A stretch of DNA of 64,000 nt from Candidatus Poribacteria bacterium (GCA_965242965.1 OZ251518.1:3776001-3840000); one strand, 5' to 3'; shown: positions 1-64,000, numbered from the stretch's first letter. Numbers and translations are program-made. The notes: generated by a model from the sequence alone, not told the origin.

Positions 1-266
1 CCTATCGCCTCATCAGGCAGCAGTTTGATAAGTGCTTCAAACGCCGCAATAGCCTTAGACGGTTGAGATTCTTCCAGATACGCAAGCCCCAGATTCTGAT
101 GTCGGACAGCGTTCTCAATGATTTCAGAGTTGTCCATCTTTTGCGCGATAGTAGCACCAACTGAAGTTAACCAGAGCAGCAGTGCGCACCATACGACGCA
201 TCGTAAGCGCAATGTCGTAGAACAGGCACCTGCCCTACCGTTTGAACGTGATAAAGTCAGTTCCAT
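1..266 (-). CDS. TPR-containing exported protein, N-terminal part (runs off the window)
   Basis: Manual translation: MELTLSRSNGRAGACSTTLRLRCVVWCALLLWLTSVGATIAQKMDNSEIIENAVRHQNLGLAYLEESQPSKAIAAFEALIKLLPDEAI. The ATG overlaps the upstream stop (TAATG) and follows a GAGGAGG RBS. Hydrophobic signal followed by a TPR pattern. Confidence 0.7.
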   Translation of the reverse strand, partial: MELTLSRSNGRAGACSTTLRLRCVVWCALLLWLTSVGATIAQKMDNSEIIENAVRHQNLGLAYLEESQPSKAIAAFEALIKLLPDEAI

Positions 267-526
267 TATTCCTCCTCTTTCCCAATGTCCTCGCCAGCCA
301 TCAGAATCGCCTGTCGGAGTGCGTTCCGCCGGTGCTTCAGCGAGTCCTCCAGCCCCTTCAGATGCAGGAGCCAAGAGTCTTTCGATTCGCCCTCCGCCGT
401 GCCAAATCCATCAGTCATCGCGAGGCGGATATATTTCAACCGTTCAGTCTGAAGCACCTTGACTTGTGCGTCATAGTCTTCAATGCCCGATGCAAGTAGC
501 GTAGCAAGTTCACGGATTTTTTCCAA
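266..526 (-). CDS. Hypothetical helical protein (86 aa)
   Basis: GGAGG RBS upstream; translationally coupled to the downstream TPR gene. Confidence 0.65.
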   Translation of the reverse strand: MEKIRELATLLASGIEDYDAQVKVLQTERLKYIRLAMTDGFGTAEGESKDSWLLHLKGLEDSLKHRRNALRQAILMAGEDIGKEEE

Positions 527-701
527 AGTTTGTCCTCCAGAATTAGAACTTGGACATTTTGAGATATGTTAACATTCTATTGTAGCCTATTGCGCGTTTT
601 TATGCAAATGTCAAAAAAACACCTATTTTTCATGCTCTCCGACAAGCCAGAAGCCGTCAGCGGGGCAAACTAAATGTCCTGCAAAAACCGCCGCGTTTTT
701 C

Positions 702-730
702 TTGACAAAAGAAGCATCTGGTGGTATAAT
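702..730 (+). promoter_or_regulatory. Sigma70-type promoter of R-M copy 1
   Basis: TTGACA-17 bp-TATAAT with a TG extended -10. Confidence 0.75.
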
Positions 731-768
731 GTTATTGTTCAAAAATCACGGAAAGGAAAAACCGCGTT

Positions 769-3561
769 ATGCCGCAAACCGACATCATCCAAACCATTCT
801 GAAAGACAGCAGTTACCACCTCAGTCTCTTCACGGAAACCGAGATTGAGGCGTTGCGCAAGAGAATCTTCACGCAAACGGTGGAAGATAATCCTGCCGCG
901 TTTGTCACCTGCGCTATCCGCAATAGGGCGATTCAACTGAAACCGGAAGAACTCATCCGCCAACTTTACGTGGCGCGGCTCTTGAACCAGTACGGCTATA
1001 CCCCAGACCGGGTGGCATTGGAGTATCCTGTCAGTTTTGGACGGGAACGGAAACGTGCCGATATCGTCATCGTTGACAAAGACCGGCCGGATACCCCCTA
1101 TATCATCGTTGAGGTGAAAAAGCCGAAACTCTTAGAGGGCAAAACGCAACTTCGTTCCTATTGCAACGCCACCGGCGCGCCTATCGGGGTGTGGACAAAC
1201 GGACAGCACATCTCCCACTACCACCGCAGAGAACCGAATTACTTCGAGGAGATTACCGATATTCCAAACGTGCACCAGGCACTTTCGGATATCCTAAGTG
1301 AACGTTTCACCCTCAAAAACCTCATCCTCAAGGATAAACTCTCCATGGAGCGGAAATCGTTGAAGGACATTGTCTTGGAACTAGAAGACGAAGTCCTCTC
1401 CAATGCGGGGGTTGATGTCTTCGAGGAAGTCTTCAAACTCATTTTTGCCAAACTCTACGATGAGTTTAAGAGTCAAGAAGACAAAGCGTTTATCTCTCGC
1501 CTCCTACGGCAGAACGTGAGAATGACTGCACAAGAACAAAGCAGTGCTAACGCTCTTGATGTTGCGGACTCTGATGCCGTTAAGAAGGCAGTTGAGGAAA
1601 TTCCGAATGATGATTTTCGTGTTTTGGAATTCAGAAACACTGGGCAAACGGATGCCGAACTGAAAGCCAAAATCCAACGCCTTTTTGATGAGGCGAAAAA
1701 TCATTGGCAAGGCGTTTTTCCAGAGGCTTCAACGTTTGAACTCTCCGACAGCCATCTCGCCGTCTGCGTCTCTAGTCTGCAAGACGTAAAAATGTTCAAT
1801 TCCAATCTGCAGGTGGTAGATGAAGCGTTTGAATATCTGGTGAGCAAATCCGCGAAAGGCGAAAAGGGACAATACTTCACGCCGCGTCATGTCATCGACA
1901 TGTGCGTGAAAATGCTCAATCCGCAGCCCGGCGACTCCATGATTGATACCGCCGCCGGGAGCTGTGGATTTCCGGTACATACGATTTTCAAACTCACCGG
2001 CACCTTGTTTAGCACGGGCGATATCGCTGCGGCGGACAAGCAGCATATCCGCAAGGTGTTTGGCATTGACTTTGACGAGAAGACGGTGCGCGTTGCGCGG
2101 ACGCTCAATCTAATTGCAGGCGATGGCGAGGCGAATGTGTTGCACCTGAATACGCTAGACTATGAACGCTGGAGTGACTGGACAGAACGCGATAAACAGT
2201 GGATTATCACCTATAGTGGTGGGTTCAAGCGGTTGGAAGGCTTCAGAGCCGAGCCTGGGGAAAACCGGCGGTTTCACTTTGATATCCTCATGGCAAATCC
2301 ACCGTTCGCGGGGGACATTAAGGAACGCCGCATCTTGCAACGGTATCGCCTTGGTTCTAAGCCAAACGGCAAAATGCAGACCAAGGTTGGGCGCGATGTG
2401 TTGTTTATTGAGCGGAATTTAGATTTCCTCAAACCGGGTGGACGGATGGCGATTGTCCTTCCCCAAGGAAAATTTAGTGCCCCTATGCACCGACATATCC
2501 GCGAATTTATCATGGAGCAGGCGCGCATCTTGGCTGTCGTCAGTTTGCATGAGAATACGTTCAAACCGCACACCAGTCCCAAAACGAGTCTCTTATTCGT
2601 GCAAAAATGGAACGATGAACCGGGCCAGGGCCCGCTGTGCCCAAAGGTGGATAACTATCCTATTTTCTTCGCCGTGAGCGAAAAAGGCGGCAAAGATACC
2701 TCCGGCAACTATATCTATTTCAAAGATGGTGACGGTGACTGCAAGTTCGACAAAAATGGGCATCTCACTGTTGCGCATGATTTGCACAATCACGATGGTG
2801 AACTGCCTGATGGCATCGCTGAGTCTTTCATGGCGTGGGCGAAACGGGAGAACCTCTCTTTTTGGCAATCCAATAATTCAACGGAGTGGGCTCCCATCCC
2901 CGGTCTCACGTTTGAGAAGGATTACGTCAATGTCCAGTCTGCCGGGCGTATTGACGCGGATTATTTCCAGCCGAAATACGAGCGAATTGAAGCGGCGATT
3001 AAGAGATATCCGCAGGGGTATACCCGCATTCGCGACGAATTTGAGCACAACAAAAGCACCTTCAACATTGAACCGGAGAAAGTGTATCGCTACGTAGAAA
3101 TCGGGAGCGTCAATCCGGTTACCGGGGATATCACCGCTCAGGAGGTGTTGGGCAAAGATTTGCCGGCGAATGCAAAGCGCGTGCTGAGAAAGGGGGACAT
3201 CATCGTCTCGAAAGTCCGCACCTACCGAGGCGCGATTACCATTGTCCAAGAAGATGGGTATGTCGGCAGCGGCGCGTTTTGTGTCTTGCGAGAAAATGGA
3301 CGGGTTAACAAGGAGACGTTGCTTTCGTGTTTATGCTCAGACGTTTTTCTACCCTGGTCTTTGAAACCGAGCACCGGCACCTCCTATCCTATCTTGGATG
3401 ACGATGACATTCTGGATTTTCCGATTCCGTTGCTCTCTCCAGCGGAGCAGGCGCAGATTAAACAAAGTGTCACAGCATCCTTTGACTTGCTGCGGGAATC
3501 CAAAGCGTTGCGGCTGCGGTGTAAGCAGGCGATGGAAATCGCGATGGGGCTAGAAGATTAA
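769..3561 (+). CDS. Restriction-modification enzyme copy 1: HsdR_N-like PD-(D/E)XK nuclease, gamma-class amino-MTase and a fused single TRD (half-HsdS)
   Basis: PEELIRQ/RADIV/IIVEVKK nuclease motifs; GQYFTPRHVI, DTAAGSCGF and NPPF MTase motifs; C-terminal RIDADYFQP, TRD and S-type spacer helix. Confidence 0.9.
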   Translation: MPQTDIIQTILKDSSYHLSLFTETEIEALRKRIFTQTVEDNPAAFVTCAIRNRAIQLKPEELIRQLYVARLLNQYGYTPDRVALEYPVSFGRERKRADIVIVDKDRPDTPYIIVEVKKPKLLEGKTQLRSYCNATGAPIGVWTNGQHISHYHRREPNYFEEITDIPNVHQALSDILSERFTLKNLILKDKLSMERKSLKDIVLELEDEVLSNAGVDVFEEVFKLIFAKLYDEFKSQEDKAFISRLLRQNVRMTAQEQSSANALDVADSDAVKKAVEEIPNDDFRVLEFRNTGQTDAELKAKIQRLFDEAKNHWQGVFPEASTFELSDSHLAVCVSSLQDVKMFNSNLQVVDEAFEYLVSKSAKGEKGQYFTPRHVIDMCVKMLNPQPGDSMIDTAAGSCGFPVHTIFKLTGTLFSTGDIAAADKQHIRKVFGIDFDEKTVRVARTLNLIAGDGEANVLHLNTLDYERWSDWTERDKQWIITYSGGFKRLEGFRAEPGENRRFHFDILMANPPFAGDIKERRILQRYRLGSKPNGKMQTKVGRDVLFIERNLDFLKPGGRMAIVLPQGKFSAPMHRHIREFIMEQARILAVVSLHENTFKPHTSPKTSLLFVQKWNDEPGQGPLCPKVDNYPIFFAVSEKGGKDTSGNYIYFKDGDGDCKFDKNGHLTVAHDLHNHDGELPDGIAESFMAWAKRENLSFWQSNNSTEWAPIPGLTFEKDYVNVQSAGRIDADYFQPKYERIEAAIKRYPQGYTRIRDEFEHNKSTFNIEPEKVYRYVEIGSVNPVTGDITAQEVLGKDLPANAKRVLRKGDIIVSKVRTYRGAITIVQEDGYVGSGAFCVLRENGRVNKETLLSCLCSDVFLPWSLKPSTGTSYPILDDDDILDFPIPLLSPAEQAQIKQSVTASFDLLRESKALRLRCKQAMEIAMGLED

Positions 3562-3706
3562 AACGCCGCGTTTTTTAGTTTGCCATTTTTTAGTTTTTGT
3601 GGTATCCTATAATTGCTTGGGTTCGTGAAACGGCCGCGGCGAAAAGGCGGCACTCGGCCCTGGCACAGTGTATGACTGAGCGCGTCGCGTTCACTTGCGT
3701 TGAAAC
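3541..3706 (+). repeat. Direct repeat copy A (gene end, promoter and leader), paired with 6661-6825
   Basis: Near-identical gcgatggggctagaagattaaaacgccgcg...ttcacttgcgttgaaac; contains TTGCCA-17 bp-TATCCT with a TG extended -10. Confidence 0.9.
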
Positions 3707-3707
3707 T

Positions 3708-3860
3708 TGTAGGTCAGGATCGCCAGATCCTGACCTGTTCGGGAGCGGGCGCTCCCGAACTACAGAGGTGGGCCCGAGGCATTCCGGTAGGAGGGACCTC
3801 CTTGTCCCGATACGCACCACATCGAGACCAGGAGGTCTCTCCTACTGGGAAGACATTGAT
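3708..3860. repeat. GTAG-REP cluster between R-M copies 1 and 2
   Basis: Modules gtaggtcaggatcgccagatcctgacc, gttcgggagcgggcgctcccgaactac, gtaggagggacctccttgtcccgat and atcgagaccaggaggtctctcctac; absent from the paralogous region after copy 2. Confidence 0.85.
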
Positions 3861-3882
3861 CAGTTAATCAGGGAACGTAGTT

Positions 3883-6681
3883 ATGCCGCAAACCGACATC
3901 ATCCAAACCATTCTGAAAGACAGCAGTTACCACCTCAGTCTCTTCACGGAAGCCGAGATTGAGGTATTACGCGAGCGAGTCGTGACGCAAACAGTCAGCG
4001 GCAAGCAGACAGCATTCGTGAACTGCGCCGTTCGGAATAAGGCGATTCAACTGAAACCGGAAGAACTCATCCGCCAACTTTACGTGGCACGGCTCCTGAA
4101 CCAGTACGGCTACACCCCAGACCGGGTGGCTCTGGAGTATCCTGTCAGTTTTGGCCGGGAGACGAAGCGCGCCGATATCGTCATCCGCGATAAAGATTGG
4201 CCGGATACTCCCTATCTTATCGTAGAGGTGAAGAAGCCGAAGTTGCAGGATGGCAAGGCACAACTCCGCTCCTATTGTAATGCCACCGGCGCGCCTATCG
4301 GGGTGTGGACAAACGGACAGCACATCTCCCACTACCACCGCAAAGACCCGAACTACTTTGAGGAAATCACCGATATTCCGAGCGCGAACCAAAGTCTCGC
4401 GGACATCCTCAACGAACGGTTTACCTTGAAGGACCTGATTCTCAAGGACAAACTCGTCTCGGCACGGAAATCCTTAAAGGACATCATTTTGGAATTGGAG
4501 GATGAAGTCCTCGCCAACGCCGGTGTAGACGTGTTTGAGGAAGTCTTCAAACTCATCTTTACTAAACTCTACGATGAGTTTAAGAGCCAAGAAGACAAAA
4601 CGTTTATCAACCGCATCCTCCAGCCAAAAACGGCCATCGCGAGCAAAGGTGAAAACGGGACTTACGCGCCTAACAGTCCGGATTATGAGACTATCAAGCG
4701 GGCGATTGAAGGGATTCCTGACGATGGTTACTTTCGGGTTTTGGCGTTCAGAAACACTGGGCAAACGGATGCCGAACTGAAAGCCAAAATCCAACGTCTT
4801 TTTGATGACGCGAAAAATCATTGGCAAGGTGTTTTTCCAGAGGGTTCAACGTTTGAACTCTCCGACAGCCATCTTGCTGTCTGCGTCTCCAGTTTGCAGG
4901 ATGTGAAGTTATTTGACTCAAATCTGCAGGTAGTCGATGAGGCGTTTGAATATCTGGTGAGCAAATCCGCGAAAGGGGAAAAGGGACAATACTTCACGCC
5001 GCGCCATGTCATCGACATGTGCGTGAAAATGCTCAATCCACAGCCCGGCGACTCCATGATTGATACCGCCGCCGGGAGTTGTGGGTTTCCGGTGCATACG
5101 ATTTTCAAACTCACCGGCACCTTGTTTCCTGCAGGCGACAGCACGCCGGCGGACAAGCGACATATCCGCAAGGTGTTTGGTATTGACTTTGACGAGAAGA
5201 CGGTGCGCGTTGCGCGGACGCTCAACCTGATTGCGGGTGATGGCGAGGCGAATGTGTTGCACCTGAACACGCTTGACTATGAACGCTGGAGCGACTCGAC
5301 AGAACGCGATAAACAGTGGATTATCACCTATAGCGGTGGGTTCAAGCGGTTGGAAGGCTTCAGAGCCGAGCCTGCGGAAGACCGGCGGTTTTCCTTTGAC
5401 ATCCTCATGGCAAATCCCCCTTTTTCTGGTGAGATTAAGGAGAGCCGCATCCTACATCAATACCGCCTCGGCTTTAAGCCAAACGGCAAAGCGCAAGCCA
5501 GGGTGAAGCGCGATATTTTGTTCATTGAGCGGAATTTGGATTTCCTCAAGCCGGGTGGACGGATGGCGATTGTGCTACCCCAAGGCAGGTTCAACAATCC
5601 TTCCGACAAATATATCCGCGATTTTATTGCCGAGCGTGCTCGCATATTGGCTGTTGTCGGATTGGACATTAACGTGTTCAAACCGCACACCGGCACGAAA
5701 ACCAGCGTGCTGTTTGTCCAAAAGTGGAACGATAACGCCGCTGATGGGCCTCTATGTCGCAAAGTAGATGACTACCCCATCTTCTTCGCCGTGAGTGAAA
5801 AAGGTGGCAAGGATACCTCCGGCGACTATATCTATCTCGAAAATGGTGATGGAGATTACAAACTCGACAAAAACAGGCATCTCATTGTTGCGCATGATTT
5901 GCACAATCACGATGGTGAACTGCCTGATGGCATCGCCGAGTCTTTCATGGCGTGGGCGAAACAGGAGAACCTCTCTTTTTGGCAATCCAACGATGCAGCG
6001 CAATGGGCTCCCATCCCCGGTCTCACGTTTGAGAAGAATTACGCCGATGTCCAGCACGCTGAACGGATTGACGCAGACTACTTCCAACCGAAATATGATG
6101 ACATCGTGAATGCCATCCAAACCTACCCAGGCGGCTGGGATACCCTCGGAAATCTCGTTCAGTTAGAGGACACCATTTTCAGGCATGCGCGAGAAACCGA
6201 ATACCGGTATATTGAACTTGCCAATATCGGAGCCAATGGCGAGATAACCGGTTGTATGACAGCATTAGGGAAAGATTTGCCGAGCCGCGCACGTCACTTA
6301 GTCAGCACCGGAGATGTCATTGTTTCATCCATAGAAGGCTCTCTGGATAGCATCGCCTTGATTCCAGAGGAATATGACGGGGCCCTCTGTTCAACAGGTT
6401 TCCATGTGATTCGCTCAGATACGCTGGATTCGGAAGTGCTGTTCGCCTTCTTGAAAAGTTGCGCCGGGCAGTTGCAGCTCAAGAAAGGGTGTAGCGGGAC
6501 AATCCTGACTGCCATTAACAAGGCGGAATTCCGTAAGGTGATTTTACCCAAAATTACGGCGGAAAAGCAGGCGGAAATCCGGCAGCAAGTCGCTCAGGCT
6601 GTGAACTTGCGCCGGCAGGCTAACGCGTTACTGGCAGGGAGCACTCAGGCGGTGGACATTGCGATGGGGCTAGAAGATTAA
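3883..6681 (+). CDS. Restriction-modification enzyme copy 2: nuclease, MTase and a different fused single TRD
   Basis: Same motifs as copy 1; the TRD core is strongly diverged from that of copy 1. Confidence 0.9.
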   Translation: MPQTDIIQTILKDSSYHLSLFTEAEIEVLRERVVTQTVSGKQTAFVNCAVRNKAIQLKPEELIRQLYVARLLNQYGYTPDRVALEYPVSFGRETKRADIVIRDKDWPDTPYLIVEVKKPKLQDGKAQLRSYCNATGAPIGVWTNGQHISHYHRKDPNYFEEITDIPSANQSLADILNERFTLKDLILKDKLVSARKSLKDIILELEDEVLANAGVDVFEEVFKLIFTKLYDEFKSQEDKTFINRILQPKTAIASKGENGTYAPNSPDYETIKRAIEGIPDDGYFRVLAFRNTGQTDAELKAKIQRLFDDAKNHWQGVFPEGSTFELSDSHLAVCVSSLQDVKLFDSNLQVVDEAFEYLVSKSAKGEKGQYFTPRHVIDMCVKMLNPQPGDSMIDTAAGSCGFPVHTIFKLTGTLFPAGDSTPADKRHIRKVFGIDFDEKTVRVARTLNLIAGDGEANVLHLNTLDYERWSDSTERDKQWIITYSGGFKRLEGFRAEPAEDRRFSFDILMANPPFSGEIKESRILHQYRLGFKPNGKAQARVKRDILFIERNLDFLKPGGRMAIVLPQGRFNNPSDKYIRDFIAERARILAVVGLDINVFKPHTGTKTSVLFVQKWNDNAADGPLCRKVDDYPIFFAVSEKGGKDTSGDYIYLENGDGDYKLDKNRHLIVAHDLHNHDGELPDGIAESFMAWAKQENLSFWQSNDAAQWAPIPGLTFEKNYADVQHAERIDADYFQPKYDDIVNAIQTYPGGWDTLGNLVQLEDTIFRHARETEYRYIELANIGANGEITGCMTALGKDLPSRARHLVSTGDVIVSSIEGSLDSIALIPEEYDGALCSTGFHVIRSDTLDSEVLFAFLKSCAGQLQLKKGCSGTILTAINKAEFRKVILPKITAEKQAEIRQQVAQAVNLRRQANALLAGSTQAVDIAMGLED

Positions 6682-6825
6682 AACGCCGCGTTTTTTTGTT
6701 TGCCATTTTTGTCTTTTTGTGGTATCCTATAATTGCCTGGGTTCGTGAACGGCCGCAGCGAAAAGGCGGCACTCGGCCCTGGCGCGATGCATGCTTGAGC
6801 GCGTCGCGTTCACTTGCGTTGAAAC
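6661..6825 (+). repeat. Direct repeat copy B (promoter and leader upstream of R-M copy 3)
   Basis: Paralogous to 3541-3706. Confidence 0.9.
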
Positions 6826-6939
6826 ACGCAACTCACAAAAAACGGCGGCAGTCAACTTGCGGTTCGGTGCTGCAACGCCGATGAGTTGAGGTGTAGGCAT
6901 TCTTAATCAGCCCACAAAAAGGAGGCATCCGGATAACCC

Positions 6940-9054
6940 ATGATAGCGAAAGACATCATCAGAGACATCCTGAGGGATAGCGATTACCATCTTGACCTTT
7001 TCACAGAAACCGAGGTTCGGGCTTTACGCGAAAGAATCTATACCGAAACGGTGAAGGGTAAGGAGACGTATTGCATTAGCTGCGCTGTTCGGAATAAGGT
7101 GGTTCAGTTGAAACCCGAAGAACTGATTCGCCAACTCTACGCAACACGGTTGATTGAGACATACGGCTACCCCAAAACGCGATTGGCCTTTGAATACTCT
7201 GTCAGTTTCGGCCGGGAGACGAAGCGCGCTGATATCGTCATCCGCGATAAAGATTGGCTGGATACTCCCTACATTATCATAGAGGTGAAGAAGCCGAAAC
7301 TTGCAGCAGGGAAAAATCAACTCCGTTCCTATTGCAATGCCACCGGCGCGCCTATCGGTGTGTGGACAAACGGTGAAAAGATTTCGCACTACCACCGCAA
7401 AGACCCGAATTACTTTGAGGAAATCACCGATATTCCGAGCGCGAACCAAAGTCTCGCGGACATCCTCAACGAACGGTTTACGTTGAAAGACCTGATTCTC
7501 AAGGACAAACTCGTCTCGGCGCGGAAATCCTTAAAGGACATCATTTTGGAATTGGAGGATGAAGTCCTCGCCAACGCCGGTGTAGATGTTTTTGAGGAAG
7601 TCTTCAAACTCATTTTTACCAAACTCTACGACGAGTCACTGAGCGAAGAAGACAAAACGTTTATCAACCGCGTCCTGCGGCGGAAAACCGGTGCCGCTCT
7701 CCAAGAGGATGACACGCCTTACACGCCTAATAGCCCAAATTATGATGCGATAAAGAGGGCTGTCGAAGCAATCCCTGACGATGGTGACTTTCGCGTCATG
7801 GCGTTCAGAAACACCGGGCAAACCGATGCTGAACTAAAAAAGAAAATTCAACGCCTCTTTGACGAAGCGAAAAACCATTGGAAGGGTGTCTTTCCGGAGG
7901 GTGAAACGTTTCAACTCTCGGACAGTCATCTCGCCGTCTGCGTCTCTAGTTTGCAGGATGTCAAGTTGTTCAACTCAAATCTGCAGGTGGTAGACGAGGC
8001 GTTTGAATATCTAGTGAGCAAATCCGCAAAGGGAGAAAAAGGACAGTATTTCACGCCGCGCCACGTCATTGACATGTGCGTGAAAATGCTCAATCCGCAG
8101 CCCGGCGAATATATGATCGATACGGCTGCCGGAAGTTGCGGATTTCCCGTGCATACCCTTTTCAAACTCACCGGGCATTTGTTCACCAATGCCGAAATAT
8201 CCGAAGAAGATAAGCAGCATGTCCTCAAAGTGTTCGGCATTGACTTTGACGAAAAGACTGTCCGAGTGGCGCGAACCCTTAACTTAATCGCGGGCGACGG
8301 CGAGACCAATGTCCTGCATCTTAACACATTAGATTATGAACGTTGGAACGAAAGAACCGTCGGCGACCCGAGATGGATTATCACCTACGGCAGAGGGTTT
8401 GATCGGTTGAAGGCGTTAAGAGCGGAACAAGACGAAAACAAGCGGTTCAACTTTGATATCCTCATGGCCAATCCCCCGTTTGCTGGAGATATTAAGGAAC
8501 GGCGCATTTTGCAACAGTACCGCCTCGGCTTTAAACCGAACGGCAAAGCGCGAACCAAAGTCGGACGCGACATTCTGTTTATTGAGCGGAACCTTGATTT
8601 CCTTAAACCCGGTGGACGGATGGCGATAGTGCTACCACAAGGCCGCCTCAACAACACATCTGAAAAGTATATCCGCGATTTTATCGCCGAGCACACGCGA
8701 ATCCTCGCTGTCGTTGGTTTGAATCGGAACACTTTTAAACCACACACCGGCACCAAAACCAGCGTTTTGTTCCTCCAAAAATGGAACGACGACCCGAGCA
8801 AGGGACCGCTCTGCCCCAGAGTTGATGACTACCCAACCTTTTTGGCCATCAGTGAAAAAGGCGGAAAGGATAACTCGGGCGAGTATGTTTGCCTCACAAA
8901 TCAAAACGGACAACCCAAGTTGGACGAAAATGGACATCTCATTGTTGAGCATGACCTGCACAATCACAATGGTGAACTGCCCGATGGCATCGCCGAAGCC
9001 TTTATTGAATGGGCGAAAAGCGAAAAGTTGTCCTTTTGGGAAGACACCGAATGA
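6940..9054 (+). CDS. Restriction-modification subunit copy 3 (nuclease and MTase, no TRD); BcgI-alpha/type IIB-like
   Basis: Same nuclease and MTase motifs; ends at LSFWEDTE, where copies 1 and 2 continue into the S part. AGGAGG RBS. Confidence 0.9.
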   Translation: MIAKDIIRDILRDSDYHLDLFTETEVRALRERIYTETVKGKETYCISCAVRNKVVQLKPEELIRQLYATRLIETYGYPKTRLAFEYSVSFGRETKRADIVIRDKDWLDTPYIIIEVKKPKLAAGKNQLRSYCNATGAPIGVWTNGEKISHYHRKDPNYFEEITDIPSANQSLADILNERFTLKDLILKDKLVSARKSLKDIILELEDEVLANAGVDVFEEVFKLIFTKLYDESLSEEDKTFINRVLRRKTGAALQEDDTPYTPNSPNYDAIKRAVEAIPDDGDFRVMAFRNTGQTDAELKKKIQRLFDEAKNHWKGVFPEGETFQLSDSHLAVCVSSLQDVKLFNSNLQVVDEAFEYLVSKSAKGEKGQYFTPRHVIDMCVKMLNPQPGEYMIDTAAGSCGFPVHTLFKLTGHLFTNAEISEEDKQHVLKVFGIDFDEKTVRVARTLNLIAGDGETNVLHLNTLDYERWNERTVGDPRWIITYGRGFDRLKALRAEQDENKRFNFDILMANPPFAGDIKERRILQQYRLGFKPNGKARTKVGRDILFIERNLDFLKPGGRMAIVLPQGRLNNTSEKYIRDFIAEHTRILAVVGLNRNTFKPHTGTKTSVLFLQKWNDDPSKGPLCPRVDDYPTFLAISEKGGKDNSGEYVCLTNQNGQPKLDENGHLIVEHDLHNHNGELPDGIAEAFIEWAKSEKLSFWEDTE

Positions 9055-9084
9055 CAGTTAAAAGAGACTGTCCTGGACGGACGA

Positions 9085-10515
9085 GTGAAGGTGCATTATT
9101 CAATCGTGAATTACGCCGAGATTGCCGAAAACTCCGATTTTAGGCTAGCGGCGGAGTATTATCATCCCGTCAGTTTGGCTATTCATCGCAAAATCAGGGA
9201 TAGCGGCGGCATCTCTTTTTTTCAGTGCCTCACGAAATTCTCATCCGGGAAAAACCTGCCGCAAACTCCGACTGGCAAATTCAAGTTCATTAGAACCCAA
9301 AATGTCAGGACTATCCTCGTCAGCGATAACGGAATGAGTCATACCGATAGGGCAGACGAATTAACTGAAATCGGGGAATTGCTTTTTGTGAGAGTCGGGG
9401 ATGTTGGCGATAGTTCTGTCGTCACGCCCACCTCGGCCAACAGCACGGTGAGTGATAATGTGCTACGGCTAAAAGTCACAGGAATAAACCCGTTTTTCTG
9501 CTCGGTTTTCTTTAATTCCACAGTCGGGCAGACATATTTCAAAAGAGTCTTCAAGGGCACTAGCCAAGGGTTAATTAGCCGCGAAAATTTCAGGGACATC
9601 CTCATCCCGCAATTCTCGGAAAAATTCCAAAATGCAATGGAATTTTTCTGTCTGGAAGCGGATTCTCTGCACCAGCAGAGCGTTCTCAAGTCCAGTGATG
9701 CCGAAAAACTGTTACTTGTTGAACTTAACCTCGCCAACTGGCAGCCGAAACCACAACTCGCCTTCGTCAAAAACTATTCGGATGTTCAGGGGGCAGAACG
9801 CTTTGACGCAGACTACTTCCAACCCAGATACGATGACATCGTCAACGCTATTAAAGGCTATCCGGGAGGTTGGGATACGTTAGGAAACCTCGTCACGTTG
9901 GAAAAGTGCGTTGAGGTGGGTAGCCGGAAATACCGGGAGACAGGCATCCCCTTCGTGCGCGTGAGCAATCTGAGTCCGTTTGAAATCACGCACGAGAAAT
10001 ACATCTCGGAAGAGTTGTACGCGGAACTTGAGCAACACCAACCGAAACAGGGAGAAATCCTGCTCAGCAAGGATGCAACACCCGGCATCGCGCATCATCT
10101 GCGCGAACAGCCGACTAAAATGATTCCCGCAGGCGGCATCCTCCGATTGAAGCACAAATCCGAACTCGTCCGAACTGCCTATCTGACGCTAGTACTCAAT
10201 TCGATTTTGGGGCAAGAACAGGTGAGTCGCGATGTGGGAGGTTCGGTAATTCCGCATTGGCGGCCATCTCAGGTGGCAGAAACGCTCATTCCTATTCTGC
10301 CTGATGAGAAGCAGGCGGAGATCGAGCGGAAAGTCACCGAATCCTTTAACCTGCGCCAACAATCCAAGCACCTGTTGGAATGCGCAAAACGCGCCGTGGA
10401 CATCGCAATTGAGGCGGATGAAGAGACGGCTCTGAGATGGTTGGAAACCGGCTCCAAATCTACCAACGCTGCACCGGGAGTGCTTCGATTTCCTCAAAAT
10501 GCGCATCCCGCGTAA
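9085..10515 (+). CDS. hsdS: Restriction specificity subunit S with two TRDs
   Basis: FRLAAEYY-TRD1-helix, then RFDADYFQP-TRD2-PDEKQAEI helix; lies directly after the R-M subunit. Confidence 0.88.
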   Translation: MKVHYSIVNYAEIAENSDFRLAAEYYHPVSLAIHRKIRDSGGISFFQCLTKFSSGKNLPQTPTGKFKFIRTQNVRTILVSDNGMSHTDRADELTEIGELLFVRVGDVGDSSVVTPTSANSTVSDNVLRLKVTGINPFFCSVFFNSTVGQTYFKRVFKGTSQGLISRENFRDILIPQFSEKFQNAMEFFCLEADSLHQQSVLKSSDAEKLLLVELNLANWQPKPQLAFVKNYSDVQGAERFDADYFQPRYDDIVNAIKGYPGGWDTLGNLVTLEKCVEVGSRKYRETGIPFVRVSNLSPFEITHEKYISEELYAELEQHQPKQGEILLSKDATPGIAHHLREQPTKMIPAGGILRLKHKSELVRTAYLTLVLNSILGQEQVSRDVGGSVIPHWRPSQVAETLIPILPDEKQAEIERKVTESFNLRQQSKHLLECAKRAVDIAIEADEETALRWLETGSKSTNAAPGVLRFPQNAHPA

Positions 10516-10526
10516 CACAGGTACTT
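10460..10526 (-). pseudogene. C-terminal remnant of a VapC/PIN toxin
   Basis: Encodes CVTRDAHFEEIEALPVQRW-stop, a typical PIN C-terminus (LVTRDxHF...W). It is in frame with the upstream antitoxin once the intervening element is removed. Confidence 0.65.
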
Positions 10527-11304
10527 GAGGGGGTTTCATAAATCCCCGTAGGAGAGACCTCCTGGTCTCGATGCAATCGGGCGGCGCGCCTACCGGGGCC
10601 GCGGCGGCAGAAAGCCCCCCTCATCGTAGGGCGAGGGCCCTCGCATGCCATCTGCGCATGCGAGTGGGTTTCCCTCGCCATCGTCCGCGCAATTCAACGA
10701 TCGCGGGGGACAGGCCCCCGCACTACAAAAAAAACGGTCCTTCACCGTAGGGCGAGGGCCTGTCCCTCGCCATCGCTCGCGCTACGCAAAAAACGTCTTT
10801 TGTTCTCTTAGGTCCGTAGGACCTTAATGTCTATAGCACTCGGCGATCCGAAGAGCTCTAAGGTCCTTTAGGTCCTTAATGTGTTTTGCCATGCGGCGCG
10901 TGTTTTTATTAAGGACCTAAAGGACCTTGAAAACAAGACGACACGTGTATCTATAGACATTAAGGTCCTAAAGGACCTAAAACGCATCGTGACGATGGAC
11001 GCTCGCGGGGGACAGGCCCCCGCGCTACGGGCGGAGAAAATCCCCTCCTTCATCGTAGGGCGAGGGCCTGTCCCTCGCCAGCGTCCGCTCGCCAGGCCCT
11101 GTAGGTCAGGATCGCCTGATCCTGACCTGTTTGTGATCAGGCGATCACAAACTACAGATGGGGAAACACGCATCGTGACGCTGGACAACGCGGGGACAGG
11201 CCCCCGCGCTACGGGAACATCGAGACCAGGAGGTCTCTCCTACCGAGAAGAAATCGAGCACCGAGGTCTCTCCTACCGAACACATCGAAATATGAAACAC
11301 CCTC
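10527..11304. mobile_element. Non-autonomous TIR element (MITE-like) filled with GTAG-REP modules, copy 1
   Basis: Ends GAGGGGGTTTCATA...TATGAAACACCCTC; flanking duplication AGGTACTT/AGGTAATT (7/8 match). Confidence 0.85.
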
Positions 11305-11536
11305 AGGTAATTACCGTTCTGAAGCATTGCCCTGCCCCCCACTCTTCCTCAATTGCTTGCTTCATTTCTGCAATGTCTTCCGGCGGAAACAGGCCTACCA
11401 ATTTGACCAGGTCTTTCCCCGGGGTGCCCTTGATTGGTTCGCCGAGGAGGTCGCGTGTGTAATCCAATACCTGCTTCTGTTGCATCGGCGAGAGTTTATC
11501 AAGCCGCGTCAGGAGTTCGTGTTTCACATTGTCCAT
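11303..11536 (-). CDS. DUF2281-like putative antitoxin with an altered C-terminus
   Basis: LDKLSPMQQKQVLDY...GTPGKDLVKLVGLFPPEDIAEMKQAIEE pattern; AGGAGG RBS; its stop codon is formed at the element junction. Confidence 0.65.
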   Translation of the reverse strand: MDNVKHELLTRLDKLSPMQQKQVLDYTRDLLGEPIKGTPGKDLVKLVGLFPPEDIAEMKQAIEEEWGAGQCFRTVIT

Positions 11537-11607
11537 TGCAATGCCTCCTTAAAAACCATTTGATAGCCATTTTACCATACCCTATATGAAAAAACAATGA
11601 AAAAACC

Positions 11608-11637
11608 TTGACAAAACGTCCTGTCATAGTGTAAAAT
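11608..11637 (+). promoter_or_regulatory. Sigma70-type promoter
   Basis: TTGACA-18 bp-TAAAAT upstream of the PhyH gene. Confidence 0.55.
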
Positions 11638-11703
11638 TTAGTAATCTCTATAAACGTTGCACTTCGCTGGAGTGCTTCATCGGAAGAATTACGGAGGTTT
11701 ACC

Positions 11704-12486
11704 ATGCTTACGCAAGCCCAGGTTGATTTTTATCACGAAAACGGCTACCTCAAAGTGGAGCAACTCTTCACACCGGAGGAAACGAACGAGCTCGCATCTG
11801 AAATGGTGCGCATTATTAACAACTGGGGACAGGAGACGATCGGCTGGCCCGGCCCCTGGCGCACACGCTACCTCAAAGCGGAAGACCAGGATACGACGAA
11901 GGCTGTCTTCATGCATAACCCGCATTTCTATTCGGCTACGTGGGGACGCGTGATTTTCCACGAACGGCTGACGGGTGCAGTGCAATCGCTCATCGGCGAC
12001 ACTATCCAGTGGCACCACACCGTGCTGCACGCCAAGCCGCCGGAAAAAGGCACGCCGTTCCCGATGCATCAGGACTATCCCTTCTACCCACACGATGGGC
12101 TTGACTTCGTGGATTGCCTCGTGCATCTTGACGACGCGCCTTTTGAGAGCGGCGCACTGCGGGTAGTCCCCGGCAGCCATAAGGAAGGACCGCGGGAGCA
12201 TATCACGGGTGAAGGCACCGCGCCTCATCTGCCTACCGATAAGTATCATCCGGATTTCCTAGACTCTCTCCCGATTCCGGCGAAGGCAGGCGATGTGATT
12301 TTCTTCAGTTATTGCCTCATACACTGGTCAGAGGTGAATCAGACGGAGCAGTGGCGGAAGGCGGTGCGCTTCGGGTATCATAAACCGGATATGCGTCCTG
12401 TCGGCCGCGCCCCGGAGGAGGCCTACAACAACATTGTTGCAGGCGGTTTCAAGGTGAACCCGGCGGAACGGGAGCTGCTCGCCTAG
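11704..12486 (+). CDS. Phytanoyl-CoA dioxygenase (PhyH) family Fe(II)/2-oxoglutarate dioxygenase
   Basis: FYHENGYL, KPP...HQDY, GALRVVPGSH and GDVIFF...H motifs. Confidence 0.9.
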   Translation: MLTQAQVDFYHENGYLKVEQLFTPEETNELASEMVRIINNWGQETIGWPGPWRTRYLKAEDQDTTKAVFMHNPHFYSATWGRVIFHERLTGAVQSLIGDTIQWHHTVLHAKPPEKGTPFPMHQDYPFYPHDGLDFVDCLVHLDDAPFESGALRVVPGSHKEGPREHITGEGTAPHLPTDKYHPDFLDSLPIPAKAGDVIFFSYCLIHWSEVNQTEQWRKAVRFGYHKPDMRPVGRAPEEAYNNIVAGGFKVNPAERELLA

Positions 12487-12571
12487 GCGAAAGTCGTTGG
12501 GTTTGTTCCTGCCGGCTCATTTTCGGCAAACGTGCCCGCGCGGTGTGTAAGGGAGGATGTCTCTATCGGCG

Positions 12572-12604
12572 AAAAAAAACTGCCCCACTTTCGTGGGGCA
12601 GTTT
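12572..12604 (-). terminator. Intrinsic terminator, probably the original terminator of the giant gene at 13325-19282
   Basis: The minus strand reads aaactgccccac-gaaa-gtggggcagtttttttt. Confidence 0.75.
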
Positions 12605-12614
12605 GACGTTATTT

Positions 12615-13321
12615 GAGGGGTTTCATAAATCGCTCAACGTCGCGGGGGAAACCCTCTCGGATGCGCGTGTGGCATCCGAGAGGCCCCTGCGCTACGATGA
12701 AAAAAACGCCACCCCTTCACGTAGGGCGAGGGCCTGTCCCTCGCCATGTGTCTTGCTGTCAAACCGCATCCCCCCTGTAGGGCAGGATTACCTTATCTGA
12801 CCCGTTCGGGAGCGGGCGCTCCCGAACTACAGAGGTGGGCCCGATGCCTGCCGGTATTCGTCCTCCCTCCAAGGCGGGATAAATCCCCGTAGGAGAGACC
12901 TCCCGGTCTCGATGCAATAGGGCGGCGCGCTCACCGGAGTCCCTCGCCAGCGTCCGCGCAATCCAACGCATGCGGGGGACAGGTCCGCGCACTACAAAAA
13001 AAACGGTTCTTAGGTCCGTAGGACCTTAATGTCTATAGCCCGCGCACCCGCGAAGAACTCTAAGGTCCTTTAGGTCCTTAATAGTTTTTGCCAGGGCCGC
13101 GCGTGTTTTTATTAAGGACCTAAAGGACCTTGACGTGGGCCGATACGTTTTTCTATAGACATGTAGGTCTTAAAAGACCTAAAACGCCACTCTTGACGAT
13201 GGTCAACGCGGGGGAAACCCGTTCGGATGCGCGTATGGCATCCGAGGGCCCCCGCGCTACGGGCACATTGAGACCAGGAGGTCTCTCCTACCCAGAGGAC
13301 ATTGATATATGAAACACCCTC
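12615..13321. mobile_element. Non-autonomous TIR element filled with GTAG-REP modules, copy 2
   Basis: Ends GAGGGGTTTCATA...TATGAAACACCCTC; perfect flanking duplication ACGTTATTT (12606-12614 and 13322-13330). Confidence 0.9.
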
Positions 13322-13324
13322 ACG

Positions 13325-16300
13325 TTATTTCCGTTTTTTCAGTTCCCCCAACGTCGTCAAATGCCGGTTGACAGCAGAGAAATGCCCTCTCATTTGCCGC
13401 GTCGCTAACAATTGGCGCGCACCCATAAGCGAGACATCCTCAAGCCGATAGTAGTATTCAATCCCCGGCTTCGCCGTTTTATCAACGAAGGTGTAATCTG
13501 TCCGCTCACCTGTCGTGCCGGCACCGGGGATGAGCCTCGGCGTGATAGACGTAAACTTCCCGTCGCCCGTTTCGCTCCGCAGGATGTTGAATCCGGCATT
13601 GTCCAACTCCGATGCGGTGTGCCACGTGAGCAGCACACCTGACTCGGCGCGAACAGCGCGGAAGTGCGCTAACTCCACAGGCAACGGCCCGCCGCGCCGA
13701 TAGCCCGGTGTGCCGATATCCTCCGGATGCCCATAATAGGTGTTGACATCCTTGATAGTGAGACTCGCGGCGTTCACCCAGCCGGAACGCTTCGTGCCAT
13801 CGGCGGGGAGCCCTTTCCGATAACGGCGGATTATTGAACTACGGCGGCCTTCTTCCCTTCCTGCTGGCAATTGCCACATCGGTGCGTTTTCCGCCAAGTT
13901 ACCCACCTCATCGACTAAAGTGCCTTCGCTGTCGCTGAGTGTCAGCGTGAATCCAGCGGGGCTCAACACCGTATCGCGTTGGTTTTTCATGCCGAGTGCG
14001 GCGCGATGCGCCTCGTTGTAATAGAGGCTATACCGCCGCGCCGAGGGAAAATGTTCCTCGCCGGAATTGCGACTCCCTGCAGAGAAAATGAGGAGCGTCT
14101 GATTGGGGAGCACTATCCGCTTTTCCAACGTCAACACTGCCTTCAGTTTCCCGCGAAATTCGTCGGCATCGGCATTCTGTATCTCCAGTGTCCAGCCTTT
14201 CAGGTTCACCGCCTGCGTTTGCGAACTGTTGTATAACTCTATCCACTGCGGCAGCCTGCCGTTACTACCCGCGGCGAACATCATTTCACTGACACTCACG
14301 GTGGCATCGTCAGCGAAGTCAGACGCTTTAGACTTCACGGCATCGTTAGGATATCCCGGTGTGCCGCCCGTTGCCCAAGAGACACGCACCTGCCTGTCAT
14401 AGCCGAGGCCCGTCGGGCCCGCTTTCTCCCACGCGGTTTTATGATACCCGACGACGGTGGCTTTGTCGCGCCGCCAAACGGCATCGGCGACGAGGGCTTC
14501 TTCGGTGTTGCCGCCGGGATGCCGCGTGTTCTTCAACGGCCAGATGTCCGTTTGGAAGGTTCTGGCAGTGTCGGCGATGAATGCATCGGTATCCGTGCCG
14601 CCGCCACCGGCCACATCGATGATGTTCGCCGATTTACCGTTCTGATTGCGGGCATTGCGGAGAATCAACAGGAATTGCCCATCGTTCGGAATGCGGAGTT
14701 TCGGTGCTACCAGATACAGATGCGTTGCGCCTTTCTTTTTCCCGGTCGCGTCAGGTGCTTTAGCGATGTTTTCACCGGCAGCAAGGTGCGTTTTACCCGG
14801 CGCGGTATTCGTCACCAATAAAATGCCGTTGGCGGGAAGACTATATTGCGCGCCATTTGGGATTTCGACGAGCGATTTATCCGCTTTTTCGTCATCCGCA
14901 ATGATGCTGATTTCCCAGTTTTTGAGCGGCACGGGTTTGCTCGTGACGTTGCGGAGTTCAATCCAATCATTTTCATCGTCGCTGCCATTGCCGATTTCAT
15001 TGAAAACGATAGGCGTGCGTGGCACGCGGGTTCTTGAGACGCGGGGGAGCCCGCCGCCTCCGCCTCCGCCGCCACCACCACCTCCTCCGCCACCAGAGGA
15101 TGCTTGGGTGACAGGTTCGGGTTCCGGTTCAGGTTCCGGCTCAGGTTCCGGTTCAGGTGTGCCGATAATCGGAATGTTCAGGATAGGCGGCGCATCGCCT
15201 GTCGAAATTTGAAGCGGCGTTTCCAACGGCGCATCCGGCGATAAATTCTGCGCGCGTTTGGCGGCCATCACCACAGAATTCCCATCACCGTCAACGATGT
15301 CAGAACCGACAGGAATCGTTAAACTATTCGGTTTAGGACTCACATACTGCGCATTATCCGCGCTCGTCACGGTATAAACGAATGTCACCAACGTTGAGTT
15401 CGTGTCTTCTTGCCGCGCCCAATACGCCTGCCGTTCATTTGAACCGACATAGAGGAGAATATAGGGCGGCGTGCCGGTGTATCTGACGTTGTCTTCGTCA
15501 AACGTTGCTTGCACCTCAATGACGCTTCCGGCGGTATATTGAGCGGGTGGATTCGGCGGGAATTGGAAACTGCCGGTGATGGCAGGTGGGGAGACATCCC
15601 ACGGCACAACAAGGTTTTTGCTCATATCCAAGGCGTAAGCATTCCCCGATGCCTTCGTCACACTGCCGTGATGGAGATTGAAAGTGAAAGTGCCCTCGCT
15701 TGTAGGCGTGACAGTCACCGTCCAGATATGCTGAATCACATCCGTATGAACAGGTGCACTGAGGGTTGCGGTTGCGTTGTCCTCAGCGATGAGGTTGACA
15801 TCTTCAACAGTGAATGCACCGGGGCCCGTGGTTGCGAGGGCACCCGAAAAACGGAAGGCCACGTCAAAAGTCGGCAGATTCGTAGTTTGCTGCACATTCA
15901 CGAGGGTAATTGATTCCAGCGTCAGCACCTGCGAGTCTCCCGACGTTGCCGCAGCGCATGCAACGAGAGCAGAACAGCCAGACCAGGGGCTTGTGCCTTC
16001 AGCGTTTCGGGCGCGCACCTGCACCTGATACGCCGAGTCTTGGTTTAAACCGGTGAGTATCGCTGTGGTGCTAGCATCAGCGTGATATACATCTATCCAA
16101 TCGCCCGTGGCCCCCTCGCGGTATTGAACATCGTAGCCGGTTATCTCCGGGCCGGTGTTTGCGGGTGCTGTCCATGTCACGTGTAGACTCGTAGCGGACA
16201 AAGAGAGCACTGTCGGTGCAAAGGGAGTTGAGGGAGGCTCTGCCACATCTGTAACGGTGACGACGATGATTTTGCTGACGCTCTTCGCGCGTCCATCGGT

Positions 16301-19282
16301 GCCCCCTGTCGCCGTGACTTCAACGATGTATTCGTTATTGCCCGCCGTGTTTGCCGGCAACTCGCTTCCCTGGTCTGTCGGATTCTCGAAGTTTGGCGCG
16401 GTGCTGAAATACAACACGCCGGTATATGAAATAGTAAACATCCCGCTATCCGCGCCGCTCAGCGAGTAAATGACATTGTCTGGCGCGTCTAAGTCCGTGG
16501 CACTCACCGCGGTCGCGTCGCCAACCAGAGTGCTATTTTCAGCAACGTTGAAAGCAGTATCGCTACTGTTGAAAGTCGGAGCCGCGTTTGCGTATGTCGT
16601 GGTAACTGACAGCGCAGTGCCGGTGGTAGAGATAGGGTTTCCCGCCGGGTCTGACACGCTGGCAGCAGTCAGTGTCGCGATGATGTCCCCTCCTGTTGTG
16701 GATGCTGCTGCAGGCGTGATGAGCATCTCGTAGACTGTTGCATCGGAAGGGTCTGGCGTTGGTACCCCTTTCGCTGCGCCGATAGCACTTGAACCGGTGA
16801 GCGTGACATCCGTTTCAGTAAACGAAAGCGCGTCTATCTCCTCGCTGAACGTGAAAGTCACAGGATAAGGGCCCACCGCCGCTGCCTGCGCGCTGACAGC
16901 CACCGTCGGTTGAGTCCTATCATAGATGACACTGACATCTCGGATTGAACCGGTATTGACAAGGACATTCCCTGTCACGTCCGTTACACTTCCCCGCTCC
17001 AAGGTAACCGTTACAGGCCCCTCTACTGTCGGACGGATAGTTATTGTCCAGACTCTCTCGTCGCTGGCATTCTGCGTCGGACCGCGTAGGAGAGTTGCCG
17101 TGTCCGGGGTGACACTGATATCCGCTGCGGTGAACGAATTGGCATCCAATTTCTCATTAAACGTATAAAGGACGACAAAATCCGTGTTGACGTGCTCCTT
17201 CGGTGTGCTGGCCATCACGGTAGGGCCGGTATCATAAGGCACGGTGACACTAAAAGGCGTGGTGCCGGCGTTGCCAGCCAGGTCTGCCACGCCTCCCGGG
17301 TTTACGGTGATGACGATGTCTCCATCAGCCTGTGGTGTGATAGTGGCGATGTAGTTCTCACCTGAGCCGGCAAGCGAGGTGACAGTGCCGTAGTTGACGG
17401 TAATGTCCCTTGTCTCAAAACCAGTTACGGGTTCATTAAAATCAATTTCCACTGTGAAAGGATGATGCGCTGTGCCGGTCTGCGGGAGGCCACTTGGGAA
17501 ACTCGGGCGCGCGACTGTCACCGTCGGCGGCGTGATATCATACTTCACAGTGGCGGTGTTGATACCCGCGGCGGCGATGGCATTCCCAACCACATCGTGA
17601 ACGCCACCGGCATTCAAGGTAACCGTAATATCGCCATCGGTTGCCGTGTTCGCTGGTGTCACCGTCACCGTGTAGATATGCGCCGTCCTATCTATCAAAC
17701 TCGGTTCACTGACAGTAGGATTCGTCAAGCCCGGTCCAGTGGCACTGATATCCGCAGCGGTGAATCCATCGGCACCGGTGCCGAGTGCCTCAGAGAAGTC
17801 AAACGTTACGTTGAACGCGGTGTTCGCGCGCGCCGGTCCGCTGATAACCACTGTCGGTGCGACGATATCCGTGGGTCTGGTATCAAAATCAATAGTCCGT
17901 GAGTATTGCGGGGTAGCAGGCACCGGAATCACGGTGGTGCCGGCGGTTGCGGCGTTTTCCCGCAAACCGAGTTGCAGGGTTCCCGCGCTATTCGCGGCGG
18001 GTGTGATACTCACGGTGTAGGTTGTCCCGCTCCCCGAAACGCTGAACGTTGGGTTCCGCGCGCCTGCTGTCAAAACCACGTTCAGTGAGACATCGGCTGT
18101 ATCAAACCCTGTCACGCTTTCGGAGAAGGTAACGGTCACGTTGAAGCTCCCGATTGGCGTGCTGGTAGGTTCGGTGAAGGTTACCGTTGGCGCGTCGGGG
18201 ATATCTCCCCAAAGCATATCGGTGAACATGCCGCGGACGATATCGCCCGGGTCATGAATAGATTCCGCAGAACCGTACCGCGGTGTCATCAAAGAGTTCG
18301 GGTTGCCGGCCGGATAGGTAGTCTCGTCCAAATGGGCGTAGCTGGAACCCGGATTCCAAGGGTTCGGCGCGTAAAGTTTCGGACGAATGCCACCGTTTTT
18401 CGCGACTCCGTATTTCCCAACCCAATAGAGATTATTGCTGGTGAAGGCAGAGAGGAGGGCAGCGGAGGGATCTTCGTATTTGGCTATCAACTTATTTTGA
18501 AGCGAATCCGTTGCACCCTCAATGACAAAGAAATCGTAAATCCCGGGGGCACCGTAGTACCTGTCCTGTCCTTGTATCCAGAAGCGAACGGTTCCCAATT
18601 CTGGTGTCAGAGGCCTGCCCGCCGCCAAAAAACCGAGGCCGTGAAACAATTCATGGAGCACTACCGTCACAAAGTCATATCTCCCCGGCGGTGTGTTCCC
18701 GTCAAGTCCGAAATACCAAAGATCGGCTTTGTTGCTGAACGATGTCAGGATGTCTGGGCTCCCGGGGTTCAAATCGGCTCCGCGAAGTTTATCGGCATGC
18801 GCATCGGTGAACCAGAAACTGCCCACAGCAGAACTAAATAGCCATCTAAAAGAGGTCCTCGCGGACCCTAAAGTGTTTGCCTCCTCGAACTGTTTCAATT
18901 CCGCGGTTACCCGGATTGTTACGGGGGATGAGATAATGCTTGAGGCGATGTTCACGGCGTGTTGAAAGGCTGCTTGTGCCTCTGGCGTGAAGCCGGTGTA
19001 GGTAACCTCAAATGCGGCGGCTTGCGCGGCATTCCCGGTGATGCCGAGTGAACGCGCCGGGACGCGCGTGTGCATGTCTTGATTAATCGCTTCGATAATA
19101 ATTCCTTCTGCCGCGACTTTCTCGCCGGTGTATGTGAAGTCTTGGCTGAGGACTGCCGGTGTCATTCCGACGCACAGCAATAACACGAGGCACGCCAGAA
19201 GTTGCTGTGTCCCGTAAAAGCGAGAGGTTAATCCTTTGTTAAGTAAGGGGGGGGTCTTGTTAGTTTGCGTTAGTTGTTTCAT
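13325..19282 (-). CDS. Giant secreted protein (1985 aa): zinc metalloprotease-like domain, Ig-like repeats, cadherin-like and FN3 domains, PE/poly-Gly linker, two lamin-tail-like domains and a C-terminal PVEL domain
   Basis: Signal peptide; HELFHGLGF (HExxH); repeated VTFSE/DxAGN Ig motifs; APNFENP cadherin motif; SLHVTWTAP...YQVQVRA FN3 motif; FNEI...DWIELRN and VSEMMF...QWIELYN LTD motifs. Confidence 0.85.
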   Translation of the reverse strand: MKQLTQTNKTPPLLNKGLTSRFYGTQQLLACLVLLLCVGMTPAVLSQDFTYTGEKVAAEGIIIEAINQDMHTRVPARSLGITGNAAQAAAFEVTYTGFTPEAQAAFQHAVNIASSIISSPVTIRVTAELKQFEEANTLGSARTSFRWLFSSAVGSFWFTDAHADKLRGADLNPGSPDILTSFSNKADLWYFGLDGNTPPGRYDFVTVVLHELFHGLGFLAAGRPLTPELGTVRFWIQGQDRYYGAPGIYDFFVIEGATDSLQNKLIAKYEDPSAALLSAFTSNNLYWVGKYGVAKNGGIRPKLYAPNPWNPGSSYAHLDETTYPAGNPNSLMTPRYGSAESIHDPGDIVRGMFTDMLWGDIPDAPTVTFTEPTSTPIGSFNVTVTFSESVTGFDTADVSLNVVLTAGARNPTFSVSGSGTTYTVSITPAANSAGTLQLGLRENAATAGTTVIPVPATPQYSRTIDFDTRPTDIVAPTVVISGPARANTAFNVTFDFSEALGTGADGFTAADISATGPGLTNPTVSEPSLIDRTAHIYTVTVTPANTATDGDITVTLNAGGVHDVVGNAIAAAGINTATVKYDITPPTVTVARPSFPSGLPQTGTAHHPFTVEIDFNEPVTGFETRDITVNYGTVTSLAGSGENYIATITPQADGDIVITVNPGGVADLAGNAGTTPFSVTVPYDTGPTVMASTPKEHVNTDFVVLYTFNEKLDANSFTAADISVTPDTATLLRGPTQNASDERVWTITIRPTVEGPVTVTLERGSVTDVTGNVLVNTGSIRDVSVIYDRTQPTVAVSAQAAAVGPYPVTFTFSEEIDALSFTETDVTLTGSSAIGAAKGVPTPDPSDATVYEMLITPAAASTTGGDIIATLTAASVSDPAGNPISTTGTALSVTTTYANAAPTFNSSDTAFNVAENSTLVGDATAVSATDLDAPDNVIYSLSGADSGMFTISYTGVLYFSTAPNFENPTDQGSELPANTAGNNEYIVEVTATGGTDGRAKSVSKIIVVTVTDVAEPPSTPFAPTVLSLSATSLHVTWTAPANTGPEITGYDVQYREGATGDWIDVYHADASTTAILTGLNQDSAYQVQVRARNAEGTSPWSGCSALVACAAATSGDSQVLTLESITLVNVQQTTNLPTFDVAFRFSGALATTGPGAFTVEDVNLIAEDNATATLSAPVHTDVIQHIWTVTVTPTSEGTFTFNLHHGSVTKASGNAYALDMSKNLVVPWDVSPPAITGSFQFPPNPPAQYTAGSVIEVQATFDEDNVRYTGTPPYILLYVGSNERQAYWARQEDTNSTLVTFVYTVTSADNAQYVSPKPNSLTIPVGSDIVDGDGNSVVMAAKRAQNLSPDAPLETPLQISTGDAPPILNIPIIGTPEPEPEPEPEPEPEPVTQASSGGGGGGGGGGGGGGGLPRVSRTRVPRTPIVFNEIGNGSDDENDWIELRNVTSKPVPLKNWEISIIADDEKADKSLVEIPNGAQYSLPANGILLVTNTAPGKTHLAAGENIAKAPDATGKKKGATHLYLVAPKLRIPNDGQFLLILRNARNQNGKSANIIDVAGGGGTDTDAFIADTARTFQTDIWPLKNTRHPGGNTEEALVADAVWRRDKATVVGYHKTAWEKAGPTGLGYDRQVRVSWATGGTPGYPNDAVKSKASDFADDATVSVSEMMFAAGSNGRLPQWIELYNSSQTQAVNLKGWTLEIQNADADEFRGKLKAVLTLEKRIVLPNQTLLIFSAGSRNSGEEHFPSARRYSLYYNEAHRAALGMKNQRDTVLSPAGFTLTLSDSEGTLVDEVGNLAENAPMWQLPAGREEGRRSSIIRRYRKGLPADGTKRSGWVNAASLTIKDVNTYYGHPEDIGTPGYRRGGPLPVELAHFRAVRAESGVLLTWHTASELDNAGFNILRSETGDGKFTSITPRLIPGAGTTGERTDYTFVDKTAKPGIEYYYRLEDVSLMGARQLLATRQMRGHFSAVNRHLTTLGELKKRK
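15050..15157 (-). repeat. Coding low-complexity linker: (PE)n and poly-Gly
   Basis: PEPEPEPEPEPEPEP and SSGGGGGGGGGGGGGGG in the translation. Confidence 0.9.
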
Positions 19283-19303
19283 TCGTATTTTCTCCTATAA
19301 TTT

Positions 19304-19502
19304 GGAGCAGGATTAGGAGCAGGATTTTCAAGATTAGGAGCAGGATTTCCAGGATTTCCAAGATTTCACAGGATTAGGGCTCTGGTGCACCGGCACCGTT
19401 TTGGCAAGCCACGAGGTATTCGATGCATCAGAACCCCAAAAAAAATCTTGCTAATCTTGCTCAATCTTGTAAATCCTGCTCAATCTTGCTCAATCCTGCT
19501 CC
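19304..19502. repeat. Palindromic element with inverted ~9-mer (CAGGATT/CAAGATT) arrays around a conserved core, copy 1
   Basis: Outer ends ggagcaggatt...aatcctgctcc; the core is shared, inverted, with 33604-33804. Confidence 0.8.
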
Positions 19503-19510
19503 TAAATTGC

Positions 19511-20329
19511 TTACCTTCGGCGTTTCACATTGCCCCAGGTGGTTGTCAATTTCCCTCCCGGTTGCACTGCCAGCCCACCGATAGTTTTCATGGCGAGATT
19601 TATCTCATCGATGTCAATCACCCGGTCCCACATAAAGACCTCGGCAATGACAGCGTTGAGCCATTGTCCGTCCTCCCGATGCGCGATGAACACCGGCCGC
19701 TCGCCGGTTTCACAGGGTCCGCCGCCGTTATCGCCTGCCTGCGCGACCGGGTCCTTCTCGCCGTTGACATAGACGCGCACGCCTTCCTTCAGTTTAAACG
19801 TGCCGCATTGATGAATCCACTCGCCTTGCGGCGCGGCACCGGGGCCGTTCGGTTCGGACACGCCGGAGCCGGGGCACGTCCACACCGACATCCCTGCGCC
19901 GAAGTCGTCATACACGTAGAGCGCGAATTCCCACGCATTGCCGTTACCTTTCATGACGATAGGCTGCCGCGTTTGCCCGTGTGCATCGGTGCCGACTTTC
20001 AACACTTTGACCCAGGCACAAATCGTGATGCCCTTCTTATCGTCAAAATGCGAGTCGATGTCCTTATTCTGCCCCGCCATGTCGATTTTGACATAGGTGG
20101 ACTTGCCGTCAAATTCCATCGCTTTGTTGATGGATTCGTGCTTGGCATCCACCCATTTCGGCGCATCTTTGCTGAGTTCGGTTTCAAACTCATTGGGGCC
20201 ATGGTCAGCGACGGTTTCACCCGCTCCTTCGTTGAGCGGTAGATACATCCACAATCCATCTTCTATGTCCGCAGCGTGGACAGCAAAGACGACTGCGATG
20301 AACAGCGTAACAAATATAACTTGACGCAT
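19511..20329 (-). CDS. Secreted LamG-like jellyroll protein
   Basis: Signal peptide; YLPLNEGAG, AMEFDG, TICAWV and EWIHQCGT motifs; C-terminal AVQPGGKLTTTWGNVKRRR. Confidence 0.85.
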   Translation of the reverse strand: MRQVIFVTLFIAVVFAVHAADIEDGLWMYLPLNEGAGETVADHGPNEFETELSKDAPKWVDAKHESINKAMEFDGKSTYVKIDMAGQNKDIDSHFDDKKGITICAWVKVLKVGTDAHGQTRQPIVMKGNGNAWEFALYVYDDFGAGMSVWTCPGSGVSEPNGPGAAPQGEWIHQCGTFKLKEGVRVYVNGEKDPVAQAGDNGGGPCETGERPVFIAHREDGQWLNAVIAEVFMWDRVIDIDEINLAMKTIGGLAVQPGGKLTTTWGNVKRRR

Positions 20330-20456
20330 CTTTTTTTCCTCCTATAGAAGTTGGTTTAGATGAGAGTGTTTCGTAACTCGTTGTTGTCAAAATGGTTTCG
20401 TGATACCCTGAACGATTCAGTTTTCCCGGTAGGAGAGACCTCCCGGTCTCGATTTC

Positions 20457-21263
20457 TTACTTTTGACGCGCCAAACGGGCCCGAGCAACGCGCAGGAGAT
20501 TCTGCGTCTCAGCAGCATCAGGATTTAACTGCAAGGCGCGTTCCAACGCCGCGACAGCCTCACGATAGGCACCCTGCTGTGTATAGCAAAGCCCGAGTTC
20601 ATGGTGCGCCTGCGCATGGTTTGGATCGAACTGATGAATTGCCGTGAACGCCGCAATCGCCTCCACAAACCGTTCTGTTTCACGGTAAATGGTACCGAGT
20701 TGCATCAGTACCTCCGGCAAATCGGGTTGCAGGGAGATTGCCGTTTCAAAAGCAGCGATGGCTTCGGGGAACATCCGTTTATGCCGATACGCCACGCCGA
20801 TGCCGAAGTAGGCATGGACGTGCGTCCCATCGCGCGTGAGTGCCTTCTCAAATTCAGCGATTGCCTCGTCTAATCTGCCGGCGAGTCCGTATACCCTGCC
20901 CAGGTCTGCATACGCCGATGCCATGTCCGGCCGCAACGCAATCACGCGCCGATACGCCTCAATCGCCTCGCCGAGTTTCCCCTGCATCACGTAGACCGTG
21001 GCCAAGTTGTGATGTGCCGCGGCAAGCGTCGGCTTCATCGCAATAGCGCGTTGATACGCCGCTACCGCCGCGTCCAACTTCTCTTCGCGCAGGTAAGTCG
21101 TGCCGCTGTTATTATAGTCCTGCGCGGTTGGAGATGCCGCGGGCTTCTGCGCAGCAGGTTGGGTGACAGGCGGTTTCTTCGCAGGTGGCGGAGTCTCTGC
21201 ATCGCATCCGCAAATAAGCCCGAAGATTGCGAGAAAGAGGAACGCTGACAGATATTCCCTCAT
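20457..21263 (-). CDS. TPR lipoprotein
   Basis: Lipobox-like ICGC followed by about 6 TPR repeats. Confidence 0.85.
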   Translation of the reverse strand: MREYLSAFLFLAIFGLICGCDAETPPPAKKPPVTQPAAQKPAASPTAQDYNNSGTTYLREEKLDAAVAAYQRAIAMKPTLAAAHHNLATVYVMQGKLGEAIEAYRRVIALRPDMASAYADLGRVYGLAGRLDEAIAEFEKALTRDGTHVHAYFGIGVAYRHKRMFPEAIAAFETAISLQPDLPEVLMQLGTIYRETERFVEAIAAFTAIHQFDPNHAQAHHELGLCYTQQGAYREAVAALERALQLNPDAAETQNLLRVARARLARQK

Positions 21264-22942
21264 TTTTCAGATTCACCCTCAATCACCGTGATGCGCTGAT
21301 TCGCCTTGAGTGCAACCCGCCGTTCGGTTTTCCCGGAGGGCCAGGTTACCTCAAGTTGCGCGACTGTGTCGTTTTGTCCCAACCCGAACGTTAATGTCAG
21401 TTCGCTTTGAGAACAATAACTGCTCCCTGTCCGCACCGTCCGCTGTTGCATTGTATCGCCTGCAGTCACCTGCACCTTCGCGCCGATGCCGTCCCGATTG
21501 CTCTTCGTGCCGACAAGTTTGACGCGGAGGTAATTCCCGATAGACTCGCTATCATTGCGCAGGAGCCAAGGTGTGGCATAAGCCGCATCAACGCCGTTGT
21601 TGCTGACGAGTAGATCCAAGTCGCCATCATTGTCGTAATCGCCGTAGGCACAGCCGCGGCCGACACCGGGGGTTTGCAACCCTGCGCGTTTGCCGATGTC
21701 GCGAAAAGTGCCATCGCCGCGGTTTTGGAAGAGAGCCGGCAGTTGCGCATAAGGCGTGTGTTGCTGATACCTAGCCACCTCCGGCTCAATGTGTCCGTTG
21801 ACAAAAAACAGGTCGAGGTATCCATCAAAATCGCAATCGAAGAAGAGCAGCCCGAACGTCAGCGCGCGGCGGCTCACATCGCCGATTTGCACCTTATCCG
21901 CCGTGTCTGTAAAGTAATCTGCACCCGGTTCCGCAGAAAAGAACGCCGTTTTTTCGTTGCTGAAATTACCGATGGCGATAGCGGTGCCGCCGGTGTTATG
22001 GACATCTGCCGCGTCAATTCCCATGCTCCCGCGCGCCTTGCCGGTGGCACTGAAGGCGACTCCCATCACAATCGCTTCATCGGTGAACGTGCCATCGCCA
22101 TTATTCCGATACAGGCAATTCGGTTCCGTATCGTTAGCGACACCCAGGTCTGGCCAGCCGTCACCGTCGTAATCTAGCACGCACACGCCGAGTGATTTTC
22201 CGTTAGGATTGTGCAAGCCTGCCGGTAATGTCACATCTTCAAACGTGCCATCGCCTCGGTTGCGATAGAACAGACAAGATTGCCCCGCGTAAACCGTCGG
22301 CGTGCAATAAGAGGGATGCCCTGCGACGTTGCAAGGGATATCCGTTTCCTGTGTCCACGCAACGTAATTACAGAGAAAAAGATCGAGCCAACCGTCCCTA
22401 TCTGCGTCAAAAAACGCCGCACTCGTTCCCCAGCCAGCGTCACCCACGTTTGCGAATTCGGTGGCATCCGTGAACGTCCCGTCGCCATTATTGCGGAACA
22501 ACCGATTTTTGCCGACAGCGGTGAGGTAAATATCGGCATCGCCATCGTTATCGTAATCGGCACTCGTTACGCCCATGCCGTAAATAGGGACGTTGAGGTT
22601 GGCTTCTGCGGTAACGTCAGCAAATGTGCCGTTCCCGAGGTTCCGGTAGAGACGCGAGGTATGCGTTGCATCCGGCGCGTGCCAGTCTCTCCCGTTCACC
22701 AGCAAGATATCCAGATTGCCATCGGCATCGTAATCCAAAAACGCGCAGCCAGAACCCATCGTTTCCGGCATATAACGTTCGCCGGTAGCCCCGGTCATGT
22801 GCCGAAATCGGATACCTGCCGCTTCAGTGACATCAACGAATTTGACATTCGCACTTGCAGGGAGATGGACACAAAGGATAAAAACAACAACCTTGCAAAT
22901 CTTCACAAAGCAGCGCAAGAAGTCAAACTTTGTAGAATTCAA
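21260..22942 (-). CDS. CRTAC1 family protein (FG-GAP/VCBS repeats and ASPIC/UnbV domain)
   Basis: Repeated DYDNDGDxD and YRNxGDGTF motifs; C-terminal GIGAKV...SYCSQ...FGLG...WPSG. Confidence 0.9.
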   Translation of the reverse strand: MNSTKFDFLRCFVKICKVVVFILCVHLPASANVKFVDVTEAAGIRFRHMTGATGERYMPETMGSGCAFLDYDADGNLDILLVNGRDWHAPDATHTSRLYRNLGNGTFADVTAEANLNVPIYGMGVTSADYDNDGDADIYLTAVGKNRLFRNNGDGTFTDATEFANVGDAGWGTSAAFFDADRDGWLDLFLCNYVAWTQETDIPCNVAGHPSYCTPTVYAGQSCLFYRNRGDGTFEDVTLPAGLHNPNGKSLGVCVLDYDGDGWPDLGVANDTEPNCLYRNNGDGTFTDEAIVMGVAFSATGKARGSMGIDAADVHNTGGTAIAIGNFSNEKTAFFSAEPGADYFTDTADKVQIGDVSRRALTFGLLFFDCDFDGYLDLFFVNGHIEPEVARYQQHTPYAQLPALFQNRGDGTFRDIGKRAGLQTPGVGRGCAYGDYDNDGDLDLLVSNNGVDAAYATPWLLRNDSESIGNYLRVKLVGTKSNRDGIGAKVQVTAGDTMQQRTVRTGSSYCSQSELTLTFGLGQNDTVAQLEVTWPSGKTERRVALKANQRITVIEGESEK

Positions 22943-23921
22943 CGACGTTGCCTGCCATATCGGCGACTTTCTCGACGAGCCTGTCTCGTTCCTCGTCGTC
23001 CATACTGGTGAACCCTTTGGCGATGTCGATTTTTTCCTGCAACTGCTCGGCGTTATCCGGTCCTGTCACAAGCGTGCTAACTGGGAGGGACCAGACGAAC
23101 CGAATCGCTTCGGAGATGCTGACGCGGTCTGGCACAACTCTCGGGTTCATGCCGTGCTGTCCGTGCTTGGAGCCGCCGAAGAAGCCGCCGTTCGCCAACG
23201 CCTTCATCCCGATGACACCGATGTTGCGTTCAACGAGTGTCGGCACGACGCGCTCGATGAAACTTTCGTAACTGACATCAACGAGGTTCATGGACAATTG
23301 GCACGTGTCGAAAATATCACTCTGCTCCAACACGCGTTCGTGCGCGGCGGGACTGGAGTGCCCGGTGAAACCGATGTATCGGGTTTTGCCGGTTTCCTTC
23401 GCTTCCTGCATCACGTCGAAAACGCCGTTATCGATGCGTTCGTCTACGTCTTCTGGATTCCGGACGGCATGCACCTGCCAAAGATCGAGTCTGTCGGTAT
23501 TGAGACGTTTGAGCGATGCTTCGAGGTGCTGCCGTGCGCCTTCCGCGTCGCGCGCTGTCGTTTTCGTCATCAGGAAAATATCATCGCGATACTTCGGCAC
23601 GAGCAGTTTTCCGAGGCGGCTTTCGCTGCGCACACCATTTTCGGCGTAAGATTCCGCGCTATCAAAGAACCGCACGCCGCCTTTCAGAGCTGTCTCGATG
23701 GTTTTCTGTGCCTCCGCTTCCTTCATATTCACAATATGCCAGCCGCCGACACCGAGCATCGTCACTGCTTCGCCTGTGCGTCCGAGCCGCCGGGTAGGCA
23801 GAAGCGTTCCCAGCCGGTCGCGGGTTTTGTGTTCTTCGCCAGAACCTACCGATGCAGTGGACAAGAGGATGCCCGTAGTCAAGCCTGCCATCGATTTCAG
23901 AAATTCACGTCGATCAATCAT
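22923..23921 (-). CDS. Tat-exported aldo/keto reductase
   Basis: DRREFLK twin-arginine signal; RRLGRTG, FFDSAESY and SLKRLNTDRLDLWQVH motifs. Confidence 0.9.
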   Translation of the reverse strand: MIDRREFLKSMAGLTTGILLSTASVGSGEEHKTRDRLGTLLPTRRLGRTGEAVTMLGVGGWHIVNMKEAEAQKTIETALKGGVRFFDSAESYAENGVRSESRLGKLLVPKYRDDIFLMTKTTARDAEGARQHLEASLKRLNTDRLDLWQVHAVRNPEDVDERIDNGVFDVMQEAKETGKTRYIGFTGHSSPAAHERVLEQSDIFDTCQLSMNLVDVSYESFIERVVPTLVERNIGVIGMKALANGGFFGGSKHGQHGMNPRVVPDRVSISEAIRFVWSLPVSTLVTGPDNAEQLQEKIDIAKGFTSMDDEERDRLVEKVADMAGNVVEFYKV

Positions 23922-23948
23922 GGTTTTACACCTCTCTAATTTAGCTTT

Positions 23949-24019
23949 ATTCTATATCTATTTCGGTTTTTTGTCAAGAAATTTTTTGCTTGACAAAAAT
24001 CGCCTACTTCCATTAAAAT
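23949..24019. promoter_or_regulatory. Back-to-back sigma70 promoters
   Basis: Minus strand TTGACA-17-TAGAAT (23977-23949); plus strand TTGACA-18-TAAAAT (23990-24019), 7 nt before the ATG, so probably leaderless. Confidence 0.6.
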
Positions 24020-24026
24020 ATCTGCC

Positions 24027-24752
24027 ATGACATACGCACAACGCAACCCTATTCCCGATAAACTTGTCGTCCTCACGTTTGATGATGGATGCAAATCGCA
24101 AGCCACCTTCGTCGCACCGCTCTTGACGCATTACGGCTTCAGCGCGACGTTCTATATCACCGAAGGGCTCGGGTTCCTGAAAAATAAGGAAGCCTATATG
24201 ACATGGGAAGAGGTGCGCGGCTTACACGATGCCGGCTTTGAAATCGGCAATCACACGCGCCATCACCGAAACGTTACGCAACAATCCGATGCCGAACTCA
24301 GTGCGGACTTACAACACATTGATGCGCAATGCGAAGTTTACGGCATTCCGCGCCCGACAACCTTCTGTTATCCCGGCTATAGCCACGGTGAAGCGGCGGT
24401 GAAGGTGCTTGCAAAGCACGGCTTCCAATTCGCGCGGCGCGGCGTTGCCCCCGAATTCCCTTACGATGGCGAAGGCGGCAGAGGCCCAGCCTATAACCCC
24501 GCGGTGCATCACCCACTCCTCGTTCCGACGACAGGTGCCTCCGGACCGCATTGGAATTTTGACGATTTCACGTGGGCCCTCGCGCAGGCGAAAGAGGGAC
24601 ATATCCCTGTCCTCACCTTCCACGGCGTGCCAGACCTGGAGCATCCGTGGGTGCATACCGAACCTGAGGCATTTGAGGCATACATGGCTTACCTGGCTGA
24701 GCACGGGTATACCGTCCTTTCCCTGCGAGATCTTGGCGAGTATGGGGTTTGA
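24027..24752 (+). CDS. Polysaccharide deacetylase (NodB/CE4)
   Basis: LTFDDG, EIGNHTRHH, FCYPG and LTFH motifs. Confidence 0.9.
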   Translation: MTYAQRNPIPDKLVVLTFDDGCKSQATFVAPLLTHYGFSATFYITEGLGFLKNKEAYMTWEEVRGLHDAGFEIGNHTRHHRNVTQQSDAELSADLQHIDAQCEVYGIPRPTTFCYPGYSHGEAAVKVLAKHGFQFARRGVAPEFPYDGEGGRGPAYNPAVHHPLLVPTTGASGPHWNFDDFTWALAQAKEGHIPVLTFHGVPDLEHPWVHTEPEAFEAYMAYLAEHGYTVLSLRDLGEYGV

Positions 24753-24793
24753 TTGGGGGATTTTCCTTTTTAAGACAGGGGAGGTTTCTTCAA

Positions 24794-24905
24794 TGCATCG
24801 AGACCAGGAGGTCTCTCCTACCGGAACGAATCGAGAAGCGTGAGGTCTCTCCTACCGAGGGGAGTTGAGACGAGACCGTAGTTCGGGCTCGCCTGATCCC
24901 GAACG
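24794..24905. repeat. GTAG-REP cluster
   Basis: atcgagaccaggaggtctctcctac and gtagttcgggctcgcctgatcccgaac modules. Confidence 0.8.
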
Positions 24906-24936
24906 GGGTGGAAGGAGATACTGGCACATTTAGTAT

Positions 24937-25494
24937 ATGCTTAAAGAATTATTCACGAACAACCTTACTCGGTGGGATAAACTGCTGTTTCACCGCATCT
25001 TCAGTTGGAGCGACAAGAAGTTCCTGAACCGTTCCCTGCGTCTCTTCTCATGGAGCGCGAACGGCTACCTCTATCCCCTTATCGTGCTCTACATCTTCTT
25101 GACAGGCGATGCCGACATGAGTGCCGCTTTTCTGGTATCAGCCGCCTTCGCGTTTTCCATTGACAGGTGTCTCTATATTCTCCTCAAACAGTCAATGAAA
25201 CGCGACCGGCCCTTTGAAGGGATAGTTGACGTGGAGTTCCGCGTTCAGCCGCCAGACCGGTTTAGTTTTCCCTCAGGGCATACGGCATCGGCGTTCCTCA
25301 TGGCGACGCTCCTAGTCTGCACACTTTCGCTGAATAAAGCGGAGCAAATCCCGATATTTCTGTGGGCAAGCACGGTAGGGGTTGCGCGAGTTTATCTCGG
25401 CGTGCATTATCCTACGGACGTTTTAGCGGGTGCGATTCTCGGTATCACAACGGCGCAGTTGGGGATGTTGGCGCAGGCATTTTTTGTCTCGTGA
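24937..25494 (+). CDS. PAP2 family phosphatase
   Basis: KxxxxRxRP, SFPSGH and RVYLGVHYPTDV motifs. Confidence 0.92.
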   Translation: MLKELFTNNLTRWDKLLFHRIFSWSDKKFLNRSLRLFSWSANGYLYPLIVLYIFLTGDADMSAAFLVSAAFAFSIDRCLYILLKQSMKRDRPFEGIVDVEFRVQPPDRFSFPSGHTASAFLMATLLVCTLSLNKAEQIPIFLWASTVGVARVYLGVHYPTDVLAGAILGITTAQLGMLAQAFFVS

Positions 25495-25529
25495 TTCTGT
25501 GGTTTTGCGTATCTGCACATCATGGATGC

Positions 25530-25920
25530 GTGGCGAGGGAAACCCGCTCGCATGCGCGTGTGGCATGCGAGGGCCCTCGCCCTACGGTATTCGGGGTTTC
25601 AATGTCCTTGCGGTTGGTTTTGCGTATCTGCAAAGCGAACTGCTTCGCGAAGCACGCGCTATCCGGTCTTGATGCCTTCCTTGTAGGAGAGACCTCCCGG
25701 TCTCGATGCAATATTAAAAAAAACAAATCCTCCCCGCATCAAAGTGCCGTTGATTTTAATCTTGACATTTTTCCGACGGTGTGTTAAACTCTTCTTAACA
25801 GGGATAGGAATTGAGACTAGGCGGACGCGCCTACGGGCAGAAATCGATCCCCGAGGTCTTTCCTACCGGGGTATGAGTCAAGATCGGCGTGGCGAGGGAC
25901 AGGCCCTCGCCCTACGGTTA
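25530..25920. repeat. GTAG-REP cluster
   Basis: Modules include ggcgagggg...ctcgcatgc...gcatgcgagggccctcgccctac, gtaggagagacctcccggtctcgat and ggcgagggacaggccctcgccctac. Confidence 0.8.
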
Positions 25921-25972
25921 AAGGGCCCTCCCAGTCTTGATGCAGTCTTGAAAGCGATAGGAAACAAACGTC

Positions 25973-26440
25973 ATGCAAAATGTGTGGATACAACGAACCA
26001 TCGGAATACTCGTCATACTCGCCGCATGCGGCGTGATCGCCTGGGCGCAAAAGCATAGCAGCACCGAAAAAGGCACCACGCTGGCAGACCTCGGCGTAAC
26101 CGAAGAACAGAAAACCCAAATCAAAGCGATGTGGGAACTCAAACGCCAAAAGCAGATTCAGGCCACCAAAGCCCTGCACACCCTAAACCAACTCGCAAAA
26201 GATGCGCGCGTTGAAGATGCCACGATTCAGAAGACTTTGACGGAGATACGCGCGAAACGGAAAGAGGTCCAGCAACAGATAGAACAAGCCGAAGAAGCGT
26301 TGACGCAAACGCTACCGCCACGCGCACAACTCCACCTGACACTCTTAGGCGTGTTAGATAACGGATTGCCGCGCAGAATTGTGAGACAGCAACCCGACAA
26401 TAAAAAGGAAGCCGAAACCAACCAATCGCCCGCAAAATAG
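25973..26440 (+). CDS. Exported helical protein, Spy/CpxP-like
   Basis: Signal peptide; LGVTEEQKTQI and LPPRAQ LTxxQ-like motifs. Confidence 0.6.
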   Translation: MQNVWIQRTIGILVILAACGVIAWAQKHSSTEKGTTLADLGVTEEQKTQIKAMWELKRQKQIQATKALHTLNQLAKDARVEDATIQKTLTEIRAKRKEVQQQIEQAEEALTQTLPPRAQLHLTLLGVLDNGLPRRIVRQQPDNKKEAETNQSPAK

Positions 26441-26444
26441 GGGG

Positions 26445-27287
26445 ATGGGAACCATGGAACATCATCCACCAGAACCGATTTTTGATTTCGCGAACCTACC
26501 CGATAGCGAACTAGAGCTCGCCACCGGTGCCCTGCTCATTGCAAAAAGCGATTATCCTGAATTGGATGTCGCCGATTATCAGCAGCGGTTAGATGCCATG
26601 GCCGACGCTATCCGTCAAAACCTGCAAGGGACAGCGTTACCTGAGCATCACATTGCCGAAATGAACCGTTATCTTTTCGAGGAGCAGAAGTTTCAGGGGA
26701 ATAATAAGGACTACTACGCGCTGAGCAATAACTTCCTCAACGTCGTCCTTGATAGAAAAATGGGGTTGCCCATTACCCTGTCTGTCCTCTACATTGAAGT
26801 TGGCAAGCGCGCAGGACTGCCCCTCGCCGGCGTTAACTTTCCGGGCCATTTCCTTGTCAAATACAAAAGTGAACATCTCGACGTGTTCATTGATGCCTTT
26901 GACAACGGGAAATTCATGTCCGAAAACGCACTAGAGGCGAAACTTCAGGAGACTTTCGGACAACCCATAAAACTCCAACCGAGCATGCTAGCCGAGGCGA
27001 CGCATCGGGAGATTTTGGCGCGCATCTTGCGGAATCTCATGCACGCCTATACGCGCCTTGAGCGGCACGATGCAGCACTGCATGCCGCGCAGCGCATCAC
27101 GTGGTTCTTGCCGAATTCCGCCGGTGCTCTTCGTCAATTCGGCTACATGCTCTACAGAAACAACGCCTACAGCGACGCAATCTCTGTTTTTGAGAGATGC
27201 CTTGAAATTGAGGACAATCCCGTGGAAGTCGCCGCCATTGAGCGGAATATTCGGGTGCTTCGTCAGCTCCTCGCGCGTCTGAATTGA
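26445..27287 (+). CDS. SirB1/transglutaminase-like protein with TPR
   Basis: FQGNNKDYY, LNVVLDRKMGLPITLSVLY, GVNFPGHFL and EILARILRNL motifs. Confidence 0.88.
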   Translation: MGTMEHHPPEPIFDFANLPDSELELATGALLIAKSDYPELDVADYQQRLDAMADAIRQNLQGTALPEHHIAEMNRYLFEEQKFQGNNKDYYALSNNFLNVVLDRKMGLPITLSVLYIEVGKRAGLPLAGVNFPGHFLVKYKSEHLDVFIDAFDNGKFMSENALEAKLQETFGQPIKLQPSMLAEATHREILARILRNLMHAYTRLERHDAALHAAQRITWFLPNSAGALRQFGYMLYRNNAYSDAISVFERCLEIEDNPVEVAAIERNIRVLRQLLARLN

Positions 27288-27575
27288 TGTGCTGCGGTTT
27301 TGAGTCTGGCAGCATCGGGACCGGGAGGGCTCTCCGACGGTATTGCATCGAGACCGGGAGGGCTCGCCTACCGCGCGTCTGAATTAATGTGCGGCAGTTT
27401 CCCCTTGCATTTTCGCACCGGAGCTGCTAAAATACCCTTTACACAGAATTAACGATGGATTTGCCTCCATCATGCAACAAACATATAAATTTGATAAGAA
27501 ACGTAGTCATCGTCATCACCGTTGGCGATGATGGAATTAGGAAAGAGGCGTAATAGCATCCGAAATACGAAAAAA

Positions 27576-28805
27576 ATGAACACAGATTTTTTAACGTGCC
27601 GCGCTTTCGTCATTCTCCTGTTAATTCTGGCGCAGCTCGGGATAGGACAGGCTCTCGCCCTACAAGCTGAGCGGGCATCGGGACAGGAGGAAGGCACTGT
27701 TGTAACAAAAGAAGGCGTGCCGATTGTGTCGGCGATGAAGATAGCGCAACGTGACGATTTCACGACGTATCAGTTGCAAGCCGGTGACCAGGTGGTAGTC
27801 ACGGTGGAAGGGTATCCCGAATATAGCAAGGAGCGCGTGCCTGTCCCTATCCAACCCGACGGCTACCTCTCCTATCCGCTGATAGGCGTTATCAAGGCGA
27901 CAGGACTGACGATTTCGGAACTTGAGGCGCGGATGCAGTCCGCATTCGCTGAACGGCTGCAGAGCGCGAGCGTTTTCGTCACGCTAATGCAACCGAAACG
28001 CACCATTCTCGTGCTAGGTGCCGTGGAACCGAGGGGACGAGGGAATCCGCATGTCTTTGAAACCGGACAGGTTTATCTGATGCACGCGCTCGCGGCCGCA
28101 GGCATTAACTATGAACTGGCAGACCTGACTGCGGTTACCATCTGGCGTGATGGAAAACTTTACCAGAAAGTCGATTTTATCGCGCTCGTTGAAGCAGGCG
28201 GACCCGATATCCCGTTGAGAGACTACGATACGATTCTCATCCCATCTGCCTTTGAGCAGCGTCCCATCCGAGTCATCGGCGCAGTGATGGCACCCGGTGT
28301 GTATCCTATCTCAACGCAACAAATCCCCGCGATTCAGGCGTTGAAACTTGCCGGCGGCTCCAGAGCCGATTTCACAGACCTGGGTAAAGCGGAAATCATC
28401 ACCAACGAAGGACGCATTTCCGTTGACTTGACATCGGACAATGTCGATGCGATGCTGGCACCGGGCGACACACTGTATATCCCCCTCGCCGAGGCGAAGA
28501 TTAGCGTCATCGGCGCAGTGGATAAACCGGGCGAATACGTTATCACGGAACCCGTGCTGTTAGCGAAGGCTGTCGCAATGGCGGGTGGACTGAACGAAGA
28601 CAGAGCGAACCCGAAAAAGTGCATCCTGACGCGCGCCAGCGGCACCACCGAAGAACTCAACTTTGACGAGATGCACTCCACGGTGTATCTCCATCCAAAT
28701 GACCAGGTTCGTGTTCGGGAGCGCATGCGGATTGATTGGCGTGTGCTGACGTTCGCTGCATCGCTAACCAGCTTGCTCGTGAATGTGCTTGGGCTGCGGA
28801 ATTGA
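27576..28805 (+). CDS. wza: Polysaccharide export protein (Poly_export and SLBB domains)
   Basis: YQLQAGD...IQPDGYLSYPLIG and repeated VIGAVxxPG SLBB motifs; adjacent to wzc. Start moved to MNTDF. Confidence 0.8.
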   Translation: MNTDFLTCRAFVILLLILAQLGIGQALALQAERASGQEEGTVVTKEGVPIVSAMKIAQRDDFTTYQLQAGDQVVVTVEGYPEYSKERVPVPIQPDGYLSYPLIGVIKATGLTISELEARMQSAFAERLQSASVFVTLMQPKRTILVLGAVEPRGRGNPHVFETGQVYLMHALAAAGINYELADLTAVTIWRDGKLYQKVDFIALVEAGGPDIPLRDYDTILIPSAFEQRPIRVIGAVMAPGVYPISTQQIPAIQALKLAGGSRADFTDLGKAEIITNEGRISVDLTSDNVDAMLAPGDTLYIPLAEAKISVIGAVDKPGEYVITEPVLLAKAVAMAGGLNEDRANPKKCILTRASGTTEELNFDEMHSTVYLHPNDQVRVRERMRIDWRVLTFAASLTSLLVNVLGLRN

Positions 28806-28893
28806 TTCTTTGTAGTGTATAACGTCAAGACGGCCTGGGAAATGGAGCTCTTTGCCAAGACAACGTCAAACAACCGCTAGGAACTAAAAAAAT

Positions 28894-31245
28894 ATGCGAG
28901 AAACAGTTGACACAAGTGTCAGCCCTACAACCGCCCGGCAACTTGAGGAAATTCGCGAGATTCGATTGTCGGACTATTTTTGGATGCTTTTTCGGAGCAA
29001 GTGGAGCGTGCTGTCCATTTTCTTACTCACCGTTTTAGGCGCGTTCCTCGTCACCGATTTCACCACGCCGGTGTATCAGTCAGAGACTACTGTTCGCGTC
29101 GTTGATGGGCAACAAACGCCTTCGCTGTTCTCCCAATTGCCGTTATCGGGACTCTTTGGCGGCACATCGCTGGGTGCGTATGCGGCGCAGTTGCAGTCCC
29201 GCGATTTGGTTATCGCGCCGGCAGTGCGGCAATTGAGAGAAGAAGGACTTCTCGAACCGCTGCCCGTTCATCGCGGCAGAATACTGACGTGGTTGGCAGA
29301 GCGGGTTAATATTGATGTGGTGCAAGGTGCCACGGAGCAGGGAGAACTCACTGTGGCGGAGTGGGAAGACTTCTTCATCAAAACCCTCATTGACGAGCAG
29401 TTGAAGATAGATGAGTCATCGGATGGGAACGTGATTACCGTTACCGTGAAGCAGCGGCTGCCGGAACGCGCGCAGCAGTTGTGCAATAAAATCGTTGCTG
29501 TCTTTCAGCAGGTGGTGGCGGCAGAGACAGAAGAGCAGATGCGGTGGTGGGAGAAGCCGATGCCGCAGTCAATGCTGGCGGCAACGCAACAGAACCTGAA
29601 AACGGCGGAAGAGGAACTGTTTAATTTTCAGCGCGACTATCCAGAGATTACCTTGAACGCGGAGGGTGCCACACAAGCGCAGCTCATTCTGGCACTTCAG
29701 TTGAAGGAAAATGAGTTGATAGGGCTTTTGTCAGGCGCGGCGTTGCAACGCGAAGAATACGCCGCGGAATTGGCGAAGATTGAGGAGAATCTCGTGTCGG
29801 AGACGGTGGCGACGAATCCTTCCTACTCCAAATTGCGCGATAATCTACACGAGTATGAAATTGAACGCCAGGGCATGACAGGCAAATACGATGAGACGCA
29901 TCCGGACGTTGTCGCGTTAGATAAGAAAATCGCGGAGACGAAGGCACGCCTCGCCGAGGAGGAGCAGCAGATAAGAAGCACGACAACGGCTTACAACCCG
30001 CTGCACCAAGCACTCACCGAGAAGGTGAACGAGGCAGAGGCAACTATTAAGAGTCTCACGGAGCAGAAAAATCAGGTTTCAGCACAGATTGCGTCGCATA
30101 TTGCGCGGCTCAGCACCTGGTCTTCGCAACAAATCAAGTTGTTTCGGTTGAAGCGTGACGTTGAAATTTACAACGCGCAGACTATCGCTTTGGAGGCGAA
30201 GATGCGGGAGTCGGAGATTGTCGCCGAGGCGCGCACCGAGAACCTCAAGGTGTTAGATATGGCGCGCGTCCCTGAGGAACCTGTCGCGCCGCGTCTGAAG
30301 TTGAACCTCGTTTTAGGCGCGATGCTTGGTGGGCTGCTCGGCTTCACATTCGCTGTGGCGAAGAATTACTTCCAAGATACCTATCTGCGATTAGAGGAGG
30401 CGGTGCGGCAATTGGAATCGCTGCCGAATCCGCCGAGTTTCCTCGGTGTTATCCCCTCCGTAGGCAGAATAGCCCGCAGGAAGCCGCCGCAACTCATCGT
30501 TCACGACGCGCCGCACTCGCGGGCGGCAGAAGCGTTTCGGGTGCTACAAGCGAAACTGCCGTTCCTCACCCCCGGCAGTGCGCTGAAAACAGTGCTCGTC
30601 ACCAGCGCGACGCGCGGCGAAGGGAAAAGCACCGTCTCGTCCAATCTCGCCATGTCACTGGCACAAAAAGGGAACCGGGTGTTGCTTATTGATGCCGATA
30701 TGCGCCGTCCTTCGCAGCACAAAACGTTCGCTACCGAAGCAGCAGATGCCGAAGAAGCAACGTCAACCTCGCTTGCTATTCGGAAACCGGGGTTAAGCGA
30801 GGCACTCATCAGCATGAACGCGGACAACGGTTACGATGTGTTCCAGGCCACAATCAAGCCGACAGGCGTTCCGAATCTGCATCTTGTATCCGGTGGCACC
30901 GTGCCGCCAAATCCGATTGAGTTGTTAAACTCCGAGATGATGTCGCAGTGGTTAGAATTCGCACGCACCGAATACGATGTTGTTGTAATTGATTCTCCCC
31001 CGGTCCGCGCTGTCGCCGACGCCGTGATTTTGGCACCTATCGTCGATGCTGTTGTCTATGTGTTTGACATCACCAAAACGCGGCGGTTTGACATGCTGAC
31101 AGGCGTGCGGCACCTCACCGAAGTCTTACCGACGAAGAGCATCGGTGTGCTGTGCAACATGATTCATCCGAAGCATGCGAAGTCCTACGGCTATTACGGC
31201 CGCCATACCCGTTATTATGAGTTAGGCGATGGGAGCGTAGATTAA
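28894..31245 (+). CDS. wzc: Polysaccharide co-polymerase/tyrosine autokinase
   Basis: Wzz-like N-terminus and coiled coil; GEGKST, LIDADMRRP and IDSPP motifs; C-terminal Tyr cluster. Confidence 0.9.
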   Translation: MRETVDTSVSPTTARQLEEIREIRLSDYFWMLFRSKWSVLSIFLLTVLGAFLVTDFTTPVYQSETTVRVVDGQQTPSLFSQLPLSGLFGGTSLGAYAAQLQSRDLVIAPAVRQLREEGLLEPLPVHRGRILTWLAERVNIDVVQGATEQGELTVAEWEDFFIKTLIDEQLKIDESSDGNVITVTVKQRLPERAQQLCNKIVAVFQQVVAAETEEQMRWWEKPMPQSMLAATQQNLKTAEEELFNFQRDYPEITLNAEGATQAQLILALQLKENELIGLLSGAALQREEYAAELAKIEENLVSETVATNPSYSKLRDNLHEYEIERQGMTGKYDETHPDVVALDKKIAETKARLAEEEQQIRSTTTAYNPLHQALTEKVNEAEATIKSLTEQKNQVSAQIASHIARLSTWSSQQIKLFRLKRDVEIYNAQTIALEAKMRESEIVAEARTENLKVLDMARVPEEPVAPRLKLNLVLGAMLGGLLGFTFAVAKNYFQDTYLRLEEAVRQLESLPNPPSFLGVIPSVGRIARRKPPQLIVHDAPHSRAAEAFRVLQAKLPFLTPGSALKTVLVTSATRGEGKSTVSSNLAMSLAQKGNRVLLIDADMRRPSQHKTFATEAADAEEATSTSLAIRKPGLSEALISMNADNGYDVFQATIKPTGVPNLHLVSGGTVPPNPIELLNSEMMSQWLEFARTEYDVVVIDSPPVRAVADAVILAPIVDAVVYVFDITKTRRFDMLTGVRHLTEVLPTKSIGVLCNMIHPKHAKSYGYYGRHTRYYELGDGSVD

Positions 31246-31259
31246 ACTTCCATGTGTTA

Positions 31260-31450
31260 TTCGTAGGGGGCTGTCCCTCCGCCTTTCTCCATCGCGGGGG
31301 ACAGGCCCCCGCGCTACGGTAAAAAACGGCCCCCTTCACCGTAGGGCGAGGGCCTGTCCCTCGCCGTGCCTCGGTCTGAGAAACAGCTTTGGTTGGCGTG
31401 CGTTTTTCGCGCAGATCGAACGCTCGCGGGGGACAGGCCCCCGCCCTACG
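31260..31450. repeat. GTAG-REP cluster between convergent genes
   Basis: cgcgggggacaggcccccgcgctac and gtagggcgagggcctgtccctcgcc modules. Confidence 0.85.
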
Positions 31451-31469
31451 GTGCGGTTTTCTGCGTTTT

Positions 31470-32330
31470 TCACGCCCGCATCTTCCCCAAACTCGCAGGC
31501 GGACGCGATTTGCCCACTAACCCCGCAAGCACCACCATCGTTAAAATATAAGGAAAACTATTAAGCAACTGCACCGGAATGTTCCATTGATTGGCGAGTT
31601 CAAAAGCGGCGGCGAAACCGAATAGCAGACACGCCGCAACGCCACTCAACGGCCGCCAATTCCCAAACACGACTGCCGCTAACGCGACGTAGCCGCGCCC
31701 GGCTGTCATCCCCTTTGTAAAATAGTGGACTTCGGATGCGAGGAAACAACCGCCGAGCGCGGTGAGGATACCGCTCAACATAACCGCCGCGTATTGCCAC
31801 GCAGCGCGGCTTAGGCTAAGCGTGGCGAGTGCCTCCGTTGATTCGCCAGCGGCGCGCAAACGCAAACCCCACGGTGTTTTAAAGAGGAAAATGTGACTTA
31901 TTCCCATCAGCACCGGCACGACATAGACAAGAAACCCGTAAGAACCGATAATCGGCAGCTGCCATTGCGGAAGTCCCTCAACACGTCCGGATGTCGGCAA
32001 AATAAACTCGGTGATGCCCAACGCTAAAATGTTAATTGCCACGCCGCACACAATCTGCTCGGCGTGGAAAGTGACGGTAGCGATGGCGTGTAGCAGTGCC
32101 AACGCTATCCCGAAGCCGATGCCGACAAGCAGGCCTATCCACGTTGAGCCGGATGCTTGTGTGCCGATAACATAGCCGAACGCACCGATGAGCATCATGC
32201 CTTCAAGTGCGATGTTAATCACGCCGGAACGTTCGGAGTAGATACCGCCGAGGGCAGCGAATCCGAGGGGTGTCGTCATTCGCAGTGTAGTTGGAATTAG
32301 TTCTAATATCATCTTTTTGTTGTTCGCCAT
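31470..32330 (-). CDS. ABC transporter permease (nucleoside/sugar CUT2 family)
   Basis: SERSGVINIALEG, GLRLRAAGE and GRGYVALAA motifs. Confidence 0.9.
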   Translation of the reverse strand: MANNKKMILELIPTTLRMTTPLGFAALGGIYSERSGVINIALEGMMLIGAFGYVIGTQASGSTWIGLLVGIGFGIALALLHAIATVTFHAEQIVCGVAINILALGITEFILPTSGRVEGLPQWQLPIIGSYGFLVYVVPVLMGISHIFLFKTPWGLRLRAAGESTEALATLSLSRAAWQYAAVMLSGILTALGGCFLASEVHYFTKGMTAGRGYVALAAVVFGNWRPLSGVAACLLFGFAAAFELANQWNIPVQLLNSFPYILTMVVLAGLVGKSRPPASLGKMRA

Positions 32331-32452
32331 GCGTTGTTTGGCTGCTGCTGTGCAGCGCAGGTTGTCATCTCAGGCCGTCTTGACGTTGTCAAGACTTGCA
32401 TGCTTTTGAACCTTTTTCGTTGTTCGCCATGCGTTGTTTGGCTGCTGCGTGC

Positions 32453-33520
32453 CTATCTAGATTTCCGAGAAAATCCATCGATGCAGACGAGGCAGATAAT
32501 CAACAATCCCTGTCCGGCGAGAAACAGCCCGCGCGGCACATTCAGTAAAATCTCAATATCAAGTGCAACTTTGCTGAGTAACCCGAATAAGAGTGCCGCC
32601 GCCAAAACACCGAACGGATGATTTCTGCCTAATAGCGCGACGGCAATGCCGGTGAAACCCCAGCCGGGTGAGAAGCTGTCTAAATACCGATAGCGATATC
32701 CCATCACTTCTGTGACTCCTGCCATTCCGGCGAGCGCGCCGCTGAGAGCCATTGTCCACACGATGACGACGCGCGTGTTGATACCGCCATAAGCCGCAAC
32801 GTCTGGCGCGTTTCCTACCAGACGTAGTTCATATCCCCAGCGCGTGTGCGATAGGAAGATATAGCAGAGGATAACGCACCCGCAGGCAAACAAGAAACTG
32901 GCGTTGAGCGGGTTACTCTGTGTAACGAGTGTGAGCACGCCTGCCACTCGTGGAAGGCGCGCCGCTTCGTGAATCGGCGGCGTTTGCGGATTCATCTGAT
33001 TCGGTTCTTGGTAAACGGACGTGACGAGGTAGTTCATCAGCGCGAAGGCGATGAAGTTCATCATAATGGTGTTGATGACTTCGTGTGTGCCGTATTTCGC
33101 TTTCAAGAAACCTGGCACCGCGCCCCAAACCGCACCTGCGATTAACGCCGCGCCTATGCATAACGGAATTAACACGACAGAGGGTAGGTTCAGAAACATG
33201 CCTATCCACGTAGCGGCGAAGGCGGCGACATAGAGTTGTCCTTCACACCCGATGTTGAACAGCCCGCCTTTATAGCCGATAGCGACAGCGAGCCCGGTGA
33301 AAATCAGCGGTGTGGCGTTAAACAGCACGTAGCCGAAATCGTCGAAAGTCGCGAAGCCGCTGACGAAGATGACAGAATAGAACTCCAGGGGATGCTGTCC
33401 CCTTATCAGAAGCACAAGCCCACAGAGCAGGAAAAATCCGCAGAGCGCGATGAGCGAGGGGATAAAATTCCGCAGCAATTTTCGGAGAAAATGAGAAGCG
33501 TTTCGGATATTCTTCGTCAT
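32453..33520 (-). CDS. ABC transporter permease (nucleoside/sugar CUT2 family)
   Basis: ATPLIFTGLA, GLFNIGCEGQ, EVINTIMMN and GFTGIAVALLG motifs. Confidence 0.9.
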   Translation of the reverse strand: MTKNIRNASHFLRKLLRNFIPSLIALCGFFLLCGLVLLIRGQHPLEFYSVIFVSGFATFDDFGYVLFNATPLIFTGLAVAIGYKGGLFNIGCEGQLYVAAFAATWIGMFLNLPSVVLIPLCIGAALIAGAVWGAVPGFLKAKYGTHEVINTIMMNFIAFALMNYLVTSVYQEPNQMNPQTPPIHEAARLPRVAGVLTLVTQSNPLNASFLFACGCVILCYIFLSHTRWGYELRLVGNAPDVAAYGGINTRVVIVWTMALSGALAGMAGVTEVMGYRYRYLDSFSPGWGFTGIAVALLGRNHPFGVLAAALLFGLLSKVALDIEILLNVPRGLFLAGQGLLIICLVCIDGFSRKSR

Positions 33521-33603
33521 TAGTATGTATGTGTCCCAGAGTTATGGAAACTCTGTATCCGGCCATGTTTTCCTACAGCGGCAGAGACGTAATCTTGGAC
33601 ATC

Positions 33604-33804
33604 GGAGCAGGATTGAGCAGGATTTTCAAGATTTCGCAAGAGATGAGCAGGATTTTCACGATTTGAAGCAGGATTTTCACGATTATACAAGATTTCGCAA
33701 GATTATAGATTCTGATAAGTCGAATATCTCGTGGCGTGCCAAAACGGTGTGGTGTCTCAGATCCCTAATCCTGGTAAATCGTGATAATCCTGTAAATCCT
33801 GCTC
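33604..33804. repeat. Palindromic ~9-mer-array element, copy 2 (inverted relative to copy 1)
   Basis: Ends gagcaggatt...aatcctgctc; the core tcgaatatctcgtggcgtgccaaaacggtg is the near reverse complement of the copy 1 core. Confidence 0.8.
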
Positions 33805-33808
33805 GGAT

Positions 33809-33837
33809 TTGACAAAAAGTTTGAGAAATGTTATCAT
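33809..33837 (+). promoter_or_regulatory. Sigma70-type promoter
   Basis: TTGACA-17 bp-TATCAT with a TG extended -10. Confidence 0.6.
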
Positions 33838-33882
33838 AAAACATAAGCGTTATGAGACTAACACGAATCTATTATAGCACAA

Positions 33883-35286
33883 ATGTCGTATTTAAAACAA
33901 TCTTCAGCAGAAATACCGGCCGCCCTCGGTGGCACGCCTGTCTTTGAACGAACGGCAGACGCACCCTTTCCGAACTTAGAACGGTGGCATCAAATGACGG
34001 AGGCGGAAGCACAGGTTGTTTATGAGATGACACTGCGCAATGAATTATCGGGTGCCTCCCCTACCGTGCAGGCGTTTGAGGAGATGTGGCGCGAACGGCA
34101 TCGGACGCGCTTCGCTATCAGCGTTGTCAACGGCACAGCGGCGATTCATAGCGCGATGTTTGGACTTGGGGTTGGGCCCAGGGACGAGGTAATCTGTCCG
34201 ACTTACACGTGGATGGGCTCCATCACGCCGGCACTGATGCTGATGGCGAAACCGGTTTTTTGTGAAGTAGACCCGGGAACGTTACTCATTGATGTCGCCG
34301 ATGTTCGGCGGCGGATTACCGAACGCACAAAGGCGATTGTCGCCGTGCATCTGTGGGGTAATGTCTGCGATATGGACGCGCTGATGGCACTGAGCGAAGA
34401 GACAGGCGTGCCGGTTATTGAGGATTGTTCGCATGCGCACGGGGCGGCTTACAAAGGCAAACCGTGCGGCAGCATCGGGCACGCGGGCGCGTGGAGTTTA
34501 CAAGGCAACAAACCTGTCAGTGCAGGTGAAGGCGGCGTGTTGGCAACGAACGATAGCGCGCTCTTTGAACGCGCCTGTCTCCTCGGGCAAGTCAACCGCA
34601 CGGTGGAGATTGACGCAGAAGAGCGGCACTATGCGCATCTCCCGATGATGGGACTCGGTGTGAAGTTTCGCGCGCATCCGCTGGCTATCGGCATTGCCTC
34701 GGTGCAGATGCAGAAGTTAGATGCCCTCAATGCAGGCCGCCGCGCCTATATTGACGAACTTTCAGAAGGGTTGCGAGATATCCCGGGGCTGCATGCCGTT
34801 GAGAGATATGCGGGTACGGAGCCGGCGGGGTTCTTCGGATGTCCATTCCATTATCGTGCGGAAGAACTACACGGGCTGCCTGCCCCTGTCTTCGCCGACG
34901 CGCTCCGAAAAGAGGGCGTTTTGGCGAATAACAACCCATATCCGGCCCTGGTAGGCCAAGGCGTGCCGGTTTTTTCAGGCGGAATGTCAACACATAGCAA
35001 TCCGTACCCATTATTGCACACGCTACCCCTTTTCGCTCAGGGACTTGACATTTACACGGAGGGACGCGGCTCACTCTGCACACCTACGATGGGGGGAACG
35101 TATGAAGGGTATACCGCCGGTGCCTTGCCTATCACCGAGAAAGCGTGTTCGCGGTTGGTGTTTCTGCCGTTATTGACGGCCCCGGTGCCGCACGCGGCAG
35201 AAGGCATCCTCACCGCTATCCGAAAAATTGTCGCACACGCCGCACCGATTGCACATCACGCGCAAGAAACTGAAGTCATGAAATAA
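33883..35286 (+). CDS. DegT/DnrJ/EryC1/StrS family PLP-dependent aminotransferase
   Basis: NGTAAI, VIEDCSHAHGA and SLQGNKPVSAGEGG motifs. Confidence 0.92.
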   Translation: MSYLKQSSAEIPAALGGTPVFERTADAPFPNLERWHQMTEAEAQVVYEMTLRNELSGASPTVQAFEEMWRERHRTRFAISVVNGTAAIHSAMFGLGVGPRDEVICPTYTWMGSITPALMLMAKPVFCEVDPGTLLIDVADVRRRITERTKAIVAVHLWGNVCDMDALMALSEETGVPVIEDCSHAHGAAYKGKPCGSIGHAGAWSLQGNKPVSAGEGGVLATNDSALFERACLLGQVNRTVEIDAEERHYAHLPMMGLGVKFRAHPLAIGIASVQMQKLDALNAGRRAYIDELSEGLRDIPGLHAVERYAGTEPAGFFGCPFHYRAEELHGLPAPVFADALRKEGVLANNNPYPALVGQGVPVFSGGMSTHSNPYPLLHTLPLFAQGLDIYTEGRGSLCTPTMGGTYEGYTAGALPITEKACSRLVFLPLLTAPVPHAAEGILTAIRKIVAHAAPIAHHAQETEVMK

Positions 35287-35325
35287 TCAAAACCGCCCGT
35301 TATTCGTTTATTCGTTGAGCGAGGG

Positions 35326-37080
35326 ATGGGCCCTCGCCGTGATTTAGCGCATCAAAAAATGGCAACAGAATTTTCTGCTCGAACTCGTGCCCAGACTATA
35401 GAAACCTTAAAGACAGAGTGCTTAGACGTGCTTGTCATCGGCGGCGGTATTGTCGGCGCGGGCATCATCCGTGATTTAGCACTGAACGATGGCATCCGAG
35501 CGGGGCTCATTGAGCAAGGCGATTTTGGCAGCGGGACGAGCAGTGCCACTTCGCAGCTAGTCCACGGCGGGTTTCGGTATCTCTCCAAGGGCGACATTGC
35601 GCTGGTGAAAGCGGCTCGGCGTGAACGAGAGGTGTTGTTACGCATCGCGCCGAGTGTAGTCAGCCCGCTTCCTATCGCCATCCTCTGTTACGCCGGCGAC
35701 AGGTATCCTCTCGCCGGCATCCAGATGGCGGCGCACTACTATAACCATCTGTCGCAGACAGATAGAGCGGAGAAGGCTGAGGTTATCCGTGATGTCGTAG
35801 AAATTCAGCAGCGCCTCGGTTCAATTGAGACGACAGGATTGAAGGGTGCCGCTATCATCTGGGATAGCAAGGTGGACGATGCGCGGCTATGCCTTCTCAC
35901 GTTGCGGGATGCCTATTTGCACGGCGCATCTGTTGCCAATTATGTCCGGTTTCTCGATTTTGTCCGACAAGCCGGTGCCGAGACAGTTGTTCGCGTCGCA
36001 GATAGCATCACCGGCGACGAATTTGAGGTGCGCGCGAAGCACATTGTATCTGCGACGGGCCCTTGGACAGACGGGGTATGGGAGAAGGAACCTGGATATG
36101 ATGGCGTGCCAAAGTTGACTACGCAGCGCGCGAAAGGGATTCACATCCTCGTGCCGCGCTTGCCCGGCAATCACTACGGTATCGCGACGCTCACGCGTTC
36201 AGAGAAATCGCATCACGGAAAACCGCGTGTCATCTTTCTTTTGCCCATAGGCGCAAGCACTGATGAGACAGCGAACGGATACCAAAACCTGTTGCTCATC
36301 GGCACTACGGAGACGCATCCGGACGGAGCACCCGACGCTGTCCGGCCCACCGCTGCGGAAGTGGACTATCTACTCGCCGAAACAAGGCGAGTTTTCCCCA
36401 ACGCCGCGTTGACGCGTGCTGACGTTATTGCTGCTTATGCCGGCATCCGGCCCCTCGTATCTTCTAGGAGAAGCAGGCCGGGCAAAATAGGGCAAAATCC
36501 CCTGAACTTGATAAAATGCCGACGCAACCGCGGGAATGACTATGTCACGAGGGGACATATTATCGCTGAAAGCCCGAGCGGTGTCATGTATATTTACGGT
36601 GGGAAACTGACGACGCATCGGCAGATAGCAGAAGAAACGGTGGACAGACTGGCAGAAAAACTCGGCGTTGCGCGGCACTGCCGGACCGCAATACTGCCGC
36701 TCCTTAACGAGGCACCGGTGAGCAACGTTTGTAATCCCGCAGCGGCGCGCCTTATTCGGCGGTACGGCGACGCTGGTGCCTACACCATCCAGCAGTGGGT
36801 GGATAAGGATGCAACCCTCTCGGAATCTTTGACTGACTCGTTTCCATTCGTCAAAGCGGAGGTTCGCTATGCGTTTTGGGGGGAGATGGCGATGAATCTG
36901 GAAGATTTCCTCTGGCGGCGCACCCGCATCGGACTGACTGCTGGACAAGGCGTTGACATCGCACCCAAAATCGCCGCATTTCTGGGAGAATCCTACGAAT
37001 GGAATGCATCACGCATTGCAGCAGAAGTGGAAACCTATCGCCAACGGATTGCATGGTTGAACGCTGAATTGGGTTCGTAG
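35326..37080 (+). CDS. glpD: FAD-dependent glycerol-3-phosphate dehydrogenase/oxidase
   Basis: IGGGIVGAG, GTSSATSQLVHGGFRYL, DDARL, GIRPL and GGKLTTHR motifs. The real start may be MATEF. Confidence 0.88.
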   Translation: MGPRRDLAHQKMATEFSARTRAQTIETLKTECLDVLVIGGGIVGAGIIRDLALNDGIRAGLIEQGDFGSGTSSATSQLVHGGFRYLSKGDIALVKAARREREVLLRIAPSVVSPLPIAILCYAGDRYPLAGIQMAAHYYNHLSQTDRAEKAEVIRDVVEIQQRLGSIETTGLKGAAIIWDSKVDDARLCLLTLRDAYLHGASVANYVRFLDFVRQAGAETVVRVADSITGDEFEVRAKHIVSATGPWTDGVWEKEPGYDGVPKLTTQRAKGIHILVPRLPGNHYGIATLTRSEKSHHGKPRVIFLLPIGASTDETANGYQNLLLIGTTETHPDGAPDAVRPTAAEVDYLLAETRRVFPNAALTRADVIAAYAGIRPLVSSRRSRPGKIGQNPLNLIKCRRNRGNDYVTRGHIIAESPSGVMYIYGGKLTTHRQIAEETVDRLAEKLGVARHCRTAILPLLNEAPVSNVCNPAAARLIRRYGDAGAYTIQQWVDKDATLSESLTDSFPFVKAEVRYAFWGEMAMNLEDFLWRRTRIGLTAGQGVDIAPKIAAFLGESYEWNASRIAAEVETYRQRIAWLNAELGS

Positions 37081-37087
37081 AAACTGT

Positions 37088-37231
37088 TCGCTAAAATAGG
37101 CACAGAAACGTAGTCATCGACAACGTCAATGATGGATGACGCAGATAGATGTCATCGCCTCGTTAAAATAGGCACAGAAATGTAGTCATTGACAACGTCA
37201 ATGACGGATAACGCAGATAGATGTCATCGCC
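37088..37231 (+). repeat. Tandem 72-bp duplication
   Basis: Two near-identical copies of taaaataggcacagaaaYgtagtcatYgacaacgtcaatgaYggatRacgcagatagatgtcatcgcc. Confidence 0.9.
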
Positions 37232-37270
37232 CCAAGAACGCCAATCGAACGCATTGCGAAAGACAGAAAA

Positions 37271-38263
37271 ATGGAAGTTTATCGCTGGGAAGATAGAAAA
37301 TTTGGGAAACTTGAACCGCTGCGTTTCGGCGCAGAACGGGACTTCGAGGATTTGCTAGAACAAGACCCGAGGCTAGTCCTCGGCGAACCGCTTTGCGTCA
37401 TCAGCAGGCAGCCACCCCTCAGCACGTCAAAACAGAAAATCGATCTACTCGCGTTAGACAGACAGGGGAACTGTGTGATTATTGAACTCAAGCGCGGCCG
37501 CCCCTCGCGCACCGCCATCGCGCAAATTTTGGAATACGCAGCGGGCGTGGCACAACTTGTCTACATTGAACTTGAACAACTGACTTACCGATGGTTTCAA
37601 CAGCAAGGGAAAGAATTCACATCGCTGGCGGCGTTGCATAGCGAATTCTTTGAGTATGCCATCGGCGATATCCCCAACTCGGCGTTCAATCAGAAACAAC
37701 GCCTCGTCCTCGTCTCCGAAGGTGTGGATGCACGCGTGCTGGAAGTTGCCGAATACCTGCGGAGTTTAAACATTGACATCACCTATATCTCCTATTTTTC
37801 CTACCACGCGCCCGATGAAATTTTAGTCGCCACGGAAACCGTCCTCGGCGGAAATGTCCTCAAAGAGGAGGAACGGGCGTATCCGGAGACAGCGCAGCAG
37901 TTTATGACGCAGGAATTGTTCATGGAGACGCTAGCGTCAAACAAGGAATTGCTCAACGTTGCCTCCGAATTCTTCGGGTATGCGACTGCGTGCGGCGCAA
38001 CGGTGCGCCCGCGCATCGCGAAACTCCGCATGACTATCGGCGGAGGCTGGTGGTTAGATACTTACCCCTCAAAACGCGCAACGCACTTTCGAGTTGATGT
38101 CCACGGCGATTTTACACCGCTGCACATTGTAGAGTGCCGCGCGAATTTACCCAATGTAACCGTGAAGAATTTCGGCATCTCTTTTAACATCGCCACCCCT
38201 GAGCAGCTTGAATATGCGGTTGAAGTTTTTGAGCGCATCCGGAATACGATATTGGGCAATTAA
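37271..38263 (+). CDS. NucS/DUF91-like PD-(D/E)XK nuclease-domain protein
   Basis: ERDFEDLL, RQ...IDLLALD...IIELK...QILEYAA motifs. Confidence 0.75.
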   Translation: MEVYRWEDRKFGKLEPLRFGAERDFEDLLEQDPRLVLGEPLCVISRQPPLSTSKQKIDLLALDRQGNCVIIELKRGRPSRTAIAQILEYAAGVAQLVYIELEQLTYRWFQQQGKEFTSLAALHSEFFEYAIGDIPNSAFNQKQRLVLVSEGVDARVLEVAEYLRSLNIDITYISYFSYHAPDEILVATETVLGGNVLKEEERAYPETAQQFMTQELFMETLASNKELLNVASEFFGYATACGATVRPRIAKLRMTIGGGWWLDTYPSKRATHFRVDVHGDFTPLHIVECRANLPNVTVKNFGISFNIATPEQLEYAVEVFERIRNTILGN

Positions 38264-38376
38264 CCAAAACGTCGTTTTTTGTCAGCGAGGGACAGGCCCT
38301 CGTCCTACAGTGACTATGTAGGTTGAGAGCCTGTCCCTCAACACGCCACTTCTCGCACTACGGTGAGAAAAAACTC

Positions 38377-39381
38377 ATGACTTGGATTGACTTTGGCTCA
38401 CCTGAATTCCTCTATTGGCTGTGGAGTGTGCTACCCATCGTCCTCTTGATATGCCTTGGCATCAGGCAGCGGCGGCAGGCGAGCGAACTCTTCCATAGCA
38501 TTCCCAATCCAACCTATGCACGGCGACACAAAATCCAAGCCGCATTGCTGATGGTAAGTTACCTCCTCGTGACATTCGCCATTGCGCGGCCGCAGTTTGG
38601 CGAAAAACAGGAACCGGTGCAACAGCGAGTCGTAGATGTCATGCTCGCGCTGGATATTTCAACGAGTATGCTGGCCGAAGATGGACAAAAAGCAGTTCGG
38701 CTGCGCCGCGCAAAACACGCCATTTTCGCGCTGGTCGAACGGATGCAGGGAAACCGCATCGGACTGCTGCTATTTGCCGAGGCGAGTTTTGTCGTCTGTC
38801 CCTTGACAACGGATGCATCCACACTCAAAGAATTCGTTGCGGCGGTGGAGCCAGTGACGCTTGTTCACAGCGGAACGCAGATTGGGAGTGCAATTGAAAC
38901 CGCAGTTGCTCGGCTGAACCGCGAACGAGACAGGGCGCATAAGGCACTCATCTTGTGGACAGATGGCGAAGACCACGGGGACACAGCAGTTGATGCAGCA
39001 AAAGCGGCAGCGAGTGCCGGTGTGCATGTCTACTGCATCGGCGTTGGAAATCCGGGGCAACCTGCGCCTATTCCGCTGGCAGATGGCGCGGGATATAAGC
39101 GGAATGTCAACGGGCAACTCGTGCTAACCGAACTTGACGAAGAAACGCTACGCGAGGTTGCCGAACAGGGACGCGGACGTTATTATCATGAGACAGAAAT
39201 CTCTCAGCAAAGTGAGCGGCTTGCGGGAGATTTAGCACGGTTGGCGACGCGGCAATTCAAGATGGGGACTCCTGATGGCGGAGGACATGCGGAACGGTTT
39301 CAGTTGTTTGTCGGCATCGCGCTTCTCTTATTGATTGCGGAAATGTTCGTGTCTTTCCAAAAAAGCCCTATCTCACCGTAG
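38377..39381 (+). CDS. VWA domain protein, BatB-like
   Basis: ARPQFG, MIDAS motif LDISTSM, CPLTTD, TDGEDH and ERFQ with a C-terminal TM. Start moved to MTWID. Confidence 0.88.
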   Translation: MTWIDFGSPEFLYWLWSVLPIVLLICLGIRQRRQASELFHSIPNPTYARRHKIQAALLMVSYLLVTFAIARPQFGEKQEPVQQRVVDVMLALDISTSMLAEDGQKAVRLRRAKHAIFALVERMQGNRIGLLLFAEASFVVCPLTTDASTLKEFVAAVEPVTLVHSGTQIGSAIETAVARLNRERDRAHKALILWTDGEDHGDTAVDAAKAAASAGVHVYCIGVGNPGQPAPIPLADGAGYKRNVNGQLVLTELDEETLREVAEQGRGRYYHETEISQQSERLAGDLARLATRQFKMGTPDGGGHAERFQLFVGIALLLLIAEMFVSFQKSPISP

Positions 39382-39650
39382 CCTATCTCTCCGTAGGTTG
39401 AGGGCCTGTCGTTCAACAGGCCGCTCTATCTCGTCGTAGGTTGAGGGCCTGTCCCTCAACAGGCCGCGAATTTGAAATCAGCCGTTTTTCGTATTCTTCC
39501 CAAAACCCCTATTTCCCCGTAGGTTGAGGGCCTGTCCCTCAACAGGCTCCAGATTTGAAAGGAACCGTTTTCACCGGCTCGCGCGGCCGTTTTTCGTTCC
39601 GTCAAAAACCCCTATTTCCCCGTAGGTTGAGGGCCTGTCCCTCAACATGC
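39367..39650 (+). repeat. Array of GTAG-GTTGAGGG-CCTGT-CCCTCAAC REP units
   Basis: Four hairpin copies, each preceded by a ctatYtc-like motif; the gene's own 3' end (cctatctcaccgtag) matches the unit start. Confidence 0.85.
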
Positions 39651-39851
39651 CGCAAAATCGCAGGGATTCTTAGATGAGAGTGTTACATAACTCAATGCTT
39701 TCCCGGTAGGATAGACCTCCTGGTCTCGATTTCTTTGGGTAGGAGAGACCTCCCGGTCTCGATGCATGTCAGACTCGTTCGGGTGCAGGCGCACCCGAAC
39801 TATAGGGCTAGCGTGCGCGCCGCTTATAGTTCAGGAGCACCTGCTCCTGAA

Positions 39852-40106
39852 TTAGTAGTGCTCAGGTCCTTGCAAATGACAGCGGGAGGAGGAAATCGAG
39901 ACCGGGAGGTCTCTCCTGCATTCTATCAGCCGGTCCGAACGATAGATGAGCTCATCAAAAGAGATGCGACCTGCCTCGTAGTCCGCAGCGTCTTTCTCCC
40001 AATGCGAAATGATTTGACCGGCAGGCGGACACGGCGAATGAAACAGGCTATATGCAACACCCACAAGGCACGCAACGATGAAGAGGATACGGAGAAGACG
40101 TTTCAT
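39852..40106 (-). CDS. Small exported or membrane-anchored hypothetical protein with a REP-derived C-terminus
   Basis: MKRLLRILFIVACLVGVAYS signal-like start; follows 40126-40647; the tail CRRDLPVSIS is REP sequence. Confidence 0.45.
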   Translation of the reverse strand: MKRLLRILFIVACLVGVAYSLFHSPCPPAGQIISHWEKDAADYEAGRISFDELIYRSDRLIECRRDLPVSISSSRCHLQGPEHY

Positions 40107-40125
40107 GTTGGGTCTCAAGACCGCG

Positions 40126-40647
40126 TTATTCTTTCATGCGTTTCAAGAAATCTTGAAAGGCTCTGTCTTCGATGCGTTCCTGCCGAAGTTCATCTCGCTT
40201 TTCTTTTGGCCTACGAAAGAAGGCTTCGATCTGTGCCTGCACCACTTCCTCGTCGGTGAGATGTTCGGGTTGCTCGACCGCCCTGTTATAGAGTTCCCGG
40301 GCAGAGATGTGCTTGAGTGGACGTGGTGCACCCTCCGGTGGATAGTCTACGTCCAACGAGTTCCAGAGGGTTCTCCGTTTCCGTCTCGGTTGCGCGTCGC
40401 GGTTGTCATCTGTCACCGTCCTCTCGATGGCGACAGCACCCGTGACAGTCTGCGTCGGTTCCGGTTCCGGGTGCGGTTCGGCATGCCACTCGTCACCATG
40501 CCAATGCCCACCCGGCTCAACCCTCTCCGCCTCTATCCGCTCAATCTCCCTCTCCATCGCCTTCCGCTGCTGCACCTGGCGATACCAGAGGGTGCCACTC
40601 ACAATAATAGCCACTAGCAAGATCCCGATTGTGATGTTTTTTGACAT
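40126..40647 (-). CDS. Membrane-anchored hypothetical protein with a GHWHGDEWH motif
   Basis: N-terminal TM helix, His/Trp motif and AGGAG RBS. Confidence 0.7.
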   Translation of the reverse strand: MSKNITIGILLVAIIVSGTLWYRQVQQRKAMEREIERIEAERVEPGGHWHGDEWHAEPHPEPEPTQTVTGAVAIERTVTDDNRDAQPRRKRRTLWNSLDVDYPPEGAPRPLKHISARELYNRAVEQPEHLTDEEVVQAQIEAFFRRPKEKRDELRQERIEDRAFQDFLKRMKE

Positions 40648-41158
40648 TGTTTTGTCTCCTAATTAGATCGCGAGGGACAGGCCCTCGCGCTACGGTAACG
40701 GGTGACGCTCGCGGGGGAACCCCGCTCGGATGCGCGTGTGGCATCCGAGGGCCCCCGCCCTACGATGAAAAAACGATTCTTAGGTCCGTAGGACCTTAAT
40801 GTCTATAGCCCGCGCGCCCGCGAAGAACGCTAAGGTCCTTTAGGTCCTTAATGTGTTTTGCCATGTCTGCGCGTGTTTTTTATTAAGGACCTAAAGGACC
40901 TTGAAAACAGGACGACACGTGCTGCTATAGACATGTAGGACCTAAAGGACCTAAAACGCCATCTCTTGACGATGGCCAACGCGGGGGACAGGCCCCCGCG
41001 CTACGATAAAAAACGGTTCTTGAGCCATCGCGGGGGAAACCCTCTCGGATGCGCGTATGGCATCCGAGGGCCCCCGCGCTACGGGAACATCGAGACCAGG
41101 AGGTCTCGCCTACCGGGAAGACGTTGAGTTATGAAACACCCTCAAATAATAGGCAGTA

Positions 41159-42634
41159 TCATGTCCTCAGATAAGTCTGCACCCCGCCGTAATGCCGCTC
41201 CGCCTTTGGACGCTCATCCACTTGCCACGGCAAATTCACCGGAATGAGTCCTTCCTCAAAATAGGAATCGGTTATCTGCCAGAATTGCAAGCGCGGGTAG
41301 TGCTTACCGTTGTGTTCAATGAATCCTTCCTCTTCGGCAACGTTGCGCATCCCTCGCGTAACCTCGTGCAAAGTAATGAAAATCCCAATGGCGGCACCGT
41401 TATCCCGCATTGCTGTGCGGAAGGCGCGCACCTGATTCGGGTTTAAACTCCTCCCCGATTTTACCTCGGCTATGACAGGCAGTTTCGTCTGCGCTGCCTC
41501 GGCGAGGTGCCTGTTTTCCCAGAGGGTAATCTTGCCCGTGCCGTCAAACCCGCCATCGTTGCTATTCGGCGTTGGCGCGAGGCCCAATCGGGTAACTGCC
41601 CAGTTCGCGAAATCGTGAGGATTCTGCTCGGCGAGAAGGATGGCATCTTGATGCGTTGTCGGATATCCCTCGATGCGGTAATCGGCGTTCGGACGGAGCC
41701 CATGGCGTTCTCGTAGCCGCCGCTCCATCGGGCCTAAAGCGAGGACAGTGAGCTCAATGCCTACCCAACGCCGCCCGAGGCCGTGTGCGGCATCGACTGT
41801 CGTGCCACAGCCACAGAAGGCATCGAAGACGATGTCACCGGGGTTGGAAGAGGCTTTGATGATGCGTTCAAGGAGCGCGAGCGGTTTCTGAGTGGGATAG
41901 CCGAGGCGTTCTTTGGAGAGATTAATCAACGGCTTGATGTCAGTCCACCAATCGTTAATCGGCGTGCCTTCTTCGCGATAGTGCAACGCACGGGTGCCAC
42001 CCCGGTCGGTGAACCTTTTGCCTGTCACGTTGTGTTCGCCGTAGGGACGATACTCGGTGTTAAAGATGACATCTTTCCCGCGGGCGTATCGCAAAATCAC
42101 GTCGTGTTTGCGCGGGAAATCCTTGCGCGGGATGCCGCCGCCCGCGTAACACCAGATAATCTCGTTCCGAAAATTCGCCGCGCCGAAAACTGCGTCCAGC
42201 ATCACTTTCAGGTAGTGACTCGCGTGCGGGTCACAGTGCAAATAAACGCTGCCATTCGGCTTCAACAACCGCCAAACCTCAGCCACGCGCGGTGCCATGA
42301 AGACGAGATAGGCGCGCATTGATTCATCTGCTCTCGACCCCCCCTTCAAAATTTTGTCAAAACCCGTTAAACAATCTGCTAACTTGTCCATGGTTTCAAC
42401 GAGTTCGGGGTGTCTGCCATCGTAGTAGAGGACGGATGCCTGATTCTCGCGCGCCGCGTCGTCCCACTGCCAGATGTCGTCAAACGCTTTGCGCTGCGCT
42501 TTGGAGCCGGCGAGGAAGATGTTGTAGTTGCGGCCGCTGTTAAACGGCGGATCGAAGTAACAGAGATGATAACTATGAGTTGGCATCTCTCGCATGACGT
42601 TGAGGTTATCGCCGAAATAGAGGGTATTTTCCAT
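41159..42634 (-). CDS. Beta-class N4/N6 DNA methyltransferase fused to a Mrr-like PD-(D/E)XK domain
   Basis: LYFGDNL, DPPFNS, NEIIW, YPTQKP and DAFCGCGTT motifs; C-terminal DGGFDG...EVKSG. Confidence 0.88.
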   Translation of the reverse strand: MENTLYFGDNLNVMREMPTHSYHLCYFDPPFNSGRNYNIFLAGSKAQRKAFDDIWQWDDAARENQASVLYYDGRHPELVETMDKLADCLTGFDKILKGGSRADESMRAYLVFMAPRVAEVWRLLKPNGSVYLHCDPHASHYLKVMLDAVFGAANFRNEIIWCYAGGGIPRKDFPRKHDVILRYARGKDVIFNTEYRPYGEHNVTGKRFTDRGGTRALHYREEGTPINDWWTDIKPLINLSKERLGYPTQKPLALLERIIKASSNPGDIVFDAFCGCGTTVDAAHGLGRRWVGIELTVLALGPMERRLRERHGLRPNADYRIEGYPTTHQDAILLAEQNPHDFANWAVTRLGLAPTPNSNDGGFDGTGKITLWENRHLAEAAQTKLPVIAEVKSGRSLNPNQVRAFRTAMRDNGAAIGIFITLHEVTRGMRNVAEEEGFIEHNGKHYPRLQFWQITDSYFEEGLIPVNLPWQVDERPKAERHYGGVQTYLRT

Positions 42635-42648
42635 AGTTTCGTCTTTCG

Positions 42649-43659
42649 CTACGCTTTTTTGATGAGGCCGCCGGGTCGGAAGCGCATCAGCGCGATGAGA
42701 ATAATGCCGAAGAGCAGGTAGCGCATGCCGCTCAATTGGTAAGGCAGACTGATACGCAGGACTTCGCCGAGGGATGCTAAAATCGCCGCGCCGATGATGG
42801 CGTTCTTAATGCCGCCCATGCCGCCGAGGACTACCATGCAGAGGATGAAAATAGATTCCCAGAATTCAAACGCACTGGCACTGAGATTTATCCGAAACTG
42901 CGCGAAAAACGCGCCGCCGAGCGCGCCGATAGCCGCGCTCACTGCAAATGCCAGCGATTTATAGCGGCTCAGGTTAATCCCCATGCTCTCCGCTGCTTGT
43001 TCATCTTCGCGGATGGCAATCCAGGCTCTGCCGACACGGGAGTGTTGTAACCGATAGGTGACAAGCACCACTAGTGCCAGTAAGACGAGAATGTGGTAAT
43101 AGTTGTGCCAATTCTGGTCCAGGACAACACCGAAGAGTGTCGGTGGTGGAATATCGTGGACAAACCCGTTGGGCCCGCCGATAAGCCCAGTCCAATTTTT
43201 GACGATACGAAACAGCAGTTCTGCGAACCCGAATGTTACGATAGCGAAGTAATCGCCGGTGAGGCGCAGAGTCGGTGCGCCACGTAGGAGTCCCCACAGC
43301 GCGCCGTTCAGCAAAGCAATCGGGAGGACGAGCCAATAATTGACACCGAGCCGCGTCATCAAAAGTCCCGCCGTATAGCCGCCGACGAGATAAAACCCGA
43401 CGTAACCCAAATCCAACAAGCCGGTGAATCCGCACACAATGTTCAGCCCAACGGCGAGGAGCATATAGATGCCCGCCCAAACGATAATCCGCAGCAGGTA
43501 ATCACCACTCGGAATGCTGGTGGGGACAGAGATACCTTGCAAGGACAGCCACTGGATAGTGTAGTCAAGGAGGTAGGTAAGTCCCGGCAGAAAACAGATG
43601 ACGACGAAGAGGATGATGTTTTTCGGTGTTAATTTGTCTCTCATTTTTCTCTTTCGCAA
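42649..43659 (-). CDS. livM: Branched-chain amino acid ABC permease
   Basis: GLNIVCGFTGLLDLG, LRLTGDYFAIVT and GRAWIAIREDE motifs. Confidence 0.9.
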   Translation of the reverse strand: MRKRKMRDKLTPKNIILFVVICFLPGLTYLLDYTIQWLSLQGISVPTSIPSGDYLLRIIVWAGIYMLLAVGLNIVCGFTGLLDLGYVGFYLVGGYTAGLLMTRLGVNYWLVLPIALLNGALWGLLRGAPTLRLTGDYFAIVTFGFAELLFRIVKNWTGLIGGPNGFVHDIPPPTLFGVVLDQNWHNYYHILVLLALVVLVTYRLQHSRVGRAWIAIREDEQAAESMGINLSRYKSLAFAVSAAIGALGGAFFAQFRINLSASAFEFWESIFILCMVVLGGMGGIKNAIIGAAILASLGEVLRISLPYQLSGMRYLLFGIILIALMRFRPGGLIKKA

Positions 43660-43711
43660 TGTGTTCGGCGGACATTACCGATGCAGAGACAGTTCACTTC
43701 TGCGAGCCCTG

Positions 43712-44638
43712 TTAGGCACGGGTGCCTGTCGTTTTTCCAAAGAGTCCCGAGGGCCGAATGAGGATGACAGCAATCATAATAATATAGGCAATCGCCAGCC
43801 GGTACCCGGAGGAAATATAGCCGGCACCTAGCACTTCGGCGAGCCCGATGAGGATACCGCCTATCATCGCGCCAGTGATATTGCCGATGCCGCCAAGCAC
43901 GGCGGCGGCGAACGCGGCGACACCTTTGTAGTAACCCATCGTCGGTTCAATCACTTCGCGCAACCCTACCATCACACCGGCGACGGCACCTAACGCTGAA
44001 CCGATGGCGAACGCCACGGCGATAACGCGGTTCGTCTGGATACCCATCAGATTCGCCGCAACCGGATTCTGCGCGCAGGCACGCATCGCTTTGCCAATTT
44101 TGGTTAAATAGATCAGCCGATTGAGCAAAATCATAAGCACCGCGGCGAACAAAATAATAAAAAGGTCGCGGTAGGGTAAATCCGCACCCCCAGGCAGCGG
44201 AATCGCATTTTCACTTAAGAAGAGAGCCGGGATGGCTTCTTCGGGGAAGGTGCGCTGCCGAGCACCCCAGATAATCCGCGCCAGATTCTGCAGCGCAAGA
44301 GACATACCAATCGCAGTAATTAACGCCGATAATCGTGGTGCCTTGCGCAGCGGCCGATACGCGATAACATCCATCCCCATGCCTATCCCCGCGCAGAGCA
44401 GCATGCAGATAGGCAACGCTACCCAAAACGGCACATGCAACACCGCGACGAGGATAAACGAAAAATAGGCACCAAGCATGAATATCTCGCCGTGGGCGAA
44501 ATTAATCAGCTGGATAATGCCGTAAACCATCGTATAGCCTACCGCGATGAGCGCGTAAATGCCGCCAAGAACCAAACCATTAATAAGTTGTTCTAAAAAT
44601 TGTGCCATAATTTGCAAGGCCGGTAAGGCGAGGGACAA
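43712..44638 (-). CDS. livH: Branched-chain amino acid ABC permease
   Basis: YALIAVGYTMVYGIIQLINFAHGE and GKAMRA motifs. Confidence 0.92.
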   Translation of the reverse strand: MSLALPALQIMAQFLEQLINGLVLGGIYALIAVGYTMVYGIIQLINFAHGEIFMLGAYFSFILVAVLHVPFWVALPICMLLCAGIGMGMDVIAYRPLRKAPRLSALITAIGMSLALQNLARIIWGARQRTFPEEAIPALFLSENAIPLPGGADLPYRDLFIILFAAVLMILLNRLIYLTKIGKAMRACAQNPVAANLMGIQTNRVIAVAFAIGSALGAVAGVMVGLREVIEPTMGYYKGVAAFAAAVLGGIGNITGAMIGGILIGLAEVLGAGYISSGYRLAIAYIIMIAVILIRPSGLFGKTTGTRA

Positions 44639-44818
44639 ACGTTCCTCGCCTTACCGTTTTTTTTATGATGCGCAATGCGTTCGGTGGACATCACCGATGC
44701 AAAGACAGTTCATTTCCCAAGCCGTCTTGACGCGGTCTCTCCGATGGGGATGCATCGAGACCAGGAGGTCTCTCCTACCGGCATGCATCGAAACGTTGTC
44801 AAGACTTGCATCTTGGGA

Positions 44819-46006
44819 CTATTCTGGTGCGTCCAGATTCAGCAGTTGCTGCGGGGCCGCCATAAATTCTCCATCTTTGACGATTTTGACATAGGCAGGC
44901 TTGTTCAGGGTATCGCCGTGTTCATCAAAATAGGTGAGTCCCGTGATGCCCTTATAGCCTTCTTCCGGCGTGTCGAGGGATGCCAAATAGTCGCGGATGG
45001 CTTTCCGATTCTGTTTGAGAGTCGCTTTCGCCGAGTAAGTGGCTTCGATGGCTTCCGCAATCATGCCGACAGCATCGTAACTCAGCGCGGCCCAGGTATC
45101 CGGTGCTACGCCGTAGGCGGCTTCAAAATTTTCTGCAACGACTTGTGCTGCCTCGTTTTCAACACCGAAGAGAAAGGGTGTCGTGAGGTAGGTGCCTTCG
45201 GCGGCCGGTCCTGCAATTTTGAGGAAATCGGGTGAATCCACGCCATCTGCACCGAAGAACTGTGCAGTAGTGATGCCAGCCTCTCGTGCTTGTTTCGCAA
45301 TCAGTGCCGCTTGTCCGTAGAGCCCCGAGATGAAAATACCGTCTGGATTCTTGGCTTTGATGCTGGTGAGCTGCGCCTTAAAATCGGTATTATCCCTGTC
45401 ATAGGCTTCCGAGGCGACAAGATTGAGGCCGACTGCCTTCGCCTCCGCGGTGAATGCATCGGCGAGCCCTCTGCCGTAGTCGTCATTGTCGAAAAGCACC
45501 GCGACGTTCTTTAATTCAGGCAGGACACTCTTGATGTATTTCGCGATGAATTGCCCCTGAAAATCGTCGCGATACAAGTTCCTGAACGTCCAATCGCTAC
45601 CTTTGCAAACGTTGACGTTCGTGGAGCCGGGCGACAATGCAACGATGCCAGCCCGTTTATAGGTGGGTTTGCCGGCGAGTGAGCACGAGCTATTGAAATG
45701 CCCGACGACTGCGAGGATTTCGCGGTTGGTGGCGATACGTTCTGCGACAAGGCTTGCCTCGCCATCTTTGCCTGCATCGTCTTCAAAGACGAGTTTCAGC
45801 GTCATGCCGTTAATGCCGCCTGCGGCGTTGATTTCGTCAGCCTTCAAGTTCGCGCCGCGTTCTATCATTTCTCCGAATGCCGCCGCGCTGCCGGTAAACG
45901 GCCCCGCAACAGCAACTTTCAATTCTTTTGCTGCTTCGCTTGGCAGGATGCCTGCCAAACCGAGGGCGATGCCCATCAGCAGAAGCCCTAAAAACCATTT
46001 TTTCAT
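44819..46006 (-). CDS. livK: Branched-chain amino acid ABC substrate-binding protein
   Basis: Signal peptide; GPFTG, INAAGGING, VVGHFNSSCS, DYGRGL and YDAV motifs. Confidence 0.85.
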   Translation of the reverse strand: MKKWFLGLLLMGIALGLAGILPSEAAKELKVAVAGPFTGSAAAFGEMIERGANLKADEINAAGGINGMTLKLVFEDDAGKDGEASLVAERIATNREILAVVGHFNSSCSLAGKPTYKRAGIVALSPGSTNVNVCKGSDWTFRNLYRDDFQGQFIAKYIKSVLPELKNVAVLFDNDDYGRGLADAFTAEAKAVGLNLVASEAYDRDNTDFKAQLTSIKAKNPDGIFISGLYGQAALIAKQAREAGITTAQFFGADGVDSPDFLKIAGPAAEGTYLTTPFLFGVENEAAQVVAENFEAAYGVAPDTWAALSYDAVGMIAEAIEATYSAKATLKQNRKAIRDYLASLDTPEEGYKGITGLTYFDEHGDTLNKPAYVKIVKDGEFMAAPQQLLNLDAPE

Positions 46007-46149
46007 GAGTCTATGTTCCTTTCTTTGTGGTGCGTCTTCTACCTATCATAATCGTTGTGGCAGAAAAACGCGAGACGTTTTGAATGCCTACTAGGACAAT
46101 TCAGTTTACAGATACACGGTAAGGACAGATGTCTCTATCTGTCCGCTTC

Positions 46150-46398
46150 CCCGGCATGCATCGAGACCGGGAGGTCTCTCCTACGGGTTTGGGTAGGAGG
46201 GACATCCTTGTCCCGATACGGTGGGCATCGCGACCGGGAGGTTTCTCCTCCGCGTCTGGGTAGGAGGGACATCCTTGTCCCGATATGTTTAAAAATCGAG
46301 ACCGGGAGGTCTCTCCTACCGGGATGCATCGCGACCGGGCGCGCCTATTGACACTTCCCTTTTTTATCGTAACGTTGAGCGATTTATGAAACACCCTC
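46150..46398. mobile_element. Partial TIR/REP element (one end)
   Basis: Ends TTTATGAAACACCCTC, one base from the neighbouring stop codon; contains gagacc and gggaca REP modules. Confidence 0.7.
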
Positions 46399-46399
46399 A

Positions 46400-47194
46400 T
46401 TATTTTACCGCAACCACCTGTTTAAAGTCAAATTTAAATTCAGGTTCGATCGGCTGCCCGTCTGGCGGAATAATCTGGATGCCAGAGACAACAAGCCTGA
46501 CTTCGGTTGCGTCGTTTTCAAGCCGGTTGAAGATTAAAAGCCCGCGCCGTTGCGCACCACGGAATAACTTGCCACCGGCGAAAATGCTGTCCTCAGCTAA
46601 GGCGCGTCCCCCTTCCAACGCCTCCTCGTCAACGTAGGAATAAGAGCCATAATACGAAGGATAGTAGGGCGAATAGCCGTAGCGATAATAAGGCGAATAG
46701 GAGTAAGGATAAACGGGACGCACGGTTAACTCGCCGCGAGAAATGTCCACGTCATCGTAGAGCCGCTCAAAGTAATCGTAAGGCAGCGCGGCGTGTTGCG
46801 CGCCGTTTTTATCGATGAGCACCGCCGCGTCATCGGCAACCTGCACGCGCGGGCTATCAAGGTTGTGAACCGTCACTTCAAAAACGGTGTAGAGCGGCTC
46901 AACAGCCCCATTCCGTTCAACGACGAGATAAGGGTTCATCCACGGTTCATCGGTGAGCGCGAAGAGATCTACTTCTGTGAGCGGTTGCAGGGTAACAGCG
47001 ATGCCTTTCTGTTCAATAGTCATCGCGCCTGTTTCGGTATCAATCTGCGCGGGTGAACGTTCTGTCATCGGTTCCATGTAGACATCAACAGCCGGGTGCG
47101 GTTTCGCTGCGCATCCGCAAAGCACGAGAGACACTGCCCCGACGAAGAGGAGCATCCATTTCCGGGGTGTTCCGGTAAAAACTTGGCATATCAT
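46400..47194 (-). CDS. Hypothetical lipoprotein with a Tyr-rich segment
   Basis: Lipobox-like LCGC; GGAGG RBS before MICQV; YPYSYSPYYRYGYSPYYPSYY segment. Confidence 0.75.
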   Translation of the reverse strand: MICQVFTGTPRKWMLLFVGAVSLVLCGCAAKPHPAVDVYMEPMTERSPAQIDTETGAMTIEQKGIAVTLQPLTEVDLFALTDEPWMNPYLVVERNGAVEPLYTVFEVTVHNLDSPRVQVADDAAVLIDKNGAQHAALPYDYFERLYDDVDISRGELTVRPVYPYSYSPYYRYGYSPYYPSYYGSYSYVDEEALEGGRALAEDSIFAGGKLFRGAQRRGLLIFNRLENDATEVRLVVSGIQIIPPDGQPIEPEFKFDFKQVVAVK

Positions 47195-47329
47195 GAGATT
47201 TGCCCTCCTAAAACAGTCATGAATTTTATTATACCACAAGTTACCTTGAAATGTCAAATTTTTCCCAGCGGCATTCGTTGGGGAGAACCTTTCGGTGCGC
47301 CGTTCCTGTCTCAATGCGAGCGATGCATC

Positions 47330-48123
47330 CTGATAGGAGGAGACCTCGGGTCTCGAATTCTTCCTTTTCCTGTCGACTGCCCCTCCCAGTCTCGCTGCGC
47401 GCGATGTTTTCCCGGTAGGAGAGACCTCCCGGTTTCAATGTTCCCGTAGCGCGGGGGCCTGTCCCCCGCGATTCTCGATTACCGTAGCGCGGGGGCCTGT
47501 CCCCCGCGATCTCCATCGTTAAGCGGTAGCGTTTTAGGTCCGTTGGGACCTGAAGAGAACGCGCTCCGTTTTTTTTACCCTCTCTGTAATTTGTGATCGC
47601 CTGATCACAAACGGGTCAAGATCGGGCGATCTTGATCTACAGGGGTGATGCGGTCTGACAGCAAAACGCTGGCGAGGGGAACCCGCTCGCGAACGCGTGT
47701 GGAACCCTACGAGGGCCCTCGCCCTACGATGCAGTGCCGTTTTTTTTCGCCGTAGCGCGGGGGCCTGTCCCCCGCGATTTCTCGATGTTCCCGTAGCGCG
47801 GGGGCCTGTCCCCCGCGATCGTTGGATGACGCGAGCGATGGCGAGGGACAGGCCCTCGCCCTACGGTGAGGGGGAAGCGTTTTTTCATTGTAGCGCGGGG
47901 GACAGGCCCCCGCGATCTCCATCGTCATGATGTGTGTTTCCCCCTCTGTAGTTTGTGATCGCCTGATCACAAACGGGTCGGGATCAGGCGATCCCGAACT
48001 ACAGGGCCTGGTGCACGGACGCTGGCGAGGGACAGGCCCTCGCCCTACGTGAAGGGCGGCGTTTTTTCACCGTAGCGCGGGGGCCTGTCCCCCGCGACGT
48101 TGAGCCATTTATGAAACATCCTC
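47330..48123. mobile_element. TIR/REP element with one recognisable end
   Basis: Ends TTTATGAAACATCCTC; packed with the same GTAG modules. Confidence 0.75.
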
Positions 48124-48126
48124 ACT

Positions 48127-49380
48127 TTAATTAGCAACGTTGTCCAAACCGCTTCCTTCTGATTTCTCCAATTGCTGATACTGCATTGTCACATTGGCGA
48201 CAATGCCTGTCCATAACCCTGCCATCACCATCGCGGTGAGAGAGAAGGCGGCACCCGGTATCGTCTTGACAACGAAGCTCGCCAATTTAATCACTCCCGC
48301 GCTGCCGCCCTTCGCGAAACGGTAGCAGAACGAATCGATGAGCTGCTTCGCACGATACCGCTCATCGTAGGATAGCGGCATGTAGAACAATTCTTTCGCC
48401 GCCCGGAAGAACGAATAGTCAAACGCTTTGAATAATAAGTATGCGAGCGAACCCATGCGGAGTGAGGGACGCAGCGTCAACGCAAGTCCACTCAGCAGAT
48501 GCACCACCGGAATGACGTGATGAATCACGCGCACCGAAAGAAACCGCAATGCAAGCGGCACGACTATCAGTTGCAAAACGGCGGTGCAGCCATTTAAAAC
48601 CGCGTAAAAAGTGCCGTAGAATGCGGTTCTGACATCGACATCCGGTCTCTCGATTTCAACGAGCCCGTTGAACCGAAGATCGAGGACAGTGGAGACGACT
48701 TGCGTGCTTAAGATGAGCAGGGCCACGGAGACGAGGTATCGCGAACTGAAAAGCGCGCCAGCCCCGAGATGTCCGCGCCGCCCACCTGCTTCTTCCAACG
48801 TCGGTTTCGGTTCTCCAGCGAGCCTGTAGGCAAGCGCACTGAAAAGCGTTGTAGGCACGAGAGATGCTGCCGTGAATAGCAGCAGCGTTTGCGTCCCTAA
48901 CAGTTCCGCCCATCTGCTGACAAGGATGCCACCTACCACAGAACCTACCGAGGCGACAGCACAGAAGGGACCGTTTATCCGTTTCGCCTGCGTCGACGTA
49001 AGCGTGCTGTTGACGAAGGACCAGAATTGCTCTATGATAATCACGATGTATGCCTCGCGGAAGACATAGATGATCGCAGCGGCAAAATGCACGCCGCGGG
49101 AAAGCGCGAGGTAGCACCCGAAGATTAATGCACCGGACAGCAGCGAGGTTATCACCAACGTGCGCGTCGCACCGAGCCGCGACAACAGAATACCGTATAC
49201 ATAGAGCAGCAGCAAGAGAGCCGGGGGCACCGCCACCATCGCACTCGGCAGGTTCTCCGCACCGTAACTCTCAATGAATAGGGAGGTGGAAACGGCGCGG
49301 ATGAACTCGTAACCGCACAGCAGGAAACTCGCGGCAATTGAAATGAAAATGGCGGCAAAAATGATACGTCGTGGAAACAT
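48127..49380 (-). CDS. NTT/TLC (Npt1/Npt2-like) MFS transporter
   Basis: QFWSFVN...QAKR, DYSFFRAAKELFYMPL...RYRAKQLID...R motifs; about 12 TM segments. Confidence 0.75.
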   Translation of the reverse strand: MFPRRIIFAAIFISIAASFLLCGYEFIRAVSTSLFIESYGAENLPSAMVAVPPALLLLLYVYGILLSRLGATRTLVITSLLSGALIFGCYLALSRGVHFAAAIIYVFREAYIVIIIEQFWSFVNSTLTSTQAKRINGPFCAVASVGSVVGGILVSRWAELLGTQTLLLFTAASLVPTTLFSALAYRLAGEPKPTLEEAGGRRGHLGAGALFSSRYLVSVALLILSTQVVSTVLDLRFNGLVEIERPDVDVRTAFYGTFYAVLNGCTAVLQLIVVPLALRFLSVRVIHHVIPVVHLLSGLALTLRPSLRMGSLAYLLFKAFDYSFFRAAKELFYMPLSYDERYRAKQLIDSFCYRFAKGGSAGVIKLASFVVKTIPGAAFSLTAMVMAGLWTGIVANVTMQYQQLEKSEGSGLDNVAN

Positions 49381-49410
49381 ACACCAAAAACCTTGTAGGC
49401 GCGTCCGTTA

Positions 49411-50238
49411 TTACCGCGTCGGAATCGTATCTTCCTCTGGCCGAGGCGCATGGACCCAGTGGCCGCTCGGGTCGCTACCTCTAGCGATGATGGTGCGTCG
49501 GTTCCAACTGTTCGCCGCACGGACATCCGGTGGGACGAACCGCATCGTCAAACCGCATCGCCGCCGGTCAGATGTATTTGATTCAGAACCGTGGAGCAGC
49601 AAATCCGAATGCAGCGAGATTTGTCCGGCTTTCATCTCAAACGGCACGGGGGCATCGCCGTATTGCTCCGGGTCAAGCACGGTTTGGCTCAGCACATTCT
49701 TTTCCTCGGCGGCACTGCGTTCAAAGGCGATTTGTCCGTGCAGATGCGATTTCGGGACGACGGTCATCGCGCCGTTTTCAACGTCGGCATCGTCAATGGC
49801 GAGCCAGACGGTGACAGTCTTGCTCGGCGAGAGGGGCCAGTAAGAGGCATCCTGATGCCAGCTAACCTGCTGTTCTTCGCCGGGGAGTTTGCAGAAATAG
49901 TGCGTCGCCCAGCAGATGAGGGTTTCGCCGAGTAGATCCTGCACGTAATCGAGGATCTTGTCCTCGTTGACTAAATCATAGATGCCGGTGCAGTGCGTCT
50001 GCCAGCCGTTAATGGAGTAACTACTCCATCCTGCGTCGACAGCCTTTTGCATGAGTCCATCAAAATAGGCGCGGTGCTCGGCTATCTCGGCTTCAGAGAA
50101 GACATCGAGTGGGAAGATGAAACCGTTCTCATTGAAGCGTTGGAGCTGCGCGCGCGTAAGCGTTTTCGGGTGTTCGGTTTCCACCGGAAAAAATTGGAGT
50201 TTGCGATTTAATTCAGGCATCGCATCGGTGATTGGCAT
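49411..50238 (-). CDS. Phytanoyl-CoA dioxygenase (PhyH) family protein
   Basis: FNENGF, WHQDASYW, ENGAMTVVPKSH and LLHGS...RRCG motifs. Confidence 0.92.
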   Translation of the reverse strand: MPITDAMPELNRKLQFFPVETEHPKTLTRAQLQRFNENGFIFPLDVFSEAEIAEHRAYFDGLMQKAVDAGWSSYSINGWQTHCTGIYDLVNEDKILDYVQDLLGETLICWATHYFCKLPGEEQQVSWHQDASYWPLSPSKTVTVWLAIDDADVENGAMTVVPKSHLHGQIAFERSAAEEKNVLSQTVLDPEQYGDAPVPFEMKAGQISLHSDLLLHGSESNTSDRRRCGLTMRFVPPDVRAANSWNRRTIIARGSDPSGHWVHAPRPEEDTIPTR

Positions 50239-50321
50239 GGGAAATTCTCCTTGGATACGACTTTATTTTATCATACTTTATCCGCGTTTTGATGTCAAGA
50301 AAAAAGAGCAGAAAGTTAGAC

Positions 50322-51232
50322 GAAGGGGTTTCATAAATCCGTTTCGGTAGGAGAGACCTCCTGGTCTCGATGCTCTCACATCACCGTAGCGCGGGGGCCT
50401 GTCCCCCGCGAACGCTCAAGAGACGTTATTTTCACCGTAGCGCGGGGGCCTGTCCCCCGCGAACGTTGGATTGCGCGGATGCTGGCGAGGGACAGGCCCT
50501 CGCCCTACGGTATGCGGGGCGTTTTTTTCCCGTAGCGCGGGGGCCTGTCCCCCGCGATCTCTCAAGAGACGTTCTTTTCACCGTAGCGCGGGGGCCTGTC
50601 CCCCGCGATCTCTATCGTCACGGTGTGTTCCCCCTTCTGTAGTTTGTGATCGCCTGATCACAAACAGGTCGGGAGCAGGTGCTCCCGAACTACAGGGCCT
50701 GGCGCGTGAATGATGGCGAGGGACAGGCCCTCGCGCTACGGTGAGGGGTGGCGTTTTTTTCCCGTAGCGCGGGGGCCTGTCCCCCGCGATTTCTCAAGAG
50801 ACGTTCTTTTCACCGTAGCGCGGGGGCCTGTCCCCCGCGATCTCTATCGTCACGGTGTGTTCCCCCTTCTGTAGTTTGTACTCGCCTGATCACAAACGAG
50901 TCGGGAGCAGGTGCACCCGAACTACAGAGCCTAGCGAGCGGATGATGGCGAGGGACAGGCCCTCGCCCTACGGTAACGCACGCCGTTTTTTCCTGTAGCG
51001 CGGGGGCCTGTCCCCCGCGATTTCTCTCGCCACGGTGTGTTGCCCCTTCTGTAGTTTGTGATCGCCTGATCACAAACGGGTCGGGAGCAGGTGCACCCGA
51101 ACTACAGAGCCTAGCGAGCGGATGATGGCGAGGGACAGGCCCTCGCCCTACGGTAACACACGCCGTTTTTTTTCCGCATCGAGACCAGGAGGTCTCTCCT
51201 ACCCGGCGGCCATCGATTTATGAAACATCCTC
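50322..51232. mobile_element. TIR/REP element with internal tandem duplications
   Basis: Ends GAAGGGGTTTCATAAATC...GATTTATGAAACATCCTC; no target duplication seen. Confidence 0.8.
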
Positions 51233-51272
51233 AAAAAAAATACGTGATAGAGGACATTTTTTCTTAAAAAAC

Positions 51273-51364
51273 TTGACAAAAAACGCGAAAATCCGTTAAA
51301 ATCATCGCAATCTCACCTTTTCGCGCATTTTTAATTTGACAAACGCGCGAAAAGGTGGTATAAT
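51273..51364 (+). promoter_or_regulatory. Two tandem sigma70 promoters
   Basis: TTGACA-18-TAAAAT (51273-51302) and TTGACA-17-TATAAT (51336-51364). Confidence 0.7.
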
Positions 51365-51973
51365 TATTAAAACTAGCATGAATTTGGTGCAATGTCAAAC
51401 CGGAATTACAAAAAAAATGCCGAACGTGAACCATCAACGCGCTTCCAGACCCGCAGCGACGCTGAGCCGCGCACATAGCACGCTCTCCTTGGCCGCTCTT
51501 CTCGTAGAGCAGCCGCCCCGGATGCGCGCCCGAGACACGTTCGCTTTCTCCGTTGACGGCACCAACCTCACCATGATACCGTTTACCCCCCCCCTTCATA
51601 TACACCTGTTAACTCTTGCCAATCTCGGCAGGAAGGCGGATTGGGGTGGGGAAACAGTTGTCCCGACAGCGGGACAAACCACTCCTGCTCTGACTGCTAC
51701 GACGATGAACAGGCGCGCGCTTTTCCCGCGCGCCACACGGTTCGCGCGCGAACCGAGTGCCTCTTGGACTCCCCAAGGGGTTTTTCGCGTTGCACTATCC
51801 CTTTTTATCCTTGGCATGTCGTCCCAAATAATACGTCGCGTCTCTGTAAGGCGAGAGAGGCATCGAGACAGGGAGGGCACGCCTGCCGATGGAGCCGAAT
51901 AGGAGATTTGGTATTCAGAGCCCAACAGCGTTGTTCCGGGGAAAATTCTATCCCCATTTTGGGTATTAAGGGG

Positions 51974-52014
51974 CAAGATAACCGTGGGCTCCCGCCCACG
52001 GCTATCTTGTTTTT
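51974..52014 (+). terminator. Intrinsic terminator upstream of the giant gene
   Basis: caagataaccgtgggc-tccc-gcccacggctatcttg followed by ttttt. Confidence 0.65.
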
Positions 52015-52173
52015 CTGTTCACTTTGCCCCGGCCGCTATCCGTTCAGAACAGCGCATGTTTATTGACTCACCGAAGACGGGACGCGCAACCACCCGCTCT
52101 TCTGATACCGATGGGGAAAACTGATGCAAACCGCGCATCAACCCCCTAAAAGATGTTAGGAGGACATTTGATC

Positions 52174-55100
52174 ATGTTCAGAAAATCCCTTTTTCCCTTA
52201 CCGACTCTGCTCATTTTACTGTGCATCGTCGGTGTCATTTCATTCGCTGCACCGAGAACCGCGGACGCGCACCATGTCACGGTAACCGGTGCCACATTCA
52301 AGTTCCAGAAAAAGTTAGGCGAGGACAGTTACTCGGCCGTTGAGGCATCCACTTCCGACACTACCCTTGAACTCGGCGACAGAATCATCGTGGATGTAAC
52401 CTTCAGTGAGCCTGTGGATATCAACAGTAGTACGGCATACGTGTTTTTACTATTTGATTCCCCAAATTGGGTTCAGTGGGTTTCGTTTGATGACAACCAA
52501 TCGAACGTAACAACGGCTAGAGTTACCTACACGGTGAAGAACACGGAGTCGCAGAGGGACAGTGACCCGGATGGGATAGAACTATACGTCTTTCCCGCGA
52601 GCAATCCGAATAATCCCAATCAGTTCCTTAGGAATCATGGTGCAGGATGGAATGCGATTGTGGAGGCTGGGACTAATATTGCCATTGATTTTACGAGTGC
52701 GAATCAGGCACTCGCGACTGCCGCGAACGCAAACGCCCCACGCATAGAGAATAATGCCCCAACGCTAGTAGATATAGATGACGACCCTATTCTGGAGCAA
52801 TACATTAAGTTTTTGGGCGCGCCGAAGTCGGGGCGACACTATTCGCAATTCGTTGCGTCCCATCGCTTGAATTGGGGTTTGGTTTGGAGGCCTGTCGATA
52901 GACAGTTCTATCTTGAACAGGGGGAATCCGATGATCCGCCTTATGACGCGAATGGCTACACTCGCGCGCCAGTGACAGGCGAGCCGAATTATGCCGCCTA
53001 CAACGTCGGTGAAAAGGTTCGTTTTGAATTGCTTTTCAACGAGAAGGTCAGAGTTGTTCGCACCGACCCTGGCATTCCAGTGACGATGAAGGTGGAGTTT
53101 GATACGCCAACCCGAAGTAAGGATGCCATCCTCGTTGAGGGTGGGGATGGCACCAGCAAAAAGTTAGTTTTTGAATGCACGGTGGAGGAAGGTGATGGCG
53201 ATTGGGGCGCAGGGCTCCAAGTCCTCTTCGGCGCTGCCCCTCAAATACATGGCGGTACCGTCCAAGACTTGGCTGGCAATGTGAGTGAATTGCCGAACTG
53301 GTTTTATGGGCGTTCGGAAGACTTCGCGAGTTATTTCCGGGCAGTGGATACTTACCCGCCGACGGTGCGGATTGCCAGGGTGCCCGTTGATGACAATGGC
53401 GACGTGATCGAGGCCACCTCTCGAAATGACACGGATAGCATCCTGTATGGTTTGGCCGGGGAGAGGGAAGAGGCCATCAGGCTGCCGCCGTCAGCCGGCA
53501 CCGAGACAGGCACCTTCACGATGTATGTTACCTTTTTTAATATGTTTCCACCTGGGTCTGGCAAAAGCAAACTTGCGGAAGACCTGCACCCGGGCGCGCC
53601 GTTTGAGGCAAGCGATATCCAGATTACAGCGGGAGGAGAAGTGCTGAGAGATGCTAGGGTGACGCTGCGGTATCGAGGGATGTGGGGCAGGGCGGTTACG
53701 GCGGCACAAGCGCGCGTCTACCTTGCCACCATCACACCCCCGCTCGGATTTAATGGCGAAATGGAGATTCAGGTGCCCGCCGGTGCGACAATGGATCTCG
53801 CCGGGAACGAAAATCAGGCATCCAATACATTGACGGTGCCCGTGAACAACCCGTTGCGCGTGGTGGAAACGCCGGAGATTGTCGCGCCTCCCGCCGGTGC
53901 CTATACCGCCGGTGATGATATTGAAGTCGAAGTGACGTATGACAGGGAGAATCTCCGCTATGAAGGCGAGGATCCGCCGTATCTGACGCTGTATCTCGGC
54001 GAAGAGATACCGGCAAATGCACGGCATGCTGTCTGGAGTGCCTCAGAAGACACGAATTCCACGAAAGTGACGTTCGCGTATACGGTGGCAGCAACGGACA
54101 CGGTGGCAGAGGCAGTGCGTGTTCCCTCTGTCAAGATACTCGTCCCGGACAAGACGATGTTGCTTTCTGGGCCACTGACTGCACCGTCTGAGCGGCAGAT
54201 TGGGACAGAGGCGGCTGCGGCGGCATCTGGCACTGCGCCAAAAACGGTGCAGACGGTAGAGCCGTTGCCGGAGGTTTCACCGATAGTCTCGGATACACCG
54301 GTGGTGCCGGTCTACCCGATTTTCGAGGAAGCAGCACCGAAGGCGGCTGCATCGGATGTGCCGCGGGAGCCGATTGTTTTCAACGAACTTGGCAATGGCA
54401 GTGGTGATGCAAACGATTGGCTGGAACTCCGCAATGTCACGGGTTCGGATGTCTCGTTAAAGGACTGGGAGCTCAGCGTCGTGCAGGATGGCAAGAAGGA
54501 AGATACGTCGCTCATCGTGTTTCCCGATGTGAGTGTGCCGGCAAATGGGCTGCTGTTGATAACGAACAGCGATCCGACAGCGGAAGGCAATGTGCTTGCA
54601 GGCGGTGATAACGTGGCGACTGCCGAGGTCGAGACAAAAGGTTCATCTCATCTCTATCTCGTCAAATCGGAGTTGTCCCTGCCAGATGATGGCAAGTTCC
54701 TCTTGATTCTCCGGAATGCGAAGGAGAAACTGGGTCTGAACGAAGCGTTCGTTGATGTCGCCGGTGGCGGCGGCAGTGACACCGATGCGTTTGTCCGCGA
54801 GCAGACAGGCGATTATGATACGCATGTCTGGCCCTTGCAAGTGTTACAGGCTCCCGGTGGTGATACCGAAGACGCCCTCGGCTCTGGCAAAGTTTGGCAG
54901 CGCGCGAAAGCGGATATTATTGGGTATCATAGAGATGCCTGGGCAGAATCCGACTTTACCGGTATCGGCTATGATAGGAAGGTGACAGAGTCTGCTGCCA
55001 CTGCCGGCACACCGGGCTATCCAAACGGTGCAGTGAAAACGGAAGCCGCCACGCCGAAGGGCAGCGTCACGCTCAGTGAAATCATGTTTGATTCGGCCGG

Positions 55101-56049
55101 CGGCACACTGCCGCAATGGATCGAACTCTACAACAATTCCAAAACGGATGCTATCAATCTCAACCGTTGGGAGTTGGAGATTCAGAATGTCGATTCCGAG
55201 GACTTAGTCGGCCGCCCGATTGTCACGTTGACGTTAGGAGAAAAAGTGATTCAACCGAATCAAACGTTGCTCATCGTCGCGGGACCGGCGCGTGCGTCGT
55301 CGGATTCGTATCTACCGGCGGACAGAGTTTACGATCTGCTCGCACTTCATGAGAAGAATCTGCGCATCAAGCGTGCGCGCGATACCTTCTTAAGTACCGA
55401 GGGGTTCTATCTGAAACTCTGCGATAGAAACGGGAATCTTGTTGACGAAGTCGGTAACAGGGACAGCGATCGGCGTTCGGATGATGCACCTGCATGGGCA
55501 TTACCGTTGAGTTTTGAGGAAGGTTCGCGGAGTTCCATCATTCGGCGTTACGATAAAGGTGTTGCGCTGCCGGGACGAAAGCGTGCGAGTTGGGTGTTGG
55601 CGGCGCGCGTCAAGCCGTTTGATGCGTCTCTCCACTACGGCCATGCCGATGACATCGGGACCCCGGGGCATCGTGAAGGCGGTGCATTACCTGTTGAGTT
55701 ATCCAGTTTCTCGCTGACGCGCACCGAGGCAGGTGCTGTCGTCTTGACATGGACAACCGAGTCAGAAGTCGACAACGCCGGGTTCAACTTGCGTCGGAGT
55801 GAAAAGCGCGCGAGTGGTTTCACGCTCTTGAATCCTGCCTTAATCGCCGGTGCCGGCACGACTGGTGAACGTCAGACTTATACGTTTACGGATACGTCTG
55901 CGAAGCCGGGTCTTGAGTATTACTATCAGATCGAGGAAGTCGCGTTTGATGGGAAACCTGAGACATTGGCGATGCGTATGTTGCGCGGTCCCGTATCTGC
56001 GGCAAATCGGATGTTGACAACGTTTGGTGCGTTGAAAAAGCGGGAATAG
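52174..56049 (+). CDS. Large secreted protein with Ig-like domains, two lamin-tail-like domains and a PVEL domain; paralog of the C-terminal region of 13325-19282
   Basis: AGGAGG RBS and signal peptide; DLAGN motifs; PIVFNELGNG...DWLELRN, LPQWIELYN and LPVELSSF motifs. Confidence 0.85.
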   Translation: MFRKSLFPLPTLLILLCIVGVISFAAPRTADAHHVTVTGATFKFQKKLGEDSYSAVEASTSDTTLELGDRIIVDVTFSEPVDINSSTAYVFLLFDSPNWVQWVSFDDNQSNVTTARVTYTVKNTESQRDSDPDGIELYVFPASNPNNPNQFLRNHGAGWNAIVEAGTNIAIDFTSANQALATAANANAPRIENNAPTLVDIDDDPILEQYIKFLGAPKSGRHYSQFVASHRLNWGLVWRPVDRQFYLEQGESDDPPYDANGYTRAPVTGEPNYAAYNVGEKVRFELLFNEKVRVVRTDPGIPVTMKVEFDTPTRSKDAILVEGGDGTSKKLVFECTVEEGDGDWGAGLQVLFGAAPQIHGGTVQDLAGNVSELPNWFYGRSEDFASYFRAVDTYPPTVRIARVPVDDNGDVIEATSRNDTDSILYGLAGEREEAIRLPPSAGTETGTFTMYVTFFNMFPPGSGKSKLAEDLHPGAPFEASDIQITAGGEVLRDARVTLRYRGMWGRAVTAAQARVYLATITPPLGFNGEMEIQVPAGATMDLAGNENQASNTLTVPVNNPLRVVETPEIVAPPAGAYTAGDDIEVEVTYDRENLRYEGEDPPYLTLYLGEEIPANARHAVWSASEDTNSTKVTFAYTVAATDTVAEAVRVPSVKILVPDKTMLLSGPLTAPSERQIGTEAAAAASGTAPKTVQTVEPLPEVSPIVSDTPVVPVYPIFEEAAPKAAASDVPREPIVFNELGNGSGDANDWLELRNVTGSDVSLKDWELSVVQDGKKEDTSLIVFPDVSVPANGLLLITNSDPTAEGNVLAGGDNVATAEVETKGSSHLYLVKSELSLPDDGKFLLILRNAKEKLGLNEAFVDVAGGGGSDTDAFVREQTGDYDTHVWPLQVLQAPGGDTEDALGSGKVWQRAKADIIGYHRDAWAESDFTGIGYDRKVTESAATAGTPGYPNGAVKTEAATPKGSVTLSEIMFDSAGGTLPQWIELYNNSKTDAINLNRWELEIQNVDSEDLVGRPIVTLTLGEKVIQPNQTLLIVAGPARASSDSYLPADRVYDLLALHEKNLRIKRARDTFLSTEGFYLKLCDRNGNLVDEVGNRDSDRRSDDAPAWALPLSFEEGSRSSIIRRYDKGVALPGRKRASWVLAARVKPFDASLHYGHADDIGTPGHREGGALPVELSSFSLTRTEAGAVVLTWTTESEVDNAGFNLRRSEKRASGFTLLNPALIAGAGTTGERQTYTFTDTSAKPGLEYYYQIEEVAFDGKPETLAMRMLRGPVSAANRMLTTFGALKKRE

Positions 56050-56059
56050 GCTGTTAAGG

Positions 56060-56285
56060 CCCCGTAGCGCGGGGGCCAGGCCCCCGCGATCTCTCGGTAG
56101 ACCGCAGCATGGCGAGAGACAGGCCCTCGCCCTACGGTAAAAGGGGCGGTTTTGGATACCGTAGCGCGGGGGCCTGTCCCCCGCGATCGTTTTAGGCTCC
56201 GTTTAGGCCCCGTAGCGCGGGGGCCTGTCCCCCGCGATCTCTGGCGATATCCAACGCCGGCGAAGGACAGGCCCTCGCCCTACGT
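56060..56285. repeat. GTAG-REP cluster between convergent genes
   Basis: Alternating gtagcgcgggggcctgtcccccgcg and acaggccctcgccctac units. Confidence 0.85.
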
Positions 56286-56295
56286 TCCAAAGAGT

Positions 56296-57987
56296 TTATC
56301 GCGCAAGCACCCCATCCCCCTCCTCAACCCGCAAAACCTGGTCTGCCTTCACATTAAAAAACTGCGCCACGCGCCCACTCGGCCAGCGAATCCCAAGCAG
56401 TTCAACCTGCGTATGTTCGCCAATCCCGAAATGGACGCGGCAATCACTTTGCGAGAGATAACTCGCGCCACTCCGCACCTCTCTGATAAGCGACAAGTCG
56501 CCTGCCTTTACGGTAATTCGCGCGCCGATAGAAAAACCAATCGCTTGAACCGTTATCCAATGATTGCTGTTGCCGCCCTCGTTACGGAGGAGCGTCGCGG
56601 GTTGATTAGAGTTGTTGAGAAAAATGTCAATATCGCCATCGTTATCGTAGTCACCGAAGGCGGCGGCGCGCCCGACTTTAGGAGGCAACTCTGTCAAACC
56701 AACGGCGGATGAGACATCCGTGAAACGAGCCCATTGACGCGTCCTCCCCGTTTTGCCATCTTCGGGTAGGCGCGTCTTCCCTGTCTCGATGCCGTTATTT
56801 TCAAAGAGCAAATCTGCCTGCGCATACGTGGCATCTGAAAAAAGCCCAATGTTTTCTTGCAAATGCCCGTTAGCGACGAACAGATCCAGATATCCATCGT
56901 TGTTGTAATCAAAAAACTCCACTGCCCACTTGAAATAGGGAAGCGTGATGGCACCAATCCCTGACACATAGGAGACATCGGTGAAAAATTGATGCCGTTC
57001 GTTATGATAAAGGAGGACAGGGAGCGCGGAGGCGTTGCTCACAACCAGATCGAGGTATCCATCGTTATCATAATCGCCGAACGCGCTGCCCATGCCGCTG
57101 CCGGGCATCCCGTTTTCGTCATAGCCGACACCGGCGAGGGCGGCGGTTTCAGTAAACGTGCCGTCGCCGTTGTTTTGATAAAGCCGGTCTGCCTCCATAT
57201 CGTTGGCGATGTGCAGGTCTGCGTCGCCATCGTTATCGTAATCACCTATTGCCACGGCGAGTCCCAGTGCGCGATGCGAGATTCCCGATGCTTCGGTGAC
57301 ATCGGTGAAGGTGCTGTCACCGTTATTGCGATAGAGGATATCGGGTTCACTGACGAAGTGGCTGCCGGCAATCTGATCGGTGGGGCTACAATAGGTTCGG
57401 ATGCCGCGCGTCTCCCACCATCGGTTCGCTGCCAGCGAAAATTTCATATAGTTGACGACGTAGAGGTCTGCGTCACCATCTAAATCGTAGTCAAGAAAAG
57501 CGCAGCTTGTTCCCCATCGTTCATCGCCGACACGTGCTTTCTCCGTGATGTCGGTAAACGTGCTGTCGCCGTTGTTACGATAGAGGCGATTCGCACCGAA
57601 GTTGGTGACGTAAATATCTACGTAACCGTCGTTGTCAATATCGGCGGCGGCGCAGCCGACACCGTAGCCGATGTCGCCGGCACCTGAGGCATCTGTCACG
57701 TCGGTGAACGTGCTATCGCCGTTGTTGCGATAGAGCGCGTTTCGGTTTTCGGTTGAGGGAGGGATAGTGTTGGCGTTGACAACATAGATATCGAGGTTGC
57801 CATCGTTATCGTAATCAAAGAAGAGCGCGCCGGAACCGAGCGTTTCGATGAGGTATTTTTCCCCGGTGCGGCCATCGACGTGCTGGAAGGTGATGCCTGC
57901 CTCGGCGGTGACATCAACGAATTGGGGTTGCGGATAGGCAAAAGTGGACAAGATGAGGGTGAGGAGGAGGCAATAGATGGCTTTCAT
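56296..57987 (-). CDS. CRTAC1 family protein (FG-GAP and ASPIC/UnbV)
   Basis: Signal peptide; DYDNDG repeats; SYLSQ...HFGIG...WPSG. Confidence 0.9.
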   Translation of the reverse strand: MKAIYCLLLTLILSTFAYPQPQFVDVTAEAGITFQHVDGRTGEKYLIETLGSGALFFDYDNDGNLDIYVVNANTIPPSTENRNALYRNNGDSTFTDVTDASGAGDIGYGVGCAAADIDNDGYVDIYVTNFGANRLYRNNGDSTFTDITEKARVGDERWGTSCAFLDYDLDGDADLYVVNYMKFSLAANRWWETRGIRTYCSPTDQIAGSHFVSEPDILYRNNGDSTFTDVTEASGISHRALGLAVAIGDYDNDGDADLHIANDMEADRLYQNNGDGTFTETAALAGVGYDENGMPGSGMGSAFGDYDNDGYLDLVVSNASALPVLLYHNERHQFFTDVSYVSGIGAITLPYFKWAVEFFDYNNDGYLDLFVANGHLQENIGLFSDATYAQADLLFENNGIETGKTRLPEDGKTGRTRQWARFTDVSSAVGLTELPPKVGRAAAFGDYDNDGDIDIFLNNSNQPATLLRNEGGNSNHWITVQAIGFSIGARITVKAGDLSLIREVRSGASYLSQSDCRVHFGIGEHTQVELLGIRWPSGRVAQFFNVKADQVLRVEEGDGVLAR

Positions 57988-57990
57988 CTC

Positions 57991-59160
57991 TTAATGCATT
58001 GCTTTTTGGCTGGCATGTTGCGCCTTCTTGTCCAAACCGAGCAACGCGTAGACATTCGCAAGCGTATCCCAATAATTCCGTTCATCTGGCGCGAGACGCA
58101 CGGCGGTTTCCGCGTGCCACCGGGCGTCCTCCACTCCCCGTAGGGCAAGGGCCTGTCCCTCGCCATGCTTATCCTGTCCCTCGCCGTGCTTATCCAAATA
58201 ACAGACAGCCAAATTATTATGCGCGATGGCAAGGTTCGCATCGGCAGCAATGGCGCGTTGATACGCCGCAATCGCCAATTTCAACTTCGCCTGTTTATGA
58301 TAAGCATGCCCCAGATTATAGTGTGCTGTCGCCGATGTCGGTGCGAGCGCGATGGCGCGTTGATAGTTTTCAATCGCCTTACCAAATCTTCGGCGTGCGA
58401 GATAGACGATGCCGAGGTTGTTATAGCCTTTCGCATCCGCTGGATGCGTTTTTACCCATTTCTGTGCCTGCTCCAGAAGTGGGGCAGTCTGGTGCAACAC
58501 TTTGAAAAACGCCATTACTGCGGCCGCCTTCTCCGTTTTTCCCGATTTCATCAACGCCTGCGCGAGGTGATAATGCGCCGCCGTGTTATCGGCTTGAATA
58601 GCGATACCCTTTTCAAACGTCTCAATTGCGAGAGGCAAGTGTCCCTGCTTTGCGTAGACTTGTCCTAACCCTAAAAGCGCGACGGTTCCGTTTGGGTTAA
58701 GTTTCATCGCCGCGGTATAGGCACGCGCCGCTTCTGCCAATGCCCCCTGTTTCAGTTGCACCTCGCCGAGTCCGTTGTAGGCATCCTCAAAATCTGGTGC
58801 GAGCGCAATCGCCTTTTCAAACGCTTCTTTTGCAAGCGGCAATGTCCCTTGCTTCAGATGGACTAAGCCGCGGTTATAGTGCGGCTGCGCACTTTTCGGA
58901 GAGAGTTGGGCGGCTTTATGGTAAGTGGCAAGCGCGGCACCATACTGCTTGAGCTCCGAATAGGCGATACCGAGGTGAAGATGCGCCGTGAAGGAATTCG
59001 GTTCATAGGCGATGGCTTTCTGGTATTCTGCCACCGCCCGGTCGAATTCCTCCAGTGTGTGATAGGCGAGTGCCGTTCGGTAATGCACATCGGCTCTGTT
59101 CGCGGCGGCGAGGTTGCCTATCACGCCGAAGATGAATAGTATGACGAAGGGATGTTGCAT
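57991..59160 (-). CDS. Exported TPR protein
   Basis: Signal peptide from MQHPF; about 9 TPR repeats. Confidence 0.88.
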   Translation of the reverse strand: MQHPFVILFIFGVIGNLAAANRADVHYRTALAYHTLEEFDRAVAEYQKAIAYEPNSFTAHLHLGIAYSELKQYGAALATYHKAAQLSPKSAQPHYNRGLVHLKQGTLPLAKEAFEKAIALAPDFEDAYNGLGEVQLKQGALAEAARAYTAAMKLNPNGTVALLGLGQVYAKQGHLPLAIETFEKGIAIQADNTAAHYHLAQALMKSGKTEKAAAVMAFFKVLHQTAPLLEQAQKWVKTHPADAKGYNNLGIVYLARRRFGKAIENYQRAIALAPTSATAHYNLGHAYHKQAKLKLAIAAYQRAIAADANLAIAHNNLAVCYLDKHGEGQDKHGEGQALALRGVEDARWHAETAVRLAPDERNYWDTLANVYALLGLDKKAQHASQKAMH

Positions 59161-59162
59161 TT

Positions 59163-59927
59163 CTAGTGGCGTTGTGCTTTCACGCTTCCCCAAGTCGTAG
59201 CCAATTTCTCCGCGGGTTCCACCGGCAAAAATTCGCCATCTTTGAGTTCGTTAATTTCTGCTGCGGTGATAATCCGGTCGAAGAGAAACACCTCATCAAT
59301 GATGCCGGTGAAAAACTCTTCACCCGGGTGTCGCGCGCCTACCATGACAGAACCGTCAATTTCATCAACGACAGGCGGTTTCGCGCCGCCGCCCGCTTTT
59401 TTGCCATCGTTGTAAATCACGACTTCGGATTTCGTATCATGCGTCACGGCGAGATGCACCCAGTCTTCGGGTTGGATGTCATCGGTGATGGCTTTCTGTG
59501 CCCACGCGCCGCCCGAGGTGCTCCAGAAATAGGTTTTATTGTCCACGGTTCTGAAGATGGATGCCCATTTGAGGGAGCCGGCGGTTACCATGTAATTCCA
59601 TTCCCGAATTTGCGCATCGCTGCGTTTTACCCAGAAAGCGATGGAGAACTGCTCGGTTAACTGCAAGGTATCGTTAATCGGCACCATGACGTGCTGTCCC
59701 TTTGTCCCATCAAATTCGAGTGCCTTGCCGAATTGTCCATCTACCCATTTCGGGTTTTGGATGAGCTCGCCATCGTGTCCGTGGACGGAGCCATCTTTCG
59801 CGTCGCCGCCTTGTCCTTCGTCAAAGGAGAGGTATAAGACGAGGGATTTGTCATCTAATCCTGCGAATGTCGGCATCGCACCGATGAGTGCGATAGCCAG
59901 CATGGTGATGAATAATTTTGTTTTCAT
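59163..59927 (-). CDS. Secreted LamG-like jellyroll protein
   Basis: LYLSFDEG, GKALEFDG, WVHLAVT and FTGIIDEV motifs; C-terminal PVEPAEKLATTWGSVKAQRH. Confidence 0.88.
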   Translation of the reverse strand: MKTKLFITMLAIALIGAMPTFAGLDDKSLVLYLSFDEGQGGDAKDGSVHGHDGELIQNPKWVDGQFGKALEFDGTKGQHVMVPINDTLQLTEQFSIAFWVKRSDAQIREWNYMVTAGSLKWASIFRTVDNKTYFWSTSGGAWAQKAITDDIQPEDWVHLAVTHDTKSEVVIYNDGKKAGGGAKPPVVDEIDGSVMVGARHPGEEFFTGIIDEVFLFDRIITAAEINELKDGEFLPVEPAEKLATTWGSVKAQRH

Positions 59928-60104
59928 CGTGGATTCCTCCTATAGTGTGTTAAATATCATATTATATTCAGGGTTAAATGTCAAGCCTGAAGCAAGATTT
60001 CGCAGGATTAAGGGGATTGAGGCGCGCGGCGTTGCTAGTTCAATCATTGCAAATTACCTCGAAACATGATATGCTATTCCCATTACAAAGGATGGAAAGA
60101 ATCG

Positions 60105-60839
60105 ATGCAAACCCAACGTATATGCCTCTGGTCTGGGCCGCGGAACGTTTCGACAGCGTTGATGTATGCGTTTGCGCAGCGGGGTGATACACGCGTGATT
60201 GACGAACCACTCTACGGATACTACCTCCACGCGACCGGCGCGTCACATCCCGGCAGTGCCGAGGTAATCGCGGTGATGCGGACAGATAGCGCGCAGGTTA
60301 TCCGCGAGGTTATCCTCGGTCCGTGCGATAAACCGGTGCTTTTCATGAAGCAGATGGCGCATCACCTCGTGGACATTGAGCTCGGTTTTATGCGGGAGAC
60401 GGTGAACGTGTTGCTTATCCGCGACCCGAGAGAGATGCTTCCGTCGCTGGAGAAGATTATCGGGAAACCGAGGTTAGCGGATACCGGATTGAAGAGGCAG
60501 GCAGAATTATTGAAGTTTTTGAGAGCATTAGGGCAGTCGCCCTCGGTGTTAGAGTCGCGTGAACTGCTCCGCGGTCCGGAGAGTGTGCTGCGTCAGTTAT
60601 GCGCGCAACTTGGGCTTCCGTTTGAGGATGCGATGTTATCGTGGCCCCGCGGTCCGCATCCTGATGATGGGGTGTGGGCTCGGCATTGGTATGGTAACGT
60701 GCATCAGTCGACTGGGTTCGCGCCTTATCGTCCGAAGACGGAGCCGTTTCCATCGGCACTACGCGATATATTGGAAGAGTGCGTGCCGTATTATGAGACG
60801 TTGCGCGCGGCGGCGATTGTTGCAACTCCCGGTTCGTAG
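60105..60839 (+). CDS. Sulfotransferase-like P-loop protein (family associated with class IV aminotransferases)
   Basis: WSGPRNVSTALMY, DEPLY, KQMAHH, LIRDP and DGVWARHWY motifs. Confidence 0.8.
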   Translation: MQTQRICLWSGPRNVSTALMYAFAQRGDTRVIDEPLYGYYLHATGASHPGSAEVIAVMRTDSAQVIREVILGPCDKPVLFMKQMAHHLVDIELGFMRETVNVLLIRDPREMLPSLEKIIGKPRLADTGLKRQAELLKFLRALGQSPSVLESRELLRGPESVLRQLCAQLGLPFEDAMLSWPRGPHPDDGVWARHWYGNVHQSTGFAPYRPKTEPFPSALRDILEECVPYYETLRAAAIVATPGS

Positions 60840-60983
60840 GCACGAGCGAGAGTGACAGATTCTCACGTTCCTGCAAAATCTGTAGGGCAGACTCACCGTT
60901 TCGGGTGCCCGATGCCGCTAACATCGGCGGGTTGCGAGCCCGCACTACAGCAACACGCCAAACGACATGAATAAGGATAAACT

Positions 60984-61892
60984 ATGTCCCCACAATTACC
61001 GGATGCCAGGAATGAAAACATTTTAATCTCTATCAACGGCGAATTGCTACCGCGCGAAGATGCGAAGATCTCCGTGTTTGACAGCCTCGTTCAAGGTGGC
61101 GATGGCGTTTGGGAGGGATTGCGCGTCTATCACGGCAAGATTTTCGCCTTGGATGCGCACTTGGAGCGGCTGTTCGATTCGGCGCATGCGATGGCGTTCG
61201 TCGGCATTCCGACGAACGCCGAAGTCAAATCGGCGATTTTTGAGACGCTTCACGCCAACGGCATGCACAACGGTGCGCACATCCGCTTGACGCTCAGCCG
61301 CGGCAAAAAGGTCACGTCTAGCATGGATGCGCGCATGAATCAATACGGGACGACGCTGATTGTCCTCGCCGAGTGGAAGCCGCCTATCTATGCGAGCAGC
61401 GGCATCCGCTTGATTACTTCGGCGATTCGCAGGAATCCGCCGCAGTGCATCGATTCCAAAATCCACCATAACAACCTGATTAACAATATCCTTGCGAAGT
61501 TGGAGGCGAACGTCGCCGGCGTGGACGATGCAATTATGCTGGATATCCACGGCTACGTCTCTGAAACTAACGCGACGAACATCTTTGTTATCAAACGTGG
61601 TGAGATGCTGACACCCCATGCGGATAGTTGTCTGCCGGGGATTACGCGCGGCGTAGTTATCCGTCTGGCACGCGCGGCTGGCATTCCGCTGAGAGAACGG
61701 AACGTCTCCTTAACCGAGGTCTGGACAGCAGATGAGGTGTTCACGACAGGGACTGTGGGTGAATTGAGTCCGGTGTTGGAAGTTGATGGCAGGCAGATTG
61801 GTGCTGGCACGCCGGGGCCGGTGACTGCGCAATTACAGGAGTTATATGCTGCATTGACTGTGCAGGAAGGGGAGCCAATTCCGCCGCGATAA
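60984..61892 (+). CDS. Class IV PLP aminotransferase (branched-chain/D-amino acid family)
   Basis: ISVFDS...GDGVWEGLR, CLPGITR and ADEVFTTGT motifs. Confidence 0.92.
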   Translation: MSPQLPDARNENILISINGELLPREDAKISVFDSLVQGGDGVWEGLRVYHGKIFALDAHLERLFDSAHAMAFVGIPTNAEVKSAIFETLHANGMHNGAHIRLTLSRGKKVTSSMDARMNQYGTTLIVLAEWKPPIYASSGIRLITSAIRRNPPQCIDSKIHHNNLINNILAKLEANVAGVDDAIMLDIHGYVSETNATNIFVIKRGEMLTPHADSCLPGITRGVVIRLARAAGIPLRERNVSLTEVWTADEVFTTGTVGELSPVLEVDGRQIGAGTPGPVTAQLQELYAALTVQEGEPIPPR

Positions 61893-61956
61893 TCGTAGCG
61901 GAACAAACGCGGTAGACTCGGTTTGCAACCGTGCCTACCGCGTGGTTGGCTTGATT

Positions 61957-62460
61957 CTACTGGGGCGGTGGCGGTGGCGGCGGTGGTTCGGTGAAAGTTT
62001 GCCCGTTCGCCGCTGCGTCCAAGCGTCGGACGTTCCAAGCGGCCCACTGTTGATACATGTCAACGGTGCCCTCGGTTCTGCCTTGGGCAATTCCCTCGGT
62101 TCTGCCTTGGGCTTTGCCTTCGGCTAAGCCTTTGGCTCGAGCTGCGTCGGCTTCTCGCTGGATGCGTTTTTCGCGCTCGGCGCGGAAATAGTCTCTCAGA
62201 ATCATCATGATGTCGATACCTCCAAAGATGAGGACAACCGAACCGAAGGCAACCATCAGGAAGTCGCCCATGTGGGCGACAATGTTCTGTGTTGTCTCCA
62301 TTGCCGGTTTGCCCTTTGCAAGTTCGTGTGGAATAAGAAAAGCGGCGTAAGTGCCGACTTCAAGCGCGAAAACAAGGAACGCTGCGAGGAACCATTTCAG
62401 GCGAATTGTCAGCAGCGAGACGCGCGCCTCTTTTTTGTCGGAGTCATTTTTCATTAGCAA
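61957..62460 (-). CDS. Membrane protein with two TM helices, AEG/RTEG repeats and a poly-Pro tail, copy A
   Basis: Near-identical to 62604-63047; AGGAG RBS. Confidence 0.8.
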   Translation of the reverse strand: MLMKNDSDKKEARVSLLTIRLKWFLAAFLVFALEVGTYAAFLIPHELAKGKPAMETTQNIVAHMGDFLMVAFGSVVLIFGGIDIMMILRDYFRAEREKRIQREADAARAKGLAEGKAQGRTEGIAQGRTEGTVDMYQQWAAWNVRRLDAAANGQTFTEPPPPPPPPQ

Positions 62461-62603
62461 GTCTCCTTTTAGTATACCCTATTGCGCGATGCAACTGCAA
62501 GAAAAAACGCGCGATGAGGGATATTTGTCGCCTTCGGAGTAGGAGTTGAAGCCACCGGGTAGGCTCGGTTTCCAACCGTGCCTACCACGCGGTTAGCTTG
62601 GTT

Positions 62604-63047
62604 CTACTGGGGCGGTGGCGGCGGTGGTTCGGTGAAAGTTTGCCCGTTCGCCGCTGCGTCTAAGCGTCGGGCGTTCCAAGCGGCCCACTGTTGATACATG
62701 TCAACGGTGCCTTCCGCTCTGCCTTTGGCTCTGGCTGCGTCAGCTTCTCGCTGGATGCGTTTTTCGCGTTCGGCGCGAAAATAATCTCTCAGAATCATCA
62801 TGATGTCGATACCTCCAAAGATGAGGACAACCGAACCGAAGGCAACCATCAGGAAGTCACCCATGTAGGCTACAATGGCCTGCGTTGTCTCCATTGCCGG
62901 TTTGCCCTTTGCAAGTTCGTATGGAATAAGAAAAGCGGCGTAAGTGCCGACTTCAAGCGCGAAAACAATGAACGCTGCAAGGAACCATTTCAGGCGAATT
63001 GTCAGCAGCGAGACGCGCGCCTCTTTCTTCTCGGTATTGTTTTTCAT
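62604..63047 (-). CDS. Membrane protein with two TM helices and a poly-Pro tail, copy B
   Basis: Tandem paralog of 61957-62460; AGGAGG RBS. Confidence 0.8.
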   Translation of the reverse strand: MKNNTEKKEARVSLLTIRLKWFLAAFIVFALEVGTYAAFLIPYELAKGKPAMETTQAIVAYMGDFLMVAFGSVVLIFGGIDIMMILRDYFRAEREKRIQREADAARAKGRAEGTVDMYQQWAAWNARRLDAAANGQTFTEPPPPPPQ

Positions 63048-63150
63048 TACAAATCCTCCTATCAGTATACCCTATTGCGCGATGCAACTGCAACAAAAAA
63101 ACGCGCGACGAGGGATATGTATATAGTATACATTCCTTAATAGGGGTTTG

Positions 63151-64000
63151 TCAACCTAATTTAATGGAAGATAGACTCGCAAGAAGTTCTCCATCCGTAA
63201 TCACAAGTTTCACCGCCAAAACCGCTATCGGCAGCTTATCGGCAAAGCGCGCCAATTTTTGTTCATCTTTCTGGGTTGTTACGATGCAAATCGCCCCGGT
63301 CTGTGTCATTTTGCGTTGAATCCGCTGACAGTCTGCTTCCGTGTAAGCATGATGGTCTGGGAATGCAAGGGGCTCAACGGTTTCCGGCGCATAGTGGTTG
63401 AGCGTTGTGACGAAAGCGTTCGGGTTACCGATGCCGCACACGGCGAGCAGCCGCTTGCCGCTGAGCCAATTAAGAGGTAATTGTTCCAAATCGCCAGAGG
63501 CATGCAGACGATAGAGATGCGTGGGACGATGGACGCTCTCTAATATGGGGGTGTTCGGTGCTAATTTGCTGAGCTCTTCCCGTAGGAGAGCCCTCCCTGT
63601 CTTGATAGTTTCGGGTATCGGGACAAGGATGTCCCTCCTACCGATGGGTGCGGGTGTCGGGACAGAGATGTTCCTCCTACCGCTAGTTTCAGGTATCGGG
63701 ACAGAGATGTCCCTCCTGCCGATGGAATCTGTCCGAGTCAATAAGATGATGTCAGCGCGGCGGAGGGCAGTGACAGGTTCACGCAGTGTTCCCACAGGCA
63801 AGAGCTGTCCTGTGTCGAAAGGACGCGTCGCGTCAATGGTGACAATGTCCACATCTCGGTGGAGTTGACGGTGTTGGAAGCCGTCGTCAAGAAGTAGCAC
63901 TTCGCTTTTAAAGCGAGTTATGGCGAGTTGCCCCGCGGCATAGCGATGCCTGCCGACAATGATAGGAATTCCTGGGAGGAGGCGCGCCATCATGTCCGCT
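63151..64000 (-). CDS. lpxK: Tetraacyldisaccharide 4'-kinase (5' end outside the window), with an in-frame REP insertion
   Basis: LLLDDGFQHRQLHRD, LLPVGTLREP, CGIGNP, FPDHHAY and TTQKD motifs. Confidence 0.92.
   Translation of the reverse strand, partial: ADMMARLLPGIPIIVGRHRYAAGQLAITRFKSEVLLLDDGFQHRQLHRDVDIVTIDATRPFDTGQLLPVGTLREPVTALRRADIILLTRTDSIGRRDISVPIPETSGRRNISVPTPAPIGRRDILVPIPETIKTGRALLREELSKLAPNTPILESVHRPTHLYRLHASGDLEQLPLNWLSGKRLLAVCGIGNPNAFVTTLNHYAPETVEPLAFPDHHAYTEADCQRIQRKMTQTGAICIVTTQKDEQKLARFADKLPIAVLAVKLVITDGELLASLSSIKLG

Follow-up and report, generated by a model that had tools for sequence, protein, structure and literature searches.

Several restriction systems depart from the classical Type I arrangement of separate subunits. 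HaeIV, a single-chain Type IIB/IIG enzyme of composition 2R~M~[GAY], recognises GAY N5 RTC (PMC3874165, PMC4081073). It is reported to bind as a homodimer, with one specificity domain present twice (PMC4081073), and to cut both sides of its symmetric bipartite site (PMC4081073, PMC3874165). In most Type IIB enzymes of the RM+S kind, the methyltransferase is described as M.EcoKI-like with a lone C-terminal helix (PMC11997821). Half-length specificity (S) subunits have also been characterised: truncated EcoR124I and EcoDXXI S subunits are homodimers on palindromic sites, two different S halves produce a hybrid site when co-expressed, and the same account mentions homodimeric S subunits only for Type IC, where both helices are alike (PMC3874165).

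Gene Organisation

The window analysed here is a stretch of 64,000 nt from a Candidatus Poribacteria bacterium (GCA_965242965.1 OZ251518.1:3776001-3840000). Between nt 769 and 10515 it carries four ORFs on the + strand, three intact nuclease-methyltransferase (RM) paralogs and an S gene. The features of this region are:

702–730 (+): promoter-like site ahead of copy 1; TTGACA, 17 nt, TATAAT, with TG ahead of the second hexamer; 12/12 matches
769–3561 (+): copy 1, 930 aa; nuclease-methyltransferase fused to TRD1 and a terminal helix; tail from ~nt 2866, variable TRD block ~2982–3484
3562–3706 (+): 145-nt element, copy A, directly 3′ of the copy 1 stop; includes a weak promoter-like site (3580–3608)
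3707–3860 (no strand assigned): MITE-like dispersed repeat between copies 1 and 2; at least 50 genome matches, 86–98% identity
3883–6681 (+): copy 2, 932 aa; nuclease-methyltransferase fused to TRD2 and a terminal helix; tail from ~nt 5983, variable block ~6099–6604
4330–4580 (+): gene-conversion tract in copy 2, approximate, from windowed nt identity; partner in copy 3 at ~7387–7635
6682–6825 (+): 145-nt element, copy B, after copy 2; includes a weak promoter-like site (6700–6728)
6940–9054 (+): copy 3, 704 aa; unfused nuclease-methyltransferase subunit (RM)
9085–10515 (+): S gene, 476 aa, GTG start; two-TRD specificity subunit, 30 nt after copy 3
10516–10880 (no strand assigned): dispersed repeats 3′ of the S gene, with many genome copies

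The three paralogs show 72–79% pairwise amino acid identity, copies 2 and 3 being 72% and 73% identical to copy 1 when aligned to it. Nucleotide identity over ~2.1 kb is 83% for copies 1 and 2, 75% for copies 1 and 3, and 79% for copies 2 and 3, and the RM cores of copies 1 and 2 are 82% identical. A preliminary description of this DNA had listed three paralogous nuclease-methyltransferase genes and a separate two-TRD HsdS 3′ of the third, and both are borne out here. Copy 3 had been described as stopping at LSFW, but its C-terminal end lies four residues further on (LSFWEDTE).

Nuclease and Methyltransferase Domains

All three long proteins match Pfam HSDR_N_2 at residues 59–166 (E 1e-26 to 2e-27) and N6_Mtase at about residues 350–618 (E 1e-32 to 6e-35); the values for copy 3 are 1.9e-27 and 5.6e-35, respectively. 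Residues D98, E115 and K117, the motif I residues and N-P-P-F do not vary among the three paralogs and 24 homologs. By PADLOC, the RM parts score 921–948 bits on a Type I-like model (PDLC03034), whereas matches to REase_MTase_IIG are weak (85–90 bits, E 7e-25 to 3e-26), and the Type IIG model was rejected as the best description of the fusion chain.

No helicase-type family was detected in the 12 ORFs tested around the locus or in the upstream genes tested (together reaching ~10 kb to the upstream side and 14 kb to the downstream side), nor at 28 related loci, for which 66 downstream ORFs were examined. Of these 28 loci, 21 have an ORF of 437–550 aa that matches Pfam Methylase_S. A classical Type I system with separate HsdR, HsdM and HsdS was rejected, since the methyltransferase bears its own nuclease and no HsdR gene is nearby. 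With its RM domains, an adjoining two-TRD S and no translocase nearby, copy 3 shows the two-subunit RM+S architecture previously proposed for it.

Specificity Protein, Fusion Tails and TRDs

The S protein matches PADLOC Specificity_I in two stretches (E 8e-31), and has no Pfam match at E ≤ 0.01 and no PDB match. The fusions extend beyond the RM core by 229–230 aa, i.e., half of the S protein. Over 232 residues, the copy 2 tail shares 38% identity with the S protein's C-terminal half (E 4e-40), and it also aligns to the other half (E 3e-05). The copy 1 tail is 29% identical to the C-terminal half (E 4e-21). These alignments agree with the earlier observation that copies 1 and 2 run on into the second half of HsdS, and the two peptides quoted at that time are present in copy 2 and the S protein. 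At residues 771–922 the tails also match two S subunits of solved structure, 5ybb_D and 3okg_A (E 2.5e-14). The four TRD cores are only 20–31% identical pair by pair, which fits the previous count of four different TRDs at the locus. The TRD2 type is also found on the fused proteins P0005–P0010 (82–94% identity).

When aligned to full-length RM-S fusions, the fusion junction falls where their central helix ends; it consists of a 12-residue linker with no second helix ahead of the TRD. Both fusions keep the terminal spacer helix, as had been noted, and bear only this C-terminal type of helix. The helices of copies 1 and 2 are identical at 18 of 41 residues (hand count on the alignment), share the hydrophobic positions I, V, L, A-L, A and I, and have the same last 7 residues. 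Over the final 77 nt of the two genes and the 145 nt beyond, identity is 86%.

The tails of copies 1 and 2, whose pairing had been suggested beforehand, passed the controls when modelled as a heterodimer (0.74 vs 0.14 for the best control). Of 78 solved complexes, 51 reached the pass mark of this test, as did 2 of 108 mismatched pairs; the test also passes close cousins of the true partner and does not distinguish a heterodimer from a homodimer. Contacts agreed between runs by at least 70%, and partner pLDDT was at least 77. The modelled interface is antiparallel, residues 893–928 lying with 895–931, and the contact residues are at equivalent positions in the two tails (offset 2, matching the alignment). 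The AlphaFold2 model of the full chain was of poor quality (mean pLDDT 50.9, pTM 0.34) and places a 37-residue terminal helix at H893-929, with low confidence. Solved S subunits have the same arrangement of two TRDs and two helices inside one chain, and the pass may merely reflect likeness to, or memory of, these structures. On the model, dimerisation of the fusions via their terminal helices is plausible.

Promoter-like Sites and Intergenic Elements

The site at 702–730 is the sole perfect promoter-like site within 300–11000, a scan that gave 11 sites in total, compared with 8.8 ± 3.3 in shuffles. The sites ahead of copies 2 and 3 (3580–3608 and 6700–6728) have 9/12 matches each. Of the putative promoters suggested earlier for each copy, that of copy 1 alone corresponds to a strong promoter-like site; copies 2 and 3 have just these weak sites.

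The two copies of the 145-nt element, one after each fusion, are 91% identical. The element is specific to the locus, its genome matches being the twin copy and two short ones of chance size, and copy B is partly conserved in an intergenic region of G002, a genome of the same genus. The junction between copies 1 and 2 runs from the 145-nt element through the dispersed repeat to a ribosome-binding region. A 31-nt inverted match to 3820–3850 is a member of the dispersed repeat family at 10516–10880. Neighbouring genes encode PhyH, a large surface protein, and TPR and FG-GAP proteins.

Selection, Lineage and Distribution

Every pair of RM cores has a dN/dS of 0.10–0.16, and the copy 1 tail gives 0.19 against its ortholog in G002, indicating that all three copies are under purifying selection. 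Nucleotide identity between copies 2 and 3 rises to 96–98% at alignment codons 161–220 compared with 63–91% elsewhere, and the protein stretch across this conversion tract is identical in the two copies. Conversion tracts are seen in all copies.

As a group, the fusions are 79–95% identical among one another and 74–79% identical to copy 3, with a dS to copy 3 of 1.0–1.4, and they form a separate lineage. G002 carries an ortholog of copy 1 (RM core 89%; TRD 88–96% nt identity) and one of copy 3 (81% identical), in the gene order fusion, RM, DUF4145 and S; its flank is 88% identical to the C-terminal half of the window S gene and 92% to the PhyH gene. Solitary intact fusions occur in G017, G141 and G161 and at locus L061, with no other RM or S match in the surrounding DNA examined. 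The G002 ortholog and the solitary fusions in G017, G141 and G161 mark the fused lineage as older, which contradicts the earlier view that the locus captures a transition from subunit to fusion. The tandem array is rare: 2 of the phylum's 176 genomes have it adjacent, and none of 80 related loci. A second genome bearing both fusion types was sought among the 175 other genomes and at the 80 loci, without success.

Proposed Organisation and Alternative Explanations

This is probably a defence locus whose three restriction-modification units are paralogs from a single Type I-like family, each of them self-contained, the copy 3 and S unit being BcgI/BsaXI-like and the fusions HaeIV-like homodimers. 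The gene structures and domains observed, the catalytic motifs and paralogy, and the selection, mosaicism and distribution underlie this proposal, from which we infer the stoichiometry, site symmetry, cleavage geometry and order of events. The methyltransferase of this family bears its own N-terminal PD-(D/E)xK nuclease, and therefore no translocase subunit would be needed. Copy 3 and the two-TRD S would assemble as (RM)2S, in the fashion of BcgI and BsaXI, and recognise a bipartite site that is asymmetric. Copies 1 and 2, with one TRD and one long terminal helix each, are most likely HaeIV-like: two fusion chains would pair by antiparallel terminal helices into an S-like core in which each TRD has one RM, and the dimer would read a symmetric bipartite site dictated by its own TRD. 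The fusions in the window would act independently of the other units, and their solitary relatives are found without such neighbours. The array may have grown at an ancestral RM+S site, with a fusion upstream already in the ancestor of the genus; the second fusion and its 145-nt downstream element would have been gained through duplication or through unequal recombination with a different allele, and TRD cassettes would have been swapped between conserved flanks.

In addition to 1/1 and 2/2 dimers, copies 1 and 2 could form 1/2 heterodimers that methylate and restrict a hybrid, asymmetric site, so that two genes would yield three specificities and the locus four. This would be an addition to the explanation preferred here, not a replacement of it. 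The passing tail model makes a hybrid specificity plausible, as do the equivalent contact residues, the common helix positions and last 7 residues, and the 86% identity of the gene ends and following 145 nt. Co-expressed N- and C-terminal halves of EcoDXXI S restored wild-type specificity, and both fusion genes are intact and constrained. However, the dimer test is blind to which family member binds, and the helices (18/41 identical) have diverged more than the RM core (82%), which could be insulation against cross-pairing or simply the helix moving with its TRD. A second fusion partner is not required, because fusions occur without copy 2: the copy 1-type fusion of G002 and the solitary ones of G017, G141 and G161. 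The two types were found together in none of the other genomes and loci, and no natural heterodimer of RM~TRD fusions was found in the literature searched. Overall, combinatorial pairing is possible, but we lean against it. Against the preferred explanation itself, homodimeric S subunits are reported only for Type IC, with its two like helices, and both fusions have the C-terminal helix type only.

The fusions could instead be monomeric Type IIG enzymes of the MmeI/BpuSI kind, with a short contiguous asymmetric site and a one-sided cut, the terminal helix packing on its own methyltransferase tail. One RM per TRD within a single chain would suit this, as would the weak REase_MTase_IIG matches, solitary fusions that need no partner, and the statement that Type IIC RM enzymes for the most part bind as monomers (PMC4081073). 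It is nevertheless unlikely, given the higher scores on PDLC03034, an RM part 74–79% identical to copy 3 (the partner of a two-TRD S), a tail that is an HsdS half whose 37-residue helix forms the modelled dimer interface, and a junction of 12 residues with no second helix ahead of the TRD. Less probable still is that the array does not work as a triple system, but consists of misassembled strain alleles or of remnants that only methylate or are inert. A dispersed repeat at the copy 1/copy 2 junction is a typical place for a misjoin, no short public contig spans the copy 1/copy 2 or copy 2/copy 3 junction, and the pieces of copy 1 listed for X7 and X8, two runs, depart from the window at 5–14 positions. 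The listed copy 3 and S pieces are identical to the window in both runs, and those of copy 2 in X7. Against an artefact, the 5.7 Mb genome is in 2 contigs, the copies are 17–25% apart in nucleotides (far more than strain alleles), and the junctions are unique and structured. G002, an independent genome in 4 contigs, also shows a fusion directly upstream of an RM gene. The open frames, invariant catalytic motifs and low dN/dS argue against remnants.

Comparison with Known Systems

The best NCBIfam matches are MAD2 for all three RM parts (293 bits) and MAD5 for the S protein (127 bits, E 1e-36), but these are far under the curated cut-offs of 720 and 400, respectively. MADS, the methylation-associated defense system, is described as an eight-gene operon with ATPase-nuclease modules (PMC13662399), and membership was rejected on these scores and on a neighbourhood (12 ORFs tested) without ATPase-nuclease operon genes.

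Half-S proteins of Type IC systems (EcoR124I delta-50, truncated EcoDXXI, NgoAV) similarly combine one TRD and one helix; pairing of two identical halves yields a palindromic bipartite site (PMC3874165). They are, however, free fragments needing separate M and R and ATP-driven translocation, whereas the half-S of the window is covalently joined to RM. Single-chain RMS enzymes with two TRDs (AloI, CjeI, TstI) have counterparts in the window family, i.e., the full fusions P0017 (1178 aa), P0088 (1129 aa) and P0145 (1225 aa), with RM cores 56–75% identical to the window copies and C-terminal TRDs resembling TRD2 (56–65%) or the C-terminal TRD of S (71%). The window fusions differ in having neither the first TRD nor the central helix.

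Copy 3 resembles BcgI and BsaXI in being an RM whose PD-(D/E)xK nuclease is N-terminal and whose N6-adenine methyltransferase is gamma-class (NPPF), beside a separate two-TRD S with no translocase nearby. The BcgI likeness is one of architecture, and similarity to RM.BsaXI (8w0p_A) is confined to the methyltransferase core, residues 502–616 (E 5.6e-22). Each of copies 1 and 2 carries a nuclease, a methyltransferase and exactly one TRD per polypeptide, in the same domain order as HaeIV, which has a nuclease, a gamma-class adenine methyltransferase and one TRD per chain; this likeness is one of domain order. The RM~single-TRD design is already described in HaeIV and hence not new. The unusual part is the triple arrangement: a tandem pair of such genes, differing in their TRDs, next to a paralog that is unfused.

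Genes and domains of the array

Four plus-strand ORFs occupy nt 769–10515 of the window: three paralogous nuclease-methyltransferase (RM) genes, copies 1 to 3, and a specificity subunit gene (S) with two DNA recognition domains (TRDs).

Genes of the array
769–3561, + strand: copy 1, ORF of 930 aa
3883–6681, + strand: copy 2, ORF of 932 aa
6940–9054, + strand: copy 3, ORF of 704 aa
9085–10515, + strand: S-like gene, ORF of 476 aa, GTG start, 30 nt after copy 3

All three long proteins carry the Pfam domains HSDR_N_2 (residues 59–166), a PD-(D/E)xK nuclease domain, and N6_Mtase (about residues 350–618). Invariant across the three paralogs and 24 homologs are D98, E115 and K117 of the nuclease, the motif that binds SAM, and NPPF, and dN/dS values of 0.10–0.16 show that all copies are constrained. 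The array genes are predicted, from sequence, to be complete restriction-modification enzymes.

Copies 1 and 2 (the fusions) continue past LSFW: a linker of 12 residues leads into a tail about 230 residues long, which matches the adjacent S protein over its C-terminal half (E values of 4e-40 for copy 2 and 4e-21 for copy 1) as well as solved S subunits (E value of 2.5e-14). Each tail ends in one long terminal helix, the two helices being identical at only 18 of 41 residues. The four TRD cores of the locus share 20–31% pairwise identity. Given the tail matches and the TRD divergence, the preliminary description was correct in its account of four ORFs, of two RM genes running through a short linker into half of an S protein with the terminal helix kept, and of four different TRDs. 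It had copy 3 stopping at LSFW, whereas the protein ends four residues beyond this motif. The S models of PADLOC and NCBIfam match the S protein, and that of Pfam (Methylase_S) does not at E ≤ 0.01.

Family assignment and distribution

The RM parts scored 921–948 bits on PADLOC model PDLC03034, which was built from REBASE-type 'Type I methyltransferases', against only 85–90 bits on the Type IIG model. The closest solved chain is RM.BsaXI, the match being confined to the methyltransferase core. The best NCBIfam matches were MAD2 and MAD5, proteins of MADS (a defense system associated with methylation), with scores far under the cut-off, and no other MADS genes were found near the locus, the gene composition of MADS being that given in PMC13662399. 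Membership of MADS was rejected on both grounds.

The gene neighbours were scanned in 66 of the 150 ORFs of 28 related loci (downstream ORFs only, with L041 and L046 left out). A Pfam Methylase_S ORF of 437–550 aa follows the RM gene in 21 of the 28, and a further four have an ORF of 463–469 aa that, as with the S protein of the window, lacks a Pfam match. Small inserted genes for DUF4145, PIN and Fic proteins often separate RM from S, and the 66 downstream ORFs encode no subunit of helicase type. S-type ORFs after RM genes, without a helicase, argue that the family is a system of two genes, RM and S, with an architecture like that of BcgI. The inserted gene is DUF4145 in L031, L042, L050 and L017, PIN in L060 and Fic in L080, while an OLD-like AAA_21/AAA_15 ATPase of 393–401 aa lies just after S in L024, L026, L034, L043 and L044. 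Some related loci with the ATPase or inserted genes may be larger, MADS-like systems.

Single-chain full RM-S fusions occur in the same family (P0017, P0088 and P0145; 1129–1225 aa), and P0145 shares 71% identity with the window's S protein in the C-terminal TRD. In databases, some relatives go only by the name 'N-6 DNA methylase', and those with titles are mostly from Candidatus Poribacteria genomes derived from metagenomes.

The family is common in the phylum, being present in 83 of the 176 genomes of the phylum set, and in 25 of the 61 nearest. Fused frames of at least 900 aa were found in six of the 176: the window's own genome (G000), a genome of the same genus (G002), and G017, G120, G141 and G161, the frame of G120 having an internal stop. 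Among 80 related loci, drawn from one genome per species, two are fused, namely L061 and the split L079, and none has a second RM copy in the flanking DNA covered. The best 120 protein clusters comprise 10 half-fusions (923–937 aa), two full RM-S fusions and otherwise unfused proteins of 693–750 aa. Adjacent copies are seen only in G000 (three) and G002 (two). A scan of a metagenome collection with the junction and tail of copy 2 gave 33 loci, the best of which are 64–65% identical and are S genes, because their matches begin after the junction; no further copy 2-type fusion and no array were found in that collection.

History of the locus

The gene order in G002 is fusion (941 aa), RM (712 aa), DUF4145 and S (462 aa). 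Copy 1 has its ortholog in the G002 fusion (RM core 89% identical, TRD 88–96% at the nucleotide level), copy 3 has its ortholog in the G002 RM gene (81%), and both genomes have a common downstream flank (C-terminal half of S, 88%; PhyH, 92%). A lone RM+S pair followed by a PhyH gene is found at L029. The G002 orthologs, the shared flank and L029 indicate that the RM+S site is old and that a fusion already lay upstream of it in the genus; the extra gene is apparently copy 2. Further along the window, a gene at nt 13325–19282 (minus strand) encodes a protein of 1985 aa that carries Big_12, fibronectin type III and lamin-tail domains, adjoined by Laminin_G_3, TPR and FG-GAP/ASPIC proteins.

The RM core of copy 2 is 95% identical to a metagenomic protein, P0005, and its recognition domain (TRD2) is found on the fused proteins P0005–P0010 (82–94%); full fusions have a more distant version of it as their C-terminal TRD. 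Conserved flanks frame the variable block of the fusions. In P0006 and P0008, a core like that of copy 1 (91–92%) is joined to TRD2 (91–94%), a combination which indicates that recognition domains are exchanged between the two fused backbones. Nucleotide identity in the window forms a mosaic, with copies 2 and 3 at 96–98% over alignment codons 161–220, and copies 1 and 2 at 93–97% in several blocks. The near-identical tract of copies 2 and 3 (about nt 4330–4580 and 7387–7635, 96–98%) lies in genes whose identity elsewhere is about 79%, and points to recent gene conversion between these neighbours.

The half-fusion junction aligns with the point where the central helix of full fusions ends, and the simplest origin for the half-fusions would be that the first TRD was lost together with this helix. 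With dS values of 1.0–1.4 to copy 3, the fusions are a separate lineage, and they are also solitary in other genera. The locus is therefore without a record of the fusion event, and the earlier suggestion that it captures a subunit-to-fusion transition does not hold.

Promoters, spacers and array integrity

Features of the flanking and intergenic DNA
702–730: sigma-70-type promoter-like site before copy 1, perfect match
3562–3706 and 6682–6825: 145-nt element after both fusion genes, 91% identical to each other
3707–3860 and 10516–10880: MITE-like dispersed repeats, at least 50 genome copies, 86–98% identity

Each copy had been credited with its own putative promoter. This stands for copy 1, with its perfect site, and is doubtful for copies 2 and 3, where the sites are weak 9-of-12 matches, both inside the 145-nt element, and the promoter scan overall was not above chance. 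The 145-nt element occurs at length in only these two places in the genome and is partly conserved in G002, in the spacer that separates fusion from RM gene. No terminator-like site was found on the plus strand between genes of the array, and read-through from the first promoter, plus internal promoters, is possible. Rfam gave no match at gathering score in nt 1–12000, including the intergenic regions.

The dispersed repeats span the rest of the spacer between copies 1 and 2, where one copy sits inserted, and the DNA after S; the genome is 5.7 Mb. A 31-nt inverted match (3820–3850 vs 10573–10543) was considered as a recombination site and rejected, because it belongs to this repeat family of at least 50 copies.

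Confirmation of the gene order is beyond the reach of the short public contigs. Four runs from four studies (sponge and other metagenomes) yielded short contigs with pieces of TRD1 (the recognition domain of copy 1), TRD2 and the copy 3/S junction. The copy 1/copy 2 and copy 2/copy 3 junctions are bridged by none of these contigs. Joints listed in public reads, such as 3845 to 10745, are uninformative on the array because their sides are shorter than 30 letters and lie inside a dispersed repeat. The genome is assembled in two contigs, the copies diverge by 17–25%, and G002 carries an independent tandem, all of which speak against misassembly. The tandem is real and rare, and its three units are intact and belong to an enzyme kind that is already known.

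Possible pairing of the fused enzymes

By analogy with the Type IIB enzymes BcgI and BsaXI, copy 3 and S would form an (RM)2S assembly, the stoichiometry given for those enzymes in PMC4081073 and PMC11997821. In the fusions the ratio of RM to TRD stays at one to one, and related fusions that stand alone in G017, G141, G161 and L061 suggest that no partner gene is needed. Two fusion chains probably pair via their antiparallel terminal helices, and such a dimer would read a palindromic bipartite site. The analogues are HaeIV, a single-chain enzyme with one TRD, and truncated Type IC S subunits (PMC4081073 and PMC3874165); according to PMC3874165, homodimeric S subunits are documented for Type IC only.

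Dimer modelling, which the preliminary description had proposed, covered the tails of the copy 1/copy 2 pair. The two tails scored 0.74 against 0.14 for the best control; of 78 solved complexes 51 attained the mark for this score, as did 2 of 108 mismatched pairs. Contacts agreed between runs at 70% or more, partner pLDDT was at least 77, and the modelled interface consists of antiparallel helices (residues 893–928 and 895–931). The model supports the view that the tails can dimerise. It does not separate homodimers from heterodimers, since the same arrangement is also present within one chain of solved S subunits and close cousins also pass such tests. A full-length AlphaFold2 model of copy 2 (24-sequence alignment) was discarded, with a mean pLDDT of 50.9, a pTM of 0.34 and only the nuclease domain confident.

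Cross-pairing of the two fusions in the cell would add a hybrid bipartite specificity to two palindromic ones, three from two genes, besides the RM+S unit; it is a reasonable idea but less likely than not. If it occurs, TRD cassettes moving between fused backbones would re-set all three specificities together, and the locus would represent natural combinatorial specificity through heterodimerising single-chain restriction-modification enzymes. No natural heterodimer of RM-TRD fusions was found in the literature searched, most subscription journals being outside its coverage. A review asked why S subunits are normally joined and raised free pairing as a possibility. Whether such pairing happens among recognition domains that share a cell but are not joined bears on the engineering of Type IIB enzymes with new specificities. 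The locus provides a natural test bed, with separate, half-fused and fully fused architectures all within one family, recognition domains swapped between paralogous backbones, and two half-fused enzymes with related dimerisation helices in one genome. The fused design (RM plus one recognition domain) and the two-subunit design (RM plus S) are both already described, and since each unit follows a described design, the locus is mostly an annotation result.
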